A stretch of 64,000 nucleotides of DNA. It comes from Chromatiales bacterium. Lineage in GTDB: Bacteria > Pseudomonadota > Gammaproteobacteria > SZUA-140. The stretch's first letter is position 1. Every line of letters begins with the position of its first letter. A program made the translations under genes and the position numbers. The notes beneath the pieces were generated by a model, which was not told the DNA's origin, made no database searches, and saw only the letters and a list, made by a program, of their open reading frames with translations. The DNA is taken from positions 737 to 64,736 of the forward strand of contig JBJHCZ010000011.1 of NCBI GenBank assembly GCA_050486285.1, read 5' to 3'. Below are positions 1-64,000 of this stretch, piece after piece.

Positions 1-1
1 C

Positions 2-694
2 TACAGCGAGAAGGACACCTGGCATCGCGGCAACTACAAGACCAATTCGAACAGCGTCGCCGCCTTCGACGAGACCGGTGCGCAGATCGGCATCATATTC
101 CAGACGGCATCGCCCTTCGACACGCCCCGACTGATGACGGAGCTGGTGGCCTGGGTGAACCAAGAGCGCGAGACGGCCCGTCTGCATCCGCTGCTGATCA
201 TTGCCTTGTGCATCGTCGTGTTCCTCGAGATCCACCCCTTCCAGGACGGCAACGGGCGACTCTCCCGCGTGCTGACTACGCTCCTGCTTCTGCAGGCCGG
301 GTACGCCTACGTGCCGTACAGCTCTCTGGAAAGCGTGGTCGAGCAAAGCAAAGAGGCGTACTACCTGGCCTTGCGGCAGACACAAGACACGATCCGCACG
401 GAATCGCCAAACTGGCAACCGTGGCTGGTGTTCTTCCTGCGCTCATTGGCCGAACAGGTGCGGCGGTTGGAGAAGAAGGTCGAGCGCGAGAAGATCGTGC
501 TGGCGGCCATGCCGGAGCTGCAGCTACAGATCGTCGAGTTCGCCCGCGAGCATGGTCGCGTCACCATCGGTGAGGCCATCAAACTGACCGGGGCCAGCCG
601 TAACACGCTGAAGCAGCATTTCCGGTCACTGGTCGAGCGCGGCACGCTTGATCAGCACGGCAGTGGTCGGGGAGTCTGGTACGGCCTGCGCTGA
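2..694 (+). CDS. Fic/DOC family protein, 5'-truncated at window edge (C-terminal ~230 aa present)
   Basis: Frame 2 is open from nt 2. Translation contains the Fic core motif HPFQDGNGRLSR and a C-terminal winged-HTH-like region. The motif lies only ~35 aa into the annotated ORF, so the N-terminus must lie upstream of the window. Confidence 0.8.
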   Translation, partial: YSEKDTWHRGNYKTNSNSVAAFDETGAQIGIIFQTASPFDTPRLMTELVAWVNQERETARLHPLLIIALCIVVFLEIHPFQDGNGRLSRVLTTLLLLQAGYAYVPYSSLESVVEQSKEAYYLALRQTQDTIRTESPNWQPWLVFFLRSLAEQVRRLEKKVEREKIVLAAMPELQLQIVEFAREHGRVTIGEAIKLTGASRNTLKQHFRSLVERGTLDQHGSGRGVWYGLR

Positions 695-772
695 GGACTG
701 CGGGACGCGGGTTCGATTCCGTACTTTCAATAGTCGTTTGATGAGGGGTACCATCCCACCACCAATATCGAA

Positions 773-802
773 ACCCCGACCGTTCCCGGCTGGGGTTTTT
801 TC
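773..802 (+). terminator. Rho-independent terminator candidate downstream of the fic-like gene
   Basis: Imperfect GC hairpin CCCCGACCG-ttcc-CGGCTGGGG followed by TTTTTT. Confidence 0.4.
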
Positions 803-978
803 TTGCCCGATCGCACAGGTTCCCGCGTGAGGATGCGCGCGGACGAATCAAGCGGTTGAATTGCAGTATTGGCTCCCGAAACCGACTAACTGCTGCTAAC
901 CGTGCGACCTGTGGCGCCGCACTACGCCTTACTTTCGCTCCTATTTAATGTTACGGTCGTTACATTTATAATGGCGCC

Positions 979-1521
979 ATGAACACATCCACCTGGTTAC
1001 TCCTCACCTATAAAGTCCCCGCCGAACCGGCCAGGAAGCGGGTTGCGCTTTGGCGTCGCCTCAAGGGCATGGGGGCCGTCTACCTGCAGAACGGCGTCTG
1101 TCTGCTACCCAAGACCGACGACCACACCCGGCGTCTCAAGATGATCGAGAACGAGATCGAAGAGATGGCGGGCGAATCTGTCCTGCTGGAGACGGTGGCG
1201 CTGGATCAGGCACAGGAGCACAAGGTCGTCAGCCGCTTCAAGGCGGACCGCGACGAGGAGTACGTCGAGTTTCTGGACAAGTGCAAAGACTTCGAAGCCG
1301 AGATCGCCAGGGAGACGGCGGCCAGTCACTTCACCTACGCCGAACTCGAAGAGAACGACGTCGATCTGAAAAAGCTCCAGTCCTGGCTGGAGAAGATCCG
1401 CAAGCTCGATTTCTACGGTGCGTCCCTGGCAGATGAAGCCGTGCAGCGCCTGCAGGCGTGCGAAGCGCTGCTCGATGCCTATGCCCAGCGGGTGTTCGAC
1501 GCCCACGACGAAAACCAATAG
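979..1521 (+). CDS. ChrB N-terminal-domain-like protein (short, 180 aa)
   Basis: N-terminus TWLLLTYKVPAEPARKRVALWRRLKGMGAVYLQNGVCLLP matches the conserved ChrB_N pattern (WLLLxxxLPxxPSxxRVxxWRRLxxxGAV..G.YLLP). A TATAAT hexamer sits ~8 nt upstream of the ATG. Confidence 0.5.
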   Translation: MNTSTWLLLTYKVPAEPARKRVALWRRLKGMGAVYLQNGVCLLPKTDDHTRRLKMIENEIEEMAGESVLLETVALDQAQEHKVVSRFKADRDEEYVEFLDKCKDFEAEIARETAASHFTYAELEENDVDLKKLQSWLEKIRKLDFYGASLADEAVQRLQACEALLDAYAQRVFDAHDENQ

Positions 1522-1664
1522 TCCCCAACACTCACTCTGCGGAAGCACGCCATGAAACTCACCATCCTCACTTACAACACACGCTTTGCCGGCCGCGACG
1601 GCAGCGATGCGCGCCGCGTCCAGGCACACAACGGCATGCGCGATTTTCTGACCGAGGTAGCAAG

Positions 1665-2921
1665 GTGAGCAAAAGGAACGAATCCGCCACCACGGATGCG
1701 GACGATACGCAACAGCCCAGGCGCTGGCTGAACCGCACCGTCGCCGGCGCCGGCATCACCAGCGCGCTCGGCGATTTCTGCTACGAGACCACCACCGTGA
1801 TCCTGCCCGGTTTTCTGGCCGTGCTCGGCATCCCGGCGGCGGCGCTCGGGCTCATCGAGGGGATCGCGGATGCGGTAGCGAGCTTCACCAAGATGGGCTC
1901 GGGCTACATCGCCGACAAACTCGGCCATCGCAAGCTGCTGGTGCTGGTCGGTTACGGGCTGACGCCGCTCGGGCAGGCCATGATCGCGCTCGCGGTCGGC
2001 TGGCCGCTGATCCTGCTCGGGCGCATGGTGTCCTGGTTTGGCAAGGGTCTGCGCGGGCCGCTGCGCGACGCCATCGTGATCCAGTCGGTCCACCCGGCGA
2101 CGCGCGGGCGCGCCTTCGGCTTTCATCGCGCGGCGGATACCGTCGGCGCGGTGCTCGGCCCGCTGCTCGGGGTGGCCTTGCTCGGGCTGGCGCAGGGCTG
2201 GCACTGGGAGGACGACGCCGGTCCCTTCCGCTTCGTGCTGTGGCTGTCGCTGATCCCCGGCGTGCTGGCCGTGGCGGCCTTCCTGATTCTGGTGCAGGAC
2301 CCGCAGCATTCGCCGAATCCGGCGCTGAAGTTCTTCGGCTCGCTGCGCGAGCTGCCGGCGCGCTTCAAGCGTTATCTCGGCGCCGTCGGCCTGTTCGGGA
2401 TCGGCGATTTCTCCCATGCGCTGCTGATCCTGGCCGCCACCACGCTGCTCACGCCCGGCATGGGTGTGGTGCAGGCCGCGCAGGTCGCCGGGCTGTTGTA
2501 CGTCTGGCGCAACGTCGTGCAGGTGGCCGCGTCCTGGCCCGTGGGTTGGCTGGCCGACCGCGTCGGCCATCTGCCCGTGCTGCTGGCGGGCTATGCCCTG
2601 GGCGCAACGACAGCGGCGCTGACGGCATTGGCCTTCTGGTTCGGCATCGACAGCATTCTGCTGCTGGCGGGCATCTTCTGCATCGCCGGCTTGTATGTGG
2701 CCGTGCAGGAGGCGCTGGAATCCACGGTGACGGCGGACATGGTGCAGGGCGAGACGCTGACCCTGAGTATCGGTGCACTGGGCACGGTCAACGGTGTTGC
2801 GAAATTCATTTCCAGCGCCACGGTCGGCGTGGTGTGGACGGTCGTCTCGCCGACGCTGGCCTTCGCGCTCGCTGCCACCTTCATGCTGGCCGGCACCCTT
2901 GCAATGCAACGCGCGAGGTAA
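1665..2921 (+). CDS. MFS transporter (418 aa)
   Basis: 12-TM-like hydrophobic profile with MFS-type loop motifs. GTG start at 1665 has a GAGG Shine-Dalgarno 8 nt upstream. The ORF-track N-terminal extension (from 1458) is Arg/Pro-rich non-coding-like. Confidence 0.7.
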   Translation: MSKRNESATTDADDTQQPRRWLNRTVAGAGITSALGDFCYETTTVILPGFLAVLGIPAAALGLIEGIADAVASFTKMGSGYIADKLGHRKLLVLVGYGLTPLGQAMIALAVGWPLILLGRMVSWFGKGLRGPLRDAIVIQSVHPATRGRAFGFHRAADTVGAVLGPLLGVALLGLAQGWHWEDDAGPFRFVLWLSLIPGVLAVAAFLILVQDPQHSPNPALKFFGSLRELPARFKRYLGAVGLFGIGDFSHALLILAATTLLTPGMGVVQAAQVAGLLYVWRNVVQVAASWPVGWLADRVGHLPVLLAGYALGATTAALTALAFWFGIDSILLLAGIFCIAGLYVAVQEALESTVTADMVQGETLTLSIGALGTVNGVAKFISSATVGVVWTVVSPTLAFALAATFMLAGTLAMQRAR

Positions 2922-2928
2922 CCACAGG

Positions 2929-3675
2929 GTGGAGTTGACGACATCCGCGTTATTGATCTTCTGCCTGAGCCTGGCGCTGATCGCCATGTTGTATGGCAGC
3001 GTCGGCCAGGCCGGTGCATCAGGCTTCGTTGCCCTGTTGGCGCTGTTCAGTTTTGCGCCCGACATTATCAAGCCCACGGCATTGGTGCTCAATGTGCTGG
3101 TATCCAGCGTGGTGGCGCTGCGCTTTGCCCGATCCGGTCATTTCTCATGGCCGTTGCTGCGACCGTTCCTGATCGCCTCGATGCCCGCCGCGCTCGTCGG
3201 CGGCTACCTGACCTTGCCTCCAGGCGTCTTCAATACATTGCTGGGGATTCTCCTGCTGGTTGCAGGCGCACCCTTCTTCCTTCGCAAGGTCCCGACCCCT
3301 ACCAAAGTGGTCAGTCCCCCGCTAATCCTTGCGTTGCTGGCAGGTGGCGTCATTGGTCTCGTATCAGGGCTGACCGGCATGGGCGGGGGCGTACTGTTGG
3401 CGCCACTGCTCATCTACTGCCAATGGGCAAAGGCCCAGGCCACTGCTGCGGCATCTGCGGTGTTCATCCTGCTCAACTCGATCATGGCACTGCTTGGACA
3501 CCTGAGCGTCGTCGATCAACTGCCGCCCCATCTTGCCTGGTTCGCGCTGGCGGCAGTCATCGGCGGTGTCATTGGGGCGCGATTGGGCAGCAGCTACCTG
3601 TCCGCCGCCACGATTCATCGCATTCTGGGTGGAACGCTGCTGATCGCAGGGATCAAGTTGGTGTGGCCAGCCTGA
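2929..3675 (+). CDS. TauE/SafE (DUF81) family sulfite/anion exporter
   Basis: ~248 aa with two 4-TM repeats and GMGGGVLLAPLL motifs. GTG start lies 8 nt after the MFS stop. Upstream part of the track ORF lies in a different reading context. Confidence 0.75.
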   Translation: MELTTSALLIFCLSLALIAMLYGSVGQAGASGFVALLALFSFAPDIIKPTALVLNVLVSSVVALRFARSGHFSWPLLRPFLIASMPAALVGGYLTLPPGVFNTLLGILLLVAGAPFFLRKVPTPTKVVSPPLILALLAGGVIGLVSGLTGMGGGVLLAPLLIYCQWAKAQATAAASAVFILLNSIMALLGHLSVVDQLPPHLAWFALAAVIGGVIGARLGSSYLSAATIHRILGGTLLIAGIKLVWPA

Positions 3676-3725
3676 TGCCAGCATCGTGGACTGCGCCCGG
3701 CTGATGGCAGTGTCTCAGACTTGAT

Positions 3726-4133
3726 TCAGCTACTTTCCTCAGGGGCCCTGCGAAACCTGATCAGCTTTCGCCGGCTGCGTTTGTCCGGCCGCTGCGCCGG
3801 TGCCGGTGATCGCCCACCGTGCAGCCGCCGTTCCTCGGCCGCCTGTTCCCGCTGCTGCCGACTCTCGTCGGTCTCGCGATAGAGCCGCTGCGCCTCCGGC
3901 GCCGGACCGCGACGCTCGCTCAGGCCCTCGACGATGATCGTATAGTCGATCCTGCTGCGCGTGATCTGCAGGACATCCCCTGCATGCAGCAGGCGCGAGG
4001 CCTTCACGCGCTGACCGTTGACCTGCACCCTGCCGCCGCTGACGGCCGCGCTCGCGAGCGTGCGCGTCCTGTAGAATCGCGCCGCCCACAGCCATTTGTC
4101 GATGCGCGCGCCTTCCGCCCTGCTTTCCACCAT
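3726..4133 (-). CDS. hslR: Ribosome-associated heat shock protein Hsp15 (S4 RNA-binding domain)
   Basis: RIDKWLWAARFYRTRTLASAAVSGGRVQVNGQRVKASR matches the Hsp15 N-terminus. Start assigned to the internal Met (MVESRAEGARIDKW). Confidence 0.8.
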   Translation of the reverse strand: MVESRAEGARIDKWLWAARFYRTRTLASAAVSGGRVQVNGQRVKASRLLHAGDVLQITRSRIDYTIIVEGLSERRGPAPEAQRLYRETDESRQQREQAAEERRLHGGRSPAPAQRPDKRSRRKLIRFRRAPEESS

Positions 4134-4255
4134 CACGATATTTTCCGTCTCCTCATCCTGTGAGTTAGGATACCGCCATGTTCCGCCGGCGTGCATCCAC
4201 TCACTCTGATCGGGGGATCCCCTCCGCCCGATGACTACCGGACCATTACTAAGGA

Positions 4256-5173
4256 ATGGATCTCATGACCACGCTCAAAGACCTCAATCACCGCCACTCC
4301 CTCGGCGAGCAACTCCGCTTCCGGGAGGACGCGGGCGGCCTGATCGTCGCGGAGATCGATACCCCGCAGGCCATCGCCTCGCTCTGCCTGCAGGGCGCGC
4401 ACCTGATGACATGGCAACCGCGGACGCAGGCCGAGCCGGTGATCTGGCTGTCGAAGCTCGCGAAGCTCATACCTGGTAAATCGATCCGCGGCGGTGTGCC
4501 GGTGTGCTGGCCGTGGTTCGGACCGCACGCTACGAACGACAAACTGCCCGGTCACGGTTTCGCCCGCACCGTGCCGTGGGAGCTCAGCGCAACGCGCATG
4601 ACGGACGACGGCGCGATCGAAATCACGCTGGCGCTCGCCGGTAACGAACAGACGCGCGCGCAGTTTCCGCAGCGGGTCCGGGCCGGGTTGCGGATCACGG
4701 TCGGCGCGACGCTCCAGGCGGCGTTGACCACGGTCAACGAGGATGACCGGGACGTGACGATCGGCGAGGCGCTGCATACCTATTTCCGCATCGGCGACAT
4801 CGCAGCGGCGCGCGTGCGTGGGCTTGAAGGCTGCGCGTATCTCGACAAGGTCGATGACGGTGTGCGCAAGCATCATTCCGGAGCAATCACCTTCACAGGT
4901 GAGACAGATCGCATCTATATCAACACCGATACAAAGTGCGTGATCGAAGACGACCGCCTGCGTCGCCGCATCCGCATCGAAAAATCGGGCAGCCGCTCGA
5001 CCGTGGTGTGGACCCCGTGGGCCGCGAAGGCCGACAAGATGGGCGACTTCGGCCCCGACGGCTGGCGAGGCATGGTGTGTGTCGAGAGCGCGAATGCGGC
5101 GGAGAACGTGGTAACGATCAAGCCCGGCGACCGCCATACGCTGGCGGTGGAGTACCAAGCGGAAGCCCTGTAA
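4256..5173 (+). CDS. D-hexose-6-phosphate mutarotase (aldose 1-epimerase family, YeaD-like)
   Basis: ~300 aa with the PVCWPWFG core typical of YeaD-type aldose-1-epimerase-like proteins. Confidence 0.7.
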   Translation: MDLMTTLKDLNHRHSLGEQLRFREDAGGLIVAEIDTPQAIASLCLQGAHLMTWQPRTQAEPVIWLSKLAKLIPGKSIRGGVPVCWPWFGPHATNDKLPGHGFARTVPWELSATRMTDDGAIEITLALAGNEQTRAQFPQRVRAGLRITVGATLQAALTTVNEDDRDVTIGEALHTYFRIGDIAAARVRGLEGCAYLDKVDDGVRKHHSGAITFTGETDRIYINTDTKCVIEDDRLRRRIRIEKSGSRSTVVWTPWAAKADKMGDFGPDGWRGMVCVESANAAENVVTIKPGDRHTLAVEYQAEAL

Positions 5174-5420
5174 CCGGGTCGGACCACGGCAAGCTACTGA
5201 TTTATCACATCCTCAAGAAAATGGGCGCGCACCAGTTTGCCGAAATTCCGCTCGATCGTCTTTTTCAGGGTCAGAATTGACTCTTGCGGCAGCACCGGCA
5301 CAGACAGCCATGCTCGACAGCGATTTTCACCCCTGAAAATCGCTCGGGAGGCTGGTTTCAAGCCGAAAATTCTGTTTCCTTCAATTTAATTACAATGAGT
5401 TACCGTGGTCCGACCCGGAA
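5173..5420. repeat. MITE-like element copy 1 (~245 bp) with terminal inverted repeats CCGGGTCGGACCACGG / CCGTGGTCCGACCCGG
   Basis: Perfect 16-nt terminal inverted repeats. Internal segments (gctcgatcg..tttt; gattttcacccctgaaaatcgctcgggaggctg) are shared with the copy at 6631-6880. Confidence 0.6.
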
Positions 5421-6644
5421 TCGCTCCTGCACAATCGCCGGCCGATTTGGCAAGGCCAGCGTCACCGTCCAGCAGATCGCGAGCATCACCGCCGACCCGA
5501 TCAGCACCCACGCAAGCCCGCCCCACTGATACAGCAGCCCCGACAGCAGCGTGCCGAGGAAGCGCCCCGACGCGTTCGCCGCGTAGTAGAAGCCGACGTC
5601 CTCGGCCGCCTTCTCCGAGCCGGCATAGGCGAGGATCAGATAGGAATGCACCGACGAGTTGATCGCGAACACAATGCCGAACAGGCCGAGGCCGGCGACG
5701 ACGATCCAGACCAGGTGATCGACGTCGGCGATGACCGGCACCGCGAGCGCGGCCGGGATCAGCGCGAGTACCGCCGACCAGCGCCGCGCGGCAGGGACTT
5801 CACGGCTCAGGCCGTCGGGGCTGTGGCGCACCAGCGCGGGCGCGATTGCCTGCACCGCGCCATAGCCGATCGTCCACAGCGCCATGAAGGCGCCGACCAT
5901 CGCGAAGGTCCAGCCCGACGCATAGAGGAACACCGGCACGCCGACGACGAACCACACATCGCGCGCGCCGAACAATGCGACGCGCGCAGCGGCGAGCAGG
6001 TTGATGCCGCGATGCTTCGCGAACAGCTCACGCGCCGAGCGCGAGGCGGCGCCCCGACCGAGGTTCGGCGGCAACAGCGCAACGACGCCGATCAGCACAA
6101 ACAACAGCAGCGCCGCCATCACCCACAATGCGACCTGAAAACCCAGCGCCTGCAGCAGCACGCCGCCGATAAAAAAACCGGCGCCCTTCATCGCGTTCTT
6201 GCTGCCGGTGAAGAACGCGACCCAGCGAAACAGCTGTCCCGAGGCTTCGCCGGCGGTCAGCTTGATCGCCGACTTGCTCGCGGTCTTGGTCAGGTCCTTG
6301 GCAACGCCGCAGATGCCCTGGGCAAGTACGACCCACGCCACCGACAACGCCGCCGCCCAGGTCGGGGACAACGCCGAGAGCAGCAGGAAACCGGCGATCT
6401 GCAGGCTCAGGCCGGTCGCCAGCATGCGCGAGATCCCGAAGCGCGTCGCCAGCCAGCCGCCGACCAGATTCGCGACGATGCCCGCCGCCTCGTAGAGCAG
6501 AAACAGCAGCGCGAGCGTGAACGGCGAGTAACCGAGCTGGTAGAAATGCAGCAGCACCAGCATGCGCAGCGCGCCGTCGGTCAGCGTGAATCCCCAGTAC
6601 GAGGCGGTGACGATCGCGTATGGTCTCAACTGGGGTCGGACCAC
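5400..6644 (-). CDS. MFS transporter whose start and stop codons lie inside the flanking MITE-like repeats
   Basis: MFS-type TM profile. The N-terminal codons (M/V-V-R-P-Q) and C-terminal codons (..RFRVGPR*) are encoded by the GGTCGGACCACGG terminal repeats of the two elements. Confidence 0.65.
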   Translation of the reverse strand: MVRPQLRPYAIVTASYWGFTLTDGALRMLVLLHFYQLGYSPFTLALLFLLYEAAGIVANLVGGWLATRFGISRMLATGLSLQIAGFLLLSALSPTWAAALSVAWVVLAQGICGVAKDLTKTASKSAIKLTAGEASGQLFRWVAFFTGSKNAMKGAGFFIGGVLLQALGFQVALWVMAALLLFVLIGVVALLPPNLGRGAASRSARELFAKHRGINLLAAARVALFGARDVWFVVGVPVFLYASGWTFAMVGAFMALWTIGYGAVQAIAPALVRHSPDGLSREVPAARRWSAVLALIPAALAVPVIADVDHLVWIVVAGLGLFGIVFAINSSVHSYLILAYAGSEKAAEDVGFYYAANASGRFLGTLLSGLLYQWGGLAWVLIGSAVMLAICWTVTLALPNRPAIVQERFRVGPR

Positions 6645-6880
6645 GGCAAGTCACTGAATATTTGGAAAGTCAAAGTCAGAGGCATGCCTGTATTAGCGGT
6701 CATTGTGCTCGATCGCCATTTTGGAGCTCAAAAATGACAATGCTGTTACACCAGGAATGGGCAACTGTGCGCATTGGGTGATTTTACCCCTGAAAAGCGC
6801 CCGGGAGGGCTGTTTCAGGCCTGAAATCCAGGGTCTTTGATCCAGATTACAATAACTTGCCGTGGTCCGACCCCGAATAA
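6631..6880. repeat. MITE-like element copy 2 (~250 bp), same family and orientation as 5173-5420
   Basis: Termini GGGGTCGGACCACGGCAAG ... CTTGCCGTGGTCCGACCCC. Internal blocks (gattttacccctgaaaagcgcccgggagggctg) are ~80% identical to copy 1. Confidence 0.6.
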
Positions 6881-6910
6881 CGCAGCATCGGCTTGCCTTG
6901 TTTTATTGTT

Positions 6911-6922
6911 ATGTTATAACAT
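6911..6922 (+). promoter_or_regulatory. Zur box (perfect palindrome ATGTTATAACAT) upstream of the OMP-znuABC-zur operon
   Basis: Perfect 12-bp palindrome in an AT-rich stretch ~50 nt upstream of the first gene of a zinc-uptake operon that ends with zur. Matches the gammaproteobacterial Zur-box core (GTTATAATATAAC-like). Confidence 0.6.
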
Positions 6923-6973
6923 TCTTTTACTGCGGCCCCGGGAGGCTGTTCGTAATCTGGAGGGTGACCGGTC

Positions 6974-8281
6974 ATGTACCAGGACAAGTACGGTAGTTCC
7001 GTCTGTGCGGCCGCGATCGGCTGCGCCATGCTCGCGACGAGCGCAACGGCGTCGCAATCGTCATTCAACCCGCGGATCTCGGCCTTCCTCGACGGTGCGT
7101 TCTACAGCGACAGCGTTCACGGCGAGTCCTTCGAAATACTCGAGCGCGCCGCCGGCTTCGGCGGCGGTCATCATCACGACCACGATCACGCCCACGGGCA
7201 CGACGCCTTCCAACGCGGCTTCAACCTGCGCGAACTCGAGATCGGACTGGAGGCTGCGGTCGATCCCTATTTCGATGCGATCGCGATCATCACGATCGAT
7301 AGCAACGGCGGCGTCGAACTCGAAGAGGCCTTTGCGACGACGCGTGCCCTGCCCGCCGGCCTGCAGCTGAAGTTCGGCAAGTTTCTCAGCGACATCGGTT
7401 ACATCAATCGCATGGACCCGCACGAGTTGGACTTCACCGACCGCCCGCTGGTCAACCAGATGCTGTTCGGCGATCACGGCCTGCAGGAACTCGGCGTGCA
7501 GTTGTCCTGGCTGGCGCCGACCACGACCTTCCTGCAACTCGGCCTCGAGATCCTGCAAGGGGAAAGCGAGGGTTTTGCCAACTACCAGGGCGGCGAGACG
7601 CTCGCGGGTTTCGATGGCGAGCGCGTGCTGACGGAACGGTCCGGCCCCCGCCTGGTCACGAGCTTCGCGCGCTGGTCGCCGGACCTCGGCGTCGATCACA
7701 CATCGCGATTCGGTATGTCCGGCGGTTTCGTCTCGCAGTTCCACGAGATCGAGGAACACGGCAGCCGCTTCGTCGATGCCGACGGCGATGCCTGGTTCGC
7801 CGGCATCGACTGGGTGCACAAGTACGACGGCGGCGGTTTCCTCGGCCATCGCAACTGGCAGTTGCAGGGAGAGTACTACTACCGGGTCCGGGACTTCGAC
7901 CTGCTGGTCACGCCGCGCACCGATCCGACCCACGCGGCCCAGGCGCTCGACGGCGCCTACCGGAACAAACAGGACGGGATCTATCTGCAGGGCGTCTACG
8001 GCATCGCACCGCGCTGGCAGCTCGGCGCGCGCTATGACGGTGTCGGCTTCACCAACCGCGTCGGAGAGCACTCGCCGGGCGCCTCACACCGCTACACCGG
8101 CATGGCGAGCTTCGCGCCGACCGAGTTCTCGCGCCTGCGCCTGCAATACGCCTACGGCGACATCCTGACCGCCGATGTCAGCAACATCGTCGGCATCAAC
8201 GAGACCGGACGCGAGAACTTCCACCAGTTCTTCCTGCAGTTCATCGTCGGTATCGGCGCGCACAGCGCGCACGCATTTTGA
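6974..8281 (+). CDS. Putative Zur-regulated outer-membrane beta-barrel protein with a His-rich metal-binding segment
   Basis: Signal-peptide-like N-terminus, the tract GGGHHHDHDHAHGHD, alternating amphipathic strands and a C-terminal ...AHAF (terminal Phe as in OM barrels). First gene of the znu operon. Family not identified. Confidence 0.5.
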   Translation: MYQDKYGSSVCAAAIGCAMLATSATASQSSFNPRISAFLDGAFYSDSVHGESFEILERAAGFGGGHHHDHDHAHGHDAFQRGFNLRELEIGLEAAVDPYFDAIAIITIDSNGGVELEEAFATTRALPAGLQLKFGKFLSDIGYINRMDPHELDFTDRPLVNQMLFGDHGLQELGVQLSWLAPTTTFLQLGLEILQGESEGFANYQGGETLAGFDGERVLTERSGPRLVTSFARWSPDLGVDHTSRFGMSGGFVSQFHEIEEHGSRFVDADGDAWFAGIDWVHKYDGGGFLGHRNWQLQGEYYYRVRDFDLLVTPRTDPTHAAQALDGAYRNKQDGIYLQGVYGIAPRWQLGARYDGVGFTNRVGEHSPGASHRYTGMASFAPTEFSRLRLQYAYGDILTADVSNIVGINETGRENFHQFFLQFIVGIGAHSAHAF

Positions 8282-8294
8282 GCGAGGGAGGTCC

Positions 8295-9201
8295 GATGTC
8301 CGTGATTCGTTTGTTGCTGTTTGCCGTTTGCGCAGCGCTGTCTGCACCCGTGCCCGCGCAGGCGCCGCTCCAGGTCGTCGCGACGACGAGCAACATGGGC
8401 ATGCTCGCGCACACCGTCGGCGGCGACGCCGTAGCGGTCAGCGTGCTGGCGCCGCCCGGCCGCGACGCGCATCACCTGCAGGTCCGGCCGTCGATGATGG
8501 CCGCGCTGCGCCGCGCCGATCTCGTCGTCGCGGTCGGCGCCGAACTCGAGACCGGCTGGTTGCCGCCGGCGATCCGCGGCGCGGCCAACCCGCGTATCCG
8601 GACCGGGCAACCGGGCTACCTCGAACTTGCGCGCGGCCTCGACCTGATCGATGCCGGGCGTCCGGCCGATCGCGCCCTCGGCGACGTCCATCCCGAGGGA
8701 AATCCGCATTTCTATCTCGATCCGCTGCGCATGGCCGAGGCGGCCGGCGTACTCGCCGAACGTCTCGCCGAATTGCGCCCGGCACAGGCACAGACCTTCC
8801 GTGATAATGCCGCGGCCTTCGCCGGCGCGATCGAAGAACGGATGCCCGCCTGGCAGGCGCGCGCCGCCGATGCGCCAGGCGTCGTGCTGTTTCACAGCGA
8901 CGGGCGCTATCTGGCGGATCGCTTCGGCATCACTGTGTTCGGGACGATCGAACCCCTGCCCGGCATCCCGCCGACCGCCTCGCATCTGAACGCGCTGGTG
9001 CGCGATCTCGCGGGGCGGGACGGCGTCGTGATCCATGCATACTGGCACCCGGCGCAAGGCCCGCAATTCCTCGCGCGCGAACTCGGCTGGCCGGTGCGGG
9101 TCGTCAGGCACGATGTCCCGCTCGACCGCATGGACAGCGAAGGCTGGTTCGCGATGATCGGGACATGGATCGACGCGCTCGGCGACGGACGGCGGGAATG
9201 A
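8295..9201 (+). CDS. znuA: Zinc ABC transporter periplasmic substrate-binding protein (TroA/ZnuA family)
   Basis: Signal peptide followed by a ZnuA-like fold with conserved His/Asp ligands (HHLQ, DPH..YLD). ATG at 8295 has a GAGGGAGG Shine-Dalgarno. Operon context. Confidence 0.8.
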
Positions 9202-9788
9202 ACAGCGGGCGCGACGCGCCCCGCGCAACGCTGCTGGCCATCGACGGCCTCAGCGCAGGCTACGAAGCGCCGGTGATCCGCGCTGTCTCACTGCGCATCG
9301 ACGCCGGTGAACGACTGGGGCTCAACGGACGCAACGGCGCGGGCAAATCGACGCTGATGCGCGCGATCGTCGGCATGGCGCGCTGCTTCGCCGGCACGAT
9401 CCGCCGGCCACCGCGCGGCCGGCTGGGCTATCTCGCGCAGCAGGCGCCGGATGACCGGGAATCGCCGGTCACCGGTCGCGACGTGCTCACCCTGATGGAC
9501 GTCGACACCGCCGGCCTGCCCGAGCGCGTCGAACGACTGCTCGAAGCGCGCCTCGATCGCATCAGTACCGGCGAGCGCCAACTGGTCAAGGCCTGGGCCG
9601 TGATCCATCGCGACTGCGACCTCGTGCTGCTCGACGAACCGGCCAGCAGTCTCGACGACGACGCGAAGCAACTGCTGTCCGGCGCGATCGCGGCCTTTCC
9701 ACCGGCGCGCGCGGCGCTGATCATCAGTCACGACCCCGCCTTCATGCGCGCGGCCTGCACGGCGATGCGCGAGTTTCCGCTACGATGA
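9198..9788 (+). CDS. znuC: Zinc ABC transporter ATP-binding protein
   Basis: Walker A GRNGAGKST, ABC signature and Walker B LLLDEP. ATGA overlap with the znuA stop. Confidence 0.8.
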   Translation: MNSGRDAPRATLLAIDGLSAGYEAPVIRAVSLRIDAGERLGLNGRNGAGKSTLMRAIVGMARCFAGTIRRPPRGRLGYLAQQAPDDRESPVTGRDVLTLMDVDTAGLPERVERLLEARLDRISTGERQLVKAWAVIHRDCDLVLLDEPASSLDDDAKQLLSGAIAAFPPARAALIISHDPAFMRAACTAMREFPLR

Positions 9789-10594
9789 GCCTCGATGCCT
9801 TCGCGCTGTTCGGCATGCCGTTCATGACCGGGCTCGTGCTCGCGCTGTTCGTGCCGCTGGTCGGACTGCTGTTGCGCATGCGCGATGAATGGCTGGCGGC
9901 GCTCGGCCTGACCCACCTCACCGCCGCCGGCGGCGTAGCCGGCGCGGTCTTCGGCTGGCCGGCGCTGGCGTCGGCGCTGATTGCCGGCGGCGCCGGCGCG
10001 CTCGTCAAGGGCTGGATGCGCCAGCCGGGCAATACCGTGTTCGCGGCGATGATGCTGGCCGGCTGGGCTGCCGTGCTGCTGATCTCGGCGAACCATGTCC
10101 ATGCCCATCTGCTCGGCCAGGCGCTGATCGACGGCCAGCTGTACTTCACCGGGAGCGGTCATCTCGTCACGGCGCTGTTGCTGGTCGCGGCCGGCGTGCC
10201 GCTGCTCGCCCGGCTCGCGCCGCGGTTGATACGCGAGTTGCTGTTTCCCGGTCACCAGTCCGGCAATGATGCCCCGGTGCGTCGCTGGCACATCACGTTC
10301 GACCTGCTCGCGGTTGCAACGGTTGCAATCGCGGCGCTCGCGCTCGGCATCATGGCGGCGTTTGCGCTGGTGCTGCTGCCGGCCTGGATCGCCTTCGGTA
10401 TCGCCGGATCGACGCGCGCCGCCGCGTGGATCGCCGCGGGCATCGGCGTCTGCGCGTATGGCATTGCCTTCGTCGGCGCCCTCGTCTTCGACCAGCCGTT
10501 CGGCCCGGTGCTGGTCGCGGTGTTGCTCGCCTTGACGCTGCTGCGCTTGCTGCCGAAGGGTTTCCCGAAGGAGTCAGACCCCGCGGGGGGCTGA
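9785..10594 (+). CDS. znuB: Zinc ABC transporter permease (ABC-3 family)
   Basis: 8-TM-like hydrophobic protein. ATGA overlap with the znuC stop. Operon context. Confidence 0.8.
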   Translation: MSLDAFALFGMPFMTGLVLALFVPLVGLLLRMRDEWLAALGLTHLTAAGGVAGAVFGWPALASALIAGGAGALVKGWMRQPGNTVFAAMMLAGWAAVLLISANHVHAHLLGQALIDGQLYFTGSGHLVTALLLVAAGVPLLARLAPRLIRELLFPGHQSGNDAPVRRWHITFDLLAVATVAIAALALGIMAAFALVLLPAWIAFGIAGSTRAAAWIAAGIGVCAYGIAFVGALVFDQPFGPVLVAVLLALTLLRLLPKGFPKESDPAGG

Positions 10595-10636
10595 CCCCGC
10601 TCAGACCGCCGGGGCTTCTGCTATATTGACCGAACC

Positions 10637-11137
10637 ATGACCGCCAAGCAGACCTCTGCCCTGTTCAAGGGCGCCCTCCATGAACACACCCGCTGCCTCG
10701 AGCGCGCGGTCGCGACCGCACAAACGTTGTGCGATGAACGCGGCCTGCGGCTGACGCCGCTGCGACGGCAGGTGCTCGAACTGGTGTGGCGCAGCCACGA
10801 ACCGGTCAAGGCCTACGAGGTCCTCGACCGGCTGCGCGAGGTTCATCGCGGCGCGGCGCCGCCGACGGTCTATCGCGCGCTCGACTTCCTGCGCGAGCAG
10901 GGCCTCGTCCACCGCATCGAGTCGATGAATGCCTACATCGGCTGCGGCATGCCACAGCAAACACACGACGGCCAGTTCCTGATCTGCCGCGCCTGCGGCG
11001 AGGTCGCCGAGATCAACGATGTCGCGATCACCCGCCTGCTGTCGCGCAAGGCCGGCGCGCTCGGCTTCCACATCGACAACGAGACCATCGAGATCCGCGG
11101 CCTGTGCCTGGCCTGCGCAAAGAAGTCCAATGACTGA
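10637..11137 (+). CDS. zur: Zinc uptake regulator (Fur family)
   Basis: Fur-family fold with a winged-helix N-terminus, HRIE..CxxC motifs (CRACG, CLAC) and a ~165 aa length. Last gene of the znu operon. Confidence 0.8.
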   Translation: MTAKQTSALFKGALHEHTRCLERAVATAQTLCDERGLRLTPLRRQVLELVWRSHEPVKAYEVLDRLREVHRGAAPPTVYRALDFLREQGLVHRIESMNAYIGCGMPQQTHDGQFLICRACGEVAEINDVAITRLLSRKAGALGFHIDNETIEIRGLCLACAKKSND

Positions 11138-11182
11138 AGCCTGAAGCGCCCCGGCTGCTTCCAATCCCCGCACCACGCCCGA

Positions 11183-11204
11183 CCGGGGTCTGACCCCGTT
11201 TTGC
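11183..11204 (+). terminator. Rho-independent terminator candidate after zur
   Basis: CGGGG-tctga-CCCCG hairpin followed by TTTT. Confidence 0.4.
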
Positions 11205-11283
11205 CCCGTCCGTCATATTCGTGATAGAAAAATAATCCATAATCAACGACTATGAATCATTATCGCGAGACTGGAAGCCCGCC

Positions 11284-13011
11284 GTGACGACCGCCTATAC
11301 CCTGCTGCTGCTCGGCGGCCTGCTGCTGTTCCTGAGCGTGCTCGGCAGCAAGCTGTCCGCGCGCCTCGGTTTCCCGCTGCTGCTGATCTTCCTGATCCTC
11401 GGCATGCTGGCCGGCGTCGACGGCCCGCTCGGCATCGAGTTCGACAACTTCGACGCGGCGTTTCTGATCGGCAACCTCGCGCTCGCGATCATCCTGCTCG
11501 ACGGCGGCCTCGGCACCCGGATATCGACCTTCCGCGTCGCGCTGTGGCCGGCGGCCACGCTCGCGACCCTCGGCGTCGTCATCACCGTCGGCCTGCTCGG
11601 CATATTCGCGACCTGGCTGCTCGACATCGACTGGCGCTACGGCCTGCTGCTTGCCGCCATCGTCGGCTCGACCGACGCCGCCGCGGTGTTCAATGTGCTG
11701 CGCCACGGCGGCATCCGCCTGAACGAACGCGTCGGCGCGACGCTCGAGATCGAGTCGGGCACCAACGACCCGATGGCGATCTTCCTCGTCATCCTGCTGA
11801 TCGAGTTGTTGCTGAACGCCGGTGACTTCAGTGCCTTCGACATGGTGCTGATGCTGGTGCAGCAGTTCGGGCTCGGCGCGGCCGCCGGCCTCGCCGGCGG
11901 CTGGGTGCTCGCCCGGCTGGTGCTGCGCCTGCACCTGCCCGACGGCCTGTATGCGCTGATGATCGCCTCCGGCGGCCTGACGATCTTCGCGGCGACGAAC
12001 TACATCGGCGGCAGCGGCTTCCTCGCGATCTATCTCGCCGGCCTCGTCATCGGCAACCAGCGCAGCCAGGCCACCGAGCATGTGACGCGGGTGATGGACG
12101 GCCTCGCCTGGCTGGCGCAGGCCGGCATGTTCCTGATCCTCGGCCTGCTGGTGACGCCGAAGGCCATGCTCGACAGCGCCGGCTACGCGCTGGCGATCGC
12201 GGTCTTCCTGATGCTGGTCGCGCGCCCGCTCGCGGTGCTGCTGTGCCTGCTGCCGTTCCGCTTCCCGATGCGCGAGACCGGCTATGTCTCCTGGGTCGGG
12301 CTGCGCGGCGCGGTGCCGGTCGTGCTGGCGATGTTCCCGGTGATGGCCGGCGTCCCCGAATCGAAGCTGCTGTTCGAGGTCACCTTCGCGGTCGTGCTGG
12401 TCTCGCTGCTGGTGCAGGGCACGACCGTCCAGCTCGCGGCGCGGCTGACCGGCACGCTGGTGCCGCACCGCGCCGAGCCGCGCGACCAGAAGGAGATCTG
12501 GATCAGCGACGACGAGATGCTCGAGCTGGTCGCGTTCCGCGTCGAACCCTATTCACAGGCGATCGGCCTGCCGCTGTCGTCGCTGCACGATCTGCGCGGC
12601 GACAGCGTCCAGTGCGTCGTGCTGATCCGCGGCGGCAAGCGCATCCCGCCCGAACCGGGCCTGCGCATGGAGGTCCGCGACGAGGTCTGGCTGCTGGTCG
12701 AACCGGAAGACGTCGAACAACTCGCGCCGGTCTTCTCCCAGCAGGACCAGCAGGGTCAACTGGCCTCGCGCAACTTCTTCGGCGAGTTCACGCTGAACCC
12801 CGACTCGCCGGCCGCCGATCTCGCGCGCGCCTACGGCCTGGTCCTGAGCGAAGAGGAAATGAAGGGTTCGATCGGCGGCCTCGTCACCCGCCGCCTCGGC
12901 CGCCGCCCGGTCGTCGGCGACCGGGTCACGATCGGCACGCTGCGTCTGTCGGTCCGCAAGATGGACGCCGGCCGCATCTCCCAACTCGGCCTCAAGCTCA
13001 CCGGACTCTAG
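11284..13011 (+). CDS. K+/H+ (cation/proton) antiporter, CPA1 NhaP2-type, with a C-terminal TrkA-C domain
   Basis: N-terminal Na/H-exchanger-type TM domain and a C-terminal soluble TrkA_C-like regulatory domain (575 aa). Confidence 0.8.
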   Translation: MTTAYTLLLLGGLLLFLSVLGSKLSARLGFPLLLIFLILGMLAGVDGPLGIEFDNFDAAFLIGNLALAIILLDGGLGTRISTFRVALWPAATLATLGVVITVGLLGIFATWLLDIDWRYGLLLAAIVGSTDAAAVFNVLRHGGIRLNERVGATLEIESGTNDPMAIFLVILLIELLLNAGDFSAFDMVLMLVQQFGLGAAAGLAGGWVLARLVLRLHLPDGLYALMIASGGLTIFAATNYIGGSGFLAIYLAGLVIGNQRSQATEHVTRVMDGLAWLAQAGMFLILGLLVTPKAMLDSAGYALAIAVFLMLVARPLAVLLCLLPFRFPMRETGYVSWVGLRGAVPVVLAMFPVMAGVPESKLLFEVTFAVVLVSLLVQGTTVQLAARLTGTLVPHRAEPRDQKEIWISDDEMLELVAFRVEPYSQAIGLPLSSLHDLRGDSVQCVVLIRGGKRIPPEPGLRMEVRDEVWLLVEPEDVEQLAPVFSQQDQQGQLASRNFFGEFTLNPDSPAADLARAYGLVLSEEEMKGSIGGLVTRRLGRRPVVGDRVTIGTLRLSVRKMDAGRISQLGLKLTGL

Positions 13012-13187
13012 TCACGCCGGCCTGCGGCCGCGTCCGTGACCCGCGTCACGATGCCCGCCGGCATCTTGCCGTCTTTGTGACGCCGATCACGTTTTTCAGC
13101 CCCCTCCCGGTCGATCAGGCAGTCAGGCAGGCGATGTCGCCGCGCGGCAGCGACCTGCCTGGTCACGATAGCCGGAGGACAACAACA

Positions 13188-13415
13188 ATGAGAAACAAAT
13201 CGACACACGAGTACATCTGCCTCAACAAGACCGACGAACAGTTCCTCGAGGATCACAATCTCGAAGACCTGCTCGATACCCACGAGCGCAAGAACGCGCC
13301 GCTGCGTACCGAGAACGTCCGCAAGTCGATCGAGCATCACCTCGAACGCCGGCGCCTGAAGCAGCGCATCGCCGACTTCGACTGGGACGAACAGGACTTC
13401 TACGAAGAGCATTGA
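13188..13415 (+). CDS. Small conserved acidic protein (75 aa), not in the ORF track
   Basis: ATG preceded by GGAGGA. MRNKSTHEYICLNKTDEQFLEDHNLEDLLD...RRRLKQRIADFDWDEQDFYEEH shows non-random, conserved-looking composition. The track shows only a long GC-rich frame (12243-13415) that includes it. Confidence 0.4.
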   Translation: MRNKSTHEYICLNKTDEQFLEDHNLEDLLDTHERKNAPLRTENVRKSIEHHLERRRLKQRIADFDWDEQDFYEEH

Positions 13416-13543
13416 AGCCGGACCCGCTCCGGCCACGCCGCCGCCGGCACAGGGACCTGTCGCCGGTGGCACGAACCACCCCTTCCCCCTCATAGGCTTA
13501 TCCCGCGCCGGTTGCTATAATCCGCGCTTTCGGCAATGCCCCC

Positions 13544-13620
13544 GCCCCGGTAGCTCAGATGGATAGAGCATCCCCCTCCTAAGGGGAAGGTCACACGTTC
13601 GAATCGTGTTCGGGGCGCCA
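13544..13620 (+). tRNA. tRNA-Arg (anticodon CCU)
   Basis: Full cloverleaf by hand: acceptor GCCCCGG/TCGGGGC, D-arm GCTC..GAGC, anticodon stem TCCCC/GGGGA with loop CTCCTAA, T-arm ACACG-TTCGAAT-CGTGT, 3' GCCA. Confidence 0.9.
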
Positions 13621-13687
13621 GCCAGTACCGGGAATCAGCGTGCTGAACGACACTGATCAGCCTGCGTTGAGATTGACCGGGTTAGAG

Positions 13688-13735
13688 CTTGATCCACTTG
13701 ATAAATTTGTTATCAACACAATCTGTGGATAAGTC
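13688..13735. promoter_or_regulatory. Cluster of DnaA-box-like sequences in an AT-rich intergenic region
   Basis: TGTGGATAA (perfect DnaA box, reverse orientation), TTATCAACA and TGATCCAC(T) within 50 bp. Local GC ~45% against ~65% background. Confidence 0.3.
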
Positions 13736-13981
13736 TGTTGAGAACTTATTGAAATCCGGCCAAGCAGCGGCATCGCATGGAAGTTTTGCGCTTTGGTCAT
13801 ATTTTGTTCACTTGAATAAGCAAAAGAAAACATGAACTTGAATTAGCCCTGCGCAGCACGTCGGCTTGCCCGTCGGCAAAGGACAAGGCAACGCCCGTCG
13901 GCCCGCCGGCGCAAGCGCCCTGTGCATAACCGTCGCGGGAAGACTCCCCGAGCCGCCCCTTGTATCTGGATAAGGTATGCG

Positions 13982-15961
13982 ATGAAAAACCTCTGGAATG
14001 ATGCCGATGCAGCGCGCTGCGAGTCCGATCTGGCCCTGCGCGTGTATACCTCGCGGCTGCTCGGCCGCGATCCGTCGCTGGTCCTCCACGGCGGCGGCAA
14101 TACCTCGGTCAAGCTGACGGCGCGCAATCTCCTCGGCGGGGAAGAGGATCTCCTCTATGTCAAAGGCAGCGGCTGGGACCTCGAGACCATCGAGGAAGCG
14201 GGTTTTTCGCCGGTGCGCCTCGACCACCTGATCGCCCTTGCCCGCCTGCCGGCACTCAGTGATCCGGAGATGGTCAATGAGCTGCGCACGCACATGACGC
14301 TGGCGAGCGCGCCGACGCCGTCGGTCGAGGCGATCCTGCATGCGATCATCCCGCACAAGTACGTCGACCACACCCACGCCGACGCGGTCATCGCGATCAC
14401 CAACACCGACGGCGGCGAGGCGCGTATCCGCGAGATCTACGGCGACGAGGTTGTCGTGATCCCGTACGTGATGCCGGGCTTCGACCTCGCCCGCCTGTGC
14501 GCCGAGCGCTTCACCGCCGAGGCGACCCCGCGCACCCGCGGCATGGTGCTGATGAACCACGGCATCTTCTCGTTCGGCGCGACCGCGCGGGAATCCTACG
14601 AGCGCATGATCGAACTGGTGCAGCGCGCCGAGGACTATCTCGCCAGTCACCGCGCATGGACGCTCGAATTTCCGCTGCCGGCGTCCGCATCGGCGAAGCC
14701 GTCGCTGCGACGGGAGATCGCGGCGCTGCGGCAGACGATTTCGGCCGTTGCCGGCTTCCCGCTGTTGCTGGCGACGCGTCAGGACGCCCGCAGCCTCGCG
14801 TTCGCGCGCCGCAAGGACGTCGGCGAGATCGCGAACCGCGGCCCGGCGACGCCCGACCATGTCATCCGTACCAAGCGCGTGCCGCTGATCGGCCGCAAGG
14901 TCGACGGCTATGTCGCTGCCTATCGCCGCTATTTCGACGAGCTCGCGCCGGGTGCGCGCGACGGGAAGACGATGCTCGACCCGGCGCCGCGCGTAGTGAT
15001 CGATTCGGACTTCGGCATCGGCACGCTCGGCCGCAGCGCCCGCGACGCGGCCATCGTCGCCGACATCTACGAGCACACGATCGACGTGATCCTGCGCGCC
15101 GAGGCCCTCGGCGGCTGGCGGGCGCTGCCGGCAAAGGACATCTTCGACGTCGAATACTGGGACCTCGAACAGGCCAAACTGAAAAAGGCCGGCAACCCGC
15201 CGGTGTTCGCCGGCGAGATCGCGCTGGTCACCGGCGCCGCATCCGGGATCGGTCTTGCCTGCGCCGAGTCGCTGCTCCGGCGCGGCGCGGCGGTGATCGG
15301 CCTCGACATCAATTCCGCCGTCGAGACTGCCATCCGCCACCCGGGCTGGCTCGGTCTCGAATGTGATGTCACCGATGAGGCTGCGCTGGTTGCGTCGATC
15401 GAGGCCGGCGTCCGCCGCTTCGGCGGCCTCGACATGCTGATCCTGAACGCCGGCAGTTTCCCGCCTGGCTGCCGAATTGAGTCATTGGAAACAGATAGTT
15501 GGAAGCGAGTCTTCGATATCAACCTGAATTCCAACCTGGCCCTGATGCGCGAGGCCGCCCCGCTCCTGAAGCTCGCCCCGCGCAAGGGCCGGGTCGTCGT
15601 CATCGGCTCGCGCAACGTCCTGGCACCGGGCCCCGGCGCGGCCGCCTACTCGGCGTCGAAGGCCGCGCTGAATCAGCTCGCCCGCGTCGCGACGCTGGAA
15701 TGGGCCGGCGACGGCATCCGCGTCAACACCCTGCATCCGGACGCGGTGTTCGACACCGGGATCTGGACCGACGAGACCCTGCAGTCCCGCGCCGCCCACT
15801 ACGGCATGTCGGTCGAGCAATACAAGACCCGCAACCTGCTGAAGACCGAGGTCCGGGCCCGCGACGTCGCCGAACTGGCCGCCGAGCTGTGCGGCCCGCT
15901 GTTCGCGAAGACGACCGGGGCCCAGATCCCGATCGACGGCGGCAACGAACGGGTGGTCTGA
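13982..15961 (+). CDS. Bifunctional class II aldolase/adducin-domain + short-chain dehydrogenase (rhamnulose-1-phosphate aldolase/alcohol dehydrogenase-like)
   Basis: N-terminal class II aldolase domain (HGGGNTS, HTHADAV) and C-terminal SDR domain (TGAASGIGLA Rossmann motif, YSASKAA active site). 659 aa. Confidence 0.8.
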   Translation: MKNLWNDADAARCESDLALRVYTSRLLGRDPSLVLHGGGNTSVKLTARNLLGGEEDLLYVKGSGWDLETIEEAGFSPVRLDHLIALARLPALSDPEMVNELRTHMTLASAPTPSVEAILHAIIPHKYVDHTHADAVIAITNTDGGEARIREIYGDEVVVIPYVMPGFDLARLCAERFTAEATPRTRGMVLMNHGIFSFGATARESYERMIELVQRAEDYLASHRAWTLEFPLPASASAKPSLRREIAALRQTISAVAGFPLLLATRQDARSLAFARRKDVGEIANRGPATPDHVIRTKRVPLIGRKVDGYVAAYRRYFDELAPGARDGKTMLDPAPRVVIDSDFGIGTLGRSARDAAIVADIYEHTIDVILRAEALGGWRALPAKDIFDVEYWDLEQAKLKKAGNPPVFAGEIALVTGAASGIGLACAESLLRRGAAVIGLDINSAVETAIRHPGWLGLECDVTDEAALVASIEAGVRRFGGLDMLILNAGSFPPGCRIESLETDSWKRVFDINLNSNLALMREAAPLLKLAPRKGRVVVIGSRNVLAPGPGAAAYSASKAALNQLARVATLEWAGDGIRVNTLHPDAVFDTGIWTDETLQSRAAHYGMSVEQYKTRNLLKTEVRARDVAELAAELCGPLFAKTTGAQIPIDGGNERVV

Positions 15962-16016
15962 GCCCTTCTCTGGTACGCATCCTGCATGATGTAGTGGTAG
16001 AATTGACGGCCTGAAG

Positions 16017-16038
16017 TCGCCGATCCGACGGCGATTTT
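16017..16038 (+). terminator. Rho-independent terminator candidate after the aldolase/SDR gene
   Basis: TCGCCG-atccga-CGGCGA hairpin followed by TTTT. Confidence 0.4.
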
Positions 16039-16080
16039 CGATCAGGGCCTCCGACCACCGACAGGGCAGGACGCGTCTGC

Positions 16081-17586
16081 GTGAGGAACATCATCCCGAT
16101 CCAGCCCCGGACCGCGCGTCCGAACGCCCGCCGGCCCGAAGGCGCCCGGCCGACGCGGGTCATCGCGATCACCAGCGGCAAGGGTGGCGTCGGCAAGACC
16201 AATGTCACCAGCAATCTCGCGATCGCGCTCGCGCGCCAGGGCAATCGCGTCTGCATCTTCGATGCCGACACCAATCTCGCGAACATCAACATCGTCATGG
16301 GGCTGTCGCCCCGTTACACGATCGAACACCTGCTGAACGGGGAGAAGTCGGTCGACGAGATCCTCGCCGAGGGCCCCGAAGGGGTCATGATCGTCCCGGC
16401 CGCCTCCGGCATCGCCGACTGCGCCCGCCTCGACGAGACACAGCAACTGCGCCTGATCGAGGCGCTGGAGACGCTGGAGTCCAGCTTCGATTATCTGCTG
16501 ATCGACACCGCCGCCGGCATCGGCGACCCGGTGCTGTCCTTCGTACAGTCGGCGCAGTACACGATCCTCGTGATCTCGACCGAGCCGACCTCGCTGACCG
16601 ACGCCTTCGCGCTGCTCCGGATGCTGAAGCGCCGCCACCACGAGCGCCCGGCCTATGTGCTCGTGAACATGGCGCTGAACTATGCGAACAGCATGGAGAT
16701 CTTCAAGCGCTTCGAGGCCGCGGTACGCAAGTACCTGACGATGAAGGTGCATTATCTCGGCTATATCACCGACGACCGCGCCGTGAAGGCCTCGGTCATC
16801 CGCCAGACCCCGGTGCTGATGAACGATCCGGACGCGCTCGCGAGCCGCTGTTTCACGACGCTCGCCGCGGTGCTGAGCAAGCAGTTCACCGCGAGCGTGG
16901 CGCCGCACGGCTTCAGCGCCTGGTGGAAATATCTCGCCGACGCGGAACCCGTCCCGGTCGAAGCGGTCAGCGGTCCGGCCGCCGAGTCGCCCCCGGCGAC
17001 GACCGCCGCACCTGCCGTTGCTGAAACAGCTGCTGTTGCGGAATCACCGACGCCGGCCACCGAACCCGCGGCGCAGTCGGAACCGGCGCCTCTCCCGGGG
17101 CCCGAGACCACGCGTGTCGCTGCCCAGGCCCCGGCCGACGCCGCTACTGAACTGCAGTCGCTCGCCGCCCGCGCCCTCTCGCTGCTCGCCGATCCGTCGC
17201 TGAATCTCGAACGCGCGACCCGCTTCCTCGATCCGCTGATCGAGATCCATCTCGGGCGCTTTCACCAGGTGCCGCCGCAACTGGCCGACTTTTCGAAGCT
17301 GCTCAACAAGACCAGCCCGTCGGAACGGGAACTGCGGGAATGGGCAGGCGCGATCGAGGACTACTTCGAGCGTCGCTTCGGCCGCCCGCTCCATGCCGAG
17401 GAAGAGGCGCGCAACCAGGCCGAACGCGAACAGCGCGAGCGCCTGCTGCGTGAATACCGGGTGATCGCCGAGCGCCTGGAATCCGAGCAGGCGCTGCTGC
17501 ACCAGACGCTGACGCGGCTCTACAACTATATCGATGAGGAGCTGGCGGACAGGCGGGATACCGGGCGAGAACGCCCGCCGTCCTGA
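16081..17586 (+). CDS. ParA/MinD-family P-loop ATPase with a ~220-aa C-terminal extension
   Basis: Deviant Walker A AITSGKGGVGKT and MinD/FlhG-like core to ~aa 270. This is followed by a Pro/Ala/Glu-rich linker and a C-terminal helical, charged domain. Confidence 0.7.
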   Translation: MRNIIPIQPRTARPNARRPEGARPTRVIAITSGKGGVGKTNVTSNLAIALARQGNRVCIFDADTNLANINIVMGLSPRYTIEHLLNGEKSVDEILAEGPEGVMIVPAASGIADCARLDETQQLRLIEALETLESSFDYLLIDTAAGIGDPVLSFVQSAQYTILVISTEPTSLTDAFALLRMLKRRHHERPAYVLVNMALNYANSMEIFKRFEAAVRKYLTMKVHYLGYITDDRAVKASVIRQTPVLMNDPDALASRCFTTLAAVLSKQFTASVAPHGFSAWWKYLADAEPVPVEAVSGPAAESPPATTAAPAVAETAAVAESPTPATEPAAQSEPAPLPGPETTRVAAQAPADAATELQSLAARALSLLADPSLNLERATRFLDPLIEIHLGRFHQVPPQLADFSKLLNKTSPSERELREWAGAIEDYFERRFGRPLHAEEEARNQAEREQRERLLREYRVIAERLESEQALLHQTLTRLYNYIDEELADRRDTGRERPPS

Positions 17587-17658
17587 TCGACCGACCGCTC
17601 CGATCCGTCAGGTCATCGGATCTGCGGAACGGGCCTGCAGCAACGGCAGATCAGACGG

Positions 17659-18531
17659 CTACCTGGCCAGCGCCTGACTGATCGCCCCGCCCATGCCGGC
17701 CGGCGACTTCGTGATCGTGATGCCGGCGGCCTCGAGCGCGGCGTATTTCTCTTCCGCGGTGCCCTTGCCGCCGGCGATGATCGCGCCGGCATGCCCCATG
17801 CGCTTGCCCTGCGGCGCGGTGACGCCGGCGATATAGGCGGCCACCGGCTTGGTCATGTGGTCGCGGATGTATGCCGCGGCCTCCTCTTCCGCGCTGCCGC
17901 CGATCTCGCCGACCATCAGCACCGCCTCGGTCTGCGGATCCTGTTCAAAGAGCTCCAGGCAATCGATGAAGTTCATCCCCGGGATCGGGTCGCCGCCGAT
18001 GCCGATGCAGGTGCTCTGGCCGAGGCCGAGGTCGGTGGTCTGCTTGACGGCCTCGTAGGTCAGCGTGCCGGAGCGCGAGACGATGCCGATGCGGCCGGGC
18101 AGATGGATCGCGCCCGGCATGATGCCGATCTTGCATGCGCCCGGCGTGATGATGCCGGGGCAGTTCGGGCCGATCAGGCGCGCGCCCGCGGCGCGCACGA
18201 TGCGCACTGCCTTCAGCATGTCGAGCGTCGGGATGCCCTCGGTGATGCAGACGATCAGTCGGACCCCGGCATCGGCGGCCTCGAGGATCGCGTCGAGGCA
18301 GAACGGCGCCGGCACATAGATCACCGAGGCCTCGGCGCCGGTCGCGGCAACCGCGTCGTGCACGGTGTCGAACACCGGCAGGCCGAGATGGGTCTGGCCG
18401 CCCTTGCCCGGCGTGACGCCGCCGACCATGCGCGTGCCGTAGGCGATCGCCTGCTCGGTATGGAAGCTGCCCTGCTTGCCGGTAAAGCCCTGGCAGATCA
18501 CGCGGGTGTCGCGATCGACGAGCACGCTCAT
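17659..18531 (-). CDS. sucD: Succinyl-CoA synthetase alpha subunit
   Basis: [45 protein letters not shown] is near-identical to the canonical SucD N-terminus. 290 aa. Confidence 0.95.
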
Positions 18532-19700
18532 GACCGGCTCCCGCGCACCAGCGCAACGATCTTGTTTGCCGCCTCGTCGAGGCCCGCAGCCGCGGTGATC
18601 GCGAGGCCGCTGTGGTTCAGGATCTCGCGACCCTTTTCCGCATTCGTGCCCTCGAGACGGACGACGACCGGCACCGTGATGCCGGCCTCGCCGACCGCGC
18701 CGACGATGCCCTCGGCGATGATGTCGCAGCGGACGATACCGCCGAAGATGTTGACCAGCACGCCCTTGACGTTTTTGTCATCGAGGATGATCCGGAAGGC
18801 CTCGGCGACGCGCTCCTTCGTCGCGGTGCCGCCGACGTCGAGGAAGTTCGCGGGACGGCCGCCGACCAGCTTGATCAAGTCCATTGTCGCCATCGCCAGC
18901 CCGGCGCCGTTGACCATGCAGCCGATGTCGCCATCGAGCGCGATGTAGCTGAGGTCCCATTCCTTCGCGCGCACCTCGCGCGGGTCCTCCTGGCGCAGGT
19001 CGCGCAGCGCAAATAGCGGCTTCTGGCGGTACAGTGCGTTGTCGTCGACGTTGAGCTTGGCGTCGATGCACAGCAGGCTGCCGTCCGCGAGCTGGACCAG
19101 CGGGTTGATCTCGACGAGGCTCAAGTCACGCTCCTCGAACAGGCGCGCGAGGCCGCGCGCGATCGCCTCGAACTGGCGGAACGCATCGCCGCTCAGTCCG
19201 AGCGCGAAACCGATGCGCCGGCACTGGTAGGGCTGCAGGCCGACCAGCGGGTCGATCGCGGCGCTCAGGATCTTCTCCGGCGAGGTCGCCGCGACGGTCT
19301 CGATATCGACGCCGCCCTCGCGCGAGGCCATCAGCACGACCTGCTTGCGCGCGCGGTCGACGACGAGGCCGAGATAAAACTCGCGCGCGATCGCGACCGG
19401 GGATTCGATCAGCAATTCGTTGACCGGCTTGCCCTCGGGTCCGCTCTGCACGGTGACAAGGCGCATGCCCAGCATCTCGCGAATCGCGTTGAGCGCTGCT
19501 TCGCGCCCCTCGACCAGGCGGACGCCGCCGGCCTTGCCGCGTCCGCCCGTATGCGCCTGCGCCTTGATGACCCAGCGCTCGCCGCCGAGCGCATCGAGCG
19601 CGGCCTCTGCTTCCGCCGCGTCGGCGATGACACGATGGTCTGCGACCGGAATGCCGTAGCCGGCGAGCAGGGTCTTGGCCTGGTATTCGTGGAGGTTCAT
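18528..19700 (-). CDS. sucC: Succinyl-CoA synthetase beta subunit (ADP-forming)
   Basis: [19 protein letters not shown] and an ATP-grasp domain. 390 aa. Overlaps the sucD start by 4 nt. Confidence 0.95.
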
Positions 19701-19770
19701 GATCGGGCGTGCGTCGTGTCAAAGGGCGTACGATAGCAGCATTCCCGGCTGGCGGGCAAAGGGGCACCAC

Positions 19771-19845
19771 GGGGTCAGAGTCGTTTGATCCCCGATGAAT
19801 CCCGGGGAGGGCGATCGCATGCCTGGATCAAACGACTCTGACCCC
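19771..19845. repeat. REP-like palindromic element, copy A (GGGGTCAGAGTCGTTTGATC ... GATCAAACGACTCTGACCCC)
   Basis: 20-nt perfect inverted arms around a ~35-nt centre, between the lpd stop and the sucC start. Arms match the copies at 44908 and 60203. Confidence 0.6.
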
Positions 19846-19850
19846 TTTGA

Positions 19851-21305
19851 TCACTTCCCCGCCCTCGCAGCGGTCTTTGCCTTCGCGACATGGATCGCCC
19901 GCCCGTACACCGACAGCGCGGCCTCGTGAAACACCTCCGACAGGGTCGGATGTGCGAACATCGTCAGCCCGATGTCCTCGCTGCTGGCGCCGAATTCCAT
20001 TGCGACGACCGCAGTCGCGAGCAGCTCGGAACACTGCGGCCCGATCATGTGTACGCCGAGGATACGGTCGGTCTTCGCGTCGGCGAGCACCTTGATCAGG
20101 CCGTCGGTGTCGCCATGCGCCCGTGCGCGTCCGTTGACCGCGAACGGGAACACGCCGGCGCGATATTCGGCGCCGACCGCCTTCAGCGCCTGCTCGGTCT
20201 TGCCGACCCAGGCGATCTCGGGCCGGGTGTAGATCACCGACGGGATGGTGTCGTAGTTGACCGCGGCGGCATGGCCGTTGATGCGCTCGACGACCATGAT
20301 GCCCTCCTCCGCGCCCTTGTGCGCGAGCATCGGGCCGCGCACGAGGTCGCCGACGGCATGCACGCCCGGCAGGTTGCTGAGGCAATGCTCATCGACCTGG
20401 ACGAAACCGCGGCCGTCGAGCAGCAGACCGGTCCCCGGCGCGAACAGTCCGTCGCTGTTCGGCAGGCGGCCGACCGCGACGATCAGACGGTCGAACTGCT
20501 CGACATGATCTCCGTCCTTGTCTTGGTAGCCGAGCGTGACCCGGCCGTCCTTCATCCCGGTATTCATGACCCGCGCGCCGAGGCGGATATCGAGGCCCTG
20601 CTTGCGGTAGATCCGCAGCGCCTCGCGCGCGATCTGCGCGTCGCAGATACCCAGGAACTCCTCCTGCGCCTCGAGCAACACGACTTCGGCGCCGAGCCGG
20701 CGCCAGACGCAGCCGAGCTCAAGTCCGATGACACCGGCGCCGATGATGCCGAGGCGTTTCGGCACGCTGTCGAAGGCGAGCGCGCCGGTCGAGTCGACGA
20801 TGAGTCCGTGGTCGAGCGGCGCCGCAGTGATCTCGATCGGGCGTGAGCCGGTCGCGAGGATCACGTGCTCCGCCTCGATGTCCTCCGCGTCGCCGCCGTT
20901 TGCCGGCGAGAACTCGACGCGGCGGTTCGGTAGCAAACGACCGCGCCCGCACAACCCCTCGACACCGTTGGCCCTGAATAACTGGCCGACGCCGCGGGTA
21001 AAGTCCGCGACGATCTTATCCTTGTGCTTCATCATCGCTGCGAGGTCGAGTTCAACCCCGCTGGTACGGATACCGAAACCGGCATATTCAGTGCGTGCGC
21101 GCTCGTAGAGATCAGAGGCCTCGAGCAGCGCCTTGGACGGGATGCAGCCGACATTCAGACAGGTGCCGCCGGGCGCAGGCTTGCCGTCGGCGCCAACGCG
21201 CTCATCGATGCAGGCAACGCTCATGCCGAGCTGGGCGGCGCGGATCGCGGCGGAATAGCCGGCCGGTCCGGCCCCGATGACGACGATGTCGAAGCGGCGG
21301 CTCAT
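19851..21305 (-). CDS. lpdA: Dihydrolipoyl dehydrogenase (E3)
   Basis: FAD motif DIVVIGAGPAGY, redox-active disulfide GGTCLNVGCIPSK and an NAD-binding GxGxxG. 484 aa. Confidence 0.9.
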   Translation of the reverse strand: MSRRFDIVVIGAGPAGYSAAIRAAQLGMSVACIDERVGADGKPAPGGTCLNVGCIPSKALLEASDLYERARTEYAGFGIRTSGVELDLAAMMKHKDKIVADFTRGVGQLFRANGVEGLCGRGRLLPNRRVEFSPANGGDAEDIEAEHVILATGSRPIEITAAPLDHGLIVDSTGALAFDSVPKRLGIIGAGVIGLELGCVWRRLGAEVVLLEAQEEFLGICDAQIAREALRIYRKQGLDIRLGARVMNTGMKDGRVTLGYQDKDGDHVEQFDRLIVAVGRLPNSDGLFAPGTGLLLDGRGFVQVDEHCLSNLPGVHAVGDLVRGPMLAHKGAEEGIMVVERINGHAAAVNYDTIPSVIYTRPEIAWVGKTEQALKAVGAEYRAGVFPFAVNGRARAHGDTDGLIKVLADAKTDRILGVHMIGPQCSELLATAVVAMEFGASSEDIGLTMFAHPTLSEVFHEAALSVYGRAIHVAKAKTAARAGK

Positions 21306-21312
21306 CGCGCGC

Positions 21313-22578
21313 TCAGATCTCGAGCAACAAACGGGACGGGTCTTCCAGCGATTCCTTGATCGCGACCAGGAACTGCACCGCGTCGCGGCCGTCGATCAGG
21401 CGATGGTCATAGGACAGCGCGAGGTACATCATCGGCCGCGCAACGATCGCGCCGTTTTCGACGACCGGCCGCTCCTGGATCTTGTGCATGCCGAGGATCG
21501 CGCTCTGCGGCGGGTTCAGGATCGGCGTCGACAACAGCGAACCGAACACGCCGCCGTTGGTGATCGTGAAAGTGCCGCCGGTGATCTCGTCGATCGCGAG
21601 CGTGCCGGCGCGCGCCTTCTCTGCGAGCGCAGCAACGCTGCGCTCGAGGTCGGCGATGCCGTAGCGGTCGGCGTCGCGCACGACCGGCACGACCAGGCCG
21701 CGCGGCGACGACACCGCGACGCCGATGTCATAGAAACCGTGATAGACGATGTCGTCGCCCTCCAGCGAGGCATTGACGACCGGGAAGCGCTTCAGCGCCT
21801 CGACCGCCGCGCGGATGAAAAACGACATGAAGCCGAGCTTGACGCCGTGCTCCTGCTCGAAGCGCTCGCGGTGGCGCTGGCGCAGCTCCATCACCGGCGC
21901 CATGTTGACCTCGTTGAAGGTGCTGAGGATCGCCGCGGTCTGCTGCGCCTCGACCAGGCGCTCGGCGATGCGCGCGCGCAGGCGCGTCATCGGCACGCGT
22001 TTCTGCGGGCGCTCGCCGGCCGGGAAGTCGAGCACGACCGGCGGGGCGTTGCGCGCAGCCGGCTGCGGCGCGCGCGCCTCCGCGGCCTCTGCCTTCACGG
22101 CCGGCCGCTCCGACTGTTCGACCGCGCGCAACACGTCTTCCTTGAGCACGCGGCCGCCGCGGCCGCTGCCCTCGACCTGTTCGGCATCGAGGCCATGCTC
22201 GGCAATCAGGCGTCGCGCCGCCGGACTCGCATCCGCGGCATCGGCCTGCGCCGCCTGTGCCTGCAAGACCGGGGCGGACGCGCCGCTGCCGGCTTCGCGT
22301 TTCGGCATCGCGTCAGCCGGCGCCGATCCCGATCCGGCCTCCGCCGCCTCGATGCGGCCCAGCAACTCGCCGGAACCGACCTTGTCGCCCTCGCCGCGCA
22401 GGACCTCGGTCAACTTGCCGTCGCCGGGCGCCGGCACCTCGAACACGACCTTGTCGGTCTCGATATCGACCAGGGTTTCGTCGCGGCTGACCTGGTCGCC
22501 GGGCTTCTTGCGCCAGGCCACGATCGTCCCGTCGGTCACCGATTCCGGGAATCCCGGCGCCTTGACATCGGTCAGCAT
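21313..22578 (-). CDS. sucB: 2-oxoglutarate dehydrogenase E2 (dihydrolipoyllysine-residue succinyltransferase)
   Basis: Lipoyl domain ([24 protein letters not shown]...DIETDKV), Ala/Pro linker and catalytic domain with DHRLIDG. Start placed at the internal Met (MLTDVK). Confidence 0.9.
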
Positions 22579-22609
22579 GATGGCGTCCTTTCGTTCATGG
22601 CATCGTGAA

Positions 22610-25477
22610 TCATTGCAGCCGATCGAGCGGTCCGAAGGCGTCATCGATCAGCGTGCATAGCTGCCGGATATGCAGCAGCGGATAGCCGACCGCCGGCGCC
22701 GCCGATGGCGGCCGTCCCGCGTAATATAGCAAGCCGGGATCGACCGCGGCCTGCAGCTTGTGGCGGGTCGGGTACCAGGCCCCCTGGTTCTTCGGTTCCT
22801 CCTGGCACCAGACGAACTCGCGCGCATTCCCGTAACGCGCCAGCGCGTCGCGCAGCTCGCGATACGGAAACGGGTAGAGCTGTTCGAGCCGGACCAGGGC
22901 GACGTCGCGCCGCCCTTCCTCGCGGCGCTTCTCGAGCAGGTCGAAATAGACCTTGCCGGTACACATGACGACGCGGGTGACACCGGCCGGGTCGAGATCG
23001 TCGATCTCGTCGATGACGCGGCGGAAACCGCCCTCGCAGAGATCCTCGAGGGTACTGACCGCGAGCTTGTGGCGGAGCAGGCTCTTCGGCGTCATCACGA
23101 TCAGCGGCTTGCGGCAATCCATCCGCATCTGGCGCCGCAGCAGGTGGAAGATCTGCGCCGGCGTCGTCGGCACCGTGACCTGGATATTGTGCTCGGCGCA
23201 CAGCTGCAGATAGCGCTCGATGCGCGCCGAGGAATGCTCGGGACCCTGCCCCTCGAATCCATGCGGCAGGAACATCACGAGACCGCTCATGCGGTTCCAT
23301 TTCTGTTCGCCGGCGCTGATGAACTGGTCGATGACGACCTGGGCGTTGTTCGCGAAGTCGCCGAACTGCGCCTCCCAGATCACCAGCGTATTCGGGTCGG
23401 TCGTCGAATAGCCGTACTCGAAGGCGAGCACGGCCTCCTCCGACAGCAGCGAGTTCGTGACCAGAAAATTGCCCTGCTTCTCCGAAAGATTGCGCAGCGG
23501 CACATATGCGCTGTCGTCCTTCTGGCAATAGACTGCCGCGTGGCGATGGAAGAAGGTGCCGCGCGCGCTGTCCTGCCCGGACAGGCGCACGCCGTAACCG
23601 GCCTCGACGAGGCTGGCGTAGGCAAGGATCTCGGCGCAGCCCCAGTCGATCGGCAACGCGCCGGCCGCCATCTTGCGGCGGTTGTCGAAGATGCGCGCGA
23701 CACTCGGATGCAATTCGAAGCCCTCCGGCAGGCGGCCGAGGCGCTCGGTCAGGTCGCGCAGCGTCGCCAGCGGCACCGAGGTGTCGATCTCGATCGTGCA
23801 GCGGCCGTGGAGGAACGGCGACCAGTCGACCGCGCCGCGCACTTCGACCGCGTCGGCGGGCAGCAGCCCCGGCACGACGCCCTCGCCGGCATCGAGCGCG
23901 GTCCGGTAGTCCTCGACCATCGCGGCAGCGGCCTTCGCGTCGATCACGCCTTCGCCGGCCAGCCGCGCGGCATAGGCCTCGCGCGCGGTCGGCATCTCGC
24001 GGATACGGCGATACATCAGCGGCTGCGTCACCGACGGCTCGTCCGCCTCGCTGTGGCCGTGACGGCGGTAGCAAACCAGGTCGATGACGACGTCCTTGCG
24101 GAAGCGCATGCGGTAATCGAGCGCGATGCGCGCGGCGTTCAGCACCGCCTCGGGATCGTCGCCGTTGACGTGCAGGATCGGCGTGTTGACCATCTTGGCG
24201 ACGTCGGTGCAGTACAGCGTCGAACGCGCGTCCTTCTGGTTGCTGGTCGTGAAGCCGATCTGGTTGTTGATGACGACATGGATGGTGCCCTTCGTCGAAT
24301 AGCCGCGCGACTGCGACATGTTGAAGGTCTCCATCAGCACGCCCTGCCCCGAGAACGCGGCGTCGCCGTGGATGACGATCGGCACGACCTCGGCGCCGTC
24401 GCGGTCGCCGCGGCGTTCCTGGCGCGCGCGCACCGAGCCCTCGACCACCGGTCCGACGATCTCGAGGTGGGAAGGATTGAATGCAAGGGCGACGTGCACC
24501 GGTCCACCCGGCGTCTCGAGGTTCGACGAGAAGCCCATGTGGTACTTGACGTCGCCGGAGCCCTCGCCTTCGCGCGCGGTCTTGCCCTCGAACTCGAGAA
24601 ACAGGTCCTTCGGCGACTTGCCCATGAGATTGACGAGCACGTTCAGCCGCCCGCGGTGCGCCATGCCGATGACGATCTCGCGGACGCCGTCGGCGCCGCC
24701 GCGCTCGATCAATTCGCCGAGCAGCGGGATCAGGGTCTCGGCGCCTTCGAGCGAGAAGCGCTTCTGCCCGACGTAACGGTTGTGCAGATAACGCTCGAGC
24801 GCCTCCGCGGCGGTGATTCGCGCGAGCAGCGATCTCCGCGTCGCGCCCGGCAACGCCTGTCCAGTCACGCCGGATTCGAGCTGGCGAAACAGCCAGTCAC
24901 GCTCGCCGGCCTCGCCGACATGGAGGCATTCGCTGGCGAGCGTACCGCAGTAGACCCTGCGCAAGGCCGCGAGCAGGCCGCGCAGCGTCAGCTCGGCCGG
25001 AAATCCGCCGACTTCGGCCCCGAGCGCCTTATCGAGGTCGGCGTCGTCGAAGCCGTGAGTGTGGTAATCGAGTTCGGGGAGTTCCGTGACGGCGCGCAGT
25101 CCGAGCGGGTCGATGTCGGCGACGAGATGTCCATTGACGCGGTAGGCGTCGATCAATTGGCGGATGCGGGTATTCTGTGTCGAGCCGGCGGCGCGCGCAT
25201 CGCCGGTGCCTTGCTGCGCCGCGGCCGGCGCCGGCGACCACAGGCGCCCGCGCCCCTGCCCGCCGAAGCCCTTGCGTATGCGTGCATGCGACACCTCGGG
25301 TCGGCCGCCAGGCACTGGCGGCAGGTCGTCGAACCATCGGCGCCACGTTGGGTCGACCGACCCGGGGTCTTCGAGATAGGCGTCGTAGAGGGCTTCGAGC
25401 CAGGGCGCGTTCGCGACCGCCAGCGGGCTGCTGCGCCACCAGCCCTGCAGGTCCTTGTGATCCGGGGATTTGGCCAT
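22610..25477 (-). CDS. sucA: 2-oxoglutarate dehydrogenase E1 component
   Basis: ~955 aa with a ThDP-binding fold and conserved SucA N-terminus ([20 protein letters not shown]). Start assigned to MAKSPDHK; upstream of it is an AT-rich promoter-like sequence. Confidence 0.9.
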
Positions 25478-25593
25478 ATTCGGGACGTCCACCGCTGTCG
25501 CGCCCTGCAGGGGCAGGGCTCGTTGGAGAAATGACAGCAATATTAATGCCATGCCGTCATTGCCGGGATCGGACCGGCGCGCGGGCGGCGCGA

Positions 25594-26616
25594 TCAGGTC
25601 GGGCGCTTGCGGAGTTCTTCCGCGCGATCGCGATTGCCGCGGGCCTCGCAGACCTGAATCAGCACCTGCAGGATACTTTCGTGGCCGGGCTTGCGCGCAA
25701 GCGCCTGTTCACAGCATTGCTCGGCCTGGTCGAGATCGCCGAGGCGGTGGAACATCTTGCCGAGGCCGAGCAGCGCGAAGGGATCGGGACCGACTTCGAG
25801 ACTGCGGCGATAACAGCGTTCGGCGCCGGGCACGTCGCCGCCATTCAGCAGCGCGTCGCCGAGGCGGGTCAGCACGCTCTGGTTATCGGGTTCCTGTTCG
25901 AGGATCCGTCGCCACAGCACGATGGCCTCGTCCATCCGTCGCAGCCCGCGCATGCACGCGGCCAGCCCGGTCAGCGCGAAGACATTGTCGGGCTCGACAC
26001 CGAGCGCGCGCTCGAACCAGGCGGCGCCCTCGGTGAACTCCTTGCGCCGCAGGCACAGGTTGCCGAGCATCGTCAGCGCGGCGACATTGCCGCGATCGAG
26101 ATCGATCAGGCGACCGAGCCAGTGCAGGGCCTTGTCGTCCTCGCCGGTCTTGTAATAGAGGTTGCCGAGACCGAGGCAGGCAAAACGGTCATTGCCGCCG
26201 ATCTTCAACGCCTGGAGATAGACCTCCTCGGCGGCCGCGAATTCCCCGATCTTGCGCAGAGAATCGCCGAGACGCACCATGACGTGGCTGTCTTCGGGAT
26301 TGCATTCGAGGTAGCGCCGCCAGTAGGTGATCGAGCGCTCCGGACTGCGCAACCCGCGGAAGGCATTGCCGATGCCGCGCAGGGCGAAGACGTTCTCGGG
26401 GTCGAGGCGCAGCAGGCGGTCGTAGTATTCGACGGCGCGCTCGAAATTCTTCAGCTTGCGGCAGACGTCGCCGAGCCCGACCAGGATATAGGCATTGTTG
26501 CCGTCGAGCGCGCAGGCGTCGAGGAACACCTTCTCGGCCTCGCGGTAGCGACGCTGCCCCATCAGGAAATAGGCCCGCTTCGACAGCTTGATGACATTCT
26601 TCTCGGATTCCGGCAT
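25594..26616 (-). CDS. Tetratricopeptide-repeat (TPR) protein
   Basis: Seven to eight tandem 34-aa TPR units (..A..Y.RAL.LDP.N..AL.GLG..). Confidence 0.7.
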   Translation of the reverse strand: MPESEKNVIKLSKRAYFLMGQRRYREAEKVFLDACALDGNNAYILVGLGDVCRKLKNFERAVEYYDRLLRLDPENVFALRGIGNAFRGLRSPERSITYWRRYLECNPEDSHVMVRLGDSLRKIGEFAAAEEVYLQALKIGGNDRFACLGLGNLYYKTGEDDKALHWLGRLIDLDRGNVAALTMLGNLCLRRKEFTEGAAWFERALGVEPDNVFALTGLAACMRGLRRMDEAIVLWRRILEQEPDNQSVLTRLGDALLNGGDVPGAERCYRRSLEVGPDPFALLGLGKMFHRLGDLDQAEQCCEQALARKPGHESILQVLIQVCEARGNRDRAEELRKRPT

Positions 26617-27047
26617 GCCGTCTGCCCCCTGCTCTCGTTGTTATCAGTCGCGGCAGACGGCGCCGGGGCTGCGTCCGCGGGCGCAGCGAGCCGGCTTGCG
26701 CGAACGATTATTTATTCAGGAAATTTATGGGATTACCCGCGCTTCCCTGTACTGCGCCAGGCCGGGCGGGGACCTGTCCGCATTTAAACAACTGGTCCCG
26801 CAAATGTAAATAGCTCGAAGCGGTGAGCGGCCGCGCGCACGCGGTTGAACCCGCGGCGTCGCGCACTGTCATAACGGATAGCGACAGCTGTACGCTCTTT
26901 GGTAATGCGCCCGATTCCTGCGATACTGATCCCTCGCTCTTTTGCCAACCCTCCACGATGACCGATCAGGACGCCCGGCAGGCGGCCGCCCTGAGGGGTT
27001 CATGTGATCGTTGGCCCGGCCGACGGACAGCGCAGCAGTCGAATCAT

Positions 27048-27063
27048 TGGCACAGGGATTGCT
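27048..27063 (+). promoter_or_regulatory. Sigma-54 (-24/-12) promoter TGGCAC-N5-TTGCT upstream of prkA
   Basis: TGGCACagggaTTGCT, near-consensus, ~130 nt upstream of the prkA ATG in a 570-bp intergenic region. Confidence 0.55.
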
Positions 27064-27191
27064 AATACTTTGATAGAAACGGGATGTCGGGGCGAATAAC
27101 CGGTCAAGACAACAAGCACAAACAAGGAGACGGCAAGATCGCGAGGACATCCACACCGGCAGCATAGGGCAAGATCAGTGAGGGCATCGGC

Positions 27192-29111
27192 ATGACCATT
27201 TTCGATCACTACCAGTCCCGCTTCGAGGAGTCCAGGGAAGAGGAACTCACCCTGCAGGAATATCTGGATCTCTGCAAGAAGGATCCGTCCTGCTACGCCA
27301 CCGCCGCCGAGCGCATCCTGCTCGCGATCGGCGAAGCCGAGCTGATCGACACCAAGAAGGATCCGCGCCTCAGCCGGATCTTCTCCAACAAGGTCATCAA
27401 GGTCTATCCCGCGTTCCGGGAATTCTACGGCATGGAGGAGACGATCGAGCGCATCGTCGCCTTCTTCAAGCATGCCGCGCAGGGCCTCGAGGAAAAGAAG
27501 CAGATTCTTTACCTGCTCGGCCCGGTCGGCGGCGGCAAGTCGTCGCTGGCCGAAAAGCTCAAGGGCCTGATGGAAAAGCAGCCGTTCTACGCGATCAAGG
27601 GCTCGCCGGTCCACGAATCCCCGCTGGCGCTGTTCAACGCCGAAGATGCCCGCATCCTCGAGGACGACTTCGGCATCCCGCGCCGCTATCTCAACGGCAT
27701 CATGTCGCCGTGGGCGGTCAAGCGCCTGCATGAGTACAACGGCGATATCTCGCGCTTCCGTGTCGTGCGCATGCGGCCGTCGGTGCTGAAGCAGGTCGGC
27801 ATCGCGAAGACCGAACCGGGCGACGAGAACAACCAGGATATCTCCTCGCTGGTCGGCAAGGTCGACATCCGCAAGCTCGAACAGTACTCCCAGGACGACC
27901 CCGACGCCTACGCCTATTCCGGCGGACTGTGCCTCGCCAATCAGGGGCTGCTCGAGTTCGTCGAGATGTTCAAGGCCCCGATCAAGGTCCTGCATCCGCT
28001 GCTGACCGCGACCCAGGAGGGCAATTACAACGGCACCGAGGGCATGGGCGCCATTCCGTTCGACGGCATCATCCTCGCCCACTCGAACGAGTCCGAATGG
28101 CTGAGCTTCAAGAACAACCGCAACAACGAGGCCTTCCTCGATCGCATATATATCGTGAAGGTGCCCTATTGCCTGCGCGTATCCGAAGAGATCCGCATCT
28201 ATGACAAGCTGGTCCGCAACAGCTCGCTGTCCGAGGCCCCGTGCGCGCCGGATACGCTGAAGATGATGGCGCAGTTCGCGGTGCTCTCGCGGCTCAAGGA
28301 ACCGGAGAATTCGAGCATCTACTCGAAAATGCGCGTCTATGACGGCGAGAGCCTCAAGGACATCGACCCGAAGGCCAAGTCCTACCAGGAATATCGCGAC
28401 TATGCCGGCGTCGATGAAGGCATGTCCGGGCTGTCCACGCGTTTCGCGTTCAAGATCCTGTCCAAGGTCTTCAACTACGACCACAGCGAGGTCGCCGCAA
28501 ACCCGGTGCACCTGCTCTACGTGCTCGAACAGCAGATCGAACAGGAGCAGTTCCCGCCCGAGATCGAGGAGAAGTACCTGTCGTTCATCAAGGGCTGGCT
28601 GGCGCCGCAGTATGTCGACTTCATCGGCAAGGAGATCCAGACCGCCTATCTCGAATCCTATTCCGAGTACGGCCAGAACATCTTCGACCGCTATGTCATC
28701 TATGCCGACTACTGGATCCAGGACGAGGAATACCACGACATGGATACCGGCGAGAATTTCGATCGCGCAGCGCTGAACGAAGAGCTGGAAAAGATCGAGA
28801 AGCCGGCCGGCATCAGCAACCCGAAGGATTTCCGCAACGAGATCGTCAATTTCGTGCTGCGCGCCCGCGCCCAGAACAACGGCAAGAACCCGCACTGGAC
28901 CAGCTACGAGAAGCTGCGCGAGGTCATCGAGAAGAAGATGTTCTCGAACACCGAGGACCTGCTGCCGGTGATCTCCTTCAATCCGAAGTCTTCCGGTGAC
29001 GACATCAAGAAACACCTGAGCTTCGTCCGCCGCATGATGGACAAGGGCTATACGGAAAAGCAGGTGCGCCTGCTGACCGAATGGTACCTGCGCGTGCGCA
29101 AGTCGAGCTGA
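27192..29111 (+). CDS. prkA: PrkA family serine protein kinase (YeaG-like)
   Basis: 639 aa. Walker [10 protein letters not shown] in the AAA-like N-domain plus conserved PrkA C-terminal domain. First gene of the yeaG-yeaH-ycgB-type trio. Confidence 0.9.
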
Positions 29112-29122
29112 CGCCGCCGGCC

Positions 29123-30400
29123 GTGCCGCTGATCATCGACAGGAGACTGAACGGCAAGAACAAGAGCGCCGTAAACCGGCAGCGCTTCATCCGCCGCTTC
29201 AAGGGACAGATTCGCAAGGCGGTCTCGGAGGCGGTCTCGGAGCGCAGCATCACCGACATCGACTCCGGCGAGAAGATCAATATCCCGGCGCGCGACATCA
29301 GCGAGCCGACCTTCCGCCATGGCGCCGGCGGCGAGCGTGACCTGGTACTGCCGGGCAACGACGAATACATCGCCGGCGACCGTATCAAGCGGCCGCCGGA
29401 CGGCGGCCCCGGCCGCGGTACCCGCGCAAGCCGTGACGGCGAAGGCATGGATGACTTCGTGTTCACGCTGTCGCGCGAGGAATTCATGGAGTTCTTCTTC
29501 GAGGACCTCGCCCTCCCCGACCTGATCAAGACCCGCCTCGCGACCACCGTCGACTTCAAATCAGTGCGCGCCGGCTGGTCGCGCGAGGGCATTCCGTCGA
29601 ACATCAACGTCATCCGCTCACTGAAGGGCGCGCTGTCGCGTCGCATCGCGCTGGGCTCCGCCTTCGACCAGCACCGCGAGCGCGTACAGGCGGAACTCGA
29701 CGCGCTGCGGAAGGCGCCGGCGGACGACGACGGGCAGCGGGAGGCGCGCATCGCCGAACTGGAGGCCGAGATCGCCCGCCTCTCGCGCAGCATCGAGGCG
29801 ATCCCGTTCATCGACACCTTCGATCTGCGCTACAACAACCGTATCCGCCAGCCGCGACCGACGACGCGCGCGGTGATGTTCTGCCTGATGGACGTTTCCG
29901 GGTCGATGGACGAGGAACGCAAGGACATCGCCAAGCGCTTCTTCATCCTGCTCTACCTGTTTCTGACCCGTAACTATGAGCACACCGAGGTCGTATTCAT
30001 ACGCCACCACACCACCGCCAAGGAGGTCGACGAGCAGGAGTTCTTTCACTCGCGGGAGACCGGCGGCACGGTGGTCTCCAGCGCGCTGGAGCTGATGCAC
30101 CAGATCATCACCTCACGCTACCCGACCGCGGACTGGAACATCTACGCCGCCCAGGCCTCGGACGGCGACAACTGGAACGACGATTCGCCGTTGTGCCGCA
30201 GCCTGCTGACCGGAAAAATCATGCCGCTGCTGCAGTACTTCGCCTACGTCGAGATCAAGCCCGACGAACACCAGAGCCTGTGGCGGGAATATCTGTCCGT
30301 CCGTGAGCGTCACCGCAATTTCGCGATGCAGCGCATCGACGGCCTGGCCGACATCTACCCGGTTTTCCACAAGCTGTTCCGGCGGAAGACCGCGGCATGA
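29123..30400 (+). CDS. yeaH: YeaH/UPF0229 (DUF444) protein
   Basis: [35 protein letters not shown] matches the YeaH N-terminus. vWA-like C-terminal part. Start inferred as GTG 12 nt after the prkA stop (no ATG available). Confidence 0.8.
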
Positions 30401-31890
30401 GCCCGGGCTACCTCTCGGAATCCTCGGAATGGACCTTCGACCTGATCGATCGGTACGAGCAGGAGATCGGCCGCGTCGCTGCGGATTTCGGCCTCGACAC
30501 CTGGCCGAACCAGATCGAGGTCATCAGCGCCGAGCAGATGATGGATGCCTATTCCTCGATCGGCATGCCGGTCAGTTACCACCACTGGTCCTTCGGCAAG
30601 CAGTTCCTGAACGTGGAGCAGCGCTACCGCCGGGGCCACATGGGCCTCGCCTACGAGATCGTCATCAACTCGAATCCCTGCATCGCCTACCTGATGGAGG
30701 AGAACAGCATGATGATGCAGGCGCTGGTGATCGCCCATGCCTCGTTCGGCCACAACTCGTTTTTCAAGGGCAATTATCTGTTCCGCACCTGGACCAGTGC
30801 CGACGCGATCATCGACTACCTGCTGTTCGCCAGGAACTACATCGCGGAATGTGAACAGCGCCACGGCGAGGAGCAGGTCGAACTGTTCCTCGATTCCTGC
30901 CATGCGCTGATGAATTACGGCGTCGATCGTTACAAGCGCCCCTCGCCGCTGTCAGCGAAGGAGGAGGCGCAACGCCAGAAGGAACGCGAGGCCTATCTGC
31001 AGGCGCAGATCAACGACCTCTGGCGCACGATACCGAAGCGGGAATCCGCGGAGAGCGCCCGTGGCGAACAGCGCTTCCCGGCGGAGCCGCAGGAGAACCT
31101 GCTCTATTTCATCGAGAAGAACGCCCCGCTGCTGAAACCGTGGCAGCGCGAACTGGTGCGCATCGTACGCAAGATGGCGCAGTACTTCTATCCCCAGCGC
31201 CAGACCCAGGTCATGAACGAGGGCTGGGCCACGTTCTGGCACTACACGATCATCAACCGACTCTATGAGGAGGGCCTGGTCAACGACAGCTTCATGATGG
31301 AGTTTCTCCAGACCCATACCAACGTGATCCACCAGCCGCCGTACAACAGCGAGTACTACAGCGGCATCAACCCCTACGCGCTTGGCTTCGGCATGATGCG
31401 CGACATCCGCCGCATCTGCGAGGCTCCGACCGACGAGGACCGCCGCTGGTTCCCGGACATTGCCGGCAGCGACTGGCGCAAGACCCTCGATTTCGCGATG
31501 CGCAACTTCAAGGACGAGAGCTTTATCGCGCAATACCTGTCGCCGCGGCTGATGCGGGAGATGAAGCTGTTCAGCGTGCTCGACGACGACCGCAAGCGCA
31601 AACTCGAGGTCACCGCGATCCATGATGATGCCGGTTATCGCCTGGTCCGGCAGGCGCTTGCCGAACAGTACAATCTCGGCAGCAACGAGCCCAATATCCA
31701 GGTCTGGGATGTCCGCCGTGACGGTGACCGTTCCCTGACCCTGCGCCACAGCCAATACCGGCGCCGGCCGCTGCATGCCAACATCGATGAGGTGCTCAAG
31801 CACGTCGTCCGCCTGTGGGGTTTCAATGTGCGGCTCGAGGTCGTCGATACCGACGGCCACGTCGCCCGCACGCATGAATGTGCCGCCTGA
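30397..31890 (+). CDS. ycgB: SpoVR family protein (YcgB-like)
   Basis: 497 aa with conserved SpoVR blocks ([33 protein letters not shown]). ATGA overlap with yeaH. Confidence 0.9.
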
Positions 31891-31988
31891 ACGCGACTGA
31901 CGCGGCCGCGCGCCCTCTTTCCGTCATGTAAGTCCGCGCCGGCCACGCCGGCGGCCACGGATCACCGCGATCCGACTATAATAGCCCG

Positions 31989-33722
31989 ATGCTGAGATAT
32001 TCCCTGGCAGGACTGCTGTTGTTGCTGGCATCGACGGCTGCCTGGTCGCAAACCCCGGAACTGGAAATCGAGATCATCGGCGTCTCCGGCGACATGCTCG
32101 CCAACGTGCAATCCGGCCTCAGCCTGTACCTGCAGCGCAACCATCCGCTGCTCGGCGAATCGCTGATCCGCCGCCATCACAACAATGCTGCCGCCGAGAT
32201 CCGCAAGTCGCTGGAACCGTTCGGCCACTATCATGCGAAGGTGGAAGCCTCCCTGGAACAGGACGGCAACCGCTGGCGCGCGCGCTATCGCATCGATCCC
32301 GGCGAACCCGTCCGCATACGCGGCCTCGACCTGCGCATCGAAGGACCCGGTGCCGACGATCCGGCCTTCCTCCGCTGGCGCGCGGGCTGGCCGCTGTCGC
32401 CCGGCGGCATCCTGCTGCACCGCCCCTACGAGGATGCCAAGGGTCGACTGCTGCAGATCGCCCGGGAACGCGGCTATGTCGAGGGCGCGCTGGTGACACA
32501 CCGGATCCTGGTCGACCTTGAAGCGCGCCATGCCGATATCGAGCTGCGCTACCTCACCGGACCGCGCTACACCTTCGGCGAGATCCTGATCGACCAGGAG
32601 GAATTCGATGAAGATTTCCTGCGCCGCTTCCTGAATTTCGACAGCGGCGACCCCTACGACGCCGCGCAACTGCTCGCCCTGCGTCGTGCGTTCGCGGACA
32701 GCGACTACTTCGAGCGCGCCGACGTGATGCCGATGCACGAACTCGCCGTTGACGGACAGGTTCCGGTCCACATCGTGCTGCGACCCCGCAAGCGCAAGCT
32801 GTATACTGCCGGCCTCGGCTATTCAACCGATACCGGCGCCCGCGGCCGCCTGGGATTCGAGGAACGGCGCGCGAATCAGTATGGGCATCGCTACGGCAGC
32901 ACGCTGCGCGTCTCCGAAATCCAGTCGAGCCTGACCGCGCGCTATTACGTTCCGCTCGAGCATCCGACCACCGATGTCCTGACCTGGAGCTTCATCGTCC
33001 TCGACGAGGAGACCGACACCACCGACCGCACCACCGCATCGGTCGGCGCCGACATCACCCAGCAGACCGGACAATGGTTGCGATCGACCGGCCTCAGTTA
33101 CGAATGGGAGCAGTTTACGATCGCCGATATCGAAGAACGCAGCCTGCTGCTGATCCCGAGCATCCGCTGGCAGCGGGTGAAGGCCGACCAGCGCATCCTG
33201 ACCCGGCAGGGCTGGCTCTTCAGCATCGGCTTCCGCGGCGCCTCCGAACAGGTGCTGTCGGATGCCTCCTTCCTGCAGACCCGCAGCCACGCGAAATATA
33301 TCACCGGCGTCAGCGAACGATCCCGCCTGCTGTTGCGCGCCTCCGGCGGCGCCAGCTGGACGCCCGAGTTTGCCGAGCTGCCGACCTCGCAACGCTTCTA
33401 CGCGGGCGGCGACCAGAGCGTGCGCGGCTATGCCTACAACTCGCTTGGCCCGGAAGACGACCTCGGCCGGGTCATCGGCGGGCGTCACCTGCTGGTCGGC
33501 AGCATCGAATACGAATTCGACATCCTGCCGCGCACCGCGGTTGCTGCCTTCTATGACGCCGGCAATGCCTTCAACGGCGACGATTTCAGGCCGCAAGCGG
33601 GCGCCGGCGCGGGGTTGCGATGGAAGACGCCGATCGGCGCCGTGCGCCTCGACCTGGCCCAGGCGTTGAGCAAGGACGGCCGGCCCTGGCGCCTGCACCT
33701 GACCCTGGGGCCGGACCTGTGA
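31989..33722 (+). CDS. tamA: Translocation and assembly module outer-membrane subunit (Omp85/TamA family)
   Basis: Signal peptide, three POTRA-like repeats and a 16-strand Omp85 barrel ending ...RLHLTLGPDL. 577 aa. Confidence 0.7.
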   Translation: MLRYSLAGLLLLLASTAAWSQTPELEIEIIGVSGDMLANVQSGLSLYLQRNHPLLGESLIRRHHNNAAAEIRKSLEPFGHYHAKVEASLEQDGNRWRARYRIDPGEPVRIRGLDLRIEGPGADDPAFLRWRAGWPLSPGGILLHRPYEDAKGRLLQIARERGYVEGALVTHRILVDLEARHADIELRYLTGPRYTFGEILIDQEEFDEDFLRRFLNFDSGDPYDAAQLLALRRAFADSDYFERADVMPMHELAVDGQVPVHIVLRPRKRKLYTAGLGYSTDTGARGRLGFEERRANQYGHRYGSTLRVSEIQSSLTARYYVPLEHPTTDVLTWSFIVLDEETDTTDRTTASVGADITQQTGQWLRSTGLSYEWEQFTIADIEERSLLLIPSIRWQRVKADQRILTRQGWLFSIGFRGASEQVLSDASFLQTRSHAKYITGVSERSRLLLRASGGASWTPEFAELPTSQRFYAGGDQSVRGYAYNSLGPEDDLGRVIGGRHLLVGSIEYEFDILPRTAVAAFYDAGNAFNGDDFRPQAGAGAGLRWKTPIGAVRLDLAQALSKDGRPWRLHLTLGPDL

Positions 33723-36700
33723 TGCGGCTTGCGCGCTGGTCACCGCTGCTTGCGCTGTTGCTCGCGGCAGTCCTGGCGCTCGTCCTGGTCTCGACCGAGC
33801 CCGGTCTGCGCCTGGCCTTCCGCCTCGCGCAGCCCTTCATCCCCGGCGATCTCGACGCCGGCGAACTGCGCGGCCGCCTGATCGGGCCGCTCGAGATCTC
33901 GGAGCTGCGTTTCCGCAACCCCGAAACCGATGTCCGCATTGGCCGCCTTGCCCTCGACTGGCGCCCCCTCGCCCTGCTCGCAGGCCGCGTCTCGATCAGC
34001 GAGCTGGATGTCGATGATATCGACATCAGGCTGACATCGACGGCCGGCGGCGGGCGCCCGCGCGGCGAAGCGGCAGCAGTCGACTTCGCGCTGTCCCTGC
34101 CGATGCGGATCGCGGTCGAGCGCCTTGAGATTCGGCATGCGACGCTGCGGATGCCGGATCGCGATGCATTGACGCTGGATCGCCTCTCGTTGCGCGCCGA
34201 TGCGCGTGACGACGCGCTGTCGATCGAGGCCTTGCGGCTCGAGGCAATGGATTTCGTCATCGATGCCGAGGGCCGGCTGCCACTGACGTCGGACGGTCCG
34301 CTGCGCCTTGCCGTGCGCTTCGACGGCGTCGTCGACGGCCTGACCTGGCGCGGCGGCACGACGCTGTCCGGCGCCCCGGCCGCGATCAACGCCAGGCTCA
34401 CGCTGGAGAGTCCGATCGGCGCGCTCGGCGAGGCCGCCATCGAACCGCTGGCCGGGCCGCCGCGCTGGCAGGCCTCGGTCGGCGTCGATCCGTTCACGCT
34501 GACGGATGTGCTGGCGAACAGCCGGCCGCTGCGTATCCGCGCGGCCGAGATCGAGGCCGCCGGTACCGGCGCAATCCTCGACGCGCGCGGTCATCTCGCG
34601 ATCAGCGACGATGAATTCGGCGCCTGGGGCATCGACTTCGACGGCGGCATCGACGGCGATCGTCGCGAACTGCAACGCATCGTCGTCACCGCGCTCGATG
34701 GCGATGCCCGCATCTCGGGCCGCGCCGCCCATACCGCCGATGGCGACCGCTTCGATGCCGAACTCGAATGGGAACGGTTAGCCTGGCCGCCGACCGGCGC
34801 AGCGCAGATCCGGAGCCCGCGCGGCAGTGCCGTGCTCGACGGCCGTCCCGACGATTATCGCTTCTCGACCACCGGGCGCTGGGAATTCGCGGCGCTGCCG
34901 CCGATGGATGTCTCCGTCCAGGGTGGGGGGAACAGCGACGGGGCCGTCATCGACGAACTGCGCGGCGACTTCCTCGACGGGGCATGGCACGGCGCAGGTC
35001 GCATCGACTGGCGACCGGCGCTGCGCTGGGCCTTCACGCTGTCGGCCGACGGGGTCGACCCCTCGCCACTCCATGCCGAGGCTGCGGGTCGTCTCGACGG
35101 CCGCATGCGGATCGACGGCAGCTTCGATGACGACCTCACGTTGTTCATCGATGTCGAGTCCCTCGCGGGCGAGCTGCGCGATCATCCCTTCGATGGCCAT
35201 GCCCGCATCAGCATCGATGCCGGCACGATCGGCGTCGAAGACCTGACCGTACACTCCGGCGGCATCGAGTTGCAGGGCAACGCGCGCTTCAATGAGGACT
35301 GGGATGTCGCCTGGCGACTCGATGCCGGAAATTTCGCGGCCTTGCTCCCCGGACTCGGCGGGTCCGCGCGTTCGCAGGGCACGCTGAACGGCCCGCCGGA
35401 GGCCCTGCGCGCATCGTTCACGTTCGATGCCGAAGGGCTGGCGTGGGAAGACCATCATGTCGGCCGGCTAGGCCTCGGCGGCAATCTCGCGCTCGGCAGC
35501 GACGGCGAGTGGGAGGTCTCGCTGGCCGCTGACGAGGTGCGCGTCGCCGGACAGCAACTCGGTCGCATCACGCTCGACAGTACCGGCACGTCCCGCGATC
35601 ACGATGTCCTGCTGCGCATCGAGCATCCGGGACATCGCTTCGAACAGCGGCTGTCCGGCGCGCTCGAAGACGATCACTGGCACGCGCGTCTGCATCAGGG
35701 GCGGCTCGAACAGACGGATATCGGCGCCTGGTCGCAGGCCGCCAGCGCTGCGCTGTCGATCTCTCTCGAAGCGGCCGATCTCGACGATTACTGCCTGCGC
35801 CAGGAGGATGCCGAAGTCTGCCTCCGCGCAAGTCGCGCCGGCGAGACGCTCTCGGCGAGGCTCGACTGGCGCGACTTCGACCTCTCGCGCCTCGATCCTT
35901 GGTTGCCGAATCCGCGCGCCGGCCTGGGCGGCGCGACTCGCGGCGTCGTCGAGGTCCAAAGCAGCGAAGGCGGCATCGGCCCGTTGCGGGTGGAGGCGCG
36001 CAGCGATCCCGGGGCGCTGCGTTATCCGCTGCCGCCGCACGGCGAGATGCATGCGCTCGAATTCGAATCCATCGCGCTGGATGCGGAGGCCGATGACGAA
36101 CACGGGCTGCGCGGCGCGCTGCGCCTCGTCCTCAATGACCGTGAACGCCTAGAAGTCGGACTTGCGCTGCCCGCATGGCGCGCGGCAGCGCCCGTGCCCG
36201 CGGCGGACGATGCCCTGCAGGGCCGGATCGACCTCGAGCTGCGCGATCTGACCGTGCTCGCGCTGATGCTCCCCGAATGGCAGGCCGGCGATGGCGCCTT
36301 CACTGCCGGCATCGGCTTCGACGGGACGGTCGCCGCGCCGCGCATCGACGGCGCGATGGCCGCGAAGCTCGACCACCTGGAATTCACGCGCTTCGGTGTC
36401 CGTCTCGACGAGATCGACATCGACACCCGCATCGGCGGCAACGAATGGACGCTGACGGGCGGCGCGCTCATGGGCCAGGGCCGGATCGACCTCGCCGGAC
36501 GCGGGTCGGCGCGCACCGCCACCGACTGGAGCGGCGAGATTTCCCTCAACGGCGAGAACCTGCAACTGCTGCGCATGCCGACTGCGGAGATCACGGCGAC
36601 GCCGGCGCTGGCGTTGCGCGTCAATCCGCGGGAACTGACATTCGACGGCAGTCTGCGCATCCCGCGCGCGCGTCTGGAACCGGTGGCGCCGGAATCGATC

Positions 36701-37477
36701 GTCAGCGCCTCCAACGACGTCATTATCGTCGGCATTCCCGAGCCGGAATCGCCGGCGGCGCCGTTCGATGTTCACGGCCGCATGGAACTGATCCTCGGCG
36801 ACCAGGTCAGGCTGATCGGCATGGGCTTCGAGGGACGGCTGACCGGTCGCTTGCTGCTGATGCTCGCGCGCGACGGCAGCCTGATCGGCCAGGGCGAGAT
36901 TCGCGTCGCCGACGGCCGCTACCGCGCCTATGGCCAGAACCTGTCGATCACCCAGGGCCGCGTGCTCTATGCGGGCGGCCCGCTCGATAATCCCGCGATC
37001 GACATCATCGCCTCGCGCATGCGCGGCGAAATCGAGGTCGGCGTGCGCGTAACCGGCACCGCAGAACATCCGCAGGTCGCGCTGTTCTCGAATCCGGCGA
37101 TGGATGACGCCGACGTGCTGTCCTATCTGATCCTCGGCCGTCCGATGGACCAGGCCGGCGAGGGCGACGGCCAGTTGCTGCACCAGGCCGCGACTTCGGT
37201 CGCGCTGGTCGGCGGCGAGGCGCTGGCGGAACGCATCTCCGACCGCTTCGGCATCGCCGAAGTGTCAATCGAGGCCGGCGACGATGCCGCCGACGCCGCG
37301 CTGGTACTGGGCCGGGCGCTGTCGCGGCGGCTCTACGTGCGCTATATCCAGGGCCTGGTCGAGAACACCAGCGCCTTCCAGTTGCGCTACCAGCTCAGCG
37401 ACAAATGGACGATCGAGACCGAAAGCGGCACGCGCGCGGGCGCGGGCGCCGATATCCTCTATACTCTCGAACGATGA
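33722..37477 (+). CDS. tamB: Translocation and assembly module inner-membrane subunit TamB (DUF490)
   Basis: ~1250 aa with an N-terminal signal-anchor, long beta-rich repeats and a DUF490-type C-terminus (..LRYQLSDKWTIETESG..). Start overlaps the tamA stop. Confidence 0.7.
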   Translation: MRLARWSPLLALLLAAVLALVLVSTEPGLRLAFRLAQPFIPGDLDAGELRGRLIGPLEISELRFRNPETDVRIGRLALDWRPLALLAGRVSISELDVDDIDIRLTSTAGGGRPRGEAAAVDFALSLPMRIAVERLEIRHATLRMPDRDALTLDRLSLRADARDDALSIEALRLEAMDFVIDAEGRLPLTSDGPLRLAVRFDGVVDGLTWRGGTTLSGAPAAINARLTLESPIGALGEAAIEPLAGPPRWQASVGVDPFTLTDVLANSRPLRIRAAEIEAAGTGAILDARGHLAISDDEFGAWGIDFDGGIDGDRRELQRIVVTALDGDARISGRAAHTADGDRFDAELEWERLAWPPTGAAQIRSPRGSAVLDGRPDDYRFSTTGRWEFAALPPMDVSVQGGGNSDGAVIDELRGDFLDGAWHGAGRIDWRPALRWAFTLSADGVDPSPLHAEAAGRLDGRMRIDGSFDDDLTLFIDVESLAGELRDHPFDGHARISIDAGTIGVEDLTVHSGGIELQGNARFNEDWDVAWRLDAGNFAALLPGLGGSARSQGTLNGPPEALRASFTFDAEGLAWEDHHVGRLGLGGNLALGSDGEWEVSLAADEVRVAGQQLGRITLDSTGTSRDHDVLLRIEHPGHRFEQRLSGALEDDHWHARLHQGRLEQTDIGAWSQAASAALSISLEAADLDDYCLRQEDAEVCLRASRAGETLSARLDWRDFDLSRLDPWLPNPRAGLGGATRGVVEVQSSEGGIGPLRVEARSDPGALRYPLPPHGEMHALEFESIALDAEADDEHGLRGALRLVLNDRERLEVGLALPAWRAAAPVPAADDALQGRIDLELRDLTVLALMLPEWQAGDGAFTAGIGFDGTVAAPRIDGAMAAKLDHLEFTRFGVRLDEIDIDTRIGGNEWTLTGGALMGQGRIDLAGRGSARTATDWSGEISLNGENLQLLRMPTAEITATPALALRVNPRELTFDGSLRIPRARLEPVAPESIVSASNDVIIVGIPEPESPAAPFDVHGRMELILGDQVRLIGMGFEGRLTGRLLLMLARDGSLIGQGEIRVADGRYRAYGQNLSITQGRVLYAGGPLDNPAIDIIASRMRGEIEVGVRVTGTAEHPQVALFSNPAMDDADVLSYLILGRPMDQAGEGDGQLLHQAATSVALVGGEALAERISDRFGIAEVSIEAGDDAADAALVLGRALSRRLYVRYIQGLVENTSAFQLRYQLSDKWTIETESGTRAGAGADILYTLER

Positions 37478-37496
37478 TCCCGCCCGGATTCACGCC

Positions 37497-38357
37497 ATGA
37501 CCGCGGGCCTGCTGCTCGCCACCGATCTCGATCGCACGCTGATCCCGAACGGGCTCGAGGCGGAATCGCCGGCGGCGCGGCCGCTGTTCCGCGCGCTGTG
37601 CGCGCAACGGCGGCTGATCCTGGCCTATGTCAGCGGCCGCGACCTCGGGCTGCAACTCGACGCGATCGAGCGCTGGCAGCTGCCGATGCCCGACTTCGCG
37701 GTCGCCGACGTCGGCACGACGATCTATCGCCTCGGTGACGGCGAACGCGAACCATGGCCGGCATGGCGCGACGAGATCGCCGCCGACTGGCAGGGCTTCG
37801 ACACTGCCGCCCTGCAGGATCTGCTCGGCGTCCCGCCGCCGCTGCGCCTGCAGGAGGCCGAACGGCAGAAGCCATTCAAACTCAGCTACTACGGACCGCC
37901 CGTGGCGCCGGAATCGGTGCTGGCGGGCATGCGCGCTGCGCTCGCGCAGCGCGCCATTGCCGCCGCGCTGATCTGGAGTGTCGACGAAACGCGCGGCGTC
38001 GGCCTGCTCGACGTCATACCGGCGCGCGCGACCAAGCTGCATGCGATCGAATTCCTGATTCACAGGCTGGCGCTCGACAAAAAGAGGAGCGTCTTCGCCG
38101 GCGACAGCGGCAACGACCTGCCGGTGCTCGCCAGCGATGTGCCTTCGGTGCTGGTCCGCAACGCCGACGACGGCGTGCGCCGCGAGGCGGTGCGGCAGGC
38201 AAGCGACCGTGGACATGCCGATGCGCTCTATCTCGCGCGCGGCGAATTCATGGGGATGAACGGCTGCTACGCCGCTGGTATACTCGAGGGCCTTGCTCAC
38301 TACTTGCCCGAAACACGACAGTGGCTGGAAGCGGCCCGAACGGAACATCGCCGGTGA
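37497..38357 (+). CDS. HAD-IIB family phosphatase (sucrose-phosphate/mannosyl-3-phosphoglycerate phosphatase-like)
   Basis: Motif I DLDRTL at the N-terminus, cap-type IIB architecture and GDSGNDL (motif IV). 286 aa. Lies 20 nt after tamB. Confidence 0.6.
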   Translation: MTAGLLLATDLDRTLIPNGLEAESPAARPLFRALCAQRRLILAYVSGRDLGLQLDAIERWQLPMPDFAVADVGTTIYRLGDGEREPWPAWRDEIAADWQGFDTAALQDLLGVPPPLRLQEAERQKPFKLSYYGPPVAPESVLAGMRAALAQRAIAAALIWSVDETRGVGLLDVIPARATKLHAIEFLIHRLALDKKRSVFAGDSGNDLPVLASDVPSVLVRNADDGVRREAVRQASDRGHADALYLARGEFMGMNGCYAAGILEGLAHYLPETRQWLEAARTEHRR

Positions 38358-39865
38358 ACGTCCTCGTCATCCTCGGCCACCCGGTCAACGACAGCCTGTG
38401 CGGCGCGCTGGCCGAGGCCTATGCCGACGGCGCGATCAAGTCCGGCCAGCGCGTCGAGACGCTGCGTCTCGGCGATCTCGATTTCGACATCAACTACCCG
38501 AGCGGACGCGAGGATGATCCGGAAGAGGCGGATATCGCGCGCGCGAGAGAGATGATCCGCTGGGCCGATCACCTGGTGTTCGTATTCCCGACCTGGTGGG
38601 GTACGATGCCGGCGCTGATGAAGGGCTTCATCGACCGGATCTTCAAGCCGGGTTTCTCGTTCCGGATGCATGCCGACGGCAGCTGGGACAAGCTGCTGAC
38701 CGGCAAGTCGGCGCAACTGATCACGACGATGGACACGCCGCGCTTCGTCTATCGCTGGATCTACGGGCAACCCGGGCTCAATGCCCTCTCGAAGGCGACC
38801 TTCGGCTTCTGCGGCATCCATCCGGTGAGGACCGCGACCTTCGGCACCGTTTTCAATTCGACGCCGGCCCGGCGGGAACGCTGGCTGGCGCGCGCGCGCG
38901 AACTCGGGCTCGAACTCGCGCGCGGCGTGCCCGATCCGGCCGAGAAGTTCCGCGCCAAGGCGCTAATCTGGATCAAGGCGATGCGCCTGCAATTCTATCC
39001 GATGACCTGGTTCGCCTATACCGTCGGGGCGATGGCGGCCGGCGGCGGCTCGGCGGTCTTCGGCAAGCCCGTGTACTGGCTCGGCTATGCGATCGTCTTC
39101 CTGCTCGAGTTCTGCACCGTGCTTGCCAATGAATATTTCGACTATGACAGCGACAAGCACAACCGCAATGCCAGCCCGTTCAACGGCGGGTCACGCGTGC
39201 TGGTCAGCGGCGAACTCAGTTTCCGCGAGGTGAGGCTCGGCATCGCGCTGACGATGACGGGCTTCCTGATCGGCAGCCTGTGGCTGTTCGCCGCCGCCGA
39301 CGTTTCCGCGCTGAGTCTCGGCGCGGTGTTGTTCGCGGCGCTGGTGCTGTGCATGGGTTATACCGTACCGCCGCTCAAGTTCTCGCATCGCGGCGCCGGC
39401 GAGATCGATGTCGCGGTGACACACAGCTTCCTGGTGATGCTGTTCGGCTGGGTGCTGATGGGCGGCAGCGCGCTCGAAGGCTTCCCGTGGCTGGCGGGCA
39501 TCCCGCTGTTCCTGTCGATCCTGCCGGCGATTCTGCTGTCGGGATTGCCGGACCGGGAGGCCGACGACCTCGCCGGCAAGCGCACGCTCGCGGTGTCGCA
39601 GGGACCGCCGCAGGTGATCCGGCTGGCGATCGCGGTCACCGCGGCCTCGGCGTTGACCGCCACGCTGTGGCATGCCGGCGGCATCGCCGGCGGCATCTAC
39701 GCGGGCGCGGCATGGTTCGTCATTCCGCACGCGCTGTGGCTGATCCTGATGCTGCGCCGTTATCGCGCGAGCTGCGTCGAGGGCGGGCGCATCGACACGC
39801 TGATGATGGTCGCGCTGAGTTACATCCTCTGGTTCGTCACGATCCCGTTCATTCACACGCTGTGA
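38354..39865 (+). CDS. Fusion protein: flavodoxin-like NAD(P)H dehydrogenase (quinone) domain + UbiA-family prenyltransferase domain
   Basis: N-terminal ~190 aa match the Flavodoxin_2/NQO-KefF family (VLVILGHP..SL, FVFPTWWGTMPALMKGFIDR). C-terminal ~310 aa carry 8-9 TM segments with both UbiA Asp-rich motifs (NEYFDYDSD; DREADD). GTG start overlaps the HAD stop (GTGA). Confidence 0.7.
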   Translation: MNVLVILGHPVNDSLCGALAEAYADGAIKSGQRVETLRLGDLDFDINYPSGREDDPEEADIARAREMIRWADHLVFVFPTWWGTMPALMKGFIDRIFKPGFSFRMHADGSWDKLLTGKSAQLITTMDTPRFVYRWIYGQPGLNALSKATFGFCGIHPVRTATFGTVFNSTPARRERWLARARELGLELARGVPDPAEKFRAKALIWIKAMRLQFYPMTWFAYTVGAMAAGGGSAVFGKPVYWLGYAIVFLLEFCTVLANEYFDYDSDKHNRNASPFNGGSRVLVSGELSFREVRLGIALTMTGFLIGSLWLFAAADVSALSLGAVLFAALVLCMGYTVPPLKFSHRGAGEIDVAVTHSFLVMLFGWVLMGGSALEGFPWLAGIPLFLSILPAILLSGLPDREADDLAGKRTLAVSQGPPQVIRLAIAVTAASALTATLWHAGGIAGGIYAGAAWFVIPHALWLILMLRRYRASCVEGGRIDTLMMVALSYILWFVTIPFIHTL

Positions 39866-39886
39866 CGCCAGGCTGAACGGCGCGGT

Positions 39887-42505
39887 TCAGCTCCACGGCA
39901 GTTTCAGTGCCTGCCCCTGCGGGAAGCGCGCGAAGGCCTCGGCCGGCAGCGGGCGCGCGAGATGGAATCCCTGGGCGAGATCGCAGCCGTGGGCGCGCAG
40001 GAACTCGAGCTGGGCGCCGGTCTCGACGCCCTCCGCGATCGTCTTCTGGCCGAGCGCATGCGCCATGCCGATGATCGCGAGCACGACGACGGTGGCGTCG
40101 TTACTGAGCGGGATGTCGCTGACGAAGGAGCGGTCGATCTTGACGTGATCGACCGGAAAGCGCCGCAGATAGCTGAGGCTCGAATAGCCGGTGCCGAAGT
40201 CGTCGATCGAAATCTGCACTCCCATGTCGTTCAGTTCGCGCAGCGCCGACACGATCGCGGCATTGTCGGCCAGCAGGCTTTCGGTGATCTCCAGCACCAG
40301 GCAGCGGGGGTCGAATCCCGTATCGGCGGCGACCCGCCTGACGAGGCCGCCGAAGTCCCTGCCGTGGAACTGTCGGGTCGAGACATTGACCGCGATATTC
40401 TCCAGCGGCAAGCCCTCGTCTCGCCAGCGCACGAACTGCGCCGCGGCCTCGCGCAATACCCACGCCCCGATGTCGCCGATGATGCCGGTCTCCTCTGCGA
40501 GCGGGATGAACTCGGCCGGCGACACCTCCCCGCGGCGGGGATGACGCCAGCGTATCAGGGCCTCGACGCTGACGAAGGCGCCGGTGGCGAGATCCATGAT
40601 CGGTTGATAAAGCAGATGAAACTGCCCCTGATCCAGCGCCCGGTGCAGATCCCGTTCGAGGTCGAGTCGATGGCGCACGCGGGCCGTCATCTCCGCGGTA
40701 TGAAACTGGCAGGTATTGCCGCCCTGCTCCTTCGCGCGGTACATCGCGATATCGGCATTGCGCAACAGCCCGTCGACATCGCTGTCATCCAGCGGATAGA
40801 TCGTCATGCCCATACTCATGCCGACCGTAAAGTCGTAGCCGGCGATATGGAACGGCTCGGCGAAACAGCCGAGGATCTTCTGCGCGACCTGCGCCGCGTC
40901 CTCGGCCCGCGCCATGTCGGTCAGGATCAGCGTGAACTCGTCGCCGCCGAGACGGGCGACGGTATCGTCCTCGCGCACGGCGTTACGCAGCCGCTCGGCG
41001 ACCGCTGCCAGCAGCATGTCGCCGGCGGCGTGACCGAGGCTGTCATTGATGGTCTTGAAACGATCGAGGTCGAGAAAGGCGACGCCGAGCAGGCGGCCGT
41101 GGCGATCTGCCTCCAGGAGGCCCTGGTTCAGGCGGTCGCGCACCAGCACCCGGTTCGGCAGCCCGGTCAATACATCGTGATGGGCGAGATAATGCAGGCG
41201 ATCCTCCATGCGCTTGCGCTGGATCACCGTGCCGAGCTGACCGGCGACCAGCGCCAGCAGCTTGCGCATGCGGTCCTCGCTGGCACGCGGCGCGCGGGTG
41301 AAGAACTCGAGGATTGCGATCGCCTGTTCACCGGCAAAGACCGGCGCGGCGACGCCCGAGCGGTAGCCGGCCTCCCGGGCATGGGAGGTGCGCGGAAAGG
41401 CATCGGCATCATCGAGCTCGCGCATCCAGATGACGCCGCCGGCCTGCCATGCCCTGCCCGGCAGACCCTCGCCCGGCGCGAAGCGGAAACCGAGACTCGC
41501 GCTGCGCAGCGCATCATCACCCGGCTCGCGCTGATACCAGGCCGTGCTGCACTCGAGGTGTCGGCCCTCGTTGTCGGGCAGCCATGCCTGCCCCAGATCC
41601 CACTGGATGACCTCGCAGACCCGTTTCAGGGTGATCTCCAGCGCCGCGTGCAGGCTCTCGGACTGCGCCGCCAGCAATGACACGCTCTCGAGCAGCCGCA
41701 GCTCCTCCTCCGCCTGCTTGCGCTCGGTGATATCGCGCAGGATCAGCGTGTACCGGGGCTGCCCGTTCATCGTCCAGACCGAGACGCTGATCTCGGCCGG
41801 AAACGGCGCGCCGTTGCGGCGACGCGCGATGATTTCCCGGTATTCGCCGCCCTCGCCCGCCGCCACGCCGCCGGGATCCGACGGAATCGGCAGACACTCC
41901 GCGACCCCGAGCGCCAGCAGCATCTCGATGCCGCGGCCGGTCACCTCCTCGTGACGCCAGCCAAAGATGCGTTCCGCGCCGCGATTGAAGACATCGATGC
42001 GGCGCTCCGCATCGATGACGATGATCGCATCGACGGCCATGGTCAGGATCTGGCTGATGCGGAACTCGCTGGCGCGATGCTGGGCCTCGACCCGGATATA
42101 GTCGCGCTTGATCGCGGCGTCGTGAACCTCGCGCCTGATCGCCGGCGCGAGACGCTTGAGATTGCCCTTGATGATGTAGTCCTGGGCGCCGGACTGCATC
42201 GCCTCGACCGCGGCGTCCTCGCCCATCGTCCCGGAGACAAAGATGAACGGCATGTCGAGACCGCGGCGGCGTATCATCGCCAGGGCCTCGGCGCCGGAAA
42301 AGCCGGGCATCGAGTAATCACCGATGACGACCTCCCAGCCGCCATCGTCGAGGGCGCGATCGAGATCGACGGCATTGTCGACGCGCTGGTGGGTGACCTG
42401 ATAGCCGTTGCGCTCGAGCTCCCGGCACAGCAGCAGGACGTCGTCTTCCGAATCCTCGACGATCAGGACACGAATCGGAGTGTTGCCGTCAACGCTCATA
42501 TCCAT
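39887..42505 (-). CDS. Response-regulator receiver-PAS-GAF-GGDEF-EAL multidomain c-di-GMP turnover protein
   Basis: REC domain with phospho-acceptor Asp (VVIGDYSMPG). PAS and GAF blocks. GGDEF (RLGGDEF) and EAL (EITES, DDFGTGYSS) motifs all present. 872 aa. Confidence 0.85.
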   Translation of the reverse strand: MDMSVDGNTPIRVLIVEDSEDDVLLLCRELERNGYQVTHQRVDNAVDLDRALDDGGWEVVIGDYSMPGFSGAEALAMIRRRGLDMPFIFVSGTMGEDAAVEAMQSGAQDYIIKGNLKRLAPAIRREVHDAAIKRDYIRVEAQHRASEFRISQILTMAVDAIIVIDAERRIDVFNRGAERIFGWRHEEVTGRGIEMLLALGVAECLPIPSDPGGVAAGEGGEYREIIARRRNGAPFPAEISVSVWTMNGQPRYTLILRDITERKQAEEELRLLESVSLLAAQSESLHAALEITLKRVCEVIQWDLGQAWLPDNEGRHLECSTAWYQREPGDDALRSASLGFRFAPGEGLPGRAWQAGGVIWMRELDDADAFPRTSHAREAGYRSGVAAPVFAGEQAIAILEFFTRAPRASEDRMRKLLALVAGQLGTVIQRKRMEDRLHYLAHHDVLTGLPNRVLVRDRLNQGLLEADRHGRLLGVAFLDLDRFKTINDSLGHAAGDMLLAAVAERLRNAVREDDTVARLGGDEFTLILTDMARAEDAAQVAQKILGCFAEPFHIAGYDFTVGMSMGMTIYPLDDSDVDGLLRNADIAMYRAKEQGGNTCQFHTAEMTARVRHRLDLERDLHRALDQGQFHLLYQPIMDLATGAFVSVEALIRWRHPRRGEVSPAEFIPLAEETGIIGDIGAWVLREAAAQFVRWRDEGLPLENIAVNVSTRQFHGRDFGGLVRRVAADTGFDPRCLVLEITESLLADNAAIVSALRELNDMGVQISIDDFGTGYSSLSYLRRFPVDHVKIDRSFVSDIPLSNDATVVVLAIIGMAHALGQKTIAEGVETGAQLEFLRAHGCDLAQGFHLARPLPAEAFARFPQGQALKLPWS

Positions 42506-42770
42506 CGGTGATCCCTGCGCTGTCAGTCGTCCCGGACTTGCGCGTCTGCAAGGGATATCGGCCGGGCCAGCGCGGTCTTGCGCGCCCGGGCGCCTGGCGG
42601 AGCGGGGTCACGCCCTCCGGCAACGCCGTCGGCAACGCAACCTGCTTCAGGCTATGTCTGACCCTCGCGCGCTGTCAAGCGGCGGCGCCTGCCTGCCGGG
42701 GCGGAATATGCGATAATGACGCCGCATCGAGGGGCGGCATCCGCCCCGGTCAACCAGCGGAAGAAATCGG

Positions 42771-42935
42771 ATGAGCGAAGAAATCAAATCCCCCTGCATC
42801 AGCGTCTGCCTGTTCGACGAAGGCATCTGTACCGGCTGCGGCATGACCGAAGACGAGTCGAACAAGTGGCGAAAATTCACCGACGAGGAAAAGATCAAGG
42901 TGCTCCAGCGCCTCGGTAAGTGGCCACCGCAATAA
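42771..42935 (+). CDS. DUF1289-like small Cys-rich protein (54 aa), not in the ORF track
   Basis: MSEEIKSPCISVCLFDEGICTGCGMTEDE.. carries the CxxxC...CxGC pattern of DUF1289 putative Fe-S proteins. Confidence 0.45.
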   Translation: MSEEIKSPCISVCLFDEGICTGCGMTEDESNKWRKFTDEEKIKVLQRLGKWPPQ

Positions 42936-42969
42936 CCCCCTCCCGGGGCGCCCCGACAGCGGCGCGCTC

Positions 42970-44883
42970 ATGACCGTCCTCACCCTCAGCCAGGTCTCGC
43001 TGGCCTATGGCCACAAGCCGCTGCTCGACCATGTCGATTTCCAGATCGCGAGCGGCGAGCGCGTCTGCCTGATCGGACGAAACGGCACCGGAAAGTCGAC
43101 GCTGTTCCGCGTCATCAGCGGCGTCGCCGAAGCGGATGACGGCGAGATCTGGCGCAAGGACACGCTGCGCATCTCCCACCTCGAACAGGACGTGCCGGAA
43201 GACGGTCACGACACCCTTTACGATGTCGTCGCCGGCGGCCTCGGCCAGGTCGGCGAGGTGCTCGCGGAATACCATCGCTGCGCGATCGGCACCCCCGGCA
43301 CGCGCGACCACGACGGCACCCTGATGCGACTCGCGGCCTTGCAGCAGCACATCGAGGCGCTCGACGGCTGGAACATCGAACAGCGCGTCGCAACCGCGCT
43401 GACCCGGCTTGCGCTACCGGCGGATCGCCCGATCGCCGCCTGCTCGGGCGGCGTCCGCCGCCGCGCCCTGCTCGCCCGCGCGCTGGTCAGCGAGCCCGAC
43501 CTGCTGCTGCTCGACGAGCCGACCAACCACATGGACATCGAGGCGATCGGCTGGCTCGAGGAATACCTGCTGGGATTCCGCGGCGCGCTGATGTTCATCA
43601 CCCACGACCGCACGCTGGCGCGCCACTTGTCGACCCGTATCATCGAGCTCGACCGCGGTCGACTGACTTCCTTCCCCGGCGACTACGACACCTGGCTGCG
43701 GCGCAAGGACGAGATGCTCGAGGCCGAGGCGAAGGCACATGCCGAATTCGATCGCAAGCTCGCGGAACACGAGGCCTGGATACGTCAGGGCATCAAGGCG
43801 CGGCGCACGCGCAATGAAGGCCGCGTAAGAAAGCTCCTCGCAATGCGCACCGAGCACGCCGAACGGCGCGAACGCGCCGGCACGGTCAGTTTCAGCGTCG
43901 ACAGCGGCGACTCCCCGGGACGTCGCGTCGTCGACCTGCGCCATGTCAGCTTCCACTTCGACAGCCAGTGCGTGATCCGCGACCTGTCGACGACGATCAT
44001 GCGCGGCGACCGTATCGGCATCATCGGCCCGAACGGCTGCGGCAAGAGTACGCTGCTGAAACTCATCCTCGGCGAGTTGCAGCCCGACTCCGGCGAGGTC
44101 GTGCACGGCAGCCGCCTGCAGATCGCGTACTTCGACCAGCACCGGGAACTGCTCGATCCCGGCAAGACCGTACGCGAGAACATCAGTGGCGGCAGTGACT
44201 ACGTCAGCGTGCGCGGCAGTTCGCGGCACGTCATCGGCTATCTGAAGGATTTCCTGTTCCCGCCCGATCGCGTCGATTCTCCGGTCAGGATCCTGTCCGG
44301 CGGCGAGCGCAACCGTCTCCTGCTCGCGCGTCTGTTCACGAAACCGGCGAACATGATGGTGCTCGACGAACCGACCAACGATCTCGACGTCGATACCCTG
44401 GAACTGCTCGAGGATCTGCTCGCCGACTACGACGGCACCCTGCTGCTGGTCAGTCACGATCGTGCCTTCCTCGACAACGTCGTCACCGCGACGCTCGCCT
44501 TCGAGGGTAACGGCCGGGTCGGCGAATACGTCGGCGGCTACGAGGACTGGATCAGACAACGGCCGTCGGCGCCGCCGCCGATGCTGCCCGCCACCGGCGC
44601 CCAGACGGTCCACGATACGCCGAAGTCCGCGCCGGCCAGGGCCAAACCGGCGCGCGAACGCAAACTCGGTTTTCGCGAGCGCGAGGAACTCGCCGCGTTG
44701 CCGGCGCGGATCGAACTGCTCGAGGGTGAGCAGCAGGAGATAGAGGCCGCAATCGCCGGGCGGGATTTCTACCAGCAGGACAAGGACGCGATCACCTCGA
44801 CCCTGATGCGCCTGGAACAGGTCAAGGAAGAACTCGAGCACGCCTATGCACGCTGGGAGGCGCTGGACGCGCGCGATCGCTGA
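42970..44883 (+). CDS. uup: ABC-F family ATPase (Uup-like)
   Basis: Two ABC cassettes (GRNGTGKST; GPNGCGKST) separated by a linker, plus a C-terminal coiled-coil/DNA-binding tail. 637 aa. Confidence 0.75.
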   Translation: MTVLTLSQVSLAYGHKPLLDHVDFQIASGERVCLIGRNGTGKSTLFRVISGVAEADDGEIWRKDTLRISHLEQDVPEDGHDTLYDVVAGGLGQVGEVLAEYHRCAIGTPGTRDHDGTLMRLAALQQHIEALDGWNIEQRVATALTRLALPADRPIAACSGGVRRRALLARALVSEPDLLLLDEPTNHMDIEAIGWLEEYLLGFRGALMFITHDRTLARHLSTRIIELDRGRLTSFPGDYDTWLRRKDEMLEAEAKAHAEFDRKLAEHEAWIRQGIKARRTRNEGRVRKLLAMRTEHAERRERAGTVSFSVDSGDSPGRRVVDLRHVSFHFDSQCVIRDLSTTIMRGDRIGIIGPNGCGKSTLLKLILGELQPDSGEVVHGSRLQIAYFDQHRELLDPGKTVRENISGGSDYVSVRGSSRHVIGYLKDFLFPPDRVDSPVRILSGGERNRLLLARLFTKPANMMVLDEPTNDLDVDTLELLEDLLADYDGTLLLVSHDRAFLDNVVTATLAFEGNGRVGEYVGGYEDWIRQRPSAPPPMLPATGAQTVHDTPKSAPARAKPARERKLGFREREELAALPARIELLEGEQQEIEAAIAGRDFYQQDKDAITSTLMRLEQVKEELEHAYARWEALDARDR

Positions 44884-44907
44884 GGGCGGTTGGCAGCCTG
44901 CTGCAAT

Positions 44908-44980
44908 GGGGTCAGAGTCGTTTGATCGAAATGCATCCGTCGAAATTGATTTTACCCGGGGTCAAACCACTCTGACCCCC
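44908..44980. repeat. REP-like palindromic element, copy B (degenerate right arm)
   Basis: GGGGTCAGAGTCGTTTGATC ... GGTCAAACCACTCTGACCCC, between the convergent uup and sprT 3' ends. Confidence 0.55.
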
Positions 44981-45007
44981 GAGACCACAGACGTGTTCAG
45001 CAGCCTG

Positions 45008-45526
45008 TTAGCGAAGCAGTGTGAGCCGCGTCCCGCAGCGGCGGCAGTGGTAACGCGCGTCCTCGTTCAGGATGCGACGATGGCGGCGTGTCGTCAGTTC
45101 ATGGGCCGCGCAGTCGCAGCGATAGGCATACCGGCGCTGCGCGCGCAGCGGTATGCCGTCGAGGTCATAAGCAGCGCCGGCGGCGGGATCGATACCGAAC
45201 GCCGCCATGACCGACCGCCACTCCGGACCATGGGGACGCAGGCGCCGCGGGCGGTGCAGACAGTCGGCGACATAGTGCGCGACCTCGTGCGGCACCGTGA
45301 TTTCGAGATTGTCGCGCGGATACTTCGCGAACAGCCACGGGTTGTAACGGAACTCCCGCTGCCCTCCGCGGACGCGATACATGCCGGCGGCGCGCCCGCG
45401 CAGGTCGAACAGCACCGGCAACATCTCGAAGTCTCGCCGCCAGATGACTGCGGCCCTCAGCAGCCAGTCGCGGGTCGCGGCGATCACTGCTTCGCGCCCG
45501 GCGGCGCCGATCGGCTCGATCGTCAA
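45008..45526 (-). CDS. sprT: SprT-family zinc metalloprotease-like protein
   Basis: ..FDLRGRAAGMYR.. and HEVAHY (HExxH) followed by CxxC..CRRCG zinc ribbon. Only the 3' ~173 codons of track ORF 45008-46150 are supported. TTG start inferred. Confidence 0.55.
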   Translation of the reverse strand: MTIEPIGAAGREAVIAATRDWLLRAAVIWRRDFEMLPVLFDLRGRAAGMYRVRGGQREFRYNPWLFAKYPRDNLEITVPHEVAHYVADCLHRPRRLRPHGPEWRSVMAAFGIDPAAGAAYDLDGIPLRAQRRYAYRCDCAAHELTTRRHRRILNEDARYHCRRCGTRLTLLR

Positions 45527-47196
45527 TTGCCGCCCCCGCCGCCGGCCATATGCACCGTCAGCTGATTGAACGGGATGACCCAGCCATGGCGGTTGCAGGA
45601 CTCGACGGCGAGGCGCTGCATCAGGCGCTGGATGCGAAAATATCGGTCGGCGGCACCCCCGGCGAAGCCGGCGATCAGGAGCAGGTTCAGGGAGGAATCG
45701 CCGGCCTTCGCGAACTCGACATTGAAATGAAGCAGGTGCTCGCCGACATCGCTCTCCCTGAGTCCCGCGCCCACCTCTTCCGCCATGCGCTCGCGGATCG
45801 TCGTCGTGATTGCGGCCTGGTGGCTGTAGTCGAGCCCGAACTCGACGGTGAGGACAAAGCCGCCGGACAGCACCCGCGGCGCAAGCCCGAGGAAGTCCCG
45901 GGTCGCGAAACTCTTGATGCTGCCGAGCACCTGCAGCTGCACGCGCTCGGGCGTCTGCGCGACGATGCGACCGAAGGTGCCGTCCGAAAGCAGCAGCCAG
46001 TCGCCGAGGTCGGCGGGGAACCACGACTCGTCGGCCTCGTAGCGGCGCGAGACATGATCGACCAGCATGCGCAACGGCAGGGTCTGCACACCGCCCTGCA
46101 GTTTCGGGTTCTCCAGCGTCGCGTACATGCCGAGCGTGCGGATACGCCACGGCAGGCCGTCGTAGATGATGCGCTCCCCTTCCCTGACCGGACCGAGGTT
46201 CAGCATCAGTCGCGCCTCGGTCAGAAATCTCGGCAATGAACGCTGCGCCGCGAGCGCCGCGCCGGCCAGCAGGATCAACAGCAGGCCCAGCAACAGCCAG
46301 TCGCCGCGGACGTAGAACACCGCCATGCCGGACAACAGGACGATGATCGTCGTGAACAGGTAGAACAGCAGGTTGCCGACCCGCGCCGGGAACACGCCGC
46401 TCTCCCGCGCGCGCCGCATGACCTGGCGATCGTAGAGGCGTGCCAGCGCGCGCATGCCGAGGTAGACGAACAGCATCACGAGGATCGCGATGAACAGGTT
46501 CAGCACGCGTCCCGACAACAGCGTCTGCAGGCGGTCGAGCGGGTCCTGCTGCGCGGCCGGCGGCGCCAGCACCTGCTGCATCTCGATCTCGACCAGGTTC
46601 AGGCGATTGCGGGCCTCCTGGTAGCGCCGTTGCCAGCGTTGCTCGAGCGTCGAGAAGGCCTCCCGGAGATGGTCGGAGGGCGCATGCTCGCGATTGCGCT
46701 CGATGTTGCGCAAGGCGGTCTCCGCGGCGTCGACACGTTCCTGATAATAGGCCTGCTCATTGCGCAAGCGCTCGAGCCTGCGCGGACGTTCGGTCAGGCG
46801 ACGCAGCTCCAGCAGTACCGGCTCGAATACCGATTGAAGCTCATCGCGCCAGTCGAACGCGGTCTCGGTGCGCACGCCGAACAACCCGAGGTCGACGCTC
46901 TCGGTTGCGAGCAGTTCGAGCGCCGTCTGCAGCGACTCGAGATCCTGCACACGCTGCTCGATCTCGCGCGACAGCCGCGCCTGCTCGCGCTCGTTGTCGG
47001 TCTCGCGCAGCTCCTGGCGCAGTTCTCGCAGATCGGCACGCATCGCGTCCATCGTCTCTACGAGGATCTCGAGATGGCGCCAGCTCTCGGGGGTACGAGT
47101 TTCAGGCGTAGCCTGCGCGACAGCGATTGCGGGCAGCGACCATGCCGCCAGCAACAGCATCAGCAGCCACAGACCACGCCGATTCATCGCAAGCAC
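45523..47196 (-). CDS. Mechanosensitive ion channel family protein (MscS-like) with a periplasmic coiled-coil N-domain
   Basis: Signal peptide, ~200-aa coiled-coil, three TM helices and an MscS beta-domain (..GDWLLLSDGTFGRIV..). 557 aa. Confidence 0.7.
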   Translation of the reverse strand: MLAMNRRGLWLLMLLLAAWSLPAIAVAQATPETRTPESWRHLEILVETMDAMRADLRELRQELRETDNEREQARLSREIEQRVQDLESLQTALELLATESVDLGLFGVRTETAFDWRDELQSVFEPVLLELRRLTERPRRLERLRNEQAYYQERVDAAETALRNIERNREHAPSDHLREAFSTLEQRWQRRYQEARNRLNLVEIEMQQVLAPPAAQQDPLDRLQTLLSGRVLNLFIAILVMLFVYLGMRALARLYDRQVMRRARESGVFPARVGNLLFYLFTTIIVLLSGMAVFYVRGDWLLLGLLLILLAGAALAAQRSLPRFLTEARLMLNLGPVREGERIIYDGLPWRIRTLGMYATLENPKLQGGVQTLPLRMLVDHVSRRYEADESWFPADLGDWLLLSDGTFGRIVAQTPERVQLQVLGSIKSFATRDFLGLAPRVLSGGFVLTVEFGLDYSHQAAITTTIRERMAEEVGAGLRESDVGEHLLHFNVEFAKAGDSSLNLLLIAGFAGGAADRYFRIQRLMQRLAVESCNRHGWVIPFNQLTVHMAGGGGGN

Positions 47197-47205
47197 TCCG
47201 GTTCG

Positions 47206-48684
47206 TCACGTCTGTCGTACAAGCGCGTGCTCCAGTCGATTGCACCAGTTGCGCAGCACCGTGACACGCGCATGGCGCTTGTCCTCGGCGGCGACGAGGT
47301 TCCACGGCGCCACCGCGGTGTCGGTCTGCGCGAGCATCTGTTCGACCGCGGCGATGTAGTCATCGCGGCGCTCGCGGTTGCGCCAATCGTCGTCGGTCAG
47401 CTTGTGCCGCTTCCAGGCCACGCGCTCGCGATCCTGAAATCGCTTCAACTGCTCGCCGGCGCTGACATGCAGCCAGTACTTGGCCAGCACGATGCCGTGA
47501 TCGACGAGCCGGGCCTCGAAGTCATTGATCTCGTCGTAGGCCCGCCGCCATTCATGCTCCCCGGCAAGCCCCTCGACGCGCTCGACCAGCACGCGACCGT
47601 ACCACGAGCGATCATACACGGTCAGGAACCCCGCGCGCGGCAGTTGACGCCAGAAGCGCCACAGATAATGCCGGCTGCGTTCGACCTCGTTCGGCGCGCC
47701 GACCTGCATGACCCGGTACAGGCGCGCATCGATCGGCGCAACCAGCCGGCGGATGATGCCGCCCTTGCCGGCGGCATCCCAGCCCTCGAAGACCGCGACG
47801 CAGGGGATGCCGGCCGACCAGGCCCGCCAGGCGAGAGTGGTCAAGCGTGACTGCCAGCGTTTCAGGTCGCGCTTGTAGACGTCTTCCGACAGACTCGTGC
47901 CGAGATCCACGCGCGAGAGCGCGGATGATCCGGGTTTGTTCACACACCCGGCTTCCACGGCGTCGCGCGCTGCCGCGGTTTCGTCCGCCCGGCGCGCCAT
48001 CGCATCGAGCAGGATAGTTCCGGCCCCGAGATCGCGGGCACGATCGTCATGCGCGTCGATACGATGCCAGGGACTGGGATCACTGTCGGTGAGCGCGAGC
48101 AGGCGGTCGGCGGCTTCGGTGAATAATCCGAACTGGCGCTTGCCCCTGCCCTCCGCGGCATGCCCGCGCAGGTAGCGCTGGATCTCACGGCGACGGCGCA
48201 TGCGCTGCTCATGAACCTCGCGATCGAGGTGCAGCCACAACTTGACGAGCGACAGGCCGTCGGCGACCAGCATGCGTTCGTGCGCGGCGATCCGCCGTGC
48301 CTCGCGCTCGAGATCCGCATCCCCGATCTCGCGGCGAACACGCCGGTACAGCGGCATCCAGTACCAGGCGCCGAACATGATCGCGATAGTGCCGCGCGGC
48401 GGTAGCCGGCGCCAGAAGCGCCACATCCATGGCCGTTCGCGTTCCTCGTCGCTGTCGGCCCAGAAACCGTGGGTCTCGACGCCGCGGGCGTCGAACCATT
48501 GATTGAGGCGGTCGGCGAGTTCGCCCTTGCCGCCGCCCTCCGGGCCGGCAATGATGATCAGCGTCGCGACGCCGGCCTCGCGCAGCGCGCGCTGGCGTTC
48601 CAGCAGGGCCGGCCACAATTCGGCTTCGCGGGCCAGGAATGCCTCGCGTGAGACTGCCGGGGCTGATTTACTTGATCGGGACAT
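47206..48684 (-). CDS. Two-domain polyphosphate kinase 2 family protein (polyphosphate:AMP/nucleotide phosphotransferase-like)
   Basis: Two tandem PPK2 domains, each with a P-loop (GPEGGGKG; EGWDAAGKGG) and the WY..R lid motif. 492 aa. Confidence 0.85.
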   Translation of the reverse strand: MSRSSKSAPAVSREAFLAREAELWPALLERQRALREAGVATLIIIAGPEGGGKGELADRLNQWFDARGVETHGFWADSDEERERPWMWRFWRRLPPRGTIAIMFGAWYWMPLYRRVRREIGDADLEREARRIAAHERMLVADGLSLVKLWLHLDREVHEQRMRRRREIQRYLRGHAAEGRGKRQFGLFTEAADRLLALTDSDPSPWHRIDAHDDRARDLGAGTILLDAMARRADETAAARDAVEAGCVNKPGSSALSRVDLGTSLSEDVYKRDLKRWQSRLTTLAWRAWSAGIPCVAVFEGWDAAGKGGIIRRLVAPIDARLYRVMQVGAPNEVERSRHYLWRFWRQLPRAGFLTVYDRSWYGRVLVERVEGLAGEHEWRRAYDEINDFEARLVDHGIVLAKYWLHVSAGEQLKRFQDRERVAWKRHKLTDDDWRNRERRDDYIAAVEQMLAQTDTAVAPWNLVAAEDKRHARVTVLRNWCNRLEHALVRQT

Positions 48685-48749
48685 GTCACACGCTGGTTAG
48701 CGACCGGCCGGGACCCGAAGGCCCCGGCACGGCTGTGACGGTCATTGTG

Positions 48750-49127
48750 TCAGATGTACGCGATGTGCGAAACGTCGGCCATGAAGTGGCGGTAGTCGCA
48801 GGTCAGCTCGTCATCGGGATGGATGTCGCGAGTCGCCCAGCCCACGCCGACCTCGCTGAAGTCGACATTCGGCTCGCGCGAATGGTTCATGTACTTGCCC
48901 ATCGTCGATTCGTAGTACAGCAGGCCGCTCTGCTCGGGCTGATAGAGATGGATTTCGATTTCCTCGCGAACCGACGGCGGCAGTTTCTCGAACTCCTCCT
49001 CGGTGAAGCAGATATCGAACAGCGGGTTGAACTCCCAGACCTTGGCGCCCTGCGGGATAAAGCCCGACGCGAACACGCCGAAGCCCTGGATCGAACTCTT
49101 GTCGAGATAGGTCGGAACGATAATCAT
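48750..49127 (-). CDS. SET-domain protein (putative protein-lysine methyltransferase)
   Basis: 125 aa with NHSREPN and a C-terminal ..CDY.. segment matching the SET-domain core (NHSCxPN ... Y). Confidence 0.65.
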   Translation of the reverse strand: MIIVPTYLDKSSIQGFGVFASGFIPQGAKVWEFNPLFDICFTEEEFEKLPPSVREEIEIHLYQPEQSGLLYYESTMGKYMNHSREPNVDFSEVGVGWATRDIHPDDELTCDYRHFMADVSHIAYI

Positions 49128-49208
49128 GGGACTCCTTGCCGATGATCATTGGGTGGGGCGAAAATTCCGCCTGATGTTTACAGCAAGCCCGAGGCCACGT
49201 CAATGGCC

Positions 49209-49417
49209 GCGCGTCGTTCCGTTTCGCGGACACCCGACGCTGGTAACGGCGGTATTCGGACCCGGGCCGGCCATGTCTTTTCAGGACCGCCATGAACCCA
49301 TCCCTGGGGGCTGCCTGCGAGACATCCTGTCTCGCAGGCTCCTGAAAAGACATGGCCGGCCCGGGTCCTCCTGATGTCTCGTGCCGGTCGGGTGTCCGCG
49401 AAACGGAACGACGCGAT
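49209..49417. repeat. Nested-palindrome element copy 1: conserved 55-nt core hairpin inside two tiers of unique inverted repeats
   Basis: Outer arms (~31 nt) / 17-nt spacers / middle arms (~29 nt) / core ccgccatgaacccatccctgggggctgcctGCGAGACAtccTGTCTCGCaggc. The core is 53/55 identical to 54339-54391. The arms differ but remain complementary. Confidence 0.6.
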
Positions 49418-49456
49418 CGCTTGACAAGACCGGCGGCCGGGCGCATATAGCCCGCG

Positions 49457-50893
49457 ATGCCGACCGTATACTCCAGGGACCCCCGCGCCGAAAGGTCGCT
49501 GCGACACTCGATCCGGGACGGAGTGTCGTGGTCGGTGATGATCGGCAGCGGCGAGAGCTACTTCTCGGCCTTCGCGATCTACCTGAAGGCGACGACTGCC
49601 CAGATCGGCATCCTCGCCACCCTGCCGCCGCTGATCGCGTCGTTCGCCCAGTTGCTGTCGTCGTGGCTCGGGCGCCTGAGCGGCCGGCGCAAGGGTATCA
49701 TCGTGTGCGGCGCCGCCCTGCAGGCCGTGACCCTGATCCCGCTCGCGCTGCTGCCGATCCTGTTCCCGGATCATGCGATCCCGATCCTGATCGGCTGCGC
49801 GATCGTCTACTTCGCCGGCGCGAACCTCGCCGCGCCGCAATGGGGCAGCCTGATGGGCGACCTCGTCCCGGAACGGCGCCGCGGACGCTATTTCGGCCAC
49901 CGGACCCGGCTGTGCAGCATCACCTCGTTCCTCGCGCTGGTGTTCGCCGGCGTCACCCTCGACCTGTTCGACCGCAACGGCTGGACCATCGCCGGCTACC
50001 TGACGATCCTGTTCGTCGCCGCCACCGCGCGGATGGTCTCGGTCTGGCACCTGTCGCGCATGTACGACCCGCCCGGCCATGTCGCGGCGCTCGAATCGCC
50101 GTTCCGGGCCGGTATCCGCGAACGCCTGCGCGGCTCGCCGTTCGTCCGCTTCTCGATCTTTTTCGCGGTGATGCAGTTCGCGGTCCACATCGCCGCGCCG
50201 TTCTTCGTGCTGTACATGCTGCGCGACCTCGGCCTCAGCTATCTCGAGTTCACGATCCTGAGCGCGACCTCGGTGCTGGTGCAGTTCCTGACGCTGAACC
50301 GTTGGGGCCGGCTCAGCGACGTATTCGGCAACCGCTTCATCCTCGTCGTCACCGGGCTGACGATCCCGATCCTGCCGGCGTTGTGGCTGGTGTCGACGAA
50401 CTATGTCTGGCTGCTGCTGGTACAGGCCCTGAGCGGGCTGGCGTGGGCGGGGTTCTCGCTGAGCGCGGGCAACTATCTGTACGACCTGATCCCGGGCGCA
50501 AAGCGCGCGACGCTGATGGCCTTCCATAACGTGCTGGCGAGCGTCGGGATTTTCTGCGGCGCGCTGCTCGGCGGCTGGCTGGGCACCCACCTGCCGACGG
50601 AGATCACGCTGTTCGGAGAGACCTACGAATGGTTCAGCGCGCTATACGGGGTGTTTCTCGCATCGACGCTCGCGCGCTTCGCGGTCGCGGCACTGTTCCT
50701 GCCGCGGCTGCGGGAGATGCGCGCGGTCAGGCCGGTCAGCGTCGGCGACCTGATCTTCCGGGTCAGTCGCTTCCACCCGCTGTCCGGGCTGAACTTCGAC
50801 ATCGTCGGTTCGCGCCGGCGCAAGACGGCGCGCAGGACCGCCGGCCATGACGACGACGTGCCGCCGGCCTCGACCGGCGGCGGGGGAGGCCCC

Positions 50894-50911
<18 letters not shown>
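49457..50911 (+). CDS. MFS transporter
   Basis: 12-TM profile and MFS loop motifs (..GRLSGRRKG..). 484 aa. The C-terminal tail overlaps the 3' end of typA (convergent). Confidence 0.7.
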
Positions 50912-52711
<1,800 letters not shown>

Positions 52712-52740
52712 GTCCTTTCACCGTAGCGGAACGGGCGGGA

Positions 52741-54090
<1,350 letters not shown>

Positions 54091-54276
54091 TGTTCTCCTG
54101 GTTGGCCTGGTCGATGCGCATTGCGCAGGACCGGTCTCGTCCAGGCGATATGATTAAAGGGTGATGATTCGAGGCAGGCCGGAAGGGGTTACCGCGAAGG
54201 TCCGCGCAGAAGACCGGTCTGCGGCAGGACACGGGCGGTATTGTAGCAGAAACCGGGCGAATGCAAAGGAATTTAT

Positions 54277-54450
54277 TGAATCATTCATGAATCTCCAGTT
54301 GCAGTGGCTGGATCCCGGGCAGTCTGGCCCTCCCGGGACCGCCATAAACCCATCCCTGGGGGCTGCCGGCGAGACATCCTGTCTCGCAGGCTCCCGGGAG
54401 GGCCAGACTGCCCGGGATCTGTGGGTGTCGTGCGTGATTCATGAATGATG
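54277..54450. repeat. Nested-palindrome element copy 2 (same architecture and core as 49209-49417)
   Basis: Outer arms TGAATCATTCATGAATC / GATTCATGAATGATG, 16-17-nt spacers, middle arms GATCCCGGGCAGTCTGGCCCTCCCGGGA / reverse complement, and the conserved core hairpin. Confidence 0.6.
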
Positions 54451-54456
54451 CTGATA

Positions 54457-54876
54457 TCAATCGTCACCATTAACCCGGCCGCGCAGACGCTTCCTTTGAC
54501 CCTGCCGGGTCTTTTTGTCGAGGCGGCGTTGGCGAGCGGCGGAGCCGGGGCGGGTCGGGATGCGCGCCTTGCGCACGGCGGCGACTGCCTGGATCAGTTC
54601 GCGCAGGCGGTCGAGCGCGGCCTCGCGGTTGCGCTCCTGGCTGCGGTGCTGCTGCGCCTTGATGACGATGACGCCGTCCGCGGTGATGCGGCGGTCGGAC
54701 TGTTTCAGCAGGCGCTGCTTGTAGAACTCCGGCAGCGACGAGGCGGCGATGTCGAAGCGCAGGTGGATCGCGCTCGCGACCTTGTTGACGTTCTGGCCGC
54801 CGGCGCCCTGCGCGCGGATCGCGCTGAGCTCGATCTCGTCGTCGGGGATCGCGACGGCGCGGGAGATGCGCAGCAT
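54457..54876 (-). CDS. arfB: Alternative ribosome-rescue factor B (peptidyl-tRNA hydrolase, YaeJ-like)
   Basis: 139 aa with a GGQ motif ([10 protein letters not shown]) and a basic C-terminal tail ([23 protein letters not shown]). Only this frame of track ORF 54457-55353 is supported. Confidence 0.75.
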
Positions 54877-54877
54877 G

Positions 54878-55768
54878 TCAGGCCGGCGGCGCGACGATCG
54901 CCGCTTCGAAGGGATGACGACGGGTGACGAGGCCGCTGTACGCGAACACGTCGAGGAGGTGTTCGTAATCCGCGCGCGGGATCGCCGGATCGCGGCCCCA
55001 GCAGCCGAGGCGCTGGTAGGCCGAGACGGTCGCCGCGAGTACCGCGGGCTCGATCGACGAGAACCAGCCGGCCTCGCGAAGCAGCACGGCGATCTCCTGC
55101 GGATCGCCGTCGCGCGCCTGCGCGAGTCCGCGGCGATAGGCGCGCATGAAGGCCCGCGCGGCGTCGGTCGCCAGCCAGTCGCGGCGCGCGCACAGGCTGC
55201 TGAACGCGACCGGTCCGATCGCATCGCCGAGCGCGGCGACGACATGGCCGACGCCGTCGCGCTCGAGTTGCTGCGGCGCCGGCCCCTGCAGGTGGACGTA
55301 GTCGCCATGGCCCTCGCGAAACGCGCGCTCGATCGCATCGACGTCGCCGGCATTGACCGCGTCGATGTCGTCGAGCGCGAGTCCGGCGCGATGCAGCGCG
55401 TAGCGGAACATCGCCAGCGGCTGGAAGAAGTGATCGACGAGGACGCGGCGGCCGCGCAACTTTTCCCAGCGAAAGTCCGGGTCCGCCTGGCGACCGACGA
55501 GGAAGAAGCCGTCCCGGCCGTTGATCTGCGCGAAATGCACGATGTCTATCGACTCATCGCGCTCGAGCGCCGCGAAACTCGTCGCGACCGCGGATTGCGC
55601 GACGTCGCAACTGCCGGCGGCGATACTGCCGGGCACGCTACGTTCCGGCGTCGCGACTGCGTAGCCGGGCTCGAGGCCTTCGGCGCGCAGATGCCCGCCC
55701 GCGATCGTCAGCAGCAGCGGACTGTAGAATGCCGAGTGGCGCAAGGCCATGATGTTGATGCGGTCCAT
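54878..55768 (-). CDS. NMT1/THI5-like (SsuA-type substrate-binding-fold) cytoplasmic protein
   Basis: ..[28 protein letters not shown].. pattern without a signal peptide. 296 aa. Ends 1 nt before the arfB start. Confidence 0.45.
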
Positions 55769-55924
55769 CCGTGCAATCTCCCGGGATCCATGCGGCGATC
55801 ATCCACGCAAGTCATTGATATAAGATATCAATCAATAACCTGCGGCGGCGCGCGCCCTGATTCCTTCATAACGGGATCGCGCGCCGGTGGCAACTAAATC
55901 GGCCGTTCAGCGTCTAAGGATAGT

Positions 55925-56506
55925 ATGAAGGACGGAGGGATACGACTGGGTCTGCTCCTGCTCGGCATGAGTGTGCTGGGCGCGTGCAGTATCGTCCCGA
56001 AGGAATTGCGCCAGGCGCCTAAGGACAATCCGGTGCTGGCAGAGGTGCGAGCCGACGCCGAACGGTATATCGGTCGCGAGGTCCGCTGGGGCGGCACGAT
56101 CCTCGAGGTCGACAACGACCAGATCGAGACCCGGGTCGAGATCGTCGCCCGCGACCTGCTGCGCAGCGGGCGACCCGTCCTTGCCGATCGCAGCCAGGGG
56201 CGTTTCATCGCGGTCTTCGACGGCTTCGTCGATCCGGCCGTCTATGCCAAAGGCCGCGACATCACGATCGGCGGCGTCATTGCCGGCATCGAGCCCGGCA
56301 AGATCGGCGAACACGACTATACCTGGCCGGTGATTCGCGTCCATCACCATTTCCTGTGGCCTCCGTACAGCGATCCACGCCGCGATTATCCCCCGCGTTA
56401 TTATTATCACTACGACCCGTGGTACCCTTATTTTTATCCCCGTTCGCCGCGGCCGGTGATCATTCACCCGCCGCGAACGGAACGGCCACCGACGCTGACA
56501 CGATGA
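55925..56506 (+). CDS. Slp-family outer-membrane lipoprotein with a Tyr/Pro-rich C-terminal tail
   Basis: Lipobox LLGAC and Slp core (..VRWGGTILEVDN..). Unusual C-terminus: WPPYSDPRRDYPPRYYYHYDPWYPYFYPRSPRP. Confidence 0.65.
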   Translation: MKDGGIRLGLLLLGMSVLGACSIVPKELRQAPKDNPVLAEVRADAERYIGREVRWGGTILEVDNDQIETRVEIVARDLLRSGRPVLADRSQGRFIAVFDGFVDPAVYAKGRDITIGGVIAGIEPGKIGEHDYTWPVIRVHHHFLWPPYSDPRRDYPPRYYYHYDPWYPYFYPRSPRPVIIHPPRTERPPTLTR

Positions 56507-57018
56507 ACCGCCCGTCACCGACATTCGTATCGAAGCTGATCCTGCCGCTGGTGCTGGCCGGCCTGCTCGCGGCCTGCGCGACCGGCCCCCGTTTCGACAC
56601 CCGCGCCTACAGCCAGTCGCCGACGCCGGCCGAGGCCGCCGTCGATGCCGCATTGTGGCAGGGCGACCGGGTGCTGTGGGGCGGCATGATCCTGAACAGC
56701 GTGAATCAGGAGGACGGCACCGAGATCGAGGTACTCGCCTATCCGCTCGCGAGCGGACAGCGGCCCGATACGTCGCGACAGCCGATCGGCCGCTTCATCG
56801 TCCACGAAGGCCGCTATCTCGAAACCGTCGACTACGCGCAGGGACGCCTCGTCACCGTCGCCGGTCCCTTCACATCGACGCGCGACGGCCGCGTCGGCGA
56901 TGCCCGCTTCACCTGGCCGCTGGTCGAGGCCGACGGCCTCCATCTGTGGCCGCGGGACGGCGGCGCGCGCCGCGATCCGCAATTCAGCATCGGCGTCGGC
57001 GTCCTGCTGGGACGCTGA
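56503..57018 (+). CDS. Slp-family outer-membrane lipoprotein (second tandem paralogue)
   Basis: Lipobox LLAACA and Slp core (..VLWGGMILNSVN..). Start overlaps the stop of the preceding slp. Confidence 0.65.
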   Translation: MNRPSPTFVSKLILPLVLAGLLAACATGPRFDTRAYSQSPTPAEAAVDAALWQGDRVLWGGMILNSVNQEDGTEIEVLAYPLASGQRPDTSRQPIGRFIVHEGRYLETVDYAQGRLVTVAGPFTSTRDGRVGDARFTWPLVEADGLHLWPRDGGARRDPQFSIGVGVLLGR

Positions 57019-57144
57019 ACCCGGGCCTCCGCCGTGGCTGCGACCACCTGACGCAGGCTGCGGGGTGGAAAGGCCCGATCGGCTGCGTCACAATGTCATG
57101 GCGATTATTCCTACTTCCGCCGACATTTCTGCAAGGAGACCCGC

Positions 57145-57510
57145 ATGTCCCCGAGAACCGCTTCGTTCATCCTCATCGCCGGCCTCGCGCTCGCCGCCTG
57201 GCCGCTGACGGCCCTGTCCCACGTCCACCTCGACCGCTCGGAACCGGCCAAGGACGCCGTGGTCGGCGAGGCACCCAAGGCCGTCAAGCTGTGGTTTTCC
57301 GGCCGCATCGAGCCCGACTTCAGCCAGATCACCGTAACCGCCGCCGACGGCACCCAGGTCGATAAGGGCGATTCGAGCGCGAGCAGCAACCGCCGTGAGC
57401 TCAGCGTCACCCTCGACGACCTCGGCCCCGGCAAGTACCAGGTCAACTGGAACGTCGTCGCGCGCGACGGGCACCGGATCCGCGGCGACTTCAGCTTCAC
57501 CGTCGAATAG
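57145..57510 (+). CDS. copC: Copper resistance protein CopC (periplasmic copper chaperone)
   Basis: Signal peptide, then HVHLDRSEPAKDA (His at +1 of the mature protein) and a 121-aa cupredoxin-like beta sandwich. Confidence 0.85.
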   Translation: MSPRTASFILIAGLALAAWPLTALSHVHLDRSEPAKDAVVGEAPKAVKLWFSGRIEPDFSQITVTAADGTQVDKGDSSASSNRRELSVTLDDLGPGKYQVNWNVVARDGHRIRGDFSFTVE

Positions 57511-57516
57511 GACCGC

Positions 57517-58515
57517 TTGAGCGCCGACCCGACAGCGACCGTCATTGCCGTCCTCGACCGGGCGGCGCTCGCTGTGTTGATCGGTTTGTGCGCATCGTGG
57601 CTCTATCTCGCGACCCGCCGCACCGCCGACACCTTCGACGAGGCGCCGGGGGTCGGCCTGCTGCTCGGCCTGTCCCTGCTGACGCTCGCCCTCACCAGCA
57701 GCGCCGACCTCGTCGTGCGCGCGGCGACGCTGGCCGATGTCGGCCTGACCGAGGCCTTCGGCTTCGTACCGAGGGTCCTGACCGGCAGCGCCTATGGTGA
57801 ATCCTGGCTGTTGCGCAGCGCGGCGCTGATCGTCATCGCCGCGCTGTGGTGGTGGCGCCGCCGGCCTCCGCTCGCGGGCATGCGCGGGCTCGCCGCTGCC
57901 GGCGCACTGCTGATTGCGTTTGCGATCAGCAGCAGCGGGCACGCCGCCGAGGATGGCAGCCTGACGCCGCTGAACTTCATCAATACGCTGCATATCGTCG
58001 CGGGCTGTGTCTGGGGCGGCACCGTCGTCGTCTATGCGCTGACGGTGCTGCCGCAACTGCGTCGCCGGCATGCCGCCGCGGAGATCGCCGAGACCGCGGT
58101 GCGGCTGTCGACCCTCGCCGGCGCCGCCCTCGCGGTCGTGCTCGCGACCGGGCTCTGGCATGCCTGGGTACAGATTGAAACCCTGCGGGGACTGTTTGCG
58201 ACCGAATATGGCTGGATCCTGCTCCTGAAACTTTCCTTTGTTGCGATCATGATGGGCATCGGCGCCTTGAACCGCTTCTTCGTCGTGCCCTCGATCGAGG
58301 CCTGGGCGCAACCGCCGCGACTGTCGGAGCATGCCGATGGCCCGCCGCAGTTGTTCCTGACCCGGCTGCGCATCGACGTCGCGATCTTCGCGGCGATCCT
58401 CGCCTGCGCCGCGACGCTCGGCAACACGACCCCGGCCCGGCATGCGCTCGACGAGGCGGCGGGCCTCGCACCGGTCCCGGCGCAGGCCGTCGGCGCCGAT
58501 CGGGCAGAGGCCTGA
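57517..58515 (+). CDS. copD: Copper resistance protein CopD (inner-membrane copper transporter)
   Basis: 8-TM protein immediately downstream of copC with conserved His in TM helices. Confidence 0.8.
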
Positions 58516-58517
58516 CC

Positions 58518-59630
58518 ATGCGCGGACCCGCCTTCTTCGGCATGATGCTGCTGCTCCTGATCGCGACGGCTTACTGGCTCGACAGCGTCAGCGCGGACGA
58601 CGGCGGCGCCCGCGAACTCCACGGCGCGACCTTCGCCGGCGGCTGCTTCTGGTGCGTCGAGGCCGATTTCGACAAGGTGCCGGGCGTCATCGAGACGATC
58701 TCCGGCTATATGGGCGGGCTCGCCGCGAACCCGACCTACGACCAGGTCTCGAGCGGGCTCGGCGGTCACCTCGAGGTCGTGCGCGTGCGCTACGATCCGC
58801 AGGTCGTCAGTTACGAAGGCCTGCTCGCGGCCTTCTGGCGCATGATCGATCCGACCGATGCCGGCGGTCAGTTCGTCGATCGCGGCCCGCAATATGCGAG
58901 CGCGATCTTCTATCACGACGAAACCCAGCGCGCGCTCGCCGAGCGCTCGCGCGACGCGCTGGCCGCGAGCGGTCGCTTCGAGGCCCCGATCGTCACCGCG
59001 ATACGCCCGGCGGAGACCTTCTGGCGTGCCGAGGACTATCACCAGGACTTCCATAACCGCAGCAAGGTCCGCTACACCTTCTACCGCCACCGCTCCGGAC
59101 GCGACCAGTACCTGAAAAAGACCTGGGGCACGGACCTCGCGGTCGATGTCGCCCGCTATGCGGCCGGCGAGACCCGCCGCTGGCAACGACCGCCGGACTC
59201 CGAGCTGCGCCGGAGTCTGACGCCGTTGCAGTTCGAGGTGACCCAGCGTCACGGCACGGAACCGCCGTGGGAAAACGAGTACTGGGACGAGAAACGCGAC
59301 GGCATCTACGTCGACATCGTCAGCGGGGAACCGCTGTTCTCGTCGATCGACAAGTACGATTCCGGGACCGGCTGGCCGAGCTTCACCCGCCCGCTCGAAG
59401 CGGACCATATCGTCAGGCGGCTCGACTTCCGCGCGATCCTGCCCCGCACGGAGGTGCGCAGCCGCCATGCCGATTCTCACCTCGGCCACGTCTTCCGGGA
59501 CGGCCCGGCGCCGACCGGCCTGCGCTATTGCATCAACTCGGCGGCGCTGCGCTTCATACCGCGCGAGGACCTCGAACGGGAGGGCTACGGCCAGTACCTG
59601 CCGCTGTTCGCCGGGCGGGAGGTCCTGTAG
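58518..59630 (+). CDS. msrAB: Bifunctional peptide methionine sulfoxide reductase MsrA/MsrB, secreted
   Basis: Signal peptide, MsrA active site GCFWCVE, then an MsrB domain with CxxC..CxxC zinc site ([11 protein letters not shown]) and HLGHVF. Confidence 0.85.
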
Positions 59631-59711
59631 CGGGATGACATTGCGCGCACGACTGCATTAGAATCAGTGACAACAGGGTACCTGCCGTACTATCTGAGGA
59701 GTCAGCGCGCC

Positions 59712-60194
59712 ATGAGCAACCGACCGGACTACAAGATGATCTGCGGATCCTCGCTCGGCACCGAGCTCGAGGAGGAGGAATGCAAGGTCCTCGCCGGGGT
59801 CATGAAGGTCCAGCGCCTCGAGGACGGCGAGATGCTGGTCCGCGAGGGTGTCGATGACAACACCCTGTTCGTGCTGACCGAGGGCAAGCTCGCGGTCGTC
59901 GGCACCGTGCTCGGCCAGGAGCTGACCGTCTACACGATGAGCCCCGGCGAGGCCGCCGGCACCCGCGCCTTCGTCGATCGTACCCCGCGCAAGGCGACGC
60001 TGCGCGCGATCGGCAAGGCGACCGTTTGCACGCTCGAGCCGGAAGACTTCGAGGCCCTGCTCGAGACCCATCCGAAGATCGTCTACAAGGTCATGCGCGC
60101 GCTGTTCCGCATCACGCACACGAACCTGATGCGCATGAATCTCGAGAGCCAGGAGTTGGTCAACTACGTGTCGAAGGTCAGGGGCCGCTACTAG
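59712..60194 (+). CDS. Small cyclic-nucleotide-binding domain protein
   Basis: 160 aa with a single cNMP-binding beta-roll (..GEAAGTRAFVDRTPRKATLRA..). Confidence 0.6.
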   Translation: MSNRPDYKMICGSSLGTELEEEECKVLAGVMKVQRLEDGEMLVREGVDDNTLFVLTEGKLAVVGTVLGQELTVYTMSPGEAAGTRAFVDRTPRKATLRAIGKATVCTLEPEDFEALLETHPKIVYKVMRALFRITHTNLMRMNLESQELVNYVSKVRGRY

Positions 60195-60202
60195 CCGACT
60201 AT

Positions 60203-60275
60203 GGGGTCAGAGTCGTTTGATCGAGATTGCATCAGTCGGATTTGATGATCCCGGTGATCAAACGACTCTGACCCC
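60203..60275. repeat. REP-like palindromic element, copy C
   Basis: GGGGTCAGAGTCGTTTGATC ... GATCAAACGACTCTGACCCC, between convergent 3' ends. Confidence 0.6.
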
Positions 60276-60283
60276 CGCGATAG

Positions 60284-61381
60284 CTAGTCCGCGCGGATGA
60301 TGAGGTTCCGGCCGCCGGACATGGCCTGGTACAGGGCCTGATCGGCGCGGGCGATCAGCGTCTCGCTATCGAAGCCCGCCAGCACGCCGTCCTCCGGCGC
60401 GTTCAGCGTCGCGACCCCGATCGACGCCGTGACCCGCAGTATCTCGCCGTCACCCCCGCCGAATGCGTGCGTCTCGATCGCCGCGCGCATGCGTTCGGCG
60501 ACCTCGAGCGCCCTGTCCCGCCCGGTATGGACGAGCAAGGCCGCGAATTCCTCCCCGCCGTAGCGTGACAGCACATCGCTGCGACGCAGTTGCGCGCGGC
60601 ACAGCGCGGCGATCTCGCGCAGCACGTCGTCTCCGGTCTGGTGTCCCCGGGTGTCGTTGATGCGCTTGAAGTGATCGACATCGATCAGCAGACAGCTGAG
60701 CGGTTCGCGGCTGCGCAACGAGTGGCCGACCTCTTCGTTGAGACGCTGGTCGAAATAGCGCCGGTTATTGACCGCCGTCAGCGTGTCGGTCAGGCCGAGG
60801 CGCTTGATCCGTTCGAGGTTGATCGCGTTCTCGAGGCAGATCGCGACGACTGCGGCGAGGTGTTCGAGAAAATCGCTGCGAATGCCGCGCTCGGCGAAAC
60901 GCTCGGGCGCGAAACTGCCGATGTTGAGACTGCCGATCAGCTTGCCGTGGCGCACCAGCGGCAGCAGCGCAACGCTGGCCGGCGGCTTCGCGACCTTCGG
61001 GAACAGCAAGGCATGCGCCCTCGCCCGGTACGGCCCGAGCAGCGGGAACAGGGAGACCGGATACAGCGCGCCGAGATCCTCGCGCTCGCGCGCGAAGATC
61101 AGCCCGGGATGCGCGGCAGGGTCGATGCCCTCCTCCTCCAGCGCGCGCTGGATCTCGTATTCGGCGTCGTGCAGCCACAAGGTCACCAGATCCCAGTCGA
61201 AGGCGCGGCGATCCGGATTGACGACCGCCTCGATCAACTCGACCAGCGAGTTCAGGCCGATCAGGCGCAGCTCCCAGGACTTGAAACGGCGCATCTTGCG
61301 CTCGTTGTGCCGGGCCTGTTCGAGCAGGTCTTCCAGGCGCTGTCGCAGCAGCCTGTTTTCCGTCCGACCTTCCTCTGTCAT
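60284..61381 (-). CDS. Sensor-domain diguanylate cyclase (GAF/DUF484-like N-domain + GGDEF)
   Basis: RYGGEEF active-site motif, an I-site RxxD, and an N-terminal sensory domain. 365 aa. Confidence 0.8.
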   Translation of the reverse strand: MTEEGRTENRLLRQRLEDLLEQARHNERKMRRFKSWELRLIGLNSLVELIEAVVNPDRRAFDWDLVTLWLHDAEYEIQRALEEEGIDPAAHPGLIFAREREDLGALYPVSLFPLLGPYRARAHALLFPKVAKPPASVALLPLVRHGKLIGSLNIGSFAPERFAERGIRSDFLEHLAAVVAICLENAINLERIKRLGLTDTLTAVNNRRYFDQRLNEEVGHSLRSREPLSCLLIDVDHFKRINDTRGHQTGDDVLREIAALCRAQLRRSDVLSRYGGEEFAALLVHTGRDRALEVAERMRAAIETHAFGGGDGEILRVTASIGVATLNAPEDGVLAGFDSETLIARADQALYQAMSGGRNLIIRAD

Positions 61382-61944
61382 GCCTCCTGGATCCCGTGTC
61401 GGTGCGCGGCAAGGAAATCCGCGGTCTTTCTCGCCATCCGGGCGACCGATTCGTCGGCTTCACCGCCGATGATATCGCCGAGGGGAACCCACGCCAAATC
61501 GATCGATTCCTCGCCGGCCGCGAATAGGCTGTGACCGGCGCGGATCAGGAAACGGAAATCGTAGTGGTAATGCGCCGGCTCCGACTTGCGCGCCGGGATC
61601 AGATGGACATCGATGTCGAACAGCGCATCGCTGACCAGCGCCAGCCGATCGATGCCGCTTTCCTCAAGCGCCTCGCGCAGCGCCGCCTGCTGGATCGTGG
61701 CGTCGTCCTCGACATGGCCGCCGGGCTGCAACCAGCGATCGAGCTTGCGGTGATGCGTCAGCAGCGTCGCGTGCAGGTCCGGCGACAATACCCAGGCCGA
61801 CGCAGTGACATGCCCCTCCGGCGTTGCGCGGCTGGCGCAGGCCGGCGTGCGGCGGACGAAGGCCAGCGCATGCTCGAGGTGGCCGGTCTCGGTGCCGTCG
61901 AAAGGGTCATGTCCCTCGAGCAGTTCGATCAACTGTCGCTGCAT
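61378..61944 (-). CDS. NUDIX hydrolase
   Basis: Nudix box GGHVEDDATIQQAALREALEESGI. Start placed at MQRQLIEL. Overlaps the diguanylate-cyclase gene by 4 nt. Confidence 0.7.
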   Translation of the reverse strand: MQRQLIELLEGHDPFDGTETGHLEHALAFVRRTPACASRATPEGHVTASAWVLSPDLHATLLTHHRKLDRWLQPGGHVEDDATIQQAALREALEESGIDRLALVSDALFDIDVHLIPARKSEPAHYHYDFRFLIRAGHSLFAAGEESIDLAWVPLGDIIGGEADESVARMARKTADFLAAHRHGIQEA

Positions 61945-62355
61945 GCCAGCTCCGCCCCGGATTCGGCGAGCGCCGCCGCCAGTTTTGCGATGACTTCGCG
62001 GCGTTCCGCAGCGGCATAGGGCTGCGCGGGCAGCCTCCCCCACACCGGCGCGGGCCAGGCGGGATCGCCGCGATGGCGCACGATGTGATGCACATGGAGT
62101 TGGGGCACGATATTGCCGAGTGCTGCGATGTTGAGCTTGTCCGGGCGGAAGGCGCGCGCCAGACCCTGCGCCAGTCGCGAGGATTCGCGCATCAGCTGTT
62201 GCTGGTCCTGTTCGGCGAGTTCATGGATCTCGCGGATCGCGGCGCGATCGGGCACGAGGATGAACCACGGCCAGCGGGCGTCGTTCATCAGCCGCAGCAG
62301 GCAGAGGTCGAAGCGTCCGACCGCGATGGTATCGGCGGCGAGGCGCGGGTCGAGA

Positions 62356-62363
<8 letters not shown>
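61929..62363 (-). CDS. HIT-family (histidine triad) nucleotide hydrolase/transferase
   Basis: HVHHIVR histidine triad, 144 aa. 16-nt overlap with the NUDIX start. Confidence 0.7.

Positions 62364-64000
<1,637 letters not shown>

Follow-up and report, generated by a model that had tools for sequence, protein, structure and literature searches.

The window (the whole 64-kb stretch of DNA analysed here) contains four co-directional genes on the forward strand, with gaps of no more than 20 nt. The first two are tamA (31989..33722, +; PF01103, PF17243 and PF07244), which encodes an Omp85/POTRA protein, and tamB (33719..37477, +; PF04357 at 1.3e-56). Pfam confirms both, as the initial annotation had them, and we regard them as syntenic neighbours only. 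The longest ORF for tamB opens at 33620, and its start is probably the GTG at 33719 or the ATG at 33722, overlapping the tamA stop. The third gene encodes a HAD-IIB/S6PP-family phosphatase of 286 aa (37497..38357, +). It begins 20 nt past the tamB stop at 37477, and its TGA stop overlaps by 4 nt the GTG start, at 38354, of the fourth gene, a fusion ORF of 503 aa (38354..39865, +); the coordinates confirm this arrangement as first described. A convergent gene for a response regulator-PAS-GAF-GGDEF-EAL protein (39887..42505, -; Pfam), which is also found in the related locus L001, ends 21 nt from the fusion stop. Scanning positions 31500-40200 for promoters and terminators revealed nothing above shuffled expectation.

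The fusion ORF, defined by its GTG start, Pfam domains, full-length homologues and an AlphaFold2 model, consists of an NQO-type reductase domain that two linker helices connect to a 9-TM MenA/UBIAD1-like prenyltransferase domain. The linker from the reductase to TM1 (38900..38983, +) appears in the model as helices H171-190 and H195-210. It contains a conserved tryptophan, W206, and leads into an R-L-Q-F-Y-P-M-T-W segment; W206, R211 and F214 are invariant in 120 fusion sequences. The model of both domains is confident (pLDDT 92.5, pTM 0.81), the linker included. Full-length homologues with both domains and the same start, M-x-V-L-V-I-L-G-H-P, occur in all 120 protein clusters listed and likewise at the 80 species-representative genome loci listed, where 2 of the 80 matches are partial. 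In another assembly (L091), an independent gene caller gives the same 503-aa product, again overlapping the HAD gene. The homologues and this gene call bear out the covalent fusion in one ORF that the initial annotation proposed. An artefact, in which a sequencing frameshift or over-extension of the ORF merged two genes, found no support and is ruled out by the conserved full-length homologues and the independent gene call. In addition, a continuous ~503-aa protein with the conserved linker is encoded by hundreds of independent assemblies from several phyla, and the model's confidence through the linker also speaks against two merged genes, so that the chance of such an artefact is negligible.

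The N-terminal domain (aa 1-182; 38354..38899, +) is a Flavodoxin_2/NQO-type NAD(P)H:quinone oxidoreductase domain, matching PF02525 at 9.2e-39 and 133.6 bits against a gathering cut-off of 27. Its best solved relative is the NADPH quinone oxidoreductase 3lcm/4f8y, Smu.1420 (8.8e-24, ~30% identity over 181 aa). Foldseek matches the domain to 3lcm at an E value of 1.8e-10, with a TM-score on the target of 0.81-0.85, and to NQO2 and NQO1 at E values of 1e-9 to 1e-8. The flavin-site motifs HP-x-x-x-S, P-x-WW...PA-x-KG-x-DR and TT-x-x-TP are all present and align with those of 3lcm. The GHPVNDS loop (38375..38395, +) corresponds in alignment to the phosphate-binding loop at the N-terminus of NQO-type enzymes, and we take it to be flavin-binding as in NQO1-type enzymes; among the 120 sequences its H9 and S14 are invariant and its G8 and P10 nearly so. 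The signature Flavodoxin_2 motif PTWWGTMPALMKGFIDR (38588..38638, +), whose counterpart in the 3lcm alignment is FPIWWSGMPAILKGFIDR, keeps P79, W81, W82, G83, P86, A87, K90, F92, D94 and R95 invariant in the same set. The third motif, TTMDTP (38723..38740, +), is common to the Smu.1420 subfamily and reads TTHNTP in the aligned 3lcm; its T125, D127 and P129 do not vary among the 120. Judging from the family, these motifs would contribute to flavin binding. NQO-type enzymes act as dimers. Smu.1420, NQO1/2, MdaB and YcaK have the same fold and the signature motifs, including TT-x-x-TP. However, they are free-standing and soluble, whereas in the fusion two helices anchor the domain to an enzyme with nine TM helices.

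The C-terminal half (38984..39862, +) is a UbiA-superfamily prenyltransferase domain with nine predicted TM helices, as supported by PF01040, hydropathy, the model helices and hhalign. PF01040 matches aa 220-471 at 2.5e-20 and 73.3 bits, against a gathering cut-off of 34.2, and the nine hydrophobic helices given by hydropathy are also helices in the AlphaFold2 model. Both Asp-rich motifs are in place: NEYFDYDSD (39128..39154, +) with N259, D263 and D267, and DREADDLAGK (39551..39580, +) with D400, D404 and K409; all six residues are invariant in the 120 sequences. Hydropathy together with the positive-inside rule predicts a cytoplasmic location for the N-terminal domain and for the loops that carry the two Asp-rich motifs. 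All domain calls of the initial annotation hold: HAD-IIB/S6PP, Flavodoxin_2/NQO-type and a complete UbiA domain with its two Asp-rich motifs.

In a comparison covering three E. coli references and the PDB, the UbiA domain appears closest to MenA/UBIAD1, by resemblance rather than membership. The hhalign probability is 97.8% against E. coli MenA (E 1.2e-12), compared with 49.5% against UbiA and 28% against CyoE. The UbiA fold and the motifs N-x-x-x-D-x-x-x-D and D-x-x-x-D-x-x-G-K-x-T-L align with E. coli MenA, in which the segment RDINSDRENGKNT stands opposite the second Asp-rich motif. Among PDB structures, the family profile of the domain reaches UBIAD1 alone, and this similarity is remote (2.7e-8, 36.6 bits). 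The fusion could be read as an ordinary MenA, the DHNA polyprenyltransferase of menaquinone biosynthesis, with a chance extra domain. JGI annotates it so and names many members DHNA octaprenyltransferase, and the hhalign probability and the weak matches to NCBIfam MenA models point the same way. However, all of these equivalog models are missed (36.2 bits against a cut-off of 346, 30.8 against 264, 26.5 against 522 and 20.2 against 316), which places the scores 5- to 20-fold under every MenA cut-off. The best NCBIfam match is instead the unspecific archaeal-type 'prenyltransferase' PRK12884 at 53.5 bits, above MenA at 36.2 bits, and every NCBIfam match of this half is far under its cut-off. 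In a neighbour-joining tree, the fusion family forms a group well apart from E. coli MenA. Unlike MenA, the fusion has an N-terminal reductase domain and lacks a men gene context; no men gene was found among the neighbours in the 80 loci, and no men family ranks among the most frequent Pfam families next to the fusion. In addition, the hosts include taxa that are not known to make menaquinone, and many of them are, as far as we know, ubiquinone-only. We therefore consider an ordinary MenA improbable.

The HAD phosphatase carries the motifs DLDRT (37524-37538, aa 10) and GDSGND (38100-38117, aa 202). It exceeds the cut-offs of PF05116 (5.1e-45; 154.4 bits against 20.3) and of TIGR01484 (48.7 against 41.8). 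Its resemblance to bacterial SPP is supported by the S6PP-family match, by the DxDxT and GDxxND motifs and by orthologues in sucrose clusters, but it stays under the NCBIfam cut-offs of the SPP equivalog TIGR01485 (85.2 against 183.65) and of the SPS C-domain TIGR02471 (99.9 against 209.75). Orthologues with 54-58% identity sit in SPS-HAD-PfkB and GH100-HAD clusters. In Methylobacter (L083), the HAD gene lies between SPS and fructokinase; the pairing with GH100 invertase-like genes occurs in Polyangiales (L086/L087) and in L098/L099, where the GH100 match is faint. Because its orthologues lie in sucrose gene clusters, the HAD protein is most likely a sucrose-6F-phosphate phosphatase. SPS, fructokinase and GH100 genes were also looked for across the 64-kb window, with no match.

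The initial annotation combined the phosphatase, the quinone reductase and the UbiA domain into a three-activity module with DPPR-synthesis-like logic, and took the coupling to tamAB as a sign of prenylated-quinone or lipid-linked envelope modification. The tight spacing of the four genes in the window, with the HAD stop overlapping the fusion start, fits such a module, as does the recurrence of the order tamA-tamB-HAD-fusion in L001, L003, L005, L091 and L097. We examined the context of the fusion at the 80 loci. In this high-GC DNA, calling the longest ORF selects the wrong strand, for example for the HAD gene of L001, and the Pfam census of neighbours therefore undercounts; for this reason, the HAD and tamAB tests were based on tblastn. 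The HAD gene adjoins the fusion in 3 of the 80 loci and tamAB is near it in 5, all within one close clade whose fusions are 61-88% identical to that of the window, and neither was found in the other 75. In L002, the fusion is intact and 83% identical, but the HAD gene has been deleted, leaving an 83-nt tamB-fusion spacer in which the 3' end of the HAD gene can still be aligned. In L003, L005 and L097, a gene for a membrane protein of 157-176 aa interrupts the HAD-fusion junction, and the 4-nt overlap in the window is the result of loss of this small gene, still present in related genomes. The synteny takes in the whole block SpoVR-TamA-TamB-...-ABC-F, with housekeeping genes (SpoVR, ABC-F) at its flanks; this extent argues for vertical inheritance of the block. 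The sucrose-cluster orthologues of the phosphatase, in Methylobacter, Polyangiales and another lineage, also stand against a shared function, and the fusion occurs in archaea as well, in which we know of no TAM system.

The HAD gene and tamAB thus adjoin the fusion through lineage-specific gene order only, and the comparative data largely refute a three-activity or TamAB-linked module, to which we give very little credence, less than to an ordinary MenA. The neighbourhood survey finds a widespread fusion with no phosphatase linkage, one of the outcomes that the initial annotation named as refuting it, so that neither the phosphatase module nor the envelope-modification system of the initial annotation is supported. 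A 4-nt overlap with a phosphatase gene downstream of tamAB is no evidence of shared function. No conserved neighbour of the fusion was found across the 80 loci. The sole recurrent one is a small SRPBCC/Polyketide_cyc2 protein, adjacent to the fusion in 12 of the 80 loci and in L081, in two subfamilies and two orientations, which was identified on filtered ORFs with jackhmmer and then checked with Pfam. The SRPBCC/Polyketide_cyc2 fold binds hydrophobic ligands.

The fusion is best read as a large uncharacterised orphan family of bacteria and archaea, not as an envelope module. Its hosts span Proteobacteria, Bacteroidota, haloarchaea and other phyla. Halomonas, Thiobacillus and Thioalkalivibrio are among them, which to our knowledge are ubiquinone organisms with no known naphthoquinone. 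Databases give the fusion generic names only, such as the JGI name 'putative NADPH-quinone reductase/1,4-dihydroxy-2-naphthoate octaprenyltransferase'. Literature searches for any account of a Flavodoxin_2-UbiA fusion, or of Smu.1420, returned nothing relevant, and a survey of the UbiA superfamily (PMC5133447) does not mention such a fusion. The initial view that the fusion is undescribed needs qualifying in that it is widespread and automatic pipelines annotate both halves; it stands insofar as we found no experimental assignment of the family. Members of this UbiA subfamily are found in unfused form as well, and the contexts of these relatives gave no pathway clue and no reductase gene nearby. 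Rarely, the subfamily is fused to other redox folds, namely to a PNPOx-like FMN split barrel (P0373, one sequence) or to a DCC1-like thiol-disulfide oxidoreductase (P0363, two sequences). By neighbour-joining, fused and unfused UbiA domains form a star-like tree, which gives no number of fusion origins.

On balance, and by a narrow margin over even chance, we believe that the 503-aa ORF encodes a self-contained bifunctional enzyme that reduces a quinone and then prenylates it. In the first step, the cytoplasmic NQO/Smu.1420-type flavin domain would use NAD(P)H for the two-electron reduction of a free quinone to its quinol; the head group of this quinone is most likely of the naphthoquinone type. 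In the second, the C-terminal 9-TM domain would attach a polyprenyl chain to the quinol, yielding a membrane-anchored prenylquinol, and the Mg2+/prenyl-diphosphate site would lie on the same side of the membrane as the reductase domain. Both domains appear catalytically intact from their Pfam scores and conserved motifs. The geometry fits coupling, since the N-terminal domain and the Asp-rich loops are predicted to be cytoplasmic and the two-domain model is confident. That the UbiA subfamily is fused to other redox folds provides a Rosetta-stone argument for coupling a reductase to a prenyltransferase. MenA takes a hydroquinone as acceptor, and the acceptor of the fusion is, by its similarity to these enzymes, probably a quinol.

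The vertebrate system composed of UBIAD1 and NQO1 (or another reductant), which converts menadione to menaquinone-4, follows the same reduce-then-prenylate logic, and NQO1 is probably the physiological reductant for UBIAD1. Both partners are reached from the fusion, UBIAD1 by the family profile and NQO1, with NQO2, as fold matches of the N-terminal domain. The fusion differs from the vertebrate pair in holding both domains in one polypeptide, in bacteria and archaea. UBIAD1 without a reductant makes no MK-4, because menadione must first become the hydroquinone (PMC4398444). A reductase that supplies the quinol acceptor, as the initial annotation suggested, remains the best available mechanism given the MenA/UBIAD1-like domain and the UBIAD1 precedent, and we infer the coupling of the two activities. 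Counting against this reading are the ubiquinone hosts, the placement of MenA below PRK12884, the rarity of the alternative redox fusions and the star-like tree.

Alternatively, the Flavodoxin_2 domain may be a regulatory or redox-sensing module like KefF/KefG, or a membrane-tethered quinone detoxifier. In that case, the UbiA domain would prenylate its acceptor without prior reduction. KefF itself reduces quinones and, in addition, activates a membrane protein, and the weak PDB matches of the N-terminal domain include the KefF-KefC complexes 3eyw/3l9w (E 0.006). In KefF-KefC and KefG-KefB, a Flavodoxin_2 quinone reductase is likewise physically joined to an integral membrane protein, but the association there is non-covalent and regulatory and the partner is a K+ efflux channel, whereas in the fusion it is covalent and the partner is an enzyme. 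The absence of a nearby reductase gene from the unfused relatives also implies that the prenyltransferase is able to function with no partner of its own. In sequence, however, the N-terminal domain resembles KefF much less than the soluble catalytic quinone reductases, 3lcm being the nearest. In addition, the fusions to other redox folds are more easily explained by a shared need for reducing power, and the nearest characterised prenyltransferases take quinol or hydroquinone acceptors. We regard a regulatory or detoxifying role as rather unlikely, though well worth keeping in view.

Returning to the bifunctional enzyme, we tentatively suggest, as a possibility short of an even prospect, that the family turns free redox-cycling (naphtho)quinones into membrane-anchored prenylquinones. 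The quinones would come from the environment or from turnover, and the fusion would be a prokaryotic single-polypeptide counterpart of the vertebrate UBIAD1 route from menadione to MK-4. The reductase would be fused mainly in aerobes, because the acceptor would otherwise be oxidised and non-prenylatable, and in anaerobes the prenyltransferase would remain unfused. The SRPBCC neighbour would then serve as a lipid or quinone chaperone.

If the mechanism is true, the fusion would represent a new and widespread prenylquinone route, independent of the canonical ubi, men and mqn pathways, in organisms thought to have a single quinone type, and one that bacteria and haloarchaea have shared. That UbiA-type enzymes need a reduced acceptor is a known problem, to which the fusion would be a natural one-protein answer. 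It would also offer an entry point to quinone salvage and detoxification, as well as a compact biocatalyst with which to make prenylquinones. For annotation, the fusion genes should be called neither MenA nor plain 'NAD(P)H-dependent oxidoreductase'.

As for the convergent gene in the window, GGDEF/EAL genes lie downstream of the fusion in 7 of 74 loci. Given how abundant such genes are in these taxa, we judge their recurrence to be compatible with chance and shared ancestry.

In the window, the HAD-IIB phosphatase gene (HAD; 37497-38357, + strand, 286 aa) starts 20 nt past the tamB stop, carries the motifs DLDRT and GDSGND, and matches Pfam S6PP (5.1e-45). Overlapping its TGA stop is the GTG at 38354 that opens a 503-aa ORF (38354-39865, + strand), in which Pfam places Flavodoxin_2 at residues 1-182 (9.2e-39) and UbiA at residues 220-471 (2.5e-20). 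The two Asp-rich motifs of this fusion are encoded at 39128-39154 (NEYFDYDSD) and 39551-39580 (DREADDLAGK). According to the Pfam search, the two genes upstream of HAD encode TamA (Omp85 plus POTRA) and TamB, and the convergent gene downstream of the fusion encodes a response regulator with PAS, GAF, GGDEF and EAL domains. The ORFs and Pfam matches bear out as written what the initial annotation had described here: the HAD, Flavodoxin_2 and UbiA domains, the stop/start overlap and both Asp-rich motifs. No promoter- or terminator-like signal above chance was found between the four co-directional genes (tamA, tamB, HAD and the fusion). For tamB, candidate starts at 33719 (GTG) and 33722 (ATG) overlap the tamA stop, and the longest tamB ORF, from 33620, is probably over-extended by about 100 nt. 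Directly upstream of tamA lie genes for a DUF444 (YeaH-like) and a SpoVR protein (29081-31890, + strand).

The fusion itself is a real and common protein. In a search space of about 5.8 billion proteins, all 120 clusters among the matches listed are full length with PF02525 plus PF01040, at 49-88% identity to the window fusion, and conservation spans both domains and the linker in alignments of 16 and of 120 members. In addition, an independent assembly and gene caller yield the same 503-aa product, overlapping the HAD gene, at a further locus, L091. Because the homologues are full length, the linker is conserved and the L091 product is the same, a frameshift artefact merging two genes is excluded. 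Scanning one genome per GTDB species, we found at least 590 stretches encoding a relative, some of which may be unfused since one search pattern falls in the reductase half. The best 80 of these loci match essentially the whole protein, with partial matches in L074 and L075, and their hosts are Gamma-, Beta- and Alphaproteobacteria, Bacteroidota, Geothrix, Gaiellaceae, Pirellulaceae, Gemmatimonadales and Haloarchaea (Natrialba, Natronorubrum, Natronococcus, Natronomonas and Halococcaceae). Full-length haloarchaeal fusions in L034, L039, L048, L058, L070 and L079 share 45-49% identity with the window protein, which is gammaproteobacterial, a similarity suggestive of transfer of the gene between archaea and bacteria. 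Homologues are labeled 'NAD(P)H-dependent oxidoreductase', 'NAD(P)H dehydrogenase' or 'ycaK' at NCBI, and 'putative NADPH-quinone reductase/1,4-dihydroxy-2-naphthoate octaprenyltransferase' at JGI; a literature search found no description of a Flavodoxin_2-UbiA fusion. The presumed rarity of the fusion therefore gives way to a large, widespread, automatically annotated but functionally uncharacterized family, a variant of known enzyme kinds and of moderate interest.

The initial annotation had further joined HAD, reductase and prenyltransferase into a three-activity module coupled to tamAB. Comparative data contradict this proposal, which we consider very improbable. By tblastn with the window HAD, TamA and TamB against the best 80 fusion loci, with up to 10 kb on each side, HAD was found only in L001, L003 and L005, and TamA plus TamB only in L001-L005, the closest relatives of the window fusion (61-88% identity); none of the three was found in the remaining 75 loci. 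In L002, whose fusion is 83% identical to the window's, tamB ends 85 nt upstream of the fusion, and this spacer (L002:9917-10001) can be aligned to the final ~100 nt of the window HAD gene. The spacer is thus a 3' relic of HAD, most of which (roughly 760-780 bp) has been deleted, leaving the fusion intact. In L003, L005 and the further locus L097, HAD and fusion are separated by a small membrane-protein gene (L003:9461-9988, L005:9482-9988, L097:7872-8345), which the window, L001 and L091 lack. The encoded protein has 157-176 aa, four predicted helices and no Pfam match, and the L097 protein is 39-41% identical to those of L003 and L005. With this gene separating the two in L003, L005 and L097, the 4-nt HAD/fusion overlap of the window, L001 and L091 is a derived state. 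Gene order in L097 is SpoVR-TamA-TamB-HAD-x-fusion...ABC-F, including the SpoVR-TamA order of the window, with the same housekeeping flanks. This synteny looks like vertical inheritance of a chromosomal neighborhood, not a functional cassette.

HAD belongs to a separate, well-populated family of its own. Relatives 54-58% identical to it sit in sucrose clusters, so that the window HAD is most likely a sucrose-6F-phosphate phosphatase. In Methylobacter, a relative lies between the genes for sucrose-phosphate synthase (SPS) and PfkB fructokinase, and in Polyangiales and one other lineage a relative adjoins a GH100 invertase-like gene. Methanotrophs have been described with Sps, Spp and fructokinase (PMC8062543). 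HAD scores fall short of the NCBIfam SPP equivalog cut-offs, and no SPS gene was found within the 64-kb window. In Nitrosococcus oceani, the HAD orthologue carries a fused YcgL domain at its C-terminus (L084:6001-7116, 371 aa).

The closest solved relative of the N-terminal half of the fusion is Smu.1420, which was deposited as an NADPH quinone oxidoreductase (3lcm/4f8y) and matches it at 8.8e-24 with about 30% identity over 181 residues. Both share the GHP...S loop, P-x-WW-x-x-PA-x-KG-x-DR and the subfamily-specific TT-x-x-TP, whose residues are invariant or nearly so across 120 sequences. An AlphaFold2 model of the fusion built on the 120-sequence alignment (mean pLDDT 92.5, pTM 0.81) gave Foldseek matches of its N-domain to 3lcm, NQO2, NQO1 and azoreductases. 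For a domain of this kind, a KefF-like regulatory or a general detoxifying role is conceivable, though we regard it as unlikely.

The C-terminal half has nine hydrophobic helices, and the positive-inside rule predicts that the N-terminus and both Asp-rich loops are cytoplasmic; the reductase domain would therefore be cytoplasmic as well. The sole solved structure reached by the UbiA-domain profile is human UBIAD1 (2.7e-8). With hhalign, the domain aligns with E. coli MenA at a probability of 97.8% (E 1.2e-12), against 49.5% for UbiA and 28% for CyoE. This resemblance might suggest an ordinary MenA, but the UbiA half scores 5- to 20-fold under the cut-offs of all NCBIfam MenA models, and no men gene context was found around the fusion in the best 80 loci. 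Assignment as a MenA equivalog is thus rejected, and an ordinary MenA seems very improbable to us. The best NCBIfam match is the unspecific 'prenyltransferase' model PRK12884, likewise far under its cut-off.

Using only the UbiA domain as query, we scanned 1.84 billion cluster representatives in full with HMMER and obtained 113 clusters at E <= 1e-30. Among the 89 matches spanning the domain nearly end to end, 35 are Flavodoxin_2 fusions, 44 are unfused UbiA proteins of about 290-330 aa starting with Met, and 10 carry another N-terminal extension, several of these probably being truncated fusions. Two of these 10 extensions represent other redox folds, each of them rare: a PNPOx-like FMN-binding split barrel, joined to this UbiA subfamily in two sequences (cluster P0373), and a DCC1-like thiol-disulfide oxidoreductase, joined to it in one (P0363). 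In a neighbor-joining tree, E. coli MenA is separate from the whole group, and fused and unfused lineages are not split apart. Named unfused members (Syntrophales, Omnitrophota, Ignavibacteria, Thermodesulfobacteriota) also occur as isolated genes in unrelated contexts. In this small sample, read by organism name, unfused forms belong to anaerobic lineages, and fused forms mostly to aerobes or haloalkaliphiles (Halomonas, Thioalkalivibrio, Thiobacillus, Nitrotoga, haloarchaea, Pedobacter).

All-against-all ORF clustering of the best 80 loci revealed no conserved neighbor of the fusion; a Pfam census of immediate neighbors agrees, as do the Pfam-annotated loci of Billgrantia and a Burkholderiaceae MAG. 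The only recurrent neighbor is a small SRPBCC/Polyketide_cyc2 gene, absent from the window, which lies immediately upstream of it in 12 of the 80 loci (L013, L015, L019, L020, L023, L026, L029, L032, L044, L045, L053 and L055) and in L081. It comes in two distantly related subfamilies, one divergent to the fusion (Halomonadaceae, Thioalkalivibrio and other Ectothiorhodospiraceae), the other co-directional and nearly overlapping it (Thiobacillus, a Burkholderiales MAG and a gammaproteobacterial MAG). Ligands of SRPBCC/START proteins are hydrophobic, and the Pfam family PF03364 includes the ubiquinone-binding Coq10. The neighbor fits a lipophilic aromatic product of the fusion without being decisive, and could act as a chaperone for a lipid or quinone product.

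Reduction followed by prenylation within one protein is the most economical reading of the fusion. With NAD(P)H and a flavin, the reductase domain would convert a quinone into its quinol on the cytoplasmic face, beside the prenyltransferase active site, and the MenA/UBIAD1-like domain would then prenylate this quinol. The key experimental precedent is UBIAD1, since the microsomal enzyme does not convert menadione to MK-4 unless DTT is present, and the authors of that study concluded that reduction of menadione to the hydroquinone is required ahead of prenylation (PMC4398444). The earlier idea of a reductase feeding quinol to the prenyltransferase survives and is strengthened. Three further observations seem to point in the same direction: the fusion of three redox folds to one UbiA subfamily, the occurrence of fused forms mostly in aerobes or haloalkaliphiles versus unfused forms in anaerobes, and the recurrent neighbor with a hydrophobic-ligand-binding fold.

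Elsewhere in the window, a 557-aa ORF (45526-47196, - strand) without a Pfam match at E <= 0.001 shows, by eye, an N-terminus resembling a signal or TM segment, a charged stretch reminiscent of a coiled coil, and hydrophobic segments. With its 3' end it overlaps the upstream extension of a SprT-like ORF (45011-46150), which probably starts further downstream than the longest reading suggests.

Follow-up and report, generated by a model that had tools for sequence, protein, structure and literature searches.

Two palindromic loci in the window (the whole 64-kb stretch of DNA analyzed here) are best explained as members of an undescribed, non-coding, interspersed family of palindromic DNA repeats of the REP/BIME/MITE kind, carried by several gammaproteobacteria that are represented by metagenome sequences, in which the core would be read by a protein that recognizes a folded strand and the arms would be kept by exchange. 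We give this interpretation about an even chance of being correct. Judged by its conservation, the core itself is under very strong constraint. Its near-perfect preservation in copies that are old and orthologous is a point against a purely selfish repeat and suggests that it serves the host.

Anatomy and distribution of the repeat

Both loci contain a three-tier palindrome in which outer arms (P0), asymmetric spacers and middle arms of 28-29 bp (P1) enclose a common core, and the longest three perfect inverted repeats found in the window by an inverted-repeat search are arms of these two copies. In copy 1 (all coordinates refer to the + strand), the left outer arm at 49210-49238 is 29 nt long and 100% complementary to the right outer arm at 49387-49415. 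Next come an unpaired left spacer with a GGTAT motif (49239-49257), which flips along with the core in the orthologous copy L024, and the left middle arm (49258-49286), whose 29 nt are 100% complementary to the right middle arm (49340-49368). The core opens with a 26-nt segment, J (49287-49312), which contains a small hairpin, SLa, as indicated by family conservation, by covariation within SLa and by predicted folds; its parts are GCC (49289-49291), CCC (49297-49299), the loop ATCCCT (49300-49305), GGG (49306-49308) and GGC (49309-49311). The core hairpin, P2/SLb (49313-49339), reads GCC-T-GCGAGACA, loop TCC, TGTCTCGC-A-GGC, and its stem arms (49313-49324 and 49328-49339) form 12 bp around the TCC loop (GCCTGCGAGACA-TCC-TGTCTCGCAGGC). 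A right spacer with a CTGA ... GTGC motif (49369-49386) separates the right middle arm from the right outer arm.

Copy 2 has outer arms of 14 nt (54280-54293 and 54436-54449) that are 100% complementary and both include TTCATGAA, a sequence confined in the window to these two arms. Inside them lie the left spacer (54294-54310), the middle arms (54311-54338 and 54392-54419; 28 nt, 100% complementary) and the right spacer (54420-54435). The core consists of the conserved segment J with SLa (54339-54364) and of P2/SLb (54365-54391), which has a G.A mismatch at stem position 4. Its right outer arm ends 7 nt from the stop codon of arfB, which is encoded on the - strand. A 42-nt core pattern matched the window at copies 1 and 2 only, against a chance expectation of 0. 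Single-strand prediction folds each copy as one nested rod, with -105 kcal/mol for copy 1 as DNA (z = -17 against shuffled sequence) and -114 kcal/mol for copy 2 as RNA (z = -9.6 against shuffled sequence).

Coordinates and anatomy thus reproduce the three-tier architecture, with perfect arms and a shared core hairpin, that the initial annotation had described at both loci. Its near-identical cores (53 of 55 positions) are recovered too, the cores of the two copies being 2 substitutions apart, and its placements agree with ours: Pfam on the flanks puts copy 1 between a SET-domain gene and an MFS gene that diverge from each other, and copy 2, said to lie between the rhlE 5′ end and arfB, has the arfB stop codon (- strand) on one side and the rhlE promoter TTTGCA-16-TACAAT on the other. 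The statement that the arms have almost no sequence in common needs to be narrowed. They are self-complementary within each copy, but the P1 arms share an outer-end GGAYCCGGGC, and their inner 10 nt are shared family-wide.

Across the family, an element measures 170-210 bp in total and contains no ORF, as had been noted for the window copies. From outside in, it consists of P0 arms, two unpaired spacers of 13-19 nt, a P1 helix of 25-32 bp and a 53-nt core. The left spacer carries a GGTAT-like motif and the right spacer a CTGA...GTGCGG motif; the latter recurs in most copies, invariably 3′ of the core when the top strand is read. In most copies, the P0 arms consist of GCAnnATTCATGAAC and its complement, ~155 nt apart. 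At least three outer-arm types occur, and most have only TTCATGAA in common, embedded in copy-specific arms. At loci outside the window, TTCATGAA is found almost exclusively in element arms ~155 nt apart, with one lone match in L039. The outer-arm sequence of copy 1 occurs at this locus only, among all DNA searched. In two loci, L014 and L004, the interior is flanked by arms from another palindrome family.

The initial annotation was therefore right that the arms are not conserved terminal inverted repeats of a transposon, since the ends vary and those of copy 1 are locus-specific. The same features bear on the idea of an ordinary MITE, that is, a deletion derivative of an insertion sequence whose transposase binds the terminal inverted repeats and whose inner palindromes are incidental or nested insertions. 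The length of 170-210 bp, the lack of coding capacity, the paired GCAnnATTCATGAAC ends of most copies, the presence of other MITE-like families in the same window and the interiors lodged in foreign arms at L014 and L004 would all suit such an origin. We nevertheless regard it as improbable: conservation is inverted, with an invariant centre and variable ends, the copy 1 arms are unrelated to the others, no target-site duplication is definable, and the searches returned no related insertion sequence.

The initial annotation had described a two-copy element; about 40 copies are now known in total, L050 included, with at least 15 in one incomplete MAG. When the right half of the core was used to probe a set with a single genome for each species, the 14 true loci that emerged all belonged to two 'uncultured Chromatiales' MAGs, CAYLKC01 (M1) and CAZJKV01 (M2). 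The remaining 22 matches were due to chance and came mostly from archaeal intron-containing tRNA; matches of a 20-mer in Thermoplasmata were likewise intron-containing tRNA, unrelated to the element. The left half of the core, searched for in metagenomes, gave 11 loci, 7 of which are on contigs with a LepA 95-99% identical to Povalibacter proteins. Every main module on the Povalibacter contigs is accompanied by an inverted, diverged second module ~110 nt away; copies in the window and the MAGs stand alone. Further copies are on contigs of two metagenome sources besides the Chromatiales MAGs and Povalibacter, and a covariance model built from 23 copies and then run on the same loci detected additional diverged copies in loci already found. 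The core is found, by sequence comparison, in the 'Chromatiales' MAGs as well as in Povalibacter, which makes at least two lineages of gammaproteobacteria.

No copy was present in 21.8 kb around lepA of the Povalibacter uvarum type strain, copy 1 had no blastn match in a plasmid collection, and a full-text search of the literature for the core sequence was empty. Among viral contigs searched with exact and degenerate core patterns, two candidates were set aside as uninformative, L048 being a chance coding match and L058 a degenerate J-like 25-mer beside a tRNA. The window had no match in Rfam 15 at the gathering threshold. In E-value mode, all matches of the window copies and of the diverged copies fell far below the gathering score, the best being generic long-hairpin microRNA-precursor models. 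Neither comparison yielded a family, in line with the initial annotation, which recognized no riboswitch class in the element.

The core and its covarying helices

Over 14 full copies (the window and both MAGs), conservation of the core columns is 99.6%, and identity between copies is 91% for the inner 10 nt of P1. Pairwise identity is down to 51% at the P1 centre, yet P1 is paired within each copy. The initial annotation named no structure in the core other than the 12-bp hairpin. We found that the 26 nt 5′ of SLb, segment J, form a second small hairpin, SLa, with the pattern GCC-RTRAA-[YMC]-RTCCCT-[GKR]-GGC: folds predict it, and its inner 3 bp covary (CCC/GGG, TCC/GGA, TAC/GTA). SLa and SLb are alike in their GCC/GGC closing pairs and in having TCC in both loops, and this TCC is invariant in both loops across ~40 copies despite differing stems. 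Since J forms a second hairpin, the core as modeled joins P1, SLa and SLb in a three-way junction. The SLb stem is swapped wholesale between organisms (GCGAGACA, CAAAAACA, CGAAAACA, CGCGTCC, TCACAAG), with the TCC loop, the closing GCC/GGC and an unpaired 3′ A as the constants. J is retained with a different SLb stem in Povalibacter and in the two other metagenome sources.

Pairing in P1 is almost exclusively of the Watson-Crick type, with 659 such pairs, 5 internal mismatches or bulges and 0 G-T pairs in 24 copies. When P1 and the core helices of 23 copies are taken together, 18 of the 25 pairs show changes in both partners, with pairing in 97% of cells; the covariation score was reached by 0 of 500 shuffles, and structures with slid partners fell to 30-48% paired. 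These values bear out the claim of the initial annotation that the helices covary.

Its attribution of this pattern to selection on structure, in an RNA or a cruciform, holds in part: there is structural constraint, but the Watson-Crick-only pairing and a compensated indel fit copying between DNA arms. In P1, window copy 1 differs from its orthologue L024 by 1 substitution and 1 single-base indel, both mirrored in the partner arm, and the outer arms of the same pair contain 2 additional mirrored substitutions. The M1/M2 orthologues L017 and L006 are distinguished by 5 mirrored substitutions. Because an indel is mirrored and wobble intermediates are missing, the sequences point to arm-to-arm copying of inverted repeats at the DNA level as the cause of the covariation, rather than mutation plus selection on an RNA helix of the classical kind.

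Such copying has well-known parallels. Arms that are identical within a copy and diverged between copies, copied indels and flip-flop inversion are also found in the chloroplast inverted repeat, in Y-chromosome palindromes and in quasipalindrome correction in E. coli. Unlike large inverted repeats that evolve in concert, the element has arms of 14-32 bp, which is close to or under the shortest length that usually supports RecA-dependent exchange; template switching during replication would thus be the likelier route. If arm-to-arm copying is the right reading, the family would be a clear natural case of short inverted repeats evolving in concert in bacteria, with substitutions and indels that are compensated, interiors flipped in place and clean loss of the element.

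One feature hints at a strand-specific fold beyond this model. The internal mismatches of P1, ~7 independent events, are C.A or A.C on the top strand and never G.T (an excess that weakens to 9:2 when the outer arms are counted), such that a wobble could form only on the bottom strand. On that strand, both core loops also show GGA, the complement of the invariant TCC, which raises the possibility of a structured RNA module bound by a protein of the CsrA/RsmA type, with the long helix as an RNase III substrate or a stabilizer. Consensus sequences for CsrA have reportedly been determined (Dubey 2005; Schubert 2007). The bottom-strand version of SLa is CAGGGAUG, which fits CANGGANG, and that of SLb is ACAGGAUGU. 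The two GGA loops (AGGGAU and GGA) are 21 nt apart in all copies, inside the 10-60 nt that separate GGA-bearing hairpin loops in CsrA targets and suitable for one CsrA dimer. Their invariance in ~40 copies and the G.U wobbles that the P1 mismatches would become on the bottom strand add to the resemblance, as does copy 2, which lies in the arfB 3′ region with its bottom strand as sense. The helices and the core fit this proposal poorly, however: G.U pairs are virtually absent, unlike in functional RNAs, 26 nt are conserved where CsrA requires ~5, and the Rfam families CsrB, RsmY and RsmZ have no match. The genomic placement of the copies weighs further on it, as described below.

Alleles at orthologous sites and genomic placement

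Orthologous sites were reached via relatives of the flanking proteins. At the arfB-rhlE site, the element is entirely absent from L049 (rhlE 91% identical), and L051 (86%) retains a truncated remnant, in which a single outer arm and a single spacer are left along with 10 nt of P1. The site is filled in L050, where P1 differs at ~10 of 28 positions with the palindrome preserved. At the SET-MFS site, the whole 207-bp unit, 29-bp outer arms included, is absent from L052/L053, L054/L055 and L056/L057. The empty site of L052/L053 reads GTCAAT-GCCTGC-TTGACA, which amounts to two back-to-back -35 boxes, and L054-L057 have an unrelated filler of ~20-55 nt between the same -35 boxes. Since these conserved promoter elements flank copy 1, it is probably untranscribed, sitting between divergent -35 boxes.

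The SET-MFS alleles fit a single gain, after the split from the L052 lineage (93%, empty) and before the split between the window and M1 (SET 94%, filled). At the arfB site, loss in L049 would be the more parsimonious account, and the allele pattern fits loss as well as gain. No clear direct repeat that could represent a target-site duplication was seen at the two filled/empty loci, where the junction regions themselves are variable. With no target-site duplication definable at either site and arfB alleles that also fit loss, transposition is a putative mechanism. Insertion of the interior into a pre-existing palindrome was rejected: the empty alleles are without the outer arms, and TTCATGAA almost never occurs without an interior.

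Orthologous copies also differ in orientation. With the cores co-oriented, the flanks are reversed between L024 (M1) and window copy 1 and again between L025 (M2) and window copy 2; L008 (M1) and L050 have the same orientation as window copy 2. In these flips, which are seen between species, the spacers move with the core and the breakpoints lie inside the outer arms. No copy has its core flipped relative to its own spacers, though P1 and P0 arms are of equal length. Since the copy 1 arms are locus-specific and the flipped interiors are homologous at both loci, sequence comparison indicates that the flips are in-place inversions, not independent insertions.

Inversion at both window loci with breakpoints in the outer arms, the promoters that adjoin both window copies and the contigs that break inside the element could be taken to indicate a programmed inverton, in which the outer arms would be the repeats of a site-specific invertase and the flip would alter the expression of flanking genes. 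We consider this highly improbable. One invertase could not recognize at least three arm types, the element has no internal promoter-like site, many copies lie between convergent genes, no recombinase gene was seen in the window or around other copies, and contig breaks are expected at any repeat.

All copies are intergenic and take any orientation relative to the neighboring genes. Some lie between convergent genes (L009, L014, L035, L037) and others between divergent genes (window copy 1, L034); among tandem genes, the copies run in one sense in L006/L017, L025 and L026 and in the other in L004, L032, L040 and window copy 2. Orientation showed no bias with respect to GC skew as a guide to the replication strand (14 of 24). 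The neighbors are housekeeping genes, for example dnaG-rpoD-rdgC in L047, and neither an all-against-all comparison of flanking ORFs nor Pfam on the flanks revealed a recurrent gene family beside the copies. Scans for a sigma-54 or sigma-70 promoter inside the element were negative, with critical positions not matching, and no terminator was seen inside it. A dispersed repeat of ~40 copies in random gene contexts, with absence and inversion alleles at both window loci, contradicts the locus-specific RNA or regulatory structure implied by the initial annotation. A cis-regulatory leader or riboswitch was rejected on account of the random orientation and random gene context.

The placement likewise disfavors the CsrA-type module introduced above. 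Its bottom strand would follow the end of a gene at 9 loci, against 12 for its top strand, the tandem cases being divided 4:3; the orthologous copies L024 and L025 are flipped; copy 1 is probably untranscribed; and the element has neither promoter nor terminator of its own. Together with the excess of conserved nucleotides and the near-absence of G.U pairs, these observations leave the module, in our judgment, a rather small probability.

Orthologous copies have been retained with an unchanged core across species with 80-94% protein identity. This retention, the orientation-free and strictly intergenic placement (convergent genes included) and the extremely stable predicted hairpins would agree with a domesticated architectural DNA site whose mobility has been lost, either a hairpin or cruciform for a chromosome-organizing or topology protein or an orientation-free stabilizer of mRNA 3′ ends or insulator. 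REP/BIME sequences have been proposed as sites for gyrase and IHF. We hold such a role to be unlikely, if still worth considering. Cruciform extrusion from duplex DNA would nucleate poorly at a 53-nt centre that is not palindromic, no protein that binds the element is known, and a stabilizer or insulator function alone leaves the 99.6% conserved asymmetric core and the co-orientation of spacers and core unexplained. Clean loss in L049 and decay in L051 indicate, moreover, that the site is dispensable.

Relation to known palindromic elements

The closest resemblance of the preferred palindromic-repeat family is to REPs, imperfect palindromes of 20-40 nt that have a conserved GTAG or CGTC tetranucleotide beside the stem-loop and are mobilized or bound by RAYT enzymes (TnpA-REP, Y1 HUH). 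These are short imperfect hairpins with a GTAG tag at one end, which may be degenerate (e.g., GTGG) and in some families is separated from the stem by a few bases (2-3 nt); GTAG-24 REPs have stems of 12-13 bp and an unpaired G/A, and REPs undergo complementary stem changes between subfamilies, frequently form inverted dimers and are associated with RAYT genes (PMC3733652). SLb is likewise a 27-nt imperfect hairpin with a 3-nt loop and a 12-bp stem, in which an N.A mismatch at position 4 leaves a purine unpaired. It is preceded by a conserved, single-stranded tag region on its 5′ side, in an element that is extragenic and multi-copy. Its stem residues change in a complementary manner between subfamilies, the modules form inverted pairs in Povalibacter, though not in the window or the MAGs, and vertical persistence is long. 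In sister subfamilies, CTGTAGGCT or CTGTACGCT followed by the hairpin resembles a GTAG-tagged REP. Directly before SLb, diverged subfamilies have CCCTGTAGGCT or CCCTGTACGCT as against CCCTGGGGGCT in the window copies. The tetranucleotide at the tag position, which is 3 nt away from the stem, is GGGG in the window copies and in every main copy; in diverged copies it is GTAG (L047 7465-7544 and the Povalibacter second modules), GTAC (L032) or GGAG (L043).

The differences are nonetheless substantial. The tag of the window copies is GGGG and not GTAG, 26 conserved nt with a second small hairpin precede SLb, and the hairpin sits at the apex of a 25-32-bp perfect helix followed by an outer helix, which brings the element to 170-210 bp as compared with 20-40 bp for a REP and makes it five times longer. 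Copies number in the tens, whereas typical REPs exceed 100. A RAYT gene was not found among the window ORFs, in the genes beside copies or by tblastn of the collected DNA. More broadly, none of the 37 window ORFs scanned with Pfam or of the genes adjoining other copies was found to encode a transposase or recombinase, RAYT and Y1 enzymes included, and tblastn against all collected DNA with YafM and IS200 TnpA sequences returned no Y1 transposase. The initial annotation did not recognize the element as REP, but the 5′-tagged hairpins of the sister subfamilies, with GTAG or GTAC in place of the GGGG of the window copies, are REP-like.

By analogy with REP hairpins and the RAYT/Y1 HUH enzyme, the core of the proposed repeat family would be a recognition site that a putative trans-acting protein reads in the form of a folded single strand, most probably of DNA laid bare during replication. 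A protein dimer on the two similar hairpins, SLa and SLb, is plausible. Pairing would be all that is required of the arms, and their complementarity could be kept as the inverted repeats recombine with each other or serve as alternative templates. Such exchange may also give rise to the observed flips and to occasional clean loss, and would account jointly for flips, perfect arm identity and mirrored changes. Copies would spread rarely and be inherited mostly vertically. If so, the family would extend the REP/REPIN theme to an unreported architecture, a pair of hairpins atop long, perfect, sequence-free helices, and its near-invariant core in at least two lineages predicts a conserved trans-acting partner.

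A bolder version would make the element a structure-defined cassette. Its junction core, with the two TCC/GGA loops, would serve as the handle for a putative dimeric protein that acts on one folded strand and that flips, copy-corrects and occasionally moves or excises a hairpin for whose arms pairing is the sole specification; alternatively, it would be a mobile bottom-strand CsrA-type module that wires transcripts into a global regulon. We judge these two forms to have a slim likelihood.

ERIC/IRU, YPAL, Correia/NEMIS and RUP elements share with the present family a length of 100-200 bp, a non-coding and intergenic nature, self-complementarity over the whole length, occurrence in either orientation and presence/absence variation. 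In those elements, however, the arms and especially the terminal inverted repeats are conserved and target-site duplications are present. Here, by comparison with palindromic MITEs, the centre alone is conserved, the perfectly paired arms are copy-specific and no duplication was seen. Of the features that define a MITE, the family has the small size, the lack of coding capacity, the multiple copies and the presence/absence alleles, but not the conserved terminal inverted repeats.

With integron attC sites, the element has in common recognition of structure over sequence, variable imperfect palindromes, unpaired spacers, extrahelical bases and a single folded DNA strand. The distribution of conservation is the reverse: attC sites have conserved ends (RYYYAAC / GTTRRRY) and a variable apex. 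They also lie in same-orientation cassette arrays beside intI, whereas the element is dispersed among housekeeping genes in both orientations. Tested as attC core sites, the arm ends ..CATGAAC / GTTCATG.. fit in their AAC/GTT triplets only, and no integrase was found. On these grounds, we concur with the initial annotation that the element is not attC.

A hammerhead-like reading of CTGA in the right spacer and GAAA in the outer arm was also dropped, given that the A9/G8 invariants are not matched and that Rfam is silent. Another analogy, and an analogy only, is provided by the inverted terminal repeats of parvoviruses, which likewise combine a long stem with two small hairpins in a three-way junction, are recognized by an HUH protein and occur in two orientations. 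They form the ends of a linear single-stranded virus genome, whereas the element is a chromosomal intergenic repeat whose flip takes the spacers along and has its limits in the outer arms.

In practical terms, the element interrupts metagenome assemblies, and it can mimic structured-RNA covariation in comparative screens. Several contigs end inside it. Further MITE-like families lie within the window at 5174-5418, 6632-6874 and 19771-19845.

Second and third repeat families in the window

Besides the nested palindrome studied here, the window carries a second palindromic repeat family with three copies (19771-19845, 44908-44979 and 60203-60275), in each of which an GGGGTCAGAGTCGTTTGATC arm is followed by a 32-33-nt loop and the same arm inverted. 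The loops of the three copies are related to one another. Since one of them, GAATCCCGGGGAGGGC, resembles the ends of the middle arm of copy 2, the copy between arfB and rhlE, the second-family repeats may be core-less derivatives of the studied element. At two loci elsewhere (L004 and L014), the interior of the studied element is enclosed by arms similar to those of the second family. The third copy of this family is itself surrounded by an outer imperfect inverted repeat (60190-60288; ACTAGCCGACTAT... / ...CGCGATAGCTAGT, 82%), and the source genome seems to have a general tendency to nest one palindrome inside another. Two further stretches of about 245 bp each (5174-5418 and 6632-6874) form a third family, which is MITE-like; they have terminal inverted repeats of 19-25 nt, GGGGTCGGACCACGGCAAG, and also share internal similarity.

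Neighboring genes, composites and contig ends

The MFS gene beside copy 1 looks leaderless (49421-49459): TTGACA (49421-49426) and CATATA (49444-49449) are separated by a 17-nt spacer and the ATG lies at 49457. This arrangement is kept in the relatives L052 and L056, which lack the element. At the MAG copies L006 and L017, a 10-codon upstream ORF (MNNAILRLVR and MNHATLRFVP, respectively) begins within the right outer arm, TTCATGAAT, and its end overlaps the start of the next gene as ATGA.

Two Povalibacter sp. contigs (L042, 1-700; L037, 2150-2800) hold the studied element within a larger composite of at least 400 bp, which runs from tandem GCTTCGATTGGCAGCGTGCGG repeats through the main module and a small, covarying hairpin (GCGCTC...GAGCGC) to a second, inverted module, in which the segment CCGCACGTAAATACGTCCCTGTAGGCT accompanies a helix of 35 bp. 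Five contigs, from MAGs or metagenomes, start or stop inside the core of the element (the starts of L003, L008 and L043; the ends of L045 and L050). The repeat breaks assemblies, and copy numbers in MAGs are therefore underestimates.

Matches in other organisms and to Rfam

In an IMG/VR contig (L058, 195-270), a 25-mer, ACGCTGTGAATACGTCCCTGTACGCT, resembling J, the conserved 26-nt segment 5′ of the core hairpin, lies about 100 nt downstream of the 3′ end of a tRNA and is followed by GCTCCCACA(A)GG repeats. Neither a proper core hairpin nor a middle helix accompanies it; the stretch may be a decayed copy of the element in another organism. In Thermoplasmata and Methanobacteriota MAGs (L001, L002, L007, L010 and about 15 more loci), the 20-mer GAGACATCCTGTCTCGCAGG also lies where an intron-containing tRNA has its 3′ exon junction. 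This tRNA is conserved across many Thermoplasmata, and the match is a coincidence. Within the window, the sole Rfam match at the gathering threshold is a tRNA gene (13544-13617).
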